Shown: positions 1-34,014 of the stretch, piece after piece
How the letters are laid out: every line of letters starts with the position of its first letter
Position numbering within the stretch: the stretch's first letter is position 1
DNA from: a candidate division WOR-3 bacterium
Lineage (GTDB): Bacteria > Hydrothermota > Hydrothermia > B15-G9 > WFZT01
Reading direction: 5' to 3'
Length of the DNA: 34,014 nucleotides
Assembly: GCA_027053075.1 (NCBI GenBank)
Contig: JALUEE010000085.1
Coordinates: forward strand, 1-34,014
Notes under the pieces: model-generated
What the model was told of the DNA's origin: nothing
What the model saw: only the letters and a program-made list of their open reading frames with translations
Database searches by the model: none
Translations under genes and position numbers: made by a program

Positions 1-146
1 TTCTACCAGAGGACGTGAGGCATCTTGAGGAGGCAGTAGGTAAGTCAATAAAGGAGATACAAGGTAATGGGAATTTGAAGCGAGCATTTTTTGCCCATGC
101 AGGGCTGGAGCTGTGATGCGTCACTTTAACTTAGCAAAGGTCAATA
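1..146 (+). mobile_element. Right end of an IS630-family element
   Basis: The transposase tail is followed by about 30 nt ending ...TTAGCAAAGGTCAA|TA (TA at 145-146). IS630 elements duplicate a TA target. The opposite-strand IS4 transposase frame stops just past this junction. Confidence 0.55.
3..116 (+). CDS. 3' end of an IS630-family transposase (partial, starts outside the window)
   Basis: Frame from nt 3 reads LPEDVRHLEEAVGKSIKEIQGNGNLKRAFFAHAGLEL* (TGA 114-116). This resembles IS630 transposase C-termini (..FFxHAGL). Not in the ORF track. Confidence 0.65.
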   Translation, partial: LPEDVRHLEEAVGKSIKEIQGNGNLKRAFFAHAGLEL

Positions 147-826
147 GGATGCGTCTTCCCTAACACCACTGCCTCATAATATCCCGCCCCGTCTAACAAC
201 GATAATTGCACATGCCACTTATTCTTTATCTTCACCCCAAATGTATCGTTTATCCTCGTCACATAGTCCCATCCCACCTTCTCACATATCTCCCACATCC
301 TCTTGCTACCAAATCCCCTGTCTGCTACTATCTCATACTCGTACCTGCTCGGCAATATCTTCTTTGCCATATATATTACTTTCTCTACCCTCTCCCAATA
401 TTGATACTTCTCGTGTACCCCTTCCCATATTCCCATGTACACCGGAATCGCTCTGTTCTTGTATATCACACTCAATGCAAGTATCCAGTAATCACCCTTC
501 AGTGTGGTACTATCCATCAACAAAACTATCTTTTTCCTTCTCCTCGGATAAAAATATGGCAGGGAGAAGATCAATCTTACGTAGCTTTTCCAGAATTCTT
601 CATCTACGTTTAGCTTATCGAGGAAGTTTTGGAGTCTTTTGAGCTTATGTTTTACATGAGTGGGAGAGGGGATGTGAGCAGCGATGTCTCTTAGGGTGAA
701 GTTATCGGGGTTAAAGAAGGCGACAATGAGATCGGCGAGGGTTTTGAGGTGAGGTTTGGGCAGGGAGTGGAAGTGCATAGAGAGGATTTTATGAATATAT
801 TTTGAGAAGAATGAATAGTCATGCAT
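131..826 (-). pseudogene. IS4-family DDE transposase, truncated
   Basis: Motifs KRLQNFL, LLMDST (first D), RAIPV, IVADRGF (second D) and WDYVTR. The catalytic E region is missing. The last residues (DLC*) derive from the IS630 end. ATG 826 chosen from promoter spacing; 832 is an alternative start. Confidence 0.85.
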
Positions 827-832
827 GTCCAT

Positions 833-861
833 ATTGTTACACATTTTATGAGGATTGTCAA
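833..861 (-). promoter_or_regulatory. Sigma70-type promoter of the IS4 transposase
   Basis: TTGACA (861-856), 17 nt spacer ending in TGn, AACAAT (838-833), then 6 nt to ATG 826. Confidence 0.5.
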
Positions 862-876
862 GTAATAATACATAAT

Positions 877-903
877 TTTTCCAAAATTCGTGGGTGAGAT
901 CAG
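877..903 (-). repeat. IS4 terminal inverted repeat (left end)
   Basis: Near-identical to CTGACGTCACCCACGAATTTCTGGAAAA at 33907-33934 on the opposite strand. Confidence 0.8.
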
Positions 904-1281
904 ACCTGAATCCTCCCCCGCAAGTATTGATGCGGGGGGAGGATACTATCTTTCACATATAAGACAGCAAAAACTTAAACACACAAAGGTCCTTTTTCAC
1001 ACTTTTTAAGGAAAAATTTCAGTTGTACCCCCCTCACCTCTATCCTTCCTCCACAATCTCAGGGAACCTCCCTCCCCCACAGGCAAAGCCTGTGGGGGAG
1101 GGATTCAAGGGAGGGGGCATTCCGCTTAAAAATTAAAAAATTCAAGATGTAACCCCTCACCCTGACCCACTCCCGCAGAGTGAGAGAGGGAGATTCGCAG
1201 ATTTTTTGTTTGAAATTTAAAGATGTATCCCCTCCCTTTTTCCTCTACCAGCAGGTATTTAAGCGGGGAGAGGAAGTTTTT
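904..1281. repeat. Cluster of palindromic BoxC/REP-like repeats
   Basis: Hairpins TCCTCCCCCGCA..TGCGGGGGGAGGA (911-943), CCCTCCCCCACAGGC-AAA-GCCTGTGGGGGAGGG (1070-1102), AGATGTAACCCCTCACCCTGACCC.. (1145-1193) and a degenerate unit at 1221-1281. Confidence 0.85.
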
Positions 1282-1394
1282 GCGGTAATGGATTTAAGGA
1301 CTTGACAGAGAGACCATAAAATCAAGGCATTCCTGCTTATCCCTATTGATTATTCGCTGATGAGCAGTTAATCATTGGAAATTGGAGGCCCGAA

Positions 1395-2204
1395 ATGAAA
1401 GTTTTGATGTTGCTTTTACTTATCACATCAGGTACAAAAAAGGTGATTGTGACGAGTGTCAGCCCTTTGAGGCTTATCATCAATGAAATGGTTGATACCT
1501 CACAAGTCAAGGTGATTAATATTGTTCCAAGAGGACAAAATCCGCATACCTTTGATCCTCGTCCCTCCGATGTTAAGAAAATTGCAAACGCATGTGCTTT
1601 CGTATATATTTCCGACATTGCCGAATCCTGGGCGCCTAAACTTGTTAGAAATCTCCCACTGAAAAACAGGCCCAGAATTTTGAAAGTATGGAAACTCCTT
1701 GGGAGGAAAGAGAGCATTTACATTAATCCCCACTTCTGGTTTGACCCTTACACTGTAAAAAAGCTCTCGGGCGTACTTGCGGATTCTCTAAAAGACTGTG
1801 GCGCCATTGGAAGTGAAAAATTCTTGAACCGGCTCGATTCCCTCATTCTCTGGATCAATGCAGAGCTTCCAACCCTGAAGACAAAATGTTTTATTCCATC
1901 ACACAACTCATGGACAGTATTTGCTAAAGCCTTTCACATAAAAACCACCACTCCGCTATGGACAACCGAAGGGACAGAGCTTTCACCACGAAAAATCATT
2001 AGAATAATGAAACAGGCGAAAAAATGCGGGACAAAGGTCCTCGTGCTGGATTCAATATATAATCCTGACCTTGTAACCCCGTTCAGGGAAAATGGCTTTA
2101 AAATTGTTGAGCTTGATCCTCAGGGCTGGGATGAGGTGACTTATACAGAGTTCATGAAGAAGAATTTGACTAAACTTTTCGAGGCATTAAATGAAGGCAA
2201 TTGA
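1395..2204 (+). CDS. znuA: Zn/Mn ABC transporter substrate-binding protein (ZnuA/TroA family)
   Basis: Metal-ligand motifs NPHTFDP, NPHFWFDP, SHNSW and LDP. GGAGG RBS. First gene of an ABC operon. Confidence 0.88.
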   Translation: MKVLMLLLLITSGTKKVIVTSVSPLRLIINEMVDTSQVKVINIVPRGQNPHTFDPRPSDVKKIANACAFVYISDIAESWAPKLVRNLPLKNRPRILKVWKLLGRKESIYINPHFWFDPYTVKKLSGVLADSLKDCGAIGSEKFLNRLDSLILWINAELPTLKTKCFIPSHNSWTVFAKAFHIKTTTPLWTTEGTELSPRKIIRIMKQAKKCGTKVLVLDSIYNPDLVTPFRENGFKIVELDPQGWDEVTYTEFMKKNLTKLFEALNEGN

Positions 2205-2943
2205 AGTCAAACATTTAACAGTAAAAAGAAACGGGAAGGTTATCCTCGAGAATGTAAATTTAAGTGTTGATAAGAATCAGATTTTTGCCATCTGTGGCCC
2301 CAATGGTGGAGGAAAGACCACACTATTAAGAAGCATTATCGGCATAGTTCCATACGAGGGAACAATAAAAATCTTTGGATTTTTACCCAAAGAAGCGGTT
2401 AAGAGAGGGCTCATCAGTTATCTCCCCCAGAGATCGCCCATGGATTACACCTTTCCAGCTACTGTTTACGAAGTTGTTATGATGGGCAGATTAAAAAAGA
2501 TGGGAATTATCAAAATTCCATCACAGAAAGACAGAGAAAAGGTCCTCAAGAGTCTTTACATGGTTGCTATGGACGAGTTTAAAGACAGGCCGTTTTCAGC
2601 CCTTTCAGGCGGACAGCAGCAAAGAGTTTTGATAGCCCGTGCTCTTGCTTCGGAAGCAAAGGTTCTACTACTGGATGAGCCTATCACGGGCCTTGATATT
2701 CAGGCCCAGCAGGTCTTTTACACCATGCTGACGGAGTTGAGAAAAAAGACTGATATCACAATTGTCATGGTTTCTCACGACATCGGTGTGGTTCCGGCCT
2801 TTGTTGACGTGGTGGCATGTCTAAATAGAGAACTCTTTTATCATGGCGCACCGTCAAAGGAGCTTAATATAGAGCTCCTCAAAAAGGTTTATGGCGGAGA
2901 CGTTGGAATCTTAATTCACGGACATCATCATGGAACTACTTAG
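2191..2943 (+). CDS. znuC: Zn/Mn ABC transporter ATP-binding protein
   Basis: GPNGGGKT, LSGGQQQR, LLLDEP, VSHD and a His-rich tail HGHHHG. Overlaps both neighbours. Confidence 0.9.
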   Translation: MKAIEVKHLTVKRNGKVILENVNLSVDKNQIFAICGPNGGGKTTLLRSIIGIVPYEGTIKIFGFLPKEAVKRGLISYLPQRSPMDYTFPATVYEVVMMGRLKKMGIIKIPSQKDREKVLKSLYMVAMDEFKDRPFSALSGGQQQRVLIARALASEAKVLLLDEPITGLDIQAQQVFYTMLTELRKKTDITIVMVSHDIGVVPAFVDVVACLNRELFYHGAPSKELNIELLKKVYGGDVGILIHGHHHGTT

Positions 2944-3721
2944 CTATACATTTTTTCAAAGGGCCTTAATTGGAGGCATTCTCCTCAGTATAGTTTTCTC
3001 ACTGTTTTCATTTTTTGTGGTGGTGCGGAAGCTTTCCTTCGCTGGCGTGGGCATTTCTCACACTGCATTTGGGGGTATTGCTGTTGGTATAATCCTCGGG
3101 ATTGATCCCTCTATCTCGGCACTCATTTTCGCCATTTTGATAGCAATTTTTATCGCTTACACGAGTCAGAAGCGTAAACTGCACGAGGACGCGGCGATTG
3201 GGATATTTTTCTCATTTTCAATGGCACTGGGAATTGCGATTATATCGAGGTTTCACCGCACAAATGTTGATATCTGGAGCTTTTTATTCGGCAACATAAC
3301 GACCATTACACACGGAGATTTGATATTTTTCTCAGTGGCAACGGCAATAGTGCTGGTTTATTTCATTTTCTTCTTCGGTGACCTGGTCCTCATCGGATTT
3401 GACCCGGAGGTAGCTCAGAGCTATGGGATTAATGTTAGGCTTCACAACTACGTTTTTATGACGCTTCTTGCCATGGTCATTATCATGGGAATAAAAATGG
3501 TGGGAGTGATTTTAATATCGGCCTTCCTCGTTCTTCCTGCCACCATTGCATCGGCATTCTCAAAGAGTTTCATCAAAATTATTGGGCTCTCAGTCCTTGT
3601 CAGCCTGGTTTTTACAGTTGCAGGGCTTTTTCTCTCTTATTATCTGGATATGCCAAGCGGGGCAACTATTGTAATGACAGGCACAGCGCTATTTGCCCTA
3701 ACCTACCTCAAGGGAAGCTAA
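2930..3721 (+). CDS. znuB: Zn/Mn ABC transporter permease
   Basis: Multi-pass membrane protein with ISHTAFGG, FLFGNI, FDPEVA and PSGATIV (ABC-3 family). Confidence 0.9.
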   Translation: MELLSYTFFQRALIGGILLSIVFSLFSFFVVVRKLSFAGVGISHTAFGGIAVGIILGIDPSISALIFAILIAIFIAYTSQKRKLHEDAAIGIFFSFSMALGIAIISRFHRTNVDIWSFLFGNITTITHGDLIFFSVATAIVLVYFIFFFGDLVLIGFDPEVAQSYGINVRLHNYVFMTLLAMVIIMGIKMVGVILISAFLVLPATIASAFSKSFIKIIGLSVLVSLVFTVAGLFLSYYLDMPSGATIVMTGTALFALTYLKGS

Positions 3722-4389
3722 TCTTCGAGAGTGTACTCGAAGAGGAAGATCGTCGCAGAAATGTAGATAAAATCAAAGAGTGCGAGGAATTTGAGCCAGC
3801 TTGAAGGATCAATTTTTCCTGTGAAAAAAGCCTCCGTTGCCTTTGTCGCAGCTATTATCAGGGGCACGATGATGGGGAAAAACAGGAGTGGTAAAAGTAT
3901 TTCTCGCGCCCTCGTTCTGAGCAGCACGGCTCCCTGCAGAGTGCCAATAAACGTGAGTCCCACCGTTGCAAGGATTACAGTTAGGATTAAAATCCAGTAG
4001 CTCCCCGCGGGTGAAACCCTGAAAAGGACAGTAATAATGGGATAGACAACTATTTCAATAATGGTGATGAGCAGAAAGTTAAAAAGGGATTTCCCGAGCA
4101 AAATGAAAGTGGGATCGTAGGGCATGAGAAGTAGCCCTCGTAGCGAGTCCTCCTCGGTTTCAATTGAAAATGAGCGATTGAACGCGAGGGTCCCCGTGAA
4201 GATAATGGTAACCCAGAAGATGCCTGATGCGAGAAGTCCGGGATCAATTATGCCCGGTGGGAATGCAAAGTTGAAGATAACTACGGTGAGTAGCGCGAAT
4301 ACAAGGAGTGTGTTTATCATTTCCTTGGTGCGAAACTCAAGCCTGATATCTTTTATGAAGAGTGTAAAAGCCGCTCTGAAGAAACTCAT
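3718..4389 (-). CDS. ccmB: Heme exporter protein CcmB
   Basis: KDIRLEFR, six hydrophobic segments, REILLPLLFFP. Directly downstream of a CcmA-like ATPase. Confidence 0.88.
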   Translation of the reverse strand: MSFFRAAFTLFIKDIRLEFRTKEMINTLLVFALLTVVIFNFAFPPGIIDPGLLASGIFWVTIIFTGTLAFNRSFSIETEEDSLRGLLLMPYDPTFILLGKSLFNFLLITIIEIVVYPIITVLFRVSPAGSYWILILTVILATVGLTFIGTLQGAVLLRTRAREILLPLLFFPIIVPLIIAATKATEAFFTGKIDPSSWLKFLALFDFIYISATIFLFEYTLED

Positions 4390-5069
4390 TTGAAAACTTC
4401 CTGAAGTTTTTCCATTGAAATCTCAGGTTTATGAAATTCGTGGATAAATTTACCGCCCTGCATAACAAGAACCCGGTCAGATAATCTTGCCGCTATGTCA
4501 ATTCTGTGGGTTATGAGGATGAAAGACCTATCCCTTTGCTGGTTTATGATTTCGACAGTTTTCTCAACTCCCCCGGGGTCGAGGCCAGAAAATGGCTCAT
4601 CGAGCAATAAAATCTCAGGCTCGGCCATAAAAACCCTTGCCAGTCCCAGTCTCACTTTCATTCCCCGTGAATATTCCGTGAATCTTTTTCCGAGGCTCCT
4701 CTCCATCCCAAAGATTCTTGCCCATCTGAGGGCATTATCTCGGGAAATACCAAGCATTTTAGCATAAAATTCGAGGTTCTCCAGCCCTGTGAGGTTCCTG
4801 TAGAAAAATGTGTCATGGGATAGCACCCCCACTTTACGTTTCATTTCTGGATATTCCTCAGGATTCTTTGAAAATAGCCAGACTTTTCCTGAAGTGGGTC
4901 GAGTGGTGCCGGAAACAATTTTGATAAATGTGGTCTTTCCTGCACCGTTAGGGCCGAGGATGGAAACAAACTCTCCCTTTCTTAAAGTGAAACCAATTCC
5001 TTTTAACGCGTATTGCTCACCGTACTTTTTTACGAGTTTCTCAACTTTAAGAACTTCAGAGTTTGTCAC
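4386..5069 (-). CDS. ccmA: Heme exporter ATP-binding protein CcmA
   Basis: GPNGAGKT, YSRGMK signature variant, LLLDEPFSGLD. Translationally coupled to ccmB. Confidence 0.78.
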   Translation of the reverse strand: MTNSEVLKVEKLVKKYGEQYALKGIGFTLRKGEFVSILGPNGAGKTTFIKIVSGTTRPTSGKVWLFSKNPEEYPEMKRKVGVLSHDTFFYRNLTGLENLEFYAKMLGISRDNALRWARIFGMERSLGKRFTEYSRGMKVRLGLARVFMAEPEILLLDEPFSGLDPGGVEKTVEIINQQRDRSFILITHRIDIAARLSDRVLVMQGGKFIHEFHKPEISMEKLQEVFK

Positions 5070-6084
5070 AGATTTTCTTCTTCGCCTTATTAAAGTCTTC
5101 TTTTGAGAGGATGCCTTTGTCTCTCAATTCAATGAGCTTTTTAAGCTCTTCGAGAAGGTTTTCCTCTTCCTTTGAAACCTTTGCACCACCCCTAACTGTT
5201 TTTAACCTGAGGAAGATGATGATAACAAGGACTATAACTGCAACTGCGATGGCGATAGGGATCTCTACGTTGCTTTTTGAACCACCACTGGCTGAAACCG
5301 GCCCCTTTGAAATTTCAAGGTCAAAGCTTTCGGTGGGCTTAGAAAGGTTATAAACAACGTATGTCTGCCCATTTATATTTTGCTCGCCCTGGTTTTTGAA
5401 GAATTTTGATTTCACTTTGACACCAGGGGCGGTGAAGATTTGAGCAGAAGTTATTCTTTTGGGAAATTCACGATGAAGTGTAAGCTTTTCCCCCGGCGCT
5501 ATGTAGTTAAATGCAATGGTTTGATTTCCCGGGTAAACAACATCGTTGTAAAAAACTGTATCGCCAACCACCATCCATTTTTCTTCATTCTGTGGCTGAA
5601 TAAAAGTTATAGAATCGGTACCGTGCGGTAAAAAGAAATAGACGTAGTACTGGGCGTTAAAGGTTTTGTTGCCCTGATTGTTCAGATTCAGGGCTTCAAC
5701 AATGTAGTATCCGCCGGTTTGAGGTTCGGGGAATATTACGATATGGTAGTTGGTTAGCTCGATATCGTCGTCCTTGTCCGTTACATCGTAAACCGGCACC
5801 TCGAGTGTCAGAGTATCACCTTTGAACTGGCCAACGTCTGAGAGATAGCTCACCCCTTTGTAGTTTACTTCTGCCTGATAAAATAATTTTGGATTTGCCC
5901 TTTTAATTACGGCAATACCATTACGGGGTTTCACAGATTTTGAAAATTTGATATTGTTGGTCGTGTCAAATCCCACCACACTCACCATTATGTTTTTGAG
6001 GGGTTTTGAGGGCTCTGTGCCGTTAGTTACTTTTATGATGAGCGTGTTTGTGATGATAGAGAGAGCAACGAGAAAATTCAGCAT
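5056..6084 (-). CDS. Hypothetical exported membrane-anchored protein with C-terminal SHOCT-like tail
   Basis: Short hydrophobic N-terminus, beta-rich body, TM helix IPIAIAVAVIVLVIIIFL, tail LKKLIELRDKGILSKEDFNKAKKKI. GGAGG RBS. Confidence 0.8.
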   Translation of the reverse strand: MLNFLVALSIITNTLIIKVTNGTEPSKPLKNIMVSVVGFDTTNNIKFSKSVKPRNGIAVIKRANPKLFYQAEVNYKGVSYLSDVGQFKGDTLTLEVPVYDVTDKDDDIELTNYHIVIFPEPQTGGYYIVEALNLNNQGNKTFNAQYYVYFFLPHGTDSITFIQPQNEEKWMVVGDTVFYNDVVYPGNQTIAFNYIAPGEKLTLHREFPKRITSAQIFTAPGVKVKSKFFKNQGEQNINGQTYVVYNLSKPTESFDLEISKGPVSASGGSKSNVEIPIAIAVAVIVLVIIIFLRLKTVRGGAKVSKEEENLLEELKKLIELRDKGILSKEDFNKAKKKICDKL

Positions 6085-6276
6085 AACATTTCCTCCCTGA
6101 TTTAGTGAGATTTATTATTAACTTGCCCGTGCCAATTGTAAAGAGCAGGAGAGTGTGGTCTAAAAATGTGCTCCCCGTTTATCCTGTAGCGCGGAGTGAA
6201 TAGAGTGAGCAGAAAAGTAGGGTTAGAAATTAGTGGTTCAAGATTCTCCAAGTAGGACATGGGAAGTAGCGAAACT

Positions 6277-6437
6277 CCCTCCCTTCCTCTGGAAGGGAGG
6301 GTTGGGGTGGAATGGAAAATATTTGTTTAACAAAAATGTCCATGCATATTCAGGAATATCTTTCCCTTGGATATTCTATAGAGTGTTAGAGTTGCACATT
6401 CTCCCCTGGCACCTCCTTCCCGATGGAAGGAGGGGAA
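6277..6437. repeat. Two palindromic repeat units
   Basis: CCCTCCCTTCC-TCT-GGAAGGGAGGG followed by TTGGGGTGG (6277-6310), and CCTCCTTCC-CGAT-GGAAGGAGG (6412-6433). Confidence 0.7.
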
Positions 6438-6551
6438 AATTTTCCGACTGGTATGCTGTAAAAATGGGGTTATGAGAATCCTTTGATAAGGTTGACAACT
6501 TAAACTCAGGGTTTTTCGTACAAGCTCAGAGGAGGAGATTGTGGTAGAAAA

Positions 6552-6580
6552 TTGATAGTCTATGGTTTTGAGATTAAGCT
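6552..6580 (+). promoter_or_regulatory. Putative sigma70 promoter of the thiD operon
   Basis: TTGATA, 17 nt, TAAGCT, upstream of the AAGGAG RBS. Confidence 0.45.
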
Positions 6581-6604
6581 AAATATCCAAAAGGAGTGTT
6601 TGAT

Positions 6605-7435
6605 ATGAGGATTCCATCTGTTTTAACAATAGCGGGCTCTGACAGTGGTGGGGGAGCGGGAATTCAAGCGGATCTCAAGACATATACCGCTCTTGGGGTC
6701 TTTGGCATGAGTGCCATCACTGCCCTCACAGCCCAGAATACCACTGGAGTTTATGGAATTTTTGAAGCCTCCCCAGAATTCGTTAAAAAGCAGATTGACG
6801 CGATTTTTGAAGACCTGCCTGTTGATGTGGTCAAAACCGGTATGCTGTCCAATGCAGAAATCATCAGAACTGTTGCAGAAACACTTAAAAAATGGAGGGT
6901 TGAGAAAATCGTCATTGACCCGGTCATGCGGGCAAAAGGTGGGGACCCTTTACTCGCTGCCGAAGCGACAGAAACACTTATTAAAGAATTTATCCCCATG
7001 GCCTACATTCTCACACCAAACGTTCCAGAAGCAGAGGTGCTCTCCGGTATGGAGATTAAAAATATTGACGACATGATAACCGCTGGCAAAAAAATCCAGG
7101 GGCTTGGAGCGAAGAATGTTCTCATGAAGGGGGGCCACCTTGATACCGGTAAAGAAGCTATTGATATCCTTCTCACACAAGAAGGCATATTTGAATATCG
7201 CGCCGAGAGATTTAAAACACCAAATACCCACGGCACAGGCTGCACCTATGCATCTGCCATTGCAGCTTATCTTGCAAGGTCATTTGACATTGTGGAAGCG
7301 GTAAAAGAGGCAAAAGTTTTTGTAACAGGTGGGGTGAAATACGGCCTTGAGCACGGAAAGGGTCATGGACCTGTTAACCACGAGTGGCGTGTTCTCGGCC
7401 TTAAACCCCCAATGGTGGAGGTAAGAGAGCTGTGA
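6605..7435 (+). CDS. thiD: Hydroxymethylpyrimidine/phosphomethylpyrimidine kinase
   Basis: LTIAGSDSGGGAGIQADLKT, VKTGML, IDPVM, TPNVPEA, KGGH, HGTGCT. ATG 6605 follows AAGGAG. Confidence 0.95.
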   Translation: MRIPSVLTIAGSDSGGGAGIQADLKTYTALGVFGMSAITALTAQNTTGVYGIFEASPEFVKKQIDAIFEDLPVDVVKTGMLSNAEIIRTVAETLKKWRVEKIVIDPVMRAKGGDPLLAAEATETLIKEFIPMAYILTPNVPEAEVLSGMEIKNIDDMITAGKKIQGLGAKNVLMKGGHLDTGKEAIDILLTQEGIFEYRAERFKTPNTHGTGCTYASAIAAYLARSFDIVEAVKEAKVFVTGGVKYGLEHGKGHGPVNHEWRVLGLKPPMVEVREL

Positions 7436-8478
7436 ATCTATTGCTTGCACTTGTATTTATAATTGGAAATCCCATCAAATTTCAGGGATCAAAACTTATT
7501 TTCAATCACTCATCCATCAAGGTAAACACCCAGGACCTCATTTTCTCACCTTCTATGAGCTTCGTGGCATTTATTCAGAATGGAAACCTATCAGTTTACA
7601 ACTCTGATGGAAAGCTCGTCAGGAAAATTTTAATTGAGGGAGAAAATCTTCCGAGCATAAAGCTGATGGATGACGGTAGCATGGCCGTTTTTTATCTTGC
7701 CGTGTACAACCTGATTGTCTATGATGGAGCGGGCAAAATCAGACTCTACTTCAGACCTCGCGGAAATTACTTCTACTATGAATCATACTCGGACTTTGAT
7801 CAAAATGGCAAATTTACTGCACTTGCTTACAAGAAAGACAACAACTCGCATCTCGTTGTGTTCAAGAATTTCCAGAAAAAGTTCACCAAAATTTTTAAAA
7901 ATTACCTGCCGGCCAGAGTATGGGTAAGAGGTTCAAGTATCTTTTTGAGATTGTACCGGGTAGAGGATAATCATGTGACCAGCGATTTTGTTTTGATGCT
8001 CGACTCCAATGGGAAAATGGTCAGAAAATTTGAGATTCCAAAAGTAAACTTCGTGGATAAACAAGGAAACCTGATTGCCCTCGCTTCTAAAAGAGAAGTT
8101 TACATTTTTCAGAGTGGTGAGAGAAGCTCTATCACAGGTATAAAAGAAAATTTATCCCCTTTCCCAACCGCTTCCCACGCACGAAGTGCGTGGGGGGCGG
8201 AGAAAGGTGGGGGGATTTCCTCTAAAAAATCCGTAAATTCAGGCGTCCGCTTCTCCTTTGAAAAAATAATCTATGATGTGAAAATCCACAAAGGCAGAGT
8301 TTACATCATCATAGGCGAGCCAAATCGGAGAAAGACCACCAACCCCGAAATCTATGAAATCTCAGAAAAGCCTACAAAGATTTTAAATTTAGATGGTACC
8401 TACCTTTACCCTCATTTCTATGAGTCTGATGGTAAACTTTACTTTTTAACCGAAAAGGGGGATATCCATGAGCTTTAA
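7432..8478 (+). CDS. Hypothetical exported beta-rich (propeller-like) protein with an in-frame palindromic repeat insert
   Basis: 348 aa ORF overlapping thiD and the next gene. Hydrophobic N-terminus and repeated short beta-strand pattern. Confidence 0.75.
   Translation: MNLLLALVFIIGNPIKFQGSKLIFNHSSIKVNTQDLIFSPSMSFVAFIQNGNLSVYNSDGKLVRKILIEGENLPSIKLMDDGSMAVFYLAVYNLIVYDGAGKIRLYFRPRGNYFYYESYSDFDQNGKFTALAYKKDNNSHLVVFKNFQKKFTKIFKNYLPARVWVRGSSIFLRLYRVEDNHVTSDFVLMLDSNGKMVRKFEIPKVNFVDKQGNLIALASKREVYIFQSGERSSITGIKENLSPFPTASHARSAWGAEKGGGISSKKSVNSGVRFSFEKIIYDVKIHKGRVYIIIGEPNRRKTTNPEIYEISEKPTKILNLDGTYLYPHFYESDGKLYFLTEKGDIHEL
8154..8216. repeat. Palindromic repeat inside a coding region
   Basis: Stem CCGCTTCCCACGCAC-GAA-GTGCGTGGGGGGCGG (8168-8200). 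Same GCAC-GAA-GTGC core as 16811-16837 and 28785-28813. Confidence 0.85.
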
Positions 8479-10432
8479 ACTAATTTTAACAATGATTCTC
8501 GCATACAACTGGCCCGTTTCCCCTGTTAACCAGCAGCACAATATATCTGGAACCTTTGGTGAGTTTCGGCATACTTTTTCGATCCACTATCACAATGGCG
8601 TTGATATACCAGCCCCGGAAGGGACACCAGTTTATGCAGTTTTAGGCGGCGAGGTGCTATGGATGGAATCGGGATTCAACGGAGGCATAAGGGTCGGAAG
8701 ATTTGCCTATATACACGTTATTCCGAGAAGTGACCTCCATCTTGGTGACCATGTGAATCAGGGAGAAGTTGTCGGCTATATCAACGAAGGTGCCCACGTG
8801 CATTTTAAAGACGGCGGTGGCGCTTCATCCTACCCTGTGAGGAATCCACTGATGCCAGATGCCCTGCAGCCCTTTGATGATCCATGGGGAACCAACGTTT
8901 ATCGCGTGGCATTCTTTTCCCATTATCTTGACCATCAGATGAATCCAGATTCACTCTGGGGATGGGTTGATATCGTCGCAGGTGCCCTTGATACAACAGG
9001 ATACGGGGAGGCTGCTCAAAACAACGGAATTTATGCCATCTGGTATGAGGTCCTGACCTCGGACACGGATAGTGTGGTTGTGGGCCCCCATCAGCTTGTT
9101 AGATTCGAATACCTGCCATCTACACCTGTTGAGGAAGTTTATTATATTCCATGGTCGAGCAATCAGAGCCACAATTACATTGTAACCAATTCTGCCTCGA
9201 AAAGTGTTGGTTATTTGAATTTGAATCGACTCCCCGGAGGCGATTACGTTCTTGCAGTTTATGCCACAGATACACGGGAAAATTACGATACCAATTTTGT
9301 AAGAATTCATGTTCTCCCACCAGATACAACTCTACCTGAGGTGCCGGTTTTGAAGACTCTTAAACTTTTGGATGACGGAAGAGCGATGCTAACGTGGCAA
9401 CGGGATACAGTTGACAATGACCTCGCTGGTTACAAACTTTACCTGAACTTCAACCATTATGGCTGGAATGAATGGGCTACGCTTTCACCCTCGGACACAT
9501 CTTTCACCACATCCCATCCTCTCGTTAATAACTGGGATTTTTATTTTAAGCTGGTGGCTTATGACAATATGGGGAATTACAGCGATTCCTCGACCACCTA
9601 CGTGGTGAGACGTACAAATTCACCTGACCGGGTTTTGATAGTTGATGGCAACGATATAGAAAGGGGGAATGATTACTTTGAAACCTACCTCACGGGAATT
9701 GAGAATATAACAGTTGAAACTGCATCCTGGCGGTCTTTGCCGGACCTTTCTAACTATAAGCTGGTTATCTGGAGCTCTGGAAGCGATACAACGGAGATTG
9801 ATACGGCCGCTTTAGAGAGTTTTATCTCAAATGGTGGAAAGCTTTTTATCAATGGCGCAAATATCGCAAAGAAATACAGGGACACAGGCTTTTTGCGTTC
9901 ACTTGGGGCTGTCTTTGTATCTGATTCTACAACCAATGATACAGTGGAGTCCCGACCATGTGGCCCATTTTATGACCTATCAAGCGTTATTTTGAATGGC
10001 CTCGAATCCGATGTAATAGACACAGTTACAGGTGGATTCGCTATTATGCGTTTTAGAGGAGATGGCACAGCAGGAGTGCTGAGTCCCGATTCAAACGCAA
10101 TTTTCTTCAGCTTTTCAATAGACCATGCCAGCAATGACAGTTTTAAAATCGGTGTACTTCGGAGGCTCATTGGTTTCTTTGGCGTAACAGAAGTTAGTGA
10201 AAGCTTCAATCCCGGTGATGAGGCATTCAAGCTCAGGTTCTCAATAAGCGGGAACGTCTATACAAATGCTAAAAAGCCAGAGATATTGAACATTTACAAC
10301 CCTGCTGGAAGGCTTATAAAAACTCTGCGAATCGAGCCCGGAATAAGAAATTATTCACTTGATCTGGGAAGTGGAGTGTATTTTTACAGAATTAAGAACG
10401 GGCCTGTGGGCAGATTCCTGATTGTTAAGTGA
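8468..10432 (+). CDS. M23-family metallopeptidase with FN3-like domain and T9SS-type C-terminal sorting domain
   Basis: HNGVD (HxxxD) and HVH (HxH). FN3-like LTW..DLAGYKLY..YFKLVAYD. CTD IYNPAGRLI..GVYFYRI..RFLIVK. Confidence 0.85.
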   Translation: MSFKLILTMILAYNWPVSPVNQQHNISGTFGEFRHTFSIHYHNGVDIPAPEGTPVYAVLGGEVLWMESGFNGGIRVGRFAYIHVIPRSDLHLGDHVNQGEVVGYINEGAHVHFKDGGGASSYPVRNPLMPDALQPFDDPWGTNVYRVAFFSHYLDHQMNPDSLWGWVDIVAGALDTTGYGEAAQNNGIYAIWYEVLTSDTDSVVVGPHQLVRFEYLPSTPVEEVYYIPWSSNQSHNYIVTNSASKSVGYLNLNRLPGGDYVLAVYATDTRENYDTNFVRIHVLPPDTTLPEVPVLKTLKLLDDGRAMLTWQRDTVDNDLAGYKLYLNFNHYGWNEWATLSPSDTSFTTSHPLVNNWDFYFKLVAYDNMGNYSDSSTTYVVRRTNSPDRVLIVDGNDIERGNDYFETYLTGIENITVETASWRSLPDLSNYKLVIWSSGSDTTEIDTAALESFISNGGKLFINGANIAKKYRDTGFLRSLGAVFVSDSTTNDTVESRPCGPFYDLSSVILNGLESDVIDTVTGGFAIMRFRGDGTAGVLSPDSNAIFFSFSIDHASNDSFKIGVLRRLIGFFGVTEVSESFNPGDEAFKLRFSISGNVYTNAKKPEILNIYNPAGRLIKTLRIEPGIRNYSLDLGSGVYFYRIKNGPVGRFLIVK

Positions 10433-11640
10433 TGTTTGAATACAGAGATGGAATTTTATACTGCGAAGACGTACCTGTGCCGGAGATTGCCAGGAAATAT
10501 GGCACTCCGGTTTATGTATATTCCAGAAGAGAAATTGAGCGGAGGATTTCGAAGTTAAAAAGTGTTTTCGGGGATGTCCCACACCTCATTGCATACTCGC
10601 TCAAGGCAAACAACAATCCGATACTTCTTAAAATTATTAAGGATGCCGGTCTCGGAGCGGATACTGTTTCTGTGGGAGAGGTGAAACTTGCCCTCGACCT
10701 TGGTTTTGAGCCCGAGAAGATTGTTTTTGCAGGTGTTGGTAAGAGAAGGTACGAGCTCGAGTTTGCCATTGAGAAGGGGATTAAATCAATTAATGTTGAA
10801 TCTTACGAAGAGCTTCTTCTGATTGACGAGATTGCGAAGGCACTTTCAAGGCCAGTTGCCGTGGCACTCAGGGTTAATCCAGATGTGGCACCAAAGACCA
10901 TTGATAAAATTGCCACTGCGAAGAAAACGAGTAAATTCGGGATCGATATGGAGACTGCACGGCACATTTTTTCGAATTTTAAGTCCGGGTATGTCCAGAT
11001 CAGAGGGTTACACGTCCACATTGGCTCGCAGATTTTCGAGTATGAGCCGTATATAGAGGCAGTTGAGAAAGTTGCTCCTTTGGTTAATGGAAAGTTGGAA
11101 TTTTTTGATGTAGGCGGGGGTTTTGGAGTTGATTACGAAGGCGATGGAAGGGAATTTGATTTTGAGGGCTTCAAAAAGTATGTGGTTCCACGAATCTTGG
11201 AGCTTGCAGACGAGGTGGTAACCGAGCCCGGGCGATTTATTATTGCGAAGTCATCAATTCTTGTGACTGAGGTTCTGTATCGAAAGCCTCATTTTATCAT
11301 TGTGGATGCGGGAATGAACGATTTTTCTCGTCCTGCTTACTATGGGGCACGGCACAGAATCGTGAATGTAACTTTGAAGGGCAGGAAAAAAGAGGCCGTT
11401 GGAGTAGGGGGGCCTGTGTGTGAGTCCACCGATGTTTTTGGTAAGGATTTTGAGCTTGAGATACCAGATAGGGGAGAGCTTCTTGCCATAATGGATACCG
11501 GTGCCTATGGGATGAGCATGGCATCAAATTACAACGCGCGTCCACGACCGGCCGAGGTCTTATGCGAAGGCAAATCTTACAGATTAATCCGACACCGCGA
11601 ACCCCTCGAAGACGTATTATGGCGAGGAGTACAAGAATAG
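10432..11640 (+). CDS. lysA: Diaminopimelate decarboxylase
   Basis: YGTPVYVY, YSLKAN (PLP lysine), HVHIGSQ, GGGFG, EPGR, GPVCESTD, GAYG..MASNYN. TGATG coupling; GTG 10429 is an alternative start. Confidence 0.95.
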   Translation: MFEYRDGILYCEDVPVPEIARKYGTPVYVYSRREIERRISKLKSVFGDVPHLIAYSLKANNNPILLKIIKDAGLGADTVSVGEVKLALDLGFEPEKIVFAGVGKRRYELEFAIEKGIKSINVESYEELLLIDEIAKALSRPVAVALRVNPDVAPKTIDKIATAKKTSKFGIDMETARHIFSNFKSGYVQIRGLHVHIGSQIFEYEPYIEAVEKVAPLVNGKLEFFDVGGGFGVDYEGDGREFDFEGFKKYVVPRILELADEVVTEPGRFIIAKSSILVTEVLYRKPHFIIVDAGMNDFSRPAYYGARHRIVNVTLKGRKKEAVGVGGPVCESTDVFGKDFELEIPDRGELLAIMDTGAYGMSMASNYNARPRPAEVLCEGKSYRLIRHREPLEDVLWRGVQE

Positions 11641-11648
11641 TTCACCTT

Positions 11649-12062
11649 TTATTCCTCCTCGGAAGGAATTTTCAAAAGTGGCAAAAATAGAGGCGGATAG
11701 CCCATTTTCGCAAAAAGTGTCGAAACTGTTTCTCTCAAATATGGCCATCCATGGAGAATTGCGCTGGACTTAGCGTAAGTTTCAACATGCTCCGAATTCA
11801 AAAGCTCTGCATCATCAACGTGGTAATCGAGTTGCTGGGTAATAAGCACCTTAAAGGCTATTTTCCTTTTTAACCTACCAATAAGTTGCAAAGTTTGTGT
11901 GATCTCAAAGCCATTTTCTTCGTCTATTGAGTAAGAATAACTGAATTCGAGCTTTAAACTGGGGAGCTCGTCTTTATATCTTATACGGTTATCAACCATG
12001 AGTTTGACGATAAAAATATCTTTCAACTCAGTGGAATTTACAAATTCAGAATATTTATCCAT
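11649..12062 (-). CDS. SecB-like chaperone (TA-associated)
   Basis: 137 aa with the C-terminal SecB-type motif AILHGWPYLRETVSTLFAKMGYPPLFLPLL. ATG 12062 follows GAGGTG. Downstream of hicAB. Confidence 0.8.
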   Translation of the reverse strand: MDKYSEFVNSTELKDIFIVKLMVDNRIRYKDELPSLKLEFSYSYSIDEENGFEITQTLQLIGRLKRKIAFKVLITQQLDYHVDDAELLNSEHVETYAKSSAILHGWPYLRETVSTLFAKMGYPPLFLPLLKIPSEEE

Positions 12063-12172
12063 TCTTTCACCTCTCAAGTCTCAAGCTGGAATAATTTTTC
12101 TACCAGTTGCCTGCTTTTTAGTAACGACAAAATCTTTTACTTTTAATGACTTCCAGCCCTCCTGAGTTTGAG

Positions 12173-12607
12173 TTAGAGTATTCGTTTTAATAGGCTTTTA
12201 ATCTCCTCTATTTCTTTTTTAATCCCCATCTCGCTTTCATATCTACCCATGGCGTAGGATATCAATTTCAGGATGAATGAATTGAGGCTTATACCTTCCT
12301 CCTGAGCCAATTCGACAAGCTTTTTGTGTAAAGAAGGGGGTAGTCTCAGCAGAAGTCGTCCACTAAAATTCCTTTCTGCCATAGGTTCTGGCAATTTTTT
12401 ACCCCTTTTGATTGCAGTTTCTATGTAAAGTTCTTTTGCCTCGTCAAGCATTTTAAGGACTTCTTCTAAAGTTTCACCGTAAGTTAGACATCCGGGTAGC
12501 TCTTTTATCCAGGCAACATACCCCCCTTCCGGGTCAGGTTCAATTTCAATTCTGTAAGGTTTTTTCATATATTTTTTAACCAGTTCACGAATTTTTTTGT
12601 CTTTCAT
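12173..12607 (-). CDS. hicB: HicB-family antitoxin with RHH-type domain
   Basis: EGGYVAWIKELPGCLTYGETLEE and FSGRLLLRLPPSLHKKLVELAQEEGISLN. Confidence 0.93.
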   Translation of the reverse strand: MKDKKIRELVKKYMKKPYRIEIEPDPEGGYVAWIKELPGCLTYGETLEEVLKMLDEAKELYIETAIKRGKKLPEPMAERNFSGRLLLRLPPSLHKKLVELAQEEGISLNSFILKLISYAMGRYESEMGIKKEIEEIKSLLKRIL

Positions 12608-12872
12608 ACCAATCCTCCAGGTTTAAAATTTTTGCAACTTTTCTCAAATAAACTCGTTTAACTCTGCGGCCCTTGATGGTTGGAATTGTAATCTGGTCAT
12701 CTTCGTAATCCACTCCCTCAACGGGGTTGGTGAGAACAAAGATGTTATGACTTCCCTTTTTATTAACAAGTTCAAAACCAAATGCTTCAAGGATTTTTGC
12801 CAATTCATCGTATGAAAACTCTGCAGGAAATCTGAGTAATCTCTCAACCCTTTTTAAAAGTGATTTTCCCAT
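12585..12872 (-). CDS. hicA: HicA-family toxin (mRNA interferase)
   Basis: LEAFGF..KGSHNIF..ITIP. Basic 95 aa protein overlapping the hicB start. Confidence 0.92.
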   Translation of the reverse strand: MGKSLLKRVERLLRFPAEFSYDELAKILEAFGFELVNKKGSHNIFVLTNPVEGVDYEDDQITIPTIKGRRVKRVYLRKVAKILNLEDWYERQKNS

Positions 12873-12876
12873 TTAG

Positions 12877-12913
12877 TATCATATACGATATCACATGAAA
12901 CTAAGAGTGTCAA
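12877..12913 (-). promoter_or_regulatory. hicAB promoter with overlapping palindromic operator
   Basis: TTGACA (12913-12908), 17 nt, TATCGT (12890-12885). Near-palindrome TATCGTA/TATGATA (12890-12877) covers the -10 element. Confidence 0.65.
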
Positions 12914-13093
12914 GTAGTGGAAGAGTTTGCGAGAGACAAAAGAATCTAAGTATTCCCTTCCTTTCGGGAAGGAGTAGGTAGGGAAAATGGAGAAAGAAAA
13001 GTGGCTTAAAATATTAGAAAATTTGCCGTTTTTAGCATAAATTACGGGTGAGAATTTTTAAAAATGCACAACATCAATCACAAATTCAAAAAA

Positions 13094-13299
13094 TCCCTCC
13101 CCCACAAGCTCAGCTTGTGGGGGAGGGCAAGGGAGGGGGCATTCCGCTTGAAAAAATAGAAAATTTATGTGTATCCCTCACCCCGACCCTCTCCCACTTC
13201 GTGGGAGAGGGAGATTAGTTGATTGAGATTTTGCCAGATGTGACCCCTCACCACAATCCTCTCCCCGCCAAAAATTTATGCGGGGAGAGGAAGTTTTTT
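13094..13299. repeat. Composite three-hairpin repeat, homologous to 1069-1281
   Basis: CCCTCCCCCACAAGC-TCA-GCTTGTGGGGGAGGG..GGGAGGGGGCATTCCGCTT; CCCTCACCCCGACCCTCTCCCAC-TTC-GTGGGAGAGGG; AGATGTGACCCCTCAC..TCCTCTCCCCGC..GCGGGGAGAGGAAGTTTT. Confidence 0.9.
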
Positions 13300-13522
13300 C
13301 TTAGTCAGGTAAATTCTTGCCAGTGTTTCAAAAAATTCTCCAATGGCCATGTATCTCTTAAGCCTATCTTTCGGCGAGGAAGGATGGGTCAATAAAATCT
13401 CTTGCGTATTTTATGCGTGAGATGACATCGATATGAGTAAATGGTGTAACCAGCATTGATAAGCCCAGGGTGACATCATTCCCATCCAATTTCTCCCACT
13501 CAGGGCTTATAATAAGCAAACT

Positions 13523-15100
13523 ATGAATGGGAGAAAGTTTGAAACCCTATCCGGGATACCCATTAAAGAGGTTTACAGGGCAGAAGACCTTGAAGGCTTT
13601 GACCCTGAAAAAAAACTGGGAGAGCCCGGAAGGCCCCCATTTACCCGCGGAGTCTATCCCAATATGTACCGCGGAAGACTCTGGACCATGCGTCAGTACG
13701 CAGGATTTGGCTCCGCAGAAGACACCAATAAAAGATTCCTGTATCTCCTTTCACAGGGGCAAACAGGGCTCTCAGTTGCTTTTGATTTGCCAACTCAATT
13801 GGGATACGATTCCGATCATCCCTTGGCAGAAGGAGAGATTGGCCGCACAGGGGTGGCTGTTTCCACAGTCCAAGACCTGTCCATAGTTTTCAAAGGCATT
13901 AATTTAGGTGAAGTCTCCACTTCAATGACCATCAACGCTACAGCTCCTATTCTCCTTGCCATGTACATTGTTATAGCAGACCGAAATGGTGTGCCTCGCG
14001 AAAAACTTTCCGGTACCGTCCAAAATGACATTCTAAAAGAATTTGCCGCAAGAGGAAATTATATCTATCCAGTGGAACCTTCCATGAGGCTTGTTGGTGA
14101 CCTGATTGAATTTTCCGCAAAATACCTGCCCAAATGGAATCCTATCTCCATTTCTGGCTATCATTACCGGGAAGCTGGAGCAACCGCAGTTGAGGAATTA
14201 GCTTTTACTTTTGCAGATGGAATTGCTTACGTTGAAGAGGTTAAAAAGCGCGGGATTGACGTGGATAAATTCGCTCCTCGGCTGTCATTCTTTTTCAACT
14301 CTCACAATTATTTCTTCGAGGAAGTGGCAAAATTCAGGGCTGCAAGGAGAATCTGGTATAGGATAATGAAAGAGCGATTTAATGCGCAAAATGAAAAATC
14401 CATGAGGCTCAGATTTCACACTCAGACAGCAGGCTCAGCCCTCGTGGCACAGCAGCCTTTAAACAATATCATCAGGGTCACACTTCAGGCCCTTGCCGCT
14501 GTCTTAGGTGGCACACAATCATTGCATACAAATTCATTTGACGAGGCACTCGCACTTCCCACCGAGCTTTCTGCAACAGTTGCATTGAGAACCCAGCAAA
14601 TCATTGCTTACGAATCCGGAGTGGCAGACTCTGTTGACCCCCTCGCTGGCTCTTACATGGTGGAGAAACTTACAGACCAGATTGAGGAACAGGTCTGGGA
14701 ACTCCTGAAGCAGATTGACGAAATGGGTGGTGCTGTTGAAGCGATAAAAACTGGTTTTTTCCAGAAACGCATTGAGGAATCATCTTATAAGTATCAGATG
14801 GAAGTCGAGAAGGGAGAGCGAACCGTTGTGGGGTTAAACAGGTTTACTGTTGATGAGGAGCCCAAGATTGAGCTTTTGAAAGTTGATCCTGAGGTTGAAA
14901 AACGTCAGCTCGAGAGACTTAAAAAATTCAAGAAAAACAGAGATTTTGACAGGGTCAAAAAAACACTCGATAAGCTAAAGAATGCTGCTCTTAAAGAAGA
15001 TGAGAATTTGATGCCTATAATCATTGAAGCAGTTGAAAACAGGGCAACGTTGGGAGAAATTTCCGATGCCCTGAGGGAGGTCTGGGGTGAGTTTAAATAA
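13523..15100 (+). CDS. Methylmalonyl-CoA mutase, large (substrate-binding) subunit
   Basis: [57 protein letters not shown]. No C-terminal DxHxxG B12-binding domain. Confidence 0.93.
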
Positions 15101-15488
15101 GATAAATCATATTGGCATTGCAGTCAGTAACCTTGATAGGGCAGTTGAAATTTTTAAAACCCTATTTGGAAAAGAGCCTGAATTTGAAGTACTGGAGGAC
15201 CGTGGCCTGAAGCTTGCCATTTTTCATCTTGAAAATGTTCGCGTTGAGCTAACAGCACCCATCAGGGAGGGAACGGCCATTGATAATTTCTTGAAAAAAC
15301 GGGGAGATGGAATTCATCATCTCGCTTTCGAAACCGAGGATATAGAAAAGACTCTTGATCATTTTAGCAAAGAAGGTTTTGAGGTCATTGACGGTCCAAA
15401 GGAGGGGGCTGAAGGCTACATTGTTGCCTTTTTGAACCCAAAGCAGACCAATAGAGTGCTGATTGAGGTTGTTCAAGAGAAGGAGTAG
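15087..15488 (+). CDS. mce: Methylmalonyl-CoA epimerase
   Basis: [28 protein letters not shown] (VOC fold). Coupled to the mutase gene. Confidence 0.9.
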
Positions 15489-15493
15489 AAATC

Positions 15494-16747
15494 ATGGGAA
15501 AAACCGTTGTTGAGAAAATTTTCGAAAGACACTCTGAGGAGAAAAATATCAAGCCTGGTGATATTGTATGGATTGATATTGACGTAAGAAGTGCGCGGGA
15601 TTTCGGTGGGCCTAACGTGGTTAAAAACTACGAAAGAGAGTACGACGACACACCCCTTGATGACCCTTCAAAAACCTTTTTTACCTTTGACCTTGTAGCA
15701 CCTCCAAAAACGATAAAGTATGCAGAAAATCAGCAGATTTGCAGGGATTTTGCCAGAAAACATGGGATAAAAGTATTCGACGTGGATTCTGGTATTGGCT
15801 CGCATGTGTTGTTTGAGGAAGGTATTGTTCGACCTTACAGCACTGCAGTGGGTACCGACAGTCATTACAACATTCTTGGTGCCCTTGGTGCATTTGGTCA
15901 GGGGATGGGAGATGTGGACATTGCTTTCGTTTTCAAAACTGGCAAAACATGGTTTGAAGTGCCAGAGACCATAAAAATCAATTTGAAGGGAAAGATTGAA
16001 TATCCTGTCACTGCAAAAGACCTCACATTGTTCATTCTAAGAAACATCGGGACGAAAGAGGCTCTTGGTAAGGCAATTGAATTTTACGGTGAGGTTTTTG
16101 AAGACATGGGGCTTGCTGGACGCATTACACTTGCAAGTATGGTTACAGAAATGGCCGGAATTATTGGTTTTATGCCCCCTGGAGAGAAATTTTTCGAAGA
16201 TTTGAGTAAATTTGCAGGAAAAGATTTTGAATATCCTGTGGCAGATGAAGATGCTAATTATGCTAAAGAAATTGAGATCAATATCGAAGGAATAAAACCG
16301 CAGGTTGCAGCTCCACCACACCCGGCTAATGTGTTTGATGTGGATGACCTTAAGGATGTAAAGGTGGAGACAGTATTTGTGGGCTCATGTACAAATGGAA
16401 GGGAAGAGGATATTGAATCTGTTGCCCGAATCCTGAAGGGCAAGAAGGTTCATCCCGGTGTTAGATTGGAGATTGTGCCTGCAACTAAGAGGGTGTGGGG
16501 TAACCTGCTTTTCAAGGGGGTATTAAAGGAGCTCTACGAAGCAGGTGCCATTATTGCAAATCCGAGCTGCGGTGGATGTGCCGAGGGACACATCGGAATG
16601 ACAGGCCATGAAGAGGTTATGGTGAGCACGGCCAACAGGAACTTCCCCGGAAAGCAGGGGTATGGTAAGGTGTATCTGGCCTCTCCAGAGGTTGCAGCGG
16701 CCTCTGCCATTTTGGGCAGAATAGCAAGTCCTTATGAGGTTTTGTGA
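15494..16747 (+). CDS. Aconitase/3-isopropylmalate dehydratase-family large subunit (divergent)
   Basis: MGKTVVEKI, GTDSH, GSCTNGR, SCGGC (three 4Fe-4S cysteines), STANRNFPG, YLASP. Confidence 0.88.
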   Translation: MGKTVVEKIFERHSEEKNIKPGDIVWIDIDVRSARDFGGPNVVKNYEREYDDTPLDDPSKTFFTFDLVAPPKTIKYAENQQICRDFARKHGIKVFDVDSGIGSHVLFEEGIVRPYSTAVGTDSHYNILGALGAFGQGMGDVDIAFVFKTGKTWFEVPETIKINLKGKIEYPVTAKDLTLFILRNIGTKEALGKAIEFYGEVFEDMGLAGRITLASMVTEMAGIIGFMPPGEKFFEDLSKFAGKDFEYPVADEDANYAKEIEINIEGIKPQVAAPPHPANVFDVDDLKDVKVETVFVGSCTNGREEDIESVARILKGKKVHPGVRLEIVPATKRVWGNLLFKGVLKELYEAGAIIANPSCGGCAEGHIGMTGHEEVMVSTANRNFPGKQGYGKVYLASPEVAAASAILGRIASPYEVL

Positions 16748-16810
16748 GGGGGATTCTCTGGTGAGGTGAATAATTTCTGATCGAGTTTTGTAGGAAGAAT
16801 TTAAGGTGAG

Positions 16811-16846
16811 GGGGGCGCGCACGAAGTGCGCGCCCCCTTAATTTTT
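16811..16846 (+). terminator. Probable intrinsic terminator built on the repeat-family hairpin
   Basis: GGGGGCGCGCAC-GAA-GTGCGCGCCCCC followed by TTAATTTTT, about 60 nt after the operon stop. Confidence 0.6.
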
Positions 16847-16943
16847 CCTTCTTGCACGAGTATCTGGAATTTTTCATCACAGTTCCCCTTAAGGAAAGGA
16901 ACTCATTCTCCCCCTCGCAATTTTTAAAAGGGCAATTAACTAC

Positions 16944-17075
16944 AAACTTCCTTTCTCCACATAAATTCTCTGTGGGGAGAGGTCAGGTGAGGGGTTACAA
17001 CTGAATTTTTAAAAATTATCAAGCGGAAGACCTTCTCCTCACGTACTTCGTGCGTGGATGAGGATGGGTGAGGGC
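16944..17075. repeat. Inverted copy of the palindromic repeat cluster
   Basis: The reverse complement gives AGTTGTAACCCCTCACCTGACCTCTCCCCACA..TGTGGAGAAAGGAAGTTT and TTCCGCTTGA, plus a unit with a C-TTC-G loop (17040-17056). Confidence 0.8.
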
Positions 17076-17084
17076 AGAACCACG

Positions 17085-17113
17085 TTGATTATTTGTGGGG
17101 CTGTCATTATGAT
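17085..17113 (+). promoter_or_regulatory. Putative sigma70 promoter of the GH18 gene
   Basis: TTGATT, 17 nt, TATGAT, then AAGGAG RBS. Confidence 0.55.
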
Positions 17114-17138
17114 AGAAAACCAAAAAGGAGATGGTTAA

Positions 17139-19487
17139 ATGATTGCAACAGCTCTTTTGGCCTTAAGTTTTACATTTACCCCACCACCATCTATTCACAA
17201 AATCCAGTATGAACAGTATAAAAATTTCAAGTTGCCTGATGTTGGCAACCAGGTTCCAAAGATCCCCCTCCAGCCCCGTATGAAAAGCCTGTACAAAACA
17301 GTCTATGGGTTTCTGCCCTACTGGCAGCTCTCAAGCTACACATTAATTCACTGGGACCTTATTAGTCATCTTGCAGCATTTGGCATTGAGTTAGACGGTA
17401 ATGGTAATGTTACAAACAGGCATGGATGGGTCTCCAACTGGGCAGCAGTGATAGACTCTGCCCATGCGCATGGAGTGCATGTCCATCTGGTTATAATTAT
17501 TTTTAACAGCGACAACATTCACAGCATTTTGACCAATCCAACAGCACGGCAGAATGCAATAAATACCATCAAAAACGAAGTATTGAACGGACAGGTTGAA
17601 GGAGCCAATCTTGACCTTGAAGTTCCCTACTCCTCAGATAGAAATGCTCTCAATAACTTTGTAACAATGCTCCATGATACCCTTCAGGCACATGGTAAAG
17701 AGCTTACAATCTGTGTTACCGCTGTCAACTGGAACGATCGATTTGACGTTGCCACACTTGCAGCAAATACCGAAGGTCTCTTTATCATGGGATATGACTA
17801 TTTCTGGAGTGGCAGTGGGACAGCCGGCCCGGTTTCTCCCCTTACAGGTTATACTTACAACGTAACAAGCACTGTAAACTATTACGTGGCAAATTCCAAT
17901 GGCCATCCGGAAAAAATCATTCTTGGTGTGCCTTATTATGGCTATAAATGGCCGACATACTCTGATGCCCCGGGTTCGGCCACACGAGGTCGTGGCCGTG
18001 CTGTCTTTTACCAGCAGGCGATCTCAGAAGCCCAGTCTTACGGTCTCCTATGGGATGATTACTCCCAGACTCCATGGTACAGATACTATGTTAATGGTGA
18101 TGGATGGTATCAGACCTGGTTTGATAATGATTCAAGTCTCGGCTTGAAATGGGACCTTGTAAACAATGCCAACATTCAGGGCACAGGAATGTGGGCCCTT
18201 ACCTATGATGGCACAAGAAGTGAACTCTGGAATGAGCTTGCTCGCCATTTTGCCCATGGGACTCCCCCGGGACAGCCATCGGGCTTTATGGTTAGATTGA
18301 CCGGACCCAATAAAATTCAGCTTGAATGGTATCCTGACAGCGGAGCGACTTATTATGATGTTTACATGAGCACAGACGGTGAGAATTTCAGCTACTACAC
18401 GACCACCACAGGGCCATCATTTCAGGATAGAAATGTTCCCGCTGGAGAGATGAGGTTCTATAAGGTGAGAGCGGGCAATCCCTTTGGCGTATCTGGATTT
18501 ACAGAAGTACTCGGTGCAGTGTCTTCCACTTCACCCAATAATGTTTTGATTGTGAATGGATTCGACCGAGTGGGAGGGACTCATAACACATTTGACTTTA
18601 TCAGAGAGCATGGAATTGCAATGCACGAGATTGGGGCCAGATTTAATTCTACATCCAATGAAAGAGTAGAGGATGGTTCGGTTAATTTGACAGACTATCA
18701 AGCAGTTGACTGGATTCTTGGTGAGGAGGGAACTTCTACGCAATCGTTCTCTCCTGCGGAGCAGACAGCAGTTGAAGCCTACCTTGAGGCCGGCGGTAAG
18801 CTTTTTGTATCCGGCTCCGAGATCGGTTACGATCTCTGGGAAAGAGGGGATTCTACTGACCATCTCTTTTATCACAATTATCTCAAGGCCAATTATCTCG
18901 GTGACGACGCCGGCACCTATTTCGCAGTTGGAACAGCGGATGGCATTTTTAACGGTCTGGATACCCTGCAGTTTGATGATGGTAGATGGCACTACGATGT
19001 GGATTATCCCGACGGAGTAGGGCCTTATGGCGGGTCGGTCTCAAGTATGGTTTATGTCGGTGGAACAGGATGGTCAGCTGGCATTCAGTATGAAGGTACT
19101 TTCGGGAATAGTTCCACTCCGGGGAAGCTGGTTTACCTGGGATTCCCTTTTGAGTCTATTTTGAATCACTATTTGAGGAAAATGGTGATGTATAGGGTGC
19201 TGAGCTATTTTGGTCTCAATGTGTATGTCGCCGAGGGCTCTTCTCATTTAACGAGTGGGATAAAACTCTATCCCAATCCTGCCGGAAGGACTCTTTATGT
19301 CAGTTTACCTGCCAATGCCAGAAAGGTAGAAGTGTATGATATATCTGGCAGAAAGATTGTGTCTAAATGGGTTAGAGGAAACTCTACGGTTTCTCTCGAC
19401 TTGAAAAATCTACCTTCCGGGATTTACCATTTAACAGTTAAGAACCGCGATGGTTCTTTGAAAACATCCCGCTTCATAAGAAGATGA
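17139..19487 (+). CDS. Glycoside hydrolase family 18 protein with FN3-like domain and T9SS-type CTD
   Basis: GFLPYW, GANLDLE (DxE), IMGYDY, KIILGVPYYG, GMWAL. FN3-like segment. CTD LYPNP..VYDISGRKI..LPSGIY. Confidence 0.9.
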   Translation: MIATALLALSFTFTPPPSIHKIQYEQYKNFKLPDVGNQVPKIPLQPRMKSLYKTVYGFLPYWQLSSYTLIHWDLISHLAAFGIELDGNGNVTNRHGWVSNWAAVIDSAHAHGVHVHLVIIIFNSDNIHSILTNPTARQNAINTIKNEVLNGQVEGANLDLEVPYSSDRNALNNFVTMLHDTLQAHGKELTICVTAVNWNDRFDVATLAANTEGLFIMGYDYFWSGSGTAGPVSPLTGYTYNVTSTVNYYVANSNGHPEKIILGVPYYGYKWPTYSDAPGSATRGRGRAVFYQQAISEAQSYGLLWDDYSQTPWYRYYVNGDGWYQTWFDNDSSLGLKWDLVNNANIQGTGMWALTYDGTRSELWNELARHFAHGTPPGQPSGFMVRLTGPNKIQLEWYPDSGATYYDVYMSTDGENFSYYTTTTGPSFQDRNVPAGEMRFYKVRAGNPFGVSGFTEVLGAVSSTSPNNVLIVNGFDRVGGTHNTFDFIREHGIAMHEIGARFNSTSNERVEDGSVNLTDYQAVDWILGEEGTSTQSFSPAEQTAVEAYLEAGGKLFVSGSEIGYDLWERGDSTDHLFYHNYLKANYLGDDAGTYFAVGTADGIFNGLDTLQFDDGRWHYDVDYPDGVGPYGGSVSSMVYVGGTGWSAGIQYEGTFGNSSTPGKLVYLGFPFESILNHYLRKMVMYRVLSYFGLNVYVAEGSSHLTSGIKLYPNPAGRTLYVSLPANARKVEVYDISGRKIVSKWVRGNSTVSLDLKNLPSGIYHLTVKNRDGSLKTSRFIRR

Positions 19488-19524
19488 CCAGCCAATCTTT
19501 TCCAGAAAATAAAAGGAGGTGTTT

Positions 19525-20061
19525 ATGAGAAGGTTGCTGTTAACTATATTTATCTTTTCCACCCTGGTGTACGTAACAGGGTGTAAGGAATCAATAAAAG
19601 ACCCGGAGGATGGCTACTTCAAGGGCCGTGTTGTTGATACCTCCGGAAATCCCATTGATAGTGTCCGCGTAGCAACATTCCCACCTCATATGTCAACCTA
19701 CACAAATTCCAATGGTTACTTTGAGTTAAGAGCATTCCCACGTGTTTACAGACTTGACCTTAGAAAGGGAAAGTTTTTCGTTACAAGGGTTGAGACCGTG
19801 GGCGGAGAAATCGATACGGTTGAGATAGGAATAATCGCATCTCAGACTCGTGACACAACATATATGAGTATTGATACAGTTGGAGGGACCGTGATAGAAA
19901 CAACTGTAGTTCGTACAGTGATTGACTCCTGTTTTTACCATTCAGTTTCAACTGATTCTGTGGATTTGCAACCCGGTCAGACCTACGATTATGGAAATAT
20001 AACTATGGATACAGCAAGAATATACATTGAAACCGTAGATACGACGGTAGATACCCTGTAA
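19525..20061 (+). CDS. Lipoprotein with carboxypeptidase-regulatory-like domain
   Basis: Lipobox VTG-C and KGRVVDTSGNPI..TYTNSNGYFEL. ATG 19525 follows AGGAGG. Confidence 0.78.
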   Translation: MRRLLLTIFIFSTLVYVTGCKESIKDPEDGYFKGRVVDTSGNPIDSVRVATFPPHMSTYTNSNGYFELRAFPRVYRLDLRKGKFFVTRVETVGGEIDTVEIGIIASQTRDTTYMSIDTVGGTVIETTVVRTVIDSCFYHSVSTDSVDLQPGQTYDYGNITMDTARIYIETVDTTVDTL

Positions 20062-20080
20062 TGAAAAAGGAGGAATTTTT

Positions 20081-22705
20081 ATGAGAAAACTTTTGTTATC
20101 TCTCTTGTTCATAGGGGCACTATTTGCCGGCGAAACAGGTAAAATCGCCGGTAGGGTAGTGGATGCCTCGACAGGTGAACCACTTCCAGGAGTTAATGTG
20201 GTGATTCTTGGGACCACTATGGGAGCATCTACTGACCTTAATGGATACTATTTCATTATTAATGTGCCACCCGGTGTTTATAGTGTTAAAGCCTCAATAA
20301 TTGGTTATACCCCCGTTATTCAGGAAAGTGTTGTGGTACATACTGACCAGACTGCCTATGTAAACTTTAAATTAAAGCAGACCGTTATAAAGGCAAAACC
20401 TGTGGTTGTTAAGGCGAAACGAGAGATAGTGAAGAAAGACGTGACTGCGAGTGTTATCACAACAGATAAACAGGATTTGCAGAAAATACCGGTAGAAACA
20501 GTTACCGGTATTATTTCGATGAAAGCTGGAGTTACCACCGGCCCTGGTGGGGCTATCCACGTTAGAGGTGGCCGCTCCGGTGAGGTTGCCTATCTAATTG
20601 ATGGAATACCAATTGTGGACCCTTATTTGAACGGCCTTGCCGTTTATGTTCCTACAAACATCATTAAGGAAATGGAGCTTGTTGCGGGAACATTTAATGC
20701 TGAGTACGGTAACGCGATGTCTGGAGTGGTTAATATTGTTACTGATGAGGGTTCAAACAAGTTTAGAGGGTCAATAAGTGCATATGTAGGAGACAGGCTC
20801 AGCAACCACACAAGAATCTTTGAGCACATTGACCAGTTTGATTTAACTAATGATAAAGATATTCGCTGGAACATTTCTGGCCCACTACCATTTAAAAACA
20901 AATTGACCTACTACTTCGGCGGCAGATACTATAAAACTGCGGGATGGCTGTACGGCATAAATTACTATCTACCCACAGATACACGATATGATACAATAAT
21001 TCATGGACATGGTGATGGCTCATATGTGGCGATGAACCCGGAAACTGAGAATCTCTGGAATTTTAAACTTACTGCGAGACCCACAAGTTCTATTAAAGTA
21101 TCTCTTACAAATTTGTACACTTATCTGCATTACAAGAGCTATATCCATTCGCTGAAATGGGAACCTCTTGCCACTCCTCATCATCTTAAAGAAGCCTGGC
21201 AGAGCATTTTATCTCTCAATCAAATACTTTCGCCAAAAACCTTCTATTCATTCAGATTGAGCTATTACTGGTCACAGTTACGCCAGTTTGTTTATGATTC
21301 ATATTACTGTCTGGGATACAAATTCCCATATTGGGGATACTTTGTTTCAGCCCATCAGTTTAGAAGAGGTGGAGTTTCAACTTCATGGTTTAAGAGATAC
21401 ACAAAGAGTTATGTGGCAAGATTTGACATTACAAGTCAGATTACTCACATCCACATGATCAAAACCGGAGTCCTGTTTACAAAGTATGACCTATACAGAT
21501 TTTCAATGAGTGTTCAGAAACCTGATACCACTCCACCTGCATTGCCTGTGAGGGATACTATTGGGGCTCTGGATCATTATCTTCACCATCCTATTGAGTT
21601 CTCTGCTTATATTCAGGACAAGATGGAATTCAAGGACATGGTTGTAAACGCAGGAATCCGCTTTGACTGGTATAACCCGAAATGGAAAACATGGGTAGAT
21701 GATTCAGCTCCATCGCCAATGATATGGGATTCCACAAGAGGACCGTTCCCTGGATATAAAGAGGTCAGTCCTAAGTGGCAGCTTTCACCCAGAATTGGAA
21801 TAGCTTTCCCTATCTCAGCTTCAGGAATTTTCCATTTTTCATATGGTCATTTCTTCCAGATTCCGCCTTATTATTACCTATACAGGAACTCTGGATTCAA
21901 ATGGGCTGAATCAGGTGGTAGACTTCTTACTAACAGGACCATCATGGGGAATGCAGATCTTAAGCCACAAAGAACTGTGGCATACGAAGTAGGGTTCAAA
22001 CAGGCACTTAGTGATAACTTTGGTCTCGAGGTCATTGGCTATTACAAAGACGTAAGAGACCTTTTGTCAACTAAACTCGTACCCACGTATGTTTCGGGTG
22101 ACCACTATATGGTCTATTCTAACAGGGATTATGCGAATATAAGGGGTATTTCCTTCTATCTGAAATTCAGGAATCTCGGTATGTTCTCAGGTGAGATTGA
22201 TTACACCTATCAGATAGCCGAGGGTTCAAACTCTGGTCCAAGAGACCTTTTCGCAGATCTTAGACACGGTTATGAACCACCAAAGTACATGGTCCCTCTT
22301 GATTGGGATGAGAGACACAGGATCAACTTTACTATCACGATGAATCAGCCTAATCAGTGGACAATTTCACTTACGGGAACCTACGGAAGTGGTCTGCCCT
22401 ACACGCCAACTGATACAACGGGTCAAGCACTTAGAGGTGGCGAGAATTCAGGAAGAAAGCCACCCACATATAACTTTGATCTAAGTGCTGCTAAATATAT
22501 GAAATTCAGAAATCTGAGATATACCCTTTCACTAAAGGTATACAACCTGCTTGACACCAAGAATGAAATCCTCGTGTACACCGATACTGGAAGGGCAACA
22601 TACACTCACCAGACAAGACCCACCGCTGATCCTGGCTATTACATAAGACCTTATTACTTCAGTCCACCGAGGCTCGTGAAAATAGGCCTTTCAGTTAACT
22701 TTTAA
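20081..22705 (+). CDS. TonB-dependent receptor with N-terminal carboxypeptidase-like domain
   Basis: TGKIAGRVVDASTGEPLPGVNV; plug HVRGGRSGEVAYLIDG..FNAEYGNAMSGVVNIVT; SPRIGIAFP; NADLKPQRT; C-terminal GLSVNF. Confidence 0.93.
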   Translation: MRKLLLSLLFIGALFAGETGKIAGRVVDASTGEPLPGVNVVILGTTMGASTDLNGYYFIINVPPGVYSVKASIIGYTPVIQESVVVHTDQTAYVNFKLKQTVIKAKPVVVKAKREIVKKDVTASVITTDKQDLQKIPVETVTGIISMKAGVTTGPGGAIHVRGGRSGEVAYLIDGIPIVDPYLNGLAVYVPTNIIKEMELVAGTFNAEYGNAMSGVVNIVTDEGSNKFRGSISAYVGDRLSNHTRIFEHIDQFDLTNDKDIRWNISGPLPFKNKLTYYFGGRYYKTAGWLYGINYYLPTDTRYDTIIHGHGDGSYVAMNPETENLWNFKLTARPTSSIKVSLTNLYTYLHYKSYIHSLKWEPLATPHHLKEAWQSILSLNQILSPKTFYSFRLSYYWSQLRQFVYDSYYCLGYKFPYWGYFVSAHQFRRGGVSTSWFKRYTKSYVARFDITSQITHIHMIKTGVLFTKYDLYRFSMSVQKPDTTPPALPVRDTIGALDHYLHHPIEFSAYIQDKMEFKDMVVNAGIRFDWYNPKWKTWVDDSAPSPMIWDSTRGPFPGYKEVSPKWQLSPRIGIAFPISASGIFHFSYGHFFQIPPYYYLYRNSGFKWAESGGRLLTNRTIMGNADLKPQRTVAYEVGFKQALSDNFGLEVIGYYKDVRDLLSTKLVPTYVSGDHYMVYSNRDYANIRGISFYLKFRNLGMFSGEIDYTYQIAEGSNSGPRDLFADLRHGYEPPKYMVPLDWDERHRINFTITMNQPNQWTISLTGTYGSGLPYTPTDTTGQALRGGENSGRKPPTYNFDLSAAKYMKFRNLRYTLSLKVYNLLDTKNEILVYTDTGRATYTHQTRPTADPGYYIRPYYFSPPRLVKIGLSVNF

Positions 22706-22722
22706 AGGAGGAGTAAAGAAAA

Positions 22723-25700
22723 ATGAAAAAACTTTTACTTGCCATATTTGTTTTTGGGATGGCCTATGCTGGTATACCTTACCAGAAGTTCCTTCCCCCG
22801 GATGTGAAGCTTACTCCAGCACAAATTGGTAAGGGAGCTGATCTTAAGGGGCATGCAGATCGTAGAGCGGGTATTCATGATGGTAACAGAATTAGACTAA
22901 AGTTCTTTAACACTCTTTCGATAGGAGGTCCTGATAGAGTTAATCCGTGGCCAAGGCTTGAGTGGCCTGCTGGTTCTGGACATGAATACATTTATGAGAT
23001 TGGCCCTTTATTTGGCGCCCGTGTGAAAGCATACGACCCTAATACTCAGGACTCAGTGTGGATCAGCATACTTGATGATCCTATTCAAGATGGTGGTGAT
23101 GAAGACTTTGAGCCCTTACCAGGTTACTTTAATCCCAATAAGCAGAGTGTAGCTTTCTCGGATAAGGATACCCTATGGCCTCAAACATGGCCCCCGTTCG
23201 TCGGTATATTAGGAGACACTATAAGGAATCTTTCTGGTAGGTGGCCTGGGCAATTTGATTTTATCCCTTGGGATAGGAATGGTAATCCGATTCATGATTC
23301 AGTATCAGTCAATGTCGTTGCAGATCAGGAGAGTTATTTTGCTGCGACAGATTCTGCAAGTACAAAATTTTTGCCCGGTAACAATATGGGAAATCCGTAT
23401 TATGATCCCGGTAACAACATGCATGGCCTTGGATTAAAGGTGGTCGCAAGAGGTTATCAATGGACTGCTCAGCCGGTTCAGGATGTTATTGTCTGGGTAT
23501 ACGAGGTGACAAACCTTTCTGACAAAGATATTGACTCTATGGTTATTGGGTATTACACAGACGTTAGAATTGGTGGCCCCGGTTCTGACTTCCAGGATGA
23601 TATGTATGGATTCGATACCACTTCTAACATGGTGTACTTCTTCGATTATGACGGTTGGGGAAGAGGAGCAGACGGAAGGCCTTACAAGTGTGGCTGGCTC
23701 GGATTCAAATTTTTGGAGAGCCCTGGAAATCCATACGATGGTATTGACAATGACCATGATGGCATGATTGACGAAAGTCAGCATGATGGTATTGACAACG
23801 ATGGAGACTGGGATCCGACAAAAGACGATGTTGGAAGAGATGGAATACCTGGAACAGGCGACTATGGTGAAAATGATGGGCAGCCAACCCTGGGAGAGCC
23901 TAATTTTGAAGTAATGGATCCAGATGAAAAGGATGAAATGGGGTTGACATCGGTTCGTGATTTTGTGTATGGAACTGGAGGACTCTTTGCCGCGAATGAC
24001 TCAGCTATGATATCTATTATGAGACCAGGCGTCTACCATGTGGATAGAGGACCTGGTGATTTCGTTCTGGTCTTCGGCTCAGGTTTCTTCCCGCTGCATA
24101 AAGGGGAAACGCAGAGATTTTCTATTGCCCTTGTGATGGGAGCAGACTCTGTTGATCTTTATAAGCACGCCTTCAGTGCTCAGGTTATATTTAACAGAAA
24201 CTATCATTTCCCCAAACCTCCTGAGAAGCCGCAGGTCTGGGCGAGAACAGAGAGTGGAAAAGTACATCTATATTGGGATAACAGGGCAGAGCTTAATCCC
24301 GAATTTGAGGGGTATGCCATTTTCCGTAGTCAGGATAGAGGTGTAACCTGGGGGACTCCTATTACAGACGCTTTCGGAAGGATTGTTTATTGGAGACCTA
24401 TTGCACAGTTTGATAAAATTGACTCCATCACAGGACTTGCTCCTGTAGGGGTTGATGGAGCTTATTTCTATCTGGGTGATGATTCTGGCCTTAGGCACTC
24501 ATGGACAGATACAACGGTAGTTGACGGTGAACACTACTGGTACGCAGTCACAGCATATGCACCTGGTAATGATACACTTGGATTGCCACCGCTAATATCT
24601 TCTGTTTATCCGATAAATGCAAATCCGAGTGTGGTGCATGTAATTCCTAATGGTAATCCTATTGGTTATCACCCTCCACAGATAACCATTGATTCGCTAA
24701 ATTCAAACATTAATGGAACTGGACAGGTTGATTACATGGTTGTAACTCCAGAGGACATAAAGGATGCATCTTACTATATCAAGTTTGATACAACTGGAAA
24801 CGACACTACATGGTCTTTAATTAAAAATGTTAATGGTGTTGATAGCGTGCTAATTTCCAACAGTACTAAAATACATGGTGAGGATGATAACCCCATTGTA
24901 GATGGATTTAGAGTGTCAATTAATACTGATTCACTTGCACCTGATACTAACTATTTCGTGAGAGGCAACAGTAATTTCCATGTCCAGGTTTCTCTCGCCC
25001 GTGGTGGTATAAAGTACCCTGCTGACTATGAGATAGAGTTTGCTGACTCTGGAACTGTTCTCGATTCAGTTTTCTACAATAGTCCAACAAACAAAGCGCC
25101 TGTGAACTTTAGGGTCTGGAGAATAGAGGGTAAGTATCGCTATAGACAGGAAGTAGTATTTATTGATGGAGACCATGATGGGATAATTGCCAATCCTGCA
25201 GGAAGAGATGTTTTGTACCCTGTTCTTACTGACTCAACAGGAAGAATTGTAGCGCGAACATGGAAATTCACCTTTATGGGGCCCGGTACTGGAGCGATCC
25301 CACCGAATTCTGATAGCACCATTCTCTACCTTAAGTTCCACAAGCCATTTACTGAAAGAGACACCATTTACTTTGATACCCATGAGGGCACTACAAATGA
25401 AAACGACATTGTGAAAAATATGAACAAAATAAAAGTTGTGCCGAACCCATACATTCTTGTGTCTGCTTATGAACTCAAGGATCCAACTATTAGAAGAGGA
25501 AGAGGTGCCCGTGAGATTCACTTCATTAACCTACCCCCAGAAGCAACTATCAGAATTTACACTATAACAGGTGAACTGGTTGATGTGCTACATCATGTGC
25601 CAGGAGATCCAGAGTATGTGTCACCTTCTGTGCAGAAGTGGAATCTTTTGAATAAAGATAGTCAGGAAATTGCTTACGGAGTCTATATCTACCATGTGGA

Positions 25701-25761
25701 AGCTATGCTTAACGGTCAGGTAGTTGGAAAATACATCGGAAAATTTGCAGTAATTAAGTAG
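22723..25761 (+). CDS. Large exported protein with Asp-rich Ca-binding-like repeats, FN3-like domain and CTD
   Basis: Signal peptide. DGIDNDHDGMIDE/DGIDNDGD repeats. C-terminus IKVVPNPY..IHFINLP..IRIYTITGELV..GVYIYHV..KFAVIK. Confidence 0.85.
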   Translation: MKKLLLAIFVFGMAYAGIPYQKFLPPDVKLTPAQIGKGADLKGHADRRAGIHDGNRIRLKFFNTLSIGGPDRVNPWPRLEWPAGSGHEYIYEIGPLFGARVKAYDPNTQDSVWISILDDPIQDGGDEDFEPLPGYFNPNKQSVAFSDKDTLWPQTWPPFVGILGDTIRNLSGRWPGQFDFIPWDRNGNPIHDSVSVNVVADQESYFAATDSASTKFLPGNNMGNPYYDPGNNMHGLGLKVVARGYQWTAQPVQDVIVWVYEVTNLSDKDIDSMVIGYYTDVRIGGPGSDFQDDMYGFDTTSNMVYFFDYDGWGRGADGRPYKCGWLGFKFLESPGNPYDGIDNDHDGMIDESQHDGIDNDGDWDPTKDDVGRDGIPGTGDYGENDGQPTLGEPNFEVMDPDEKDEMGLTSVRDFVYGTGGLFAANDSAMISIMRPGVYHVDRGPGDFVLVFGSGFFPLHKGETQRFSIALVMGADSVDLYKHAFSAQVIFNRNYHFPKPPEKPQVWARTESGKVHLYWDNRAELNPEFEGYAIFRSQDRGVTWGTPITDAFGRIVYWRPIAQFDKIDSITGLAPVGVDGAYFYLGDDSGLRHSWTDTTVVDGEHYWYAVTAYAPGNDTLGLPPLISSVYPINANPSVVHVIPNGNPIGYHPPQITIDSLNSNINGTGQVDYMVVTPEDIKDASYYIKFDTTGNDTTWSLIKNVNGVDSVLISNSTKIHGEDDNPIVDGFRVSINTDSLAPDTNYFVRGNSNFHVQVSLARGGIKYPADYEIEFADSGTVLDSVFYNSPTNKAPVNFRVWRIEGKYRYRQEVVFIDGDHDGIIANPAGRDVLYPVLTDSTGRIVARTWKFTFMGPGTGAIPPNSDSTILYLKFHKPFTERDTIYFDTHEGTTNENDIVKNMNKIKVVPNPYILVSAYELKDPTIRRGRGAREIHFINLPPEATIRIYTITGELVDVLHHVPGDPEYVSPSVQKWNLLNKDSQEIAYGVYIYHVEAMLNGQVVGKYIGKFAVIK

Positions 25762-25773
25762 GGAGGACAGGAA

Positions 25774-26784
25774 ATGAAAAAATTCATTCTACTTTTAGCC
25801 TTTTTGGGATTGGGATTTTCACAGACAATCAGTAACACTGGGACAAAGGCTGCCCAGTTTTTGAAAATAGGCCCCGGTGCACGACCAGTGGGTATGGGAG
25901 AAGCCTTTGTTGCTGTTGCTGATGGCGCCCTTGCCACATACTGGAATCCAGCAGGACTTGCACAGACTACAGGATATTCCTATTTCTTTACTAATGCAAA
26001 ATGGCTTGCAGGAATCCAGTATAACTACCTTGCTTTTGCAGTACCCATTCCCAAACGTGGTGTTATCGGTGGATCCTTATCCTATCTTGGAACAGACAAT
26101 ATGGAAGTTACAACAGAAACGAATCCTGAAGGTACTGGTGAGTATTTTAGATATTCCGGGCTTGCCCTTGCTTTTAGCTATGGAAAAATGTTTACGGACA
26201 AATTTTCCTTCGGATTTAATGCGAAGTACATCTACGAGAAGTTAAAGCTTATGTCAGCTTCGGGAATGGCAGTTGATATTGGACTTAAATACCAGACAGA
26301 ATGGCATAAATTTACAATCGGAATGAACTTCCAGAACTTTGGAAACAAGATGAGATTGACCGGTGAGGATACAAGATTCATCTATTATCCTGACCCCAAT
26401 CGTGACCCCAATTCTCAGCCAAATGTAATTGCTGACCTCAGAACTGAATCTTATGATTTGCCTATGAGATTTCTTGTAGGAATTGCACTTGTACCATACG
26501 AGACGAAGTTTGCTAAAATGCTTCTTGCCATTGATGCTGTTCATCCAAATGATAACACCGAGTATATAAATATTGGTGCTGAACTTTCACTTGCCAACCT
26601 CGCTTATATAAGAATTGGTCGAGAGCACAACTTTATGAGAGATGCTGAAGGTGGATTTACATTTGGTGGAGGTGTTAAATATAGACGGCCGGGAACTCCT
26701 CTGAATTTCTCCATCGATTTTGCAATGTCAAACTATGGAAGATTGCAGAATGTGAAGTTCATTTCGGTGGGTTTGGCATTTTGA
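25774..26784 (+). CDS. PorV/PorQ-family outer-membrane beta-barrel
   Basis: AQFLKIGPGARPVGMGEAFVAVAD..YWNPAGL, amphipathic strands, terminal Phe. Confidence 0.9.
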   Translation: MKKFILLLAFLGLGFSQTISNTGTKAAQFLKIGPGARPVGMGEAFVAVADGALATYWNPAGLAQTTGYSYFFTNAKWLAGIQYNYLAFAVPIPKRGVIGGSLSYLGTDNMEVTTETNPEGTGEYFRYSGLALAFSYGKMFTDKFSFGFNAKYIYEKLKLMSASGMAVDIGLKYQTEWHKFTIGMNFQNFGNKMRLTGEDTRFIYYPDPNRDPNSQPNVIADLRTESYDLPMRFLVGIALVPYETKFAKMLLAIDAVHPNDNTEYINIGAELSLANLAYIRIGREHNFMRDAEGGFTFGGGVKYRRPGTPLNFSIDFAMSNYGRLQNVKFISVGLAF

Positions 26785-26853
26785 GCATGATAAGAAATCT
26801 GAAGGTAAAAGAAAAATTTCAGATTGTTAGATTTTCTGAGGTGACTAACGCCT

Positions 26854-26890
26854 ACCTTCTCCCCACATATGCTTTATGTGGGGAGAAGGT
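26854..26890. repeat. Palindromic repeat, perfect 16 bp stem
   Basis: ACCTTCTCCCCACATA-TGCTT-TATGTGGGGAGAAGGT. Confidence 0.85.
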
Positions 26891-26923
26891 GATGGTAAGT
26901 TACCAAATGCTCTATCGTGAGCC

Positions 26924-26952
26924 TTTACAGTTGGAAAGTTGGGAAATATAAT
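26924..26952 (+). promoter_or_regulatory. Sigma70 promoter of the FG-GAP gene
   Basis: TTTACA, 17 nt, TATAAT, then AAGGAGGT RBS. Confidence 0.7.
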
Positions 26953-26977
26953 AAAAATTAAAAAAGGAGGTATAAAT

Positions 26978-28762
26978 ATGAAGAAGTTGGTAGGTGTATT
27001 GGCAGCCCTCCTTCTGGTGGGTTCTCTGGCTGCAGGAGACGGGGATAATGTTTTCCGTCTCGCAACAACAGATCTGCAGAATGATGCGCTCTTTGCAGAC
27101 AGTGTGTATAACGAGTATCAGAGATCCATGGTAGTTGGTAGTGATCTTGACCAGGACGGAATGAAGGAGATTATCATAACAGATTACAGAACAGTGAGTG
27201 ATTCTCAGCACGGTAGAATCATAGTTTATGAGGTATCCGGTGACAACACGCTACGTCAGGCATGGGTTTACAACATGCCCTCTAATGGTTATTACTCCAA
27301 TGTTAGAAGTGTTGCCACAGGAGATCTTGATGGCAATGGCAGAGGAGAAATCATTGTTGCAGTGACAGGTGGCTCCGGTGACACTTCAGCTGCACATGTT
27401 GGCGTATGGGTCTTTGAGTGGGATGGAGTTTCCGGAAGTGACAACTATCAGCTCGTTGCGCAGATTAATGATTTTGCCACCTATGTTGATTCAACAGGAC
27501 AGGTTGTTTATCCCGATAGGTACAGATGTGAAGATATGGCTGTCGGAGATTTCGACAATGACGGAAAAGATGAGGTTCTCTGGGTGAATAACGGTGGTAC
27601 AGCATTCGATAACGCATACATATTCTCTATCGATGGAGAATTTTCTACCGGATTCTATTCAACCGTAGTTGAAACAGTCTTTAAACGTACCGAACTTGGT
27701 TTCGGTGGAAGTACAGCATCAGGATTTGGACCTGTTGATCTTGATGGCGATGGCAATCCTGAAGGTGTCATTACCATATGGAACCATGTGGGAGTTCAGA
27801 TATTCGAATCCGATGCCCCTGATCACTATGTTCTGAAATATCACGCAGAGGGACTTGATCCTGAAGACAGATATCCTTATGCAAAATCGGTTGGTGCATA
27901 TGACCTTAATGGTGATGGAGTAAAAGAACTTGTTATTGGTGCCCTCTTAAGAGGTAGAGTTCACATTCTCGAGCCGGTAGGTGGAGATGTGGACTCCATG
28001 GCACATTATATGCCTGAATGGACAGTTATTGACACTGACACGACAGGAGCAGTTGATACAACAGCATTATTCAGAGTCTATGGAATGAAGGCAGGTGACC
28101 CTGATCACGGACCTGGTCATGACAATGGAGACATCGTTTTGAGTGACCTGAACAAGCATATCTATGATATCGAGTACAACGGTGGTGACTTTGGAGATAC
28201 TGCCAGCTACACCGTGTATGACATTTATGATGTATTCCCAGCAGACACATTCATCACAACCGATTCTACAGGTGCCCCGGATACAACAGTATGCAGTTTC
28301 TATCCTGGTCCTACACTTGCACTTGGCAATGACCTCGACGGTGATGGTGCAAATGAAATACTTTATGGAACGTACGTTGGTCATCGTCCTCCTGATTCCT
28401 TCACAGTGCAGACCGGATTCCTCAATGTACTCGAGTTCAATGGTCTCGGCGTGAGCGAGGGCTGGAAGATTGTTGGTAACAAGCCCGTGGTGCTTTACCA
28501 GAACATGCCTAATCCGTTTGTAAACCATACTGCCATCAGATTTGCTGTCAGGAAAGCAGGTAATGTAGAAATTGCAGTCTTTGATCTCACAGGAAGAAAG
28601 GTTAAAGAACTCGCTAATAGAAGATTTGCTGCAGGAACATACTCTGTGAGCTGGAATGGTAGAAGCGAAAGCGGATCTGTCCTTCCTGCCGGTGTTTACT
28701 TCTACACCATCAAGTACAATGGAACGACTCAAACGACAAGAAAGCTCGTGATTTCGAGATAA
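26978..28762 (+). CDS. FG-GAP/VCBS-repeat beta-propeller protein with FlgD-like T9SS CTD
   Basis: Six clear D(L/F)(D/N)x(D/N)GxxE loops plus one degenerate. CTD QNMPNPF..FDLTGRKV..WNGRSESG..GVYFY. ATG 26978 follows AGGAGGT. Confidence 0.9.
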   Translation: MKKLVGVLAALLLVGSLAAGDGDNVFRLATTDLQNDALFADSVYNEYQRSMVVGSDLDQDGMKEIIITDYRTVSDSQHGRIIVYEVSGDNTLRQAWVYNMPSNGYYSNVRSVATGDLDGNGRGEIIVAVTGGSGDTSAAHVGVWVFEWDGVSGSDNYQLVAQINDFATYVDSTGQVVYPDRYRCEDMAVGDFDNDGKDEVLWVNNGGTAFDNAYIFSIDGEFSTGFYSTVVETVFKRTELGFGGSTASGFGPVDLDGDGNPEGVITIWNHVGVQIFESDAPDHYVLKYHAEGLDPEDRYPYAKSVGAYDLNGDGVKELVIGALLRGRVHILEPVGGDVDSMAHYMPEWTVIDTDTTGAVDTTALFRVYGMKAGDPDHGPGHDNGDIVLSDLNKHIYDIEYNGGDFGDTASYTVYDIYDVFPADTFITTDSTGAPDTTVCSFYPGPTLALGNDLDGDGANEILYGTYVGHRPPDSFTVQTGFLNVLEFNGLGVSEGWKIVGNKPVVLYQNMPNPFVNHTAIRFAVRKAGNVEIAVFDLTGRKVKELANRRFAAGTYSVSWNGRSESGSVLPAGVYFYTIKYNGTTQTTRKLVISR

Positions 28763-28784
28763 TAGGGATTTTGATGAAAGTTTT

Positions 28785-28818
28785 TGGCGGCGCGCACTTC
28801 GTGCGCGCCGCCATTTTT
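28785..28818 (+). terminator. Intrinsic terminator built on the repeat-family hairpin
   Basis: TGGCGGCGCGCAC-TTC-GTGCGCGCCGCCA followed by TTTTT, 22 nt after the stop. Confidence 0.8.
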
Positions 28819-29147
28819 ATTTACTAAAGCCAAAATTTATCCCCACAACTCCCCTACACGTTTTGGACCCTTACGAAGAGAAGATTGAGGGATAACATCT
28901 TAATTTTTATCCCAAAATCCATCAGTCTCCACCTTTCACGCTTCGGAAAAAAATGTGTTGAGGGCATATATCTTGCTTCGCAAGCGGAGAAGAGTAAAAT
29001 GCTGTACTCAAATTTAACATGTGCGGCGAATTTTTGTCGCAATATTGCGAATTTTTAAATTTGGATGTCAAGGTAGTGGTACGCGTAAAATGATTGAATA
29101 TCAATGGTTTTGGGAGATAGTGTCAAAGTTGAGTATAAAATAGAAAA

Positions 29148-29201
29148 CCTCTCCCCGCATACATTTTTGCGGGGAGAGGATCAAGGTGAGGGGTTACATC
29201 T
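29148..29201. repeat. Palindromic repeat unit (inverted orientation)
   Basis: CCTCTCCCCGCA..TGCGGGGAGAGG, then GTGAGGGGTTACATCT (29186-29201), the exact reverse complement of 1145-1160. Confidence 0.85.
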
Positions 29202-29410
29202 GATATTTTTAATCAAAATTCACCGTAAATCCCTCTCCAGTTCTACAGTAGAAGGAGCTTTCAGATTTCTAAGATTTTCAGGGAGGAAGTGCAACTCGCA
29301 CTTCCAGCCTTATTAGACAAAAATTTTATTCCGCAAATCAAAATTTCTGCTCCAATTCCAGTGGCCCGCACATATTATCCAAAAATTTAAGAATCCTAAT
29401 CACTCCCATC

Positions 29411-30673
29411 TCACCCCTCCGGCTCGTTGTAAACTTTTTCTTCCGTGGCGTCTGCCTCCGGAGCATCCATTTCCACGTCTCTGCCTTCAACCCCCTTATC
29501 TAAAAATTCTTTGTAAAATTCATGCTGAATCACAAGGTTCATTATCTCGTTCGTGCCTGTCCAGATGGTTATGAGCCTCACATCCCTCAACATTTTCTCA
29601 ATAGGATAAACATTTGTATATCCAATTCCGCCCATGATCTGCATGGCATGGTTGACCACTTCCCATGCCATTTCGGTGGAGAATTTCTTGGCCTCTGAAA
29701 CAAGACGTCTCACCTTCCCGGGAGGAATCTTTCCGCTGTCTATTGCAACTCCCACGGCCCTGTTTAATGCCCTTGCAGCATCGATGAGTGTCAAACTCTC
29801 AGCTATCTTGAAACTGACACCCTCAAATCTCCTGATTTTACGGCCAAATGCATATCTTTTGTCGGCATATTTTGCCGCCACCTCGAAGGCTGCCCTTGCC
29901 ATTCCGACTGCACCGCCGGCAGAAGTCATTCTCTCTGGTATCATCATCTGGTGAAAAACTGCAGTTCCATTGCCAATTCCAGCCTCTCCACCGAGAACAT
30001 TCTCAATGGGTACCTCTACATTTCTGAAAACGATTCTGCCAGTTCCGCCACCACGAGTGCCCATCAGACCATAAACATGGTGCACCTCCACGCCCGGGCC
30101 CCGCTCCACAAGAAATGCCGTCATTGCTCTCTTGGGGTCTTCAATGCCTTCAACTTTCCCATAAATCAAAAACAAATCAGCGCCCTCAGCTCCGACTACG
30201 AACCTTTTCTGTCCGTTGATTATGAATTTGTTTCCTACCCGCTTCGCCTTCGTAGTGGCTGCAAAGAAGTCTGAACCTCCTCGCGGTTCCGTGAGCCCCT
30301 CTGCCACCGTCAATTTCCCGGCAATCATGGGCTTTAAGTACTTTTCCTTTTGCTCTTCTGTTCCAAAAACATGTATTGCTTCACCAACAATTGAAACGAG
30401 TGAGTAAAGGCAGGCAAGCGAAGTTCCAAGCACACCAACTTCTTCAAGGGCCACAAGCTCAGATGTCCAGGGCATTCCCGCACCTCCCCATTTGGGGTCA
30501 AATCTGAGTCCAAGCAATCCCCTTCTGCCGGCTTCTTCAAGAAATTCGCGCGGATACCTGACCTTTTCGGCGTCCATGTCCAGCAAAAGTTGCCTCGGAA
30601 TAGAAGAAACGAAGTCAATAACTCTTTTCTTTAGCTCTTTCTCTTCTTTGGTTAGCATTGCTTCTGTTGACAT
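29411..30673 (-). CDS. Acyl-CoA dehydrogenase
   Basis: [50 protein letters not shown]. The catalytic Glu is probably at the IVD/LCAD-type position (PER), since IWTG replaces IYEG. Confidence 0.93.
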
Positions 30674-30685
30674 ATCTCGTGCCTC

Positions 30686-32257
30686 CTATAAGTTTGAGTA
30701 TTTCTGTTTTAAAATTGCTTTATTTAATTTGCCCGCGCTCGTTAGAGGAATTTCATCCACAAAGATGAATTTGTCTGGAATCCAGAATTTCGCGATTTTA
30801 CCCTCTTTTACCGAATTCATCATATAATTTCGCAGCTCAGTCTCTGAAATTTCAGACCTGGCTTGAATCACGGCAAGAGGCCTCTGACCCCACCTTTCGT
30901 CATACATTGGAATCACAGCAACGTGTTCAACGGCAGGATGCTCTGATAAAACTGCCTCGAGAATGCCTGTAGGAATCCACTCACCACCGCTTTTCACAGC
31001 ATATCCCTCTCTTCCGGCAACGTAAAGGAGTCCATTGGGATAGAAAAACGCCAGGTCGCCAGTTCTAAACCATCCATCTTTGTAAGCCTCGGCCGAAAGC
31101 TCTGGTGCCTTGTAATATCCCATTGGCAACCAGGGGCTTTTTACCCACAGTGTACCTATGGTTTTCCCGTCGTGTGGAACCTCATTTCCATCGTCATCCC
31201 TGATTGAAGCCTCCACCATGGGAAGTAGCTTCATCCCTTTTCTTAGCCACTCAGTTGCTTCCTCACTGCTCTCAGAAATGCCAGATGGTACAACGGAAAT
31301 CGCTGTCCCAAGCTGGTCAGAGCCACCATAAATCAGACTGAATTTAACACCTCTCTTTACCGCCTGTGTGGCAAGACCGGATGTCAGTGGACTCCCGCCT
31401 GTCAATACCTTTACGTTTCCAAATTCAGGTTCATTTAAAAGCATGTGTAGTTGTGTTGGCACCATATTAAGCCATGTGACGCCTTCATTCTTGATTAATT
31501 TCACCTGCTCGGCCGGTGTGGCTGCCCCGGGTAAAACAAGTTTCGTCCCTACGTATGCCGGGAAGAAGGCAACACCCCAGGCATGAATATGAAAGAAAGG
31601 AATGAGCGGCATGATCACGTCTTCATTAGAAACCTTCGCTCCTGTTCTGTGCAGAGAAAGATGGTGAAATAGCTGAAGTGCACCAATTAGTATATTTTTG
31701 TGTGAGTACATTATTCCCTTGGGCCTTCCTGTGGTTCCTGTGGTATAAAATATGGAAAATGCGTCATCCTCGTGAACTTTTTCAGCTTCTTCAAGTTCCC
31801 TTTCTTTCCCCTGTTCTACCAGTTTTTCATAGTGATAAACATTTTTAGCAGGGAATGTTGCTTCAGGATTGTCCGTCATTAAGACCCAGTTCTCGAACTT
31901 ATCCGCCACCTGAGAGATGGCTTTTGCAAAGATATCAGAAACGAATACCCATTTGTCTTCAGCGTGGAGCATTGTATAAACAAGCTGATCTGGGGGAAGT
32001 CTAAAATTTATAGTGTGGATTACTGCTCCAAGCATTGAAAGAGCATAATGTAGCTCAAAATACCGGTGTGTATTGACATCTAAGACACCTACTACTGTGC
32101 CTTTTTTCACCCCGAGTTCTTTCAGGCTGTTAGCCAGCCTTAGAACTCTCGAATACAATTCAGAGTAGGTCAGTCTCGTATTTCCCGAGACTACCTCCTT
32201 ATCACCATCGGTTATGAGAGTTTTTCTCATAACCTCATGCACGATATACTCCCTCAT
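30686..32257 (-). CDS. Fatty-acid/acyl-CoA ligase (AMP-binding family)
   Basis: YTTGTTGRPKG, GWFRTGD, KSGGEWI, ERWGQRP, PLTSAGK. ATG 32257 follows GAGGAGGT. Confidence 0.92.
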   Translation of the reverse strand: MREYIVHEVMRKTLITDGDKEVVSGNTRLTYSELYSRVLRLANSLKELGVKKGTVVGVLDVNTHRYFELHYALSMLGAVIHTINFRLPPDQLVYTMLHAEDKWVFVSDIFAKAISQVADKFENWVLMTDNPEATFPAKNVYHYEKLVEQGKERELEEAEKVHEDDAFSIFYTTGTTGRPKGIMYSHKNILIGALQLFHHLSLHRTGAKVSNEDVIMPLIPFFHIHAWGVAFFPAYVGTKLVLPGAATPAEQVKLIKNEGVTWLNMVPTQLHMLLNEPEFGNVKVLTGGSPLTSGLATQAVKRGVKFSLIYGGSDQLGTAISVVPSGISESSEEATEWLRKGMKLLPMVEASIRDDDGNEVPHDGKTIGTLWVKSPWLPMGYYKAPELSAEAYKDGWFRTGDLAFFYPNGLLYVAGREGYAVKSGGEWIPTGILEAVLSEHPAVEHVAVIPMYDERWGQRPLAVIQARSEISETELRNYMMNSVKEGKIAKFWIPDKFIFVDEIPLTSAGKLNKAILKQKYSNL

Positions 32258-32282
32258 GACTACCTCCTCGTTGTGAATGAGC

Positions 32283-32870
32283 TCAGTTAAAAGGTTTGCC
32301 TTTGTTCCAGAGTTTATCAAAATAATTTGTAAATTGAAGGGCAAGGTTTCTTGACTTGACAAGAACGTTTGTTTCGTGATTCTTTGTTAAACTGTAATAC
32401 GACCAGTTTGTTGAGCCCACAAGAACATCAGTTGTGTCAATGATAAGAAGCTTGGCATGGGTGGTTTGCCCATTTACATCCCTTCTTACCATAATTCCAC
32501 TAAATCTCAAAAAATCTGCCGTTCTCCTCACTTTTCGTGTGAATTTAGGACCAAGATAGCGCTCTCCACCTTCCATTATGACCCTAACGCGAACACCTCG
32601 CTTTCGGGCTTTTATTAACTCATTTAAAAGTCTGTTCGACGGCCCATTTCTTCCGGGGTAATACACCAGCTCAAACATGATTAAATCAATGGATTTTCGG
32701 GCATTCTCGATTTCTTTTCCTGCCACTTTAAAGTAATCAGTGTCAACGACCATTCTGACCGAACAGTCACTATAGGACAGATTTCGAGGCTTCCCAATTT
32801 TGCCGGCAATGATGAAGAGTAGAGCGAACGCAAGCAGGATTAGTGAGAAAGATAAGAGATACTTCTTCAT
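32283..32870 (-). CDS. Phospholipase D-like protein with a single HKD motif, N-terminally anchored
   Basis: ARKRGVRVRVI, HAKLLIID..VGSTNWS..NHE. Hydrophobic N-terminus. Confidence 0.9.
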   Translation of the reverse strand: MKKYLLSFSLILLAFALLFIIAGKIGKPRNLSYSDCSVRMVVDTDYFKVAGKEIENARKSIDLIMFELVYYPGRNGPSNRLLNELIKARKRGVRVRVIMEGGERYLGPKFTRKVRRTADFLRFSGIMVRRDVNGQTTHAKLLIIDTTDVLVGSTNWSYYSLTKNHETNVLVKSRNLALQFTNYFDKLWNKGKPFN

Positions 32871-33832
32871 TTAGAAGATTTTTTCTTTAAATCACCAAGA
32901 TTCAGGATTGTTCCCTGGTCGGAGACGATGACGCTGATTTTGTCGGAGATTTTGTCCACGTAGAGGTATTTGATGTATTCTGGATACTCCTTGAGTTTTT
33001 TGGAAACAATTTCAATTGCCCTCGCCTTTCCTTCGGCTTCTATTTTCTTCCTCTCGGCCTCCATTTTTTCCTTCTGTAAAACGTACTTCATTCTTTCGGC
33101 TTCCTGCTGGGCAATTTGTTTTTCCTCAACTGCCTTTGCAAAATCAGGAGTGAAGTGGACATCCCTCAAGATTATGTCTTCGATAATAAATCCGTCTGGC
33201 TCAAGCAATTTTTTCACTCTCTTTAAAATTTCACCCTGAATTTCGCGCCTTTTGGCAGAATAAACATCCATTATGGGGTATTCTGAAATGACATGTCTTA
33301 CCACTGACCTGATGGCTGGCCTGATAACTTTTTCATCGTAATCAGGCCCAATAAGCCTGTGAACCTTGATAAGACTATCAGGATTTATCCTGTACCAGGC
33401 AGTAAGGTCAATTCCAACCTGAAGTCCCTCTTTTGTAGGAGACCACAGGGAATCGTCTATATTGGGCCGTTTCCCCTCCCCCTTGCGTGCTGACATCGTG
33501 TATTCCTGACGCCTCATATCATAAATGTAGGTTTTGTAAACAAAGGGCAATACTATTGCCATTCCTTCACCGGAAACTGAGAATTTTTTTGTGATAACGT
33601 TGAATTTCACCATTGCATGTCCTACTGGAATAACCCTGATACTGACCACGAGAATCAGGGCAATAAGCAATACAACAATGGGAAGAATGGCACGAGGGCC
33701 CAGATAAACCTTCCTCGCGGTGAACACCTGTCCTGCTTTTTCTACTACAACGATCTTGGTGGATGTGTGATAAATCCAGTATCCAACCCCAATGAGAATT
33801 AGGATTATCAATCCCGCAACAATTGAACTCAT
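32867..33832 (-). CDS. SPFH/prohibitin-family membrane protein
   Basis: Two N-terminal TM segments, TKEGLQVGIDLT, VIRPAIRSVVR, AVEEKQIAQQEAER. ATG 33832 chosen from promoter geometry. Confidence 0.9.
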   Translation of the reverse strand: MSSIVAGLIILILIGVGYWIYHTSTKIVVVEKAGQVFTARKVYLGPRAILPIVVLLIALILVVSIRVIPVGHAMVKFNVITKKFSVSGEGMAIVLPFVYKTYIYDMRRQEYTMSARKGEGKRPNIDDSLWSPTKEGLQVGIDLTAWYRINPDSLIKVHRLIGPDYDEKVIRPAIRSVVRHVISEYPIMDVYSAKRREIQGEILKRVKKLLEPDGFIIEDIILRDVHFTPDFAKAVEEKQIAQQEAERMKYVLQKEKMEAERKKIEAEGKARAIEIVSKKLKEYPEYIKYLYVDKISDKISVIVSDQGTILNLGDLKKKSSK

Positions 33833-33839
33833 GTTAGAT

Positions 33840-33868
33840 ATTGTATGACCGATACTTATATCTGTCAA
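33840..33868 (-). promoter_or_regulatory. Sigma70 promoter giving a probably leaderless SPFH mRNA
   Basis: TTGACA (33868-33863), 17 nt, TACAAT (33845-33840), 7 nt, ATG. No SD. Confidence 0.72.
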
Positions 33869-33906
33869 ATTTACTCGAGCTTGTTCGAAAATTCCCCTCT
33901 CCTCTC

Positions 33907-34014
33907 CTGACGTCACCCACGAATTTCTGGAAAATAACACCTCATCCCTTACCACGACTACAAAAAGGTGTACTACGCTCAATATTTGAACACTCTCTTT
34001 ATACGGTATAAACG
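33907..34014 (-). mobile_element. Probable right end of a second copy of the IS4-family element (runs off the window)
   Basis: CTGACGTCACCCACGAATTTCTGGAAAA at 33907-33934 matches the inverted repeat at 877-903. The internal sequence differs from 840-876, so this is the other end of the element. Confidence 0.72.

What the first reader, a model, noticed from the sequence alone, without database searches (positions are those of the whole stretch)
11649..12913. HicA-HicB-SecB tripartite toxin-antitoxin-chaperone (TAC) module
Seen: hicA, hicB and a SecB-like gene are co-oriented behind one promoter with a palindromic operator, inserted between lysA and the mutase operon. Known: in TAC systems (M. 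tuberculosis HigBA-Rv1957, E. coli prophage HigBAC/CmdTAC) a SecB-like chaperone stabilises the antitoxin, and some act in phage defence. HicAB-type TACs are much less studied. A defence role here is inference.
Basis: partly seen in the sequence, partly recalled or inferred. Interest (0 to 1): 0.7.

Follow-up and report, generated by a model that had tools for sequence, protein, structure and literature searches.

The report
Toxin-antitoxin module missing its chaperone tail
A hydrothermal-vent bacterium carries a known type of three-gene toxin-antitoxin-chaperone module, but a one-base deletion cuts off the antitoxin's tail that likely binds the chaperone, so this copy would run as an ordinary toxin-antitoxin pair with an idle chaperone.

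Summary
The three genes are real: hicA (Pfam E 3e-9), hicB (1.5e-15) and a SecB-fold protein whose best structural match is the TAC chaperone Rv1957 (Z 16.8, TM 0.83). It is not housekeeping SecB: 7 of 64 genomes of the class have one, and each genome's best hit lies behind hicB. HicAB-type TACs are already known and tested (Methylomonas, Bordes 2016).

The window's hicB lacks one base at 12178/12179 and stops 32 codons early. The lost tail (aromatic, basic, ending Pro-Ala) lies out of frame before secB. It is in frame in the sister species G004, in contig L143 and in three other sequencing runs. The likely source run agrees with the window.

Removing this tail (ChAD) makes other TAC antitoxins chaperone-independent, so this copy likely works as plain HicAB with an orphaned chaperone. 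SecB-less HicAB pairs sit in the same HicB clade as the TAC-type ones, which suggests TAC-to-TA decay.

Nothing here supports phage defence: no defence island, and no viral-contig hit for the chaperone. Verdict: known system, modest twist, interest 0.35.

The parts
12885..12913 (-). Predicted sigma-70 promoter: -35 TTGACA (12913-12908), 17-nt spacer, extended -10 TG-TATCGT (12890-12885). It lies 12 nt before the hicA ATG with no Shine-Dalgarno, so hicA mRNA would be nearly leaderless (inferred).
   Evidence: identical in G004 up to the -35 and unrelated beyond it
12873..12904 (.). Imperfect inverted repeat (10-nt arms, 9 paired, 12-nt spacer) over the -10 and start site; candidate HicB operator
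   Evidence: GATAC/GATAT-centred palindromes at 5 of 7 more distant hicA promoters; distal arm altered in run X2
12585..12872 (-). hicA toxin, 95 aa, intact, with the G40-S41-H42 motif
   Evidence: PF07927 E 3e-9; motif invariant in 9 of 9 aligned; only HicA in the genome
12614..12618 (-). GGAGG ribosome-binding site of hicB, inside the end of hicA
   Evidence: seen in the sequence
12173..12607 (-). hicB antitoxin as encoded here, 144 aa: toxin-binding domain, ribbon-helix-helix domain and a helix, ending at a premature TAA
   Evidence: PF15919 and PF05534; PDB HicB hits E 7e-7; 175 aa in G004 and L143
12178..12179 (-). Site of the one-base deletion relative to G004, L143 and runs X2, X3, X10
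12081..12179 (-). Out-of-frame 32-codon tail plus its TGA; ChAD-like (Trp, Phe, many Lys/Arg, ends Pro-Ala)
   Evidence: same peptide as the G004 and L143 tail, 3 synonymous and 0 non-synonymous changes
12072..12078 (-). 7-nt tandem duplication after the tail's stop, private to the window; the secB ribosome-binding site GAGGTG (12073-12068) is kept
11649..12062 (-). SecB-like TAC chaperone, 137 aa, intact; convergent with lysA (8-nt gap)
   Evidence: PF02556 E 4.5e-7; model pLDDT 93; Foldseek 5mtw TM 0.83; VIA Z 16.8

Best explanation
This is a HicA-HicB-SecB operon of the toxin-antitoxin-chaperone (TAC) type in which a one-base deletion stops HicB 32 codons early, so it likely now works as an ordinary, chaperone-independent HicAB pair beside an orphaned chaperone. 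Intact form (G004, L143; every step inferred from tested TACs): HicA is an RNase held inactive by the HicB N-terminal domain. The HicB ribbon-helix-helix domain represses the promoter. The aromatic, basic tail makes HicB unstable unless the SecB tetramer binds it. When other unfolded proteins draw SecB away, the Ala-ended tail would be taken by ClpXP and HicA released. Window form: the deletion and the intact toxin-binding and DNA-binding domains are shown. That tail-less HicB neutralises HicA without SecB, and that the SecB-gated trigger is disconnected, are inferred. The lesion is probably recent.
For: Deletion: the only two indels in about 5,050 aligned bases against G004 are this base and a 7-nt duplication 100 nt away. 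Run X1, probably the source, agrees with the window in one gap-free contig at depth 52, while X2, X3 and X10 all carry the base. Tail under selection until recently: 3 of 3 changes are synonymous in the tail frame, about 0.012 by chance. Tail goes with SecB: among 104 non-redundant HicB loci, 11 of 11 with SecB have at least 44 residues after the GxSxN motif (median 66), against 35 of 93 without SecB (median 32); the window has 35, and G004 has 66. In 21 other SecB-linked rows the first plausible secB start lies between 26 nt before and 17 nt after the hicB stop; here it is 110 nt. All 6 intact SecB-linked tails in the class end in Ala, and the genome has clpX (593 bits, cut-off 371). Precedent: deleting ChAD makes M. 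tuberculosis HigA1 and E. coli NT1F31 HigA chaperone-independent (PMC5105189 section 5; bioRxiv 2024.02.24.581848 passages). SecB-less HicAB pairs of G007 and G010 fall in the same clade (100/99) as seven SecB-linked ones.
Against: No function was tested. The deletion is seen in one sample only, probably the source of the window, so it is not independently confirmed, and contigs drop minority alleles. secB is still intact and under purifying selection (19 synonymous, 7 non-synonymous changes against G004), which fits a recent lesion but also a continuing role. Long C-terminal extensions also occur without SecB (35 of 93). The 44-residue threshold was set after seeing the data, and related loci are not independent. 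Tails share no alignable motif, so calling this one a ChAD rests on position, composition and co-occurrence. In E. coli, tail-less Mtb HigA1 neutralised less well than wild type with chaperone. The order inside the clade is unresolved, so the direction TAC to TA is not proven.
Confidence: 0.7

Rival explanations
1. The missing base is an assembly or sequencing error, or a minority state, and the organism has an intact, working HicAB TAC.
For: G004, L143 and runs X2, X3, X10 all have the base. The tail peptide and secB are otherwise undamaged.
Against: The separately assembled contig of run X1 matches the window with no gap at depth 52. The site is AA versus A, not a long homopolymer. No other coding indel occurs in about 5 kb. 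X2, X3 and X10 also lack the 7-nt duplication and share many G004-type letters, so they are the sister lineage.
Confidence: 0.1
2. The shortened HicB still depends on SecB through its remaining C-terminal helix, so the module is still chaperone-controlled.
For: secB is intact and conserved. One SecB-linked HicB has only 44 residues after the motif (L074).
Against: All aromatic residues of the extension lie in the lost part, and aromatic residues drive ChAD binding in tested systems. The short end resembles the SecB-less HicB of G007.
Confidence: 0.09
3. A low-level -1 ribosomal frameshift yields both tailed and tail-less HicB, tuning chaperone dependence.
For: The tail frame is open from codon 137 on and shows no non-synonymous change. 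A short A run lies at codons 140-142.
Against: There is no X XXY YYZ heptamer at codons 137-144 and only weak structure downstream (-10.9 kcal/mol over 90 nt). The same A run is present in G004, where no shift is needed.
Confidence: 0.06
4. The third gene is the cell's housekeeping export SecB, which happens to lie next to a HicAB pair.
For: It is the only SecB in a 95% complete genome. TAC chaperones can replace E. coli SecB when overexpressed, so a side role in export is possible.
Against: It scores 22-24 bits at best against secB equivalog cut-offs of 103-244. It is found in only 7 of 64 genomes of the class and 39 of 272 of the phylum. Of 30 loci inspected, 25 have a HicB, MqsA or HTH antitoxin gene directly upstream. 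It moves between loci together with hicAB, and it is structurally closer to Rv1957 (Z 16.8) than to E. coli SecB (Z 12.0).
Confidence: 0.03

Closest known systems
Mmet-TAC, the HicA-HicB-SecB system of Methylomonas methanica MC09 (Bordes et al. 2016, PMC5105189; sections 5 and 8 read in full, plus passages)
   Same: Same three families in the same order; C-terminal HicB extension (residues 119-159 there); toxin inhibition shown to need the chaperone.
   Different: The window's HicB tail is out of frame; the host is a vent bacterium outside Proteobacteria. I did not compare the Mmet sequences directly.
M. tuberculosis HigB1-HigA1-Rv1957 TAC (PDB 5MTW)
   Same: Best structural and profile match for the chaperone (TM 0.83, Z 16.8, rmsd 2.2 over 132 residues; HMM E 2.6e-8). 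Its engineered delta-C42 antitoxin is the laboratory analogue of the window's allele.
   Different: Different toxin and antitoxin families (HigBA); 18% identity; tail intact in nature.
Phage-defence TACs of E. coli: HigBAC NT1F31, CmdTAC / PD-T4-9, MqsRAC (bioRxiv 2024.02.24.581848 and PMC11618068; passages read)
   Same: SecB-like third gene (PADLOC PD-T4-9_C E 9e-8); Ala-ended antitoxin tail in the intact relatives.
   Different: HigBAC NT1F31 and one CmdTAC are prophage-borne, and their defence was tested. This locus lies among housekeeping genes, neither toxin nor antitoxin matches PADLOC, and the tail that a phage protein would compete with is lost.
Two-gene HicAB systems with ribbon-helix-helix HicB (Burkholderia, Yersinia; review PMC11594946, passages read)
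   Same: HicA Gly-x-His motif, HicB N-terminal toxin-binding domain plus RHH domain, palindrome over the promoter; the likely working state of the window's copy.
   Different: Here a secB-like gene and an out-of-frame tail follow.

Membership tests
TAC systems | Toxin, antitoxin and chaperone genes in that order in one operon | tested here: met
   same order in G001, G002, G004, G011, G023, G065, G116; in G003 hicA lies on another contig
TAC systems | Third protein has the SecB fold | tested here: met
   model pLDDT 93; top Foldseek hits all SecB family, 5mtw first; Z 16.8 against 5.7 for the first unrelated fold
TAC systems | Chaperone is dedicated, not the solitary export SecB | tested here: met
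TAC systems | Antitoxin carries an in-frame C-terminal chaperone-addiction (ChAD) extension | tested here: not met
   Out of frame in the window; met in G004 and L143. I therefore file the window's copy as TAC-derived, not as an intact TAC.
TAC systems | Toxin neutralisation requires the chaperone, which binds the tail | not testable with these tools
   needs rescue assays and pulldown
HicAB type II toxin-antitoxin systems | HicA domain with conserved Gly-x-His | tested here: met
   PF07927 above cut-off; G40 and H42 invariant; role of these residues from PMC11594946. A PDB sequence search with the HicA profile found no HicA structure.
HicAB type II toxin-antitoxin systems | HicB with N-terminal toxin-binding domain and C-terminal DNA-binding domain | tested here: met
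   PF15919 residues 18-76 and PF05534 residues 71-116; PDB HicB hits
HicAB type II toxin-antitoxin systems | RNase toxicity, neutralisation and autorepression | not testable with these tools
   needs experiments
Housekeeping SecB | Scores above the secB equivalog cut-off and is conserved across the lineage | tested here: not met
Anti-phage TACs | Location in a prophage or defence island | tested here: not met
   24 other window proteins give only generic phospholipase D and ABC-ATPase PADLOC hits; neighbours are lysA and the mutase gene
Anti-phage TACs | Protection against phage | not testable with these tools
   needs phage challenge

The most novel reading that the evidence does not exclude
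The window is a natural snapshot of TAC de-addiction. One base removes the tail while toxin, antitoxin core and chaperone stay intact, and secB is lost later, giving the SecB-less HicAB pairs in the same clade (G007, G010) and in a second clade (L071, L160). Single-base switches would let vent populations turn a costly chaperone-gated (possibly anti-phage) toxin off, as the frameshifted hicA of G001 also suggests, making TAC-to-TA reversion a recurrent route.
Probability: 0.35. Interest if true: 0.5.

Novelty: new variant of a known kind. Interest (0 to 1): 0.35.

Why it matters
TAC systems are thought to arise when a toxin-antitoxin pair gains a tail and a chaperone, and tail removal has been shown with engineered deletions. 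A natural pair of alleles about 94% identical, one with the tail and one without, plus SecB-less relatives, gives a ready test of the reverse path in the least studied TAC class. It is also a warning for annotation: three intact-looking genes do not make a working TAC. The architecture itself is not new, and the lesion may be a passing strain mutation, hence a modest score.

Tried and rejected
Complex prediction of four SecB copies with HicB residues 140-175 of G004: no verdict (score 0.05, mark 0.32, controls not run); not used either way.
Single-sequence model of the intact HicB: pLDDT 38, unusable.
Word-indexed homolog search with the chaperone returned only itself; the profile search found 5,320 proteins at E <= 0.001.
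Viral contigs: 24 pattern matches, none confirmed. Phage records: 32 HicB matches, all under 60% identity and none covering 80% of the query.
No RNA holder listed. A second laying of contigs from four more runs gave no answer, so the allele was checked in 4 of 13 listed runs.
Programmed frameshift: no canonical signal.
The two indels sum to +6 and put the tail in frame with secB, but a TGA separates them and the tail frame has no ATG, GTG or TTG start; treated as coincidence.
A Trp-containing -1 frame after the G007 hicB stop showed no similarity to the HicB profile (probability 0.1%); unproven.
No empty site with lysA next to the mutase gene: G001 and G005 have other genes after lysA, and the G002 and G003 contigs end within 100 nt.
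Earlier-findings look-ups returned nothing.
Literature: searches showed no report of a natural tail-frameshift allele, judged from listings and the passages read. PMC10865869 (HicA contexts) has no mention of SecB, TAC or chaperone. Subscription journals are mostly absent, and I did not read the supplements of PMC3581621 or PMC5105189, which list TAC systems and may include such cases.

Full report
Observation. Each passes its Pfam cut-off. The best promoter-like site nearby is TTGACA-17-TATCGT at 12913-12885; from there to the ATG the DNA is identical in the sister species G004 and unrelated further upstream. A 9-of-10 inverted repeat covers the -10 region, which chance gives in about 1.5% of trials. 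Palindromes around GATAC or GATAT occur at 5 of 7 more distant hicA promoters. One contig of run X2 breaks the distal arm, so an operator is likely but its exact form is open.

The third gene. A model built on 149 sequences has pLDDT 93. Its best matches are the TAC chaperone Rv1957 (TM 0.83; Z 16.8, rmsd 2.2, 132 residues), then E. coli SecB (Z 12.0). It is the only SecB in the genome but scores far below NCBI's housekeeping secB cut-offs. SecB-like genes occur in 39 of 272 genomes of the phylum and 7 of 64 of the class. Of the 30 loci returned, 9 follow hicB, 3 follow MqsA-type and 13 follow HTH antitoxin genes, 4 follow a HEPN-like pair and 1 is unassigned. So this is a dedicated TAC-type chaperone. 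The closest named HicB relative (L063, 63% identity) is titled Candidatus Hydrothermota, and the runs that hold the DNA are hydrothermal-vent metagenomes where the organism is given. The host lineage is inferred from these.

Mobility. The module is 37% G+C against 44%. HicA-like genes of this type are in 11 of 64 genomes of the class. The three-gene form follows lysA in G000 and G004 and sits at other loci in G001/G003, G002, G011 and G023. G005 of the same genus gave no match for hicA, hicB or secB (96% complete). I found no empty site joining lysA to the mutase gene.

TAC antitoxins carry a C-terminal chaperone-addiction tail (ChAD), rich in aromatic and basic residues (PMC5105189 section 5). 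The window's HicB ends at residue 144, 110 nt before secB. In the -1 frame that gap reads 32 codons with Trp, Phe and many Lys/Arg, ending Pro-Ala, followed by a stop just before the secB ribosome-binding site. In G004 and contig L143 one extra base puts this tail in frame, giving 175 aa. Runs X2, X3 and X10 have the base; run X1, probably the window's source, lacks it in a gap-free contig at depth 52. This base and a neighbouring 7-nt duplication are the only indels in about 5,050 aligned bases against G004. The three nucleotide differences in the tail are all synonymous in the tail frame (about 0.012 by chance), so the lesion looks recent.

Is the tail a ChAD? I took the best 80 of 527 HicB relatives in genomes and the best 80 of 411 in metagenomes. 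Five lacked my anchor motif and were dropped, 30 were open-ended or had under 500 nt downstream, and 104 remained after removing duplicates at 90% identity. All 11 with SecB downstream have at least 44 residues after the GxSxN motif (median 66), against 35 of 93 without (median 32; Mann-Whitney p 5e-4, overstated because kin are not independent, and the threshold is post hoc). Among tails of 44-90 residues, SecB-linked ones hold more aromatic residues in the last 35 positions (mean 3.9, 15 tails; 2.2, 24 tails, seed loci included). The six intact SecB-linked tails in the class end in Ala, like the ClpXP-recognised ends of Mtb HigA1 and CmdA, and the genome has clpX. The tails do not align with each other, as reported for ChADs. 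The assignment is therefore comparative, not shown.

Mechanism. For the intact allele I infer the standard TAC cycle. HicA, with its invariant Gly40-Ser41-His42 (residue roles from PMC11594946), is masked by HicB. HicB needs SecB to stay folded and escape ClpXP, and competition for SecB releases the toxin. For the window's allele the toxin-binding and DNA-binding domains are intact and the tail is gone. Tail deletion made two tested TAC antitoxins work without chaperone, so this copy most likely behaves as a plain HicAB pair (0.70). secB would also lose close coupling to the hicB stop (inferred). Rivals: an error or minority allele (0.10), residual dependence on SecB (0.09), frameshifted double product (0.06) and housekeeping SecB (0.03).

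Evolution. In a tree of 32 selected HicB cores, a clade of 9 (100/99) holds seven SecB-linked copies and the SecB-less G007 and G010. A second clade (98/96) holds six SecB-linked and two SecB-less copies. Loss of tail and chaperone is the simpler reading, but inner branches are weak, the root is a midpoint and I ran no clade test. G001 has a one-base deletion in hicA that a near-identical contig, L145, lacks. Two of the six copies in this genus thus carry a single-base lesion.

Defence. The PADLOC match to CmdC reflects the SecB fold only. The other 24 window proteins scanned show no defence cluster, the chaperone has no confirmed viral-contig hit, and phage HicB matches are distant and partial. 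Defence stays possible for the intact allele by analogy (PMC11618068) but is unsupported here.

Novelty and verdict. HicB-type TACs were catalogued in 2012 (PMC3581621, passages) and one was validated in 2016. The window's copy fails the in-frame-tail test, so I file it as a TAC-derived HicAB-SecB locus: a variant made by one base, not a new architecture. My searches showed no natural case of this kind, within a library that lacks most subscription journals and with supplements unread. Names given to neighbouring genes in relatives' loci are recalled from their sequences, not from a call. Interest 0.35.

Noticed in passing
window 13090-13310; also about 1070-1280, 16944-17003, 29145-29202: Paired-hairpin intergenic repeat (perfect 16-bp inverted repeat at 13095-13127, a second at 13257-13291) with well over 100 partial matches across the genome and many in G004; REP- or MITE-like.
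   Followed up: partly
L034:1498-2746, L038:45-1181, L040:676-1812, L044:489-1851: HEPN-like gene, then a small unassigned protein whose tail ends Ala-Ala or Gly-Ala, then a SecB-like gene, in 4 genomes of the phylum (HEPN E 1e-5 to 0.018). It looks like a HEPN-toxin TAC, a class I did not see in the search listings; no PADLOC match of note. Possibly more novel than the finding itself.
   Followed up: partly
L053:651-887 (G001): hicA has a one-base deletion giving a premature stop about 17 codons early; the near-identical contig L145 is intact.
   Followed up: partly
L025:2672-2818 (G007): After the short, SecB-less hicB, the -1 frame reads a 49-codon stretch with two Trp; it may be a decayed tail. 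No profile support.
   Followed up: partly
L039, L042, L043, L045, L047-L050, L052, L054, L057-L059: Thirteen HTH-antitoxin plus SecB operons in the phylum, seven with a Gp49/RelE-like toxin gene by Pfam; many tails end in Ala-Ala.
   Followed up: no
L169, L195, L188, L218, L183, L088, L129, L076, L138; L176, L180, L181, L207, L168, L175, L185: SecB-less HicB proteins with long C-terminal additions: about 175 residues of unknown helical type, or a LuxR-like HTH (label recalled from the sequence).
   Followed up: no
window 17139-28762: Cluster of secreted and outer-membrane genes: GH18 hydrolase with a Por secretion tail, TonB-dependent receptor, a 1012-aa protein without Pfam match, PorV and an FG-GAP protein.
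   Followed up: no
L041:730-1911 (G254): SecB-like gene behind a 239-aa protein with no clear family (weak CARF-HEPN PADLOC hit, E 0.002).
   Followed up: no

Follow-up and report, generated by a model that had tools for sequence, protein, structure and literature searches.

How might a TonB-dependent receptor (TBDR) acquire its substrate when the gene directly behind it encodes no SusD? The question is raised by the window, a 34,014-nt stretch of DNA from a candidate division WOR-3 bacterium, in which genes for a TBDR, a 1012-aa protein and a PorV/PorQ-family barrel follow one another closely (Table 1). The reading that we favor, with a probability of roughly 55%, is that the locus is a SusD-free uptake unit in which a tail-anchored partner captures substrate for the TBDR, and that this copy imports peptidoglycan fragments. 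It is based on the fixed trio, the matching counts of its members per genome, co-diverging receptor and partner trees, a PorZ/PorU-like tail, SprA, the failure to find SusD and co-occurring cell-wall hydrolase families. SusC/SusD pairs are a marker for predicting Bacteroidota diets; because the cassette is unannotated, SusD-based tools miss the uptake loci of the lineages that carry it. We found no description of a TBDR/partner/barrel cassette in the main-text literature searched.

Table 1. Features of the locus and of the related genes in the window
Feature	Position	Strand	Basis
Secreted M23 peptidase, type A CTD	8468..10432	+	Pfam M23, TIGR04183
Diaminopimelate decarboxylase LysA	10429..11640	+	TIGR01048 over cut-off
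GH18 hydrolase, type A CTD, closest to Bacillus YdhD	17139..19487	+	PF00704, PF18962
Small lipoprotein, CarboxypepD_reg-like domain, lipobox-like Cys20	19525..20061	+	PF13620
TonB-dependent transporter, 874 aa, not SusC/RagA subfamily	20081..22705	+	CarboxypepD_reg + Plug (PF07715), model, Foldseek
1012-aa secreted partner protein, unannotated family	22723..25761	+	No family hit; AlphaFold2 pLDDT 87, pTM 0.78
N-terminal beta-supersandwich, residues 44-495, acidic repeat insert, predicted ligand-binding domain	22852..24207	+	VIA-align
Fn3-like domain, residues 497-650, conserved hairpin insert, cassette-specific	24211..24672	+	Conservation, paralogue comparison, Foldseek
Variant T9SS CTD, residues 897-1012, PorZ/PorU-like	25411..25758	+	PDB profile matches, conserved residues
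Dedicated PorV/PorQ-family barrel	25774..26784	+	NF033709, 205 bits
Hairpin, 17-bp stem	26853..26891	+	-31 kcal/mol
Sigma-70-like promoter match for FG-GAP, TTTACA-17-TATAAT	26924..26952	+	11/12 consensus bases
FG-GAP repeat protein, type A CTD, recurring fourth member of subfamily	26978..28762	+
Intrinsic terminator-like hairpin 3' of FG-GAP gene	28785..28813	+	13 pairs then T run

Gene order and the receptor

A first-pass annotation of this DNA had described the lipoprotein, TBDR, large protein and barrel genes as spaced 12 to 19 nt apart and flanked by a type IX secretion system (T9SS) GH18 gene. All of these genes were found in the places given, on the forward strand, with gaps of 19 nt (lipoprotein to TBDR), 17 nt (TBDR to large protein) and 12 nt (large protein to barrel), and the GH18 protein indeed carries a type A C-terminal domain (CTD). 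The outer gaps are 37 nt (GH18 to lipoprotein) and 193 nt (barrel to FG-GAP), and an AGGAG(G) ribosome site precedes each gene. The conservation of the TBDR–large protein–PorV order, suggested at that stage as a check, proved high. Of 120 informative loci drawn from several FCB-group lineages, 116 have a TBDR gene immediately before that of the 1012-aa protein and a PorV-family barrel gene immediately after it. Among GTDB loci the receptor was upstream in 68/70 and the barrel downstream in 70/72, and the corresponding counts for metagenome loci were 67/67 and 68/70. A chance neighborhood was rejected. Carriers of the cassette were found among Marinisomatota, Ignavibacteria, Calditrichota, KSB1, Rhodothermia and WOR-3 genomes, and two of the genera represented, Rhodothermus and Melioribacter, have been cultured. 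At locus L201, the partner gene adjoins FG-GAP and GH18 genes and has no adjacent receptor or barrel.

The TBDR model (AlphaFold2 pLDDT 86, pTM 0.86) returned the solved TonB transporters PirA, PhuR and FepA as top Foldseek matches, which together with the PF07715 match indicates the plug inside a large beta-barrel that is typical of TonB-dependent transporters. On the SusC/RagA model TIGR04056, the protein scored 79.6 bits against a cut-off of 368, outside that subfamily, and the gene 3' of it encodes a nearly all-beta product that has no lipobox and does not resemble a SusD-family TPR lipoprotein. Membership in the SusC/SusD family was rejected. SusD, originally stated to be missing behind the TBDR, was not found elsewhere in the genome either (95% complete): SusD_RagB (PF07980) had no match there, while the Bacteroides thetaiotaomicron positive control was detected, and none of 31 related genomes matched PF14322 (positive control detected). 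In other phyla, the cassettes form the center of PUL-like loci that have no SusD, and 3/5 cassette-bearing genomes from these phyla contain a SusD_RagB match.

Paralogous cassettes have CAZymes, LacI regulators and inner-membrane sugar transporters as neighbors, which places them within substrate-specific catabolic loci, and their clades sort across phyla by neighbors: GH13/CBM20; GH94/GH144; CBM9/GH16/GH3; and sugar ABC/GH63/GH130. The catabolic neighbors in the window are GH18, FG-GAP and a more distant M23 only. In the same genome, a trio set that is split on contig C47 is joined in genomes G014 and G026, and the set on contig C78 lies after ExbB/ExbD/TonB-like genes, as it does in G012, G014 and G025. 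Receptor and partner trees have 70/99 splits in common. Mirror-tree correlations of 0.4-0.77 are explained by co-inheritance and were therefore not taken as a sign of contact. TBDR–partner covariation (102 paired sequences, 64 effective) gave no clear signal, with a top z of 12.5 (TBDR I712–partner T595) against shuffled maxima of 9.8-11.4.

The partner protein, its tail and its barrel

As a whole, the 1012-aa protein matched no Pfam or NCBIfam family, and it contains no match to a Pfam GH family; 1702 homologues were recovered among 7995 scored candidates. VIA-align placed its N-terminal supersandwich closest to GH15/GH94/GH116 proteins (Z 17-20, rmsd 2.8-3.7, 236-269 aligned), followed by GH174 (Z 13.7) and mutarotase-like chains (Z 12-13); the query was the whole 1012-aa model, so that this search says little about the Fn3, middle and tail domains. 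The catalytic (alpha/alpha)6 barrel expected after the supersandwich in a GH15, GH65 or GH94 enzyme is absent from the nearly all-beta model. The identity that the first-pass annotation had named as fatal to its proposal, a known stand-alone enzyme, was rejected: the protein matches no known enzyme family and has no catalytic barrel. Residues E203, D210, R243, W247 and E332 are invariant. In the Fn3-like domain, 24% of columns are at least 90% conserved. Each of the genome's three variant-CTD proteins has this domain. A paralogue on contig C30 lacks it: there, a supersandwich with 57% identity is joined to an ordinary type A tail, and neither a receptor nor a barrel gene adjoins; the supersandwich domain can therefore work apart from a TBDR. 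Foldseek gave weak Fn3/Ig-chain matches only for the whole partner and fibronectin-type matches for the Fn3-like domain, the partner sequence profile matched only PorU and one Fn3-like protein in the PDB, and the ESM Atlas returned only unnamed clusters for the supersandwich. A hydrophobic N terminus, seen in the sequence, and the CTD profile mark the protein as T9SS cargo, and a lipobox-like motif is found in 3/102 partner homologues.

The tail is a variant CTD. The last ~115 aa of the window's protein had no TIGR04183 match, and the CTD profile matched only PorZ (5m11, E 0.0011) and PorU (6za2, E 0.0014) in the PDB. At E<=0.01, 46/54 family tails matched the PorZ model, 43/54 the PorU model and 21/54 TIGR04183. 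PNPY and the terminal Lys are invariant (102/102), and position 1007 is Lys/Arg in 99/102. The barrel passes PorV_fam NF033709 (205 bits, cut-off 90) and lies under the cut-offs of the PorV (76/250) and PorQ (100/220) equivalogs; its family profile matches Flavobacterium johnsoniae PorV 6h3i with an E of 2e-28. With 131 bits, a barrel paralogue on contig C55 comes closer to the PorV equivalog than the cassette's barrel does (76 bits). Receptors of this kind, variant-CTD proteins and matching barrels each number three in the genome, which has a more PorV-like gene apart from these; the barrel is therefore dedicated, as had been claimed. The SprB/SprF type of cargo, cited in the annotation as precedent, holds in that a barrel is paired with its cargo, but PorZ–PorQ, with a retained type A-like tail and a PorV-family barrel, is the closer precedent. 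None of the 54 tails matched the type B model TIGR04131, and the barrel had no match to the PorP/SprF model; SprB/SprF membership was rejected.

A search for core T9SS genes, also suggested at the outset, was answered in part. SprA (TIGR04189) scored 473 bits against 200 in the genome, SprA_N is present in 31/31 genomes, and the genome has 60 type A tail matches, but GldL, GldM and GldN were not found there, nor GldM in 5 other cassette genomes, by profile searches that had no match in any control genome either.

Substrate, uptake model and alternatives

The window's copy falls in a clade with peptidoglycan-acting neighbors at 20/37 loci versus 0/135 outside, a count whose labels (Amidase_2, NamZ, M23, SpoIID, GHL10, D-Ala-D-Ala dipeptidase, M14, GH18, NagB and Ala-Glu-epimerase-like) were drawn from the clade's own loci, which belong to one lineage and are not independent. 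Collapsed at 70% identity, the contrast is 9/20 versus 0/89, the 11/20 clade clusters with no peptidoglycan gene including the order-level kin L102-L104, and an unbiased Pfam scan gave 3/5 versus 0/31 loci. Ordinary CAZymes lie beside 1/37 clade loci versus 57/135 outside. Within the class, a full-length GH18 orthologue occurs in the same 17/64 genomes as the cassette, and the secreted M23 in 16/17 cassette-bearing genomes versus 0/47 others. NamZ does not track the cassette, being present in 37/64 class genomes and in 0/5 of the cassette-bearing family f9. The window's own genome holds AnmK plus NamZ-, NagB- and epimerase-like genes; MurQ had no match over the cut-off there. We consider it probable that the substrate of this copy is peptidoglycan-derived and is released by the secreted GH18 and M23 proteins. 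Foreign peptidoglycan is used with NamZ-type muramidases in the Tannerella forsythia salvage pathway (NamZ, MurT, AmpG), in whose description (bioRxiv 10.1101/2021.12.02.470905) the text searched names no outer-membrane importer. A further difference is that the window's organism has MurA and so is not a MurNAc auxotroph; salvage would be nutritional, not obligatory.

In the uptake model, SprA is the predicted export route of the 1012-aa protein, which would then likely remain on the surface with its PorZ-like tail left uncut and bound by the dedicated PorV-family barrel. PorZ and PorU tails stay bound to PorV-family barrels (PMC10202324), and we regard export and anchoring of the partner as very likely. 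The surface partner would capture substrate for the neighboring transporter, which would import the peptidoglycan fragments that GH18 and M23 release. On balance we lean toward the partner touching the receptor itself, with the cassette-specific Fn3 domain as the probable interface and the supersandwich as the part that would bind ligand. More tentatively, the trio could be a three-subunit importer with a secretion-signal-anchored lid, the main SusCD counterpart of non-Bacteroidia FCB bacteria, and the clade a peptidoglycan utilization locus common to WOR-3, Marinisomatota and Rhodothermia, with which these bacteria would feed on the cell walls of others. If the model is true, the trio would serve as a new substrate-prediction marker for abundant, mostly uncultured groups and would link type IX secretion directly to TonB transport. 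It would also point to a route by which peptidoglycan fragments are imported across the outer membrane, a matter of relevance to the recycling of bacterial necromass.

As in SusC/SusD (RagA/RagB), the TBDR of the cassette carries a CarboxypepD_reg-like extension at its N terminus and its gene precedes that of one fixed partner, and paralogues of the cassette sort by substrate class among the same kinds of catabolic genes. However, its partner is all-beta, non-lipidated and T9SS-tailed, whereas SusD is a TPR lipoprotein, and the cassette adds a third gene, for a PorV-family barrel, to a receptor far below the SusC cut-off. With the attachment complex PorZ–PorQ (and PorU–PorV) it shares the CTD type and a dedicated PorV-family barrel; its passenger, by contrast, is unrelated to PorZ beyond the tail, and the pair of passenger and barrel goes with a TBDR and has several paralogues in each genome. 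Type B CTD cargo likewise has its PorP/SprF barrel gene directly 3' (PMC12618676), but the cassette's tail matches type A-like models. An architectural precedent is BamG–BamH of the Bacteroidota BAM complex, whose FadL-family barrel packs on a larger one and tethers a protein at the surface (PMC12611786); there the surface protein is a lipoprotein and the large barrel BamA, and the window's barrel scored 29 bits on the BamG model (cut-off 250).

Alternatively, the partner might resemble SusE/SusF in being a binding protein of the cell surface: anchored by the barrel and expressed together with the receptor, it would form no lid on it. The C30 paralogue and locus L201, which lack an adjacent receptor, suit this account, and co-inheritance alone predicts the tree congruence. 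Against it, the trio order is nearly invariant while accessory binding proteins of PULs vary, the genome has one partner per receptor, and the Fn3 domain is highly conserved and cassette-specific; we hold this account to be rather unlikely. An anchored surface enzyme, whose catalytic supersandwich would trim substrate before import as in GH174 or aldose-epimerase folds, draws on the GH174 and mutarotase-like matches and on the five invariant residues. This appears improbable, since the best matches are accessory N-terminal domains of GH15/GH94 enzymes whose catalytic barrel is missing here, and one homologous family across starch, beta-glucan, beta-1,2-glucan and peptidoglycan loci better suits a binding or structural role.

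The architecture might also be as proposed while the substrates of this copy are chito-oligosaccharides or peptides and not muropeptides. The sole directly adjacent hydrolase in the window, the GH18, also matches chitinases, NagB is compatible with any GlcNAc source, and locus L141 has a peptide/nickel-type ABC transporter beside the cassette. Yet Amidase_2, NamZ, SpoIID, M23 and D-Ala-D-Ala dipeptidase target peptidoglycan and not chitin according to their family descriptions, the secreted M23 follows the distribution of the cassette across the class, and the best GH18 match is YdhD, so that such a substrate seems improbable as well. Least credible is a TBDR working outward, aiding partner export or energizing, through TonB, a T9SS without the GldLM motor. 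SprA and type A tails are present where GldL/M/N were not found, the C78 copy follows ExbB/ExbD/TonB-like genes, and a TBDT required for protein secretion has been reported (PMC6434023). This could suit the C78 copy but hardly the window's, and the many paralogous cassettes sort by catabolic neighbors, with LacI regulators and sugar transporters.

Flanking genes and signals

The lipoprotein gene lies upstream of the TBDR in 9/10 class loci with upstream DNA, plus L199, and was seen at none of the cassette loci compared outside the class; it was rejected as a universal cassette member and is restricted to the class. The GH18 protein matched YdhD best in the PDB (3cz8, E 3e-29), then other GH18s, chitinases and YaaH; that it matches chitinases too counts against the peptidoglycan reading. 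The M23 gene is likely part of the same system: in G171, locus L199, its orthologue (36% identity) lies two genes past FG-GAP in a single contiguous run. The 348-aa gene before M23 had no match to its equivalent in L199 (E 0.34). LysA comes after M23 in L199 and is near the cassette in L166; because dapA is also in the genome, we keep it as a weak link only, and it may be purely biosynthetic.

The FG-GAP protein had been described as a separately promoted T9SS flank. The promoter-like site and type A CTD agree with this, but the gene is a recurring subfamily member and not a chance neighbor, with an orthologue at 22/37 clade loci versus 2/135 others. No PDB relative was found for it, and its propeller returned generic FG-GAP clusters from the ESM Atlas. 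The hairpin 3' of the barrel sits in a 136-nt stretch confined to this genome and its nearest relative. The promoter-like site is missing in 5 copies from other families and is the best of 31 matches, a total equal to that of shuffles (27.5 ± 5); both hexamers and their spacing are kept, with a variable spacer, in 6/6 same-genus copies.

Layout and conservation of the receptor–partner–barrel cassette

The window corresponds to contig C85 in a 95% complete genome of 2.44 Mb, and we recovered in it the six genes described in the first-pass annotation, with gaps of 37, 19, 17, 12, and 193 nt along the run from GH18 to FG-GAP. The FG-GAP gene had also been called separately promoted; its promoter match is kept in 6/6 same-genus copies and is missing from five copies from other families, in which the barrel–FG-GAP gap is 22 to 64 nt. 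By eye, two short genes resembling a HicB/HicA-type toxin-antitoxin pair were recognized between the M23–lysA block and GH18 (12173-12872, minus strand), as was a transposase-like ORF at the contig end (131-844, minus strand).

Cassette genes of the window and related features of the same genome (G000)
Feature	Location	Description
Six-gene run	17139-28762	All one orientation: GH18, lipoprotein, receptor, partner, barrel, FG-GAP
GH18		First gene; type A (ordinary T9SS) CTD
Lipoprotein		Second; 178 aa
Receptor		Third; TonB-dependent transporter, 874 aa
Partner		Fourth; 1012 aa, no family match
Barrel		Fifth; PorV/PorQ family, 336 aa
FG-GAP protein		Last; type A CTD
SprA	G000:C86:90491-96082	
Second cassette	G000:C78:31320-39837	1071-aa receptor, 696-aa variant-CTD protein, barrel
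Third set, split	G000:C47:77037-81483 and 141931-147084	Receptor-barrel-lipoprotein; variant-CTD protein 60 kb away
Stand-alone paralogue	G000:C30:36184-39189	Supersandwich 57% identical; lacks the Fn3 insert domain; ordinary type A tail

The order receptor, partner, barrel, whose conservation the first-pass annotation had suggested testing, proved to be conserved. Among the best 80 of at least 726 confirmed stretches in GTDB genomes, the receptor lay directly upstream of the partner in 68/70 loci with sufficient upstream DNA, the barrel lay directly downstream in 70/72, and both flanked it in 60/62. The best 80 of 550 confirmed metagenome stretches gave 67/67, 68/70, and 56/58, respectively, the loci of both scans being kin rather than independent draws. 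Marinisomatota, Calditrichota, Ignavibacteria, Kryptonia, Rhodothermia, KSB1, and Stahlbacteria are among the groups named in the record titles. The uptake cassette is real and widespread, a variant of the kind that pairs a TonB-dependent receptor with a surface partner. It is apparently undescribed so far; we found no description in the literature searched, including the accessible portions of PMC4793230, PMC12398890, PMC11495043, PMC6243061, and bioRxiv 10.1101/2021.12.02.470905. At five loci (L059, L060, L074, L055, L073) the cassette, or the partner–barrel pair, is repeated in tandem. At another (L200:1029-4769, genome G176) partner and barrel form a single 1247-aa open frame without the tail end and barrel start, either a fusion or an assembly artefact.

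We compared 186 plus-strand neighbor genes (≥200 aa) from 36 chosen GTDB loci with Pfam at E cut-offs of 1e-8 and 1e-12. GH13, GH16, GH3, GH9, GH94, GH97, and GH130 were found, along with LacI regulators, sodium:solute symporters, and sugar ABC transporters; none of the 186 matched a SusD family. FastTree trees of receptor (102 rows) and partner (172 rows) have 70/99 splits in common and cluster by neighbor content across phyla, as SusC/D pairs likewise do. In the alpha-glucan and sugar-ABC clades, the cassette often has a PPIC-type rotamase gene as a neighbor (L024, L025, L032, L033, L038, L043, L055, L063, L035, L041, L048).

Fold and tail of the partner protein

The AlphaFold2 model of the partner (96 sequences; pLDDT 87, pTM 0.78) is almost entirely beta. 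Residues 44 to 495 resemble the beta-supersandwich found at the N-terminus of GH15, GH94, and GH116 enzymes (Z 17-20, rmsd 2.8-3.7, 236-269 residues aligned), and the catalytic helical barrel of those enzymes is absent from the model. Beyond the supersandwich lie an Fn3-like domain, whose hairpin insert is conserved, then a variable middle region, and finally the tail. Conservation is highest in the Fn3-like domain and the tail (≥90% conserved columns make up 24% and 22% of them, against 13% and 4%), and both are common to all three cassette partners of this genome; the stand-alone paralogue keeps the supersandwich without them. From these sequence patterns we infer that Fn3 and tail serve in docking and that the supersandwich binds the ligand.

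In the PDB, a profile built from 54 tails had PorZ and PorU as its sole matches (E about 0.001), and among NCBIfam models PorZ matched 46/54 and PorU 43/54. According to the available part of PMC10202324, PorZ and PorU keep their tails uncut and bound to PorQ and PorV, respectively. Lys or Arg occupies partner position 1007, near the C-terminus, in 99/102 sequences; it may be the counterpart of the lysine through which RemZ binds PorV (PMC10994853, accessible part). The cassette anchor would resemble PorZ–PorQ and not the type B/SprF pairing (PMC12618676, accessible part).

Secretion background and paralogous sets

The core T9SS genes were recovered in part. SprA is present in 31/31 related genomes and above cut-off in this one, which also has 60 type A tail matches. 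GldL, GldM, and GldN gave no match here, nor in any positive-control genome, and the best PorU-model match among the proteins tested, a 1269-aa protein on C47, fell far under cut-off; the T9SS may be reduced or differently powered. The lack of SusD, noted for the cassette from the start, extends to the genome: with B. thetaiotaomicron as positive control, SusD_RagB found no match here and SusD-like_3 matched 0/31 related genomes. SusD_RagB matched 3/5 cassette-bearing genomes of other phyla, so cassette and SusCD are not mutually exclusive.

The genome encodes three receptors of the cassette subfamily, three variant-tail proteins, and three close barrels. An additional barrel on C55 is the top scorer on the true PorV model; the cassette barrels therefore look dedicated, in line with the earlier proposal. 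In the split C47 set, which was expected to belong together and is contiguous in G014 and G026, the receptor gene shares 7 nt with the barrel gene. Matches similar to the stand-alone paralogue occur in G004, G007, G009, G010, and G171. The C78 cassette sits after genes that read as ExbB/ExbD/ExbD/TonB-like, an order repeated in G012, G014, and G025; similar receptors are present in most genomes of the class, and it looks like a housekeeping copy.

Candidate substrate and proposed mechanism

The window partner falls in a 37-row clade of the partner tree (local support 98) whose neighbors include T9SS-tailed Amidase_2 and M23 proteins, NamZ, SpoIID/LytB, GHL10, D-Ala-D-Ala dipeptidase, M14 peptidase, NagB, orthologues of the window GH18, and an Ala-Glu-epimerase-like enolase under its equivalog cut-off. 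Peptidoglycan-type genes neighbor 20/37 clade loci vs. 0/135 others, a contrast biased by drawing the gene labels from clade loci; collapse at 70% identity left 9/20 vs. 0/89, and the unbiased Pfam scan gave 3/5 vs. 0/31. Ordinary CAZymes occur at 1/37 vs. 57/135 loci and the FG-GAP orthologue at 22/37 vs. 2/135. Peptidoglycan is the substrate of GHL10 and of the YdhD/YaaH group; YdhD is the top PDB match of the window GH18, and chitinases match too.

In an independent test across the 64 class genomes, 17 had the window-type partner, and the same 17 had the full-length GH18 (five more had its catalytic part only). The secreted M23 (8468-10432 in the window) was present in 16 of these 17 and no other. 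The three co-occur though mostly nonadjacent. G162 has all of them, and they are absent from its seven family mates. In G171, lipoprotein, receptor, partner, barrel, FG-GAP, an unknown gene, M23, and lysA form a single run. Counting against the peptidoglycan reading are the distribution of NamZ, which does not follow the cassette; six genomes of one family (f26) with partner matches and no full GH18; a partner at L201 without adjoining receptor or barrel; and, in the window's own genome, the lack of a MurQ match over cut-off and the presence of MurA and dapA. AnmK is present in that genome.

We propose that the partner would be exported through Sec and then carried through SprA by its cognate barrel, its tail left uncut and retained, and that the supersandwich would capture substrate beside or over the receptor. 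Covariation analysis yielded no distinct signal of contact between receptor and partner. Secreted GH18 and M23 would generate fragments for TonB-driven import by the receptor. BamG, as described in the accessible part of PMC12611786, offers a precedent: a FadL-family barrel that can sit against a larger one and retain a protein at the surface. The cassette would work like SusC/SusD, yet fell outside that system in two defining membership tests. We assign a probability of about 0.55 to the full model, a SusD-free uptake unit in which a tail-anchored partner feeds the receptor and the window copy imports peptidoglycan fragments. We are more hesitant about the boldest reading, in which three subunits form one machine whose lid is anchored by its CTD, combined with a peptidoglycan utilisation locus shared across phyla. 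A second FG-GAP type A protein (G000:C33:28914-30665), 40% identical to that of the window, stands without an adjoining cassette.
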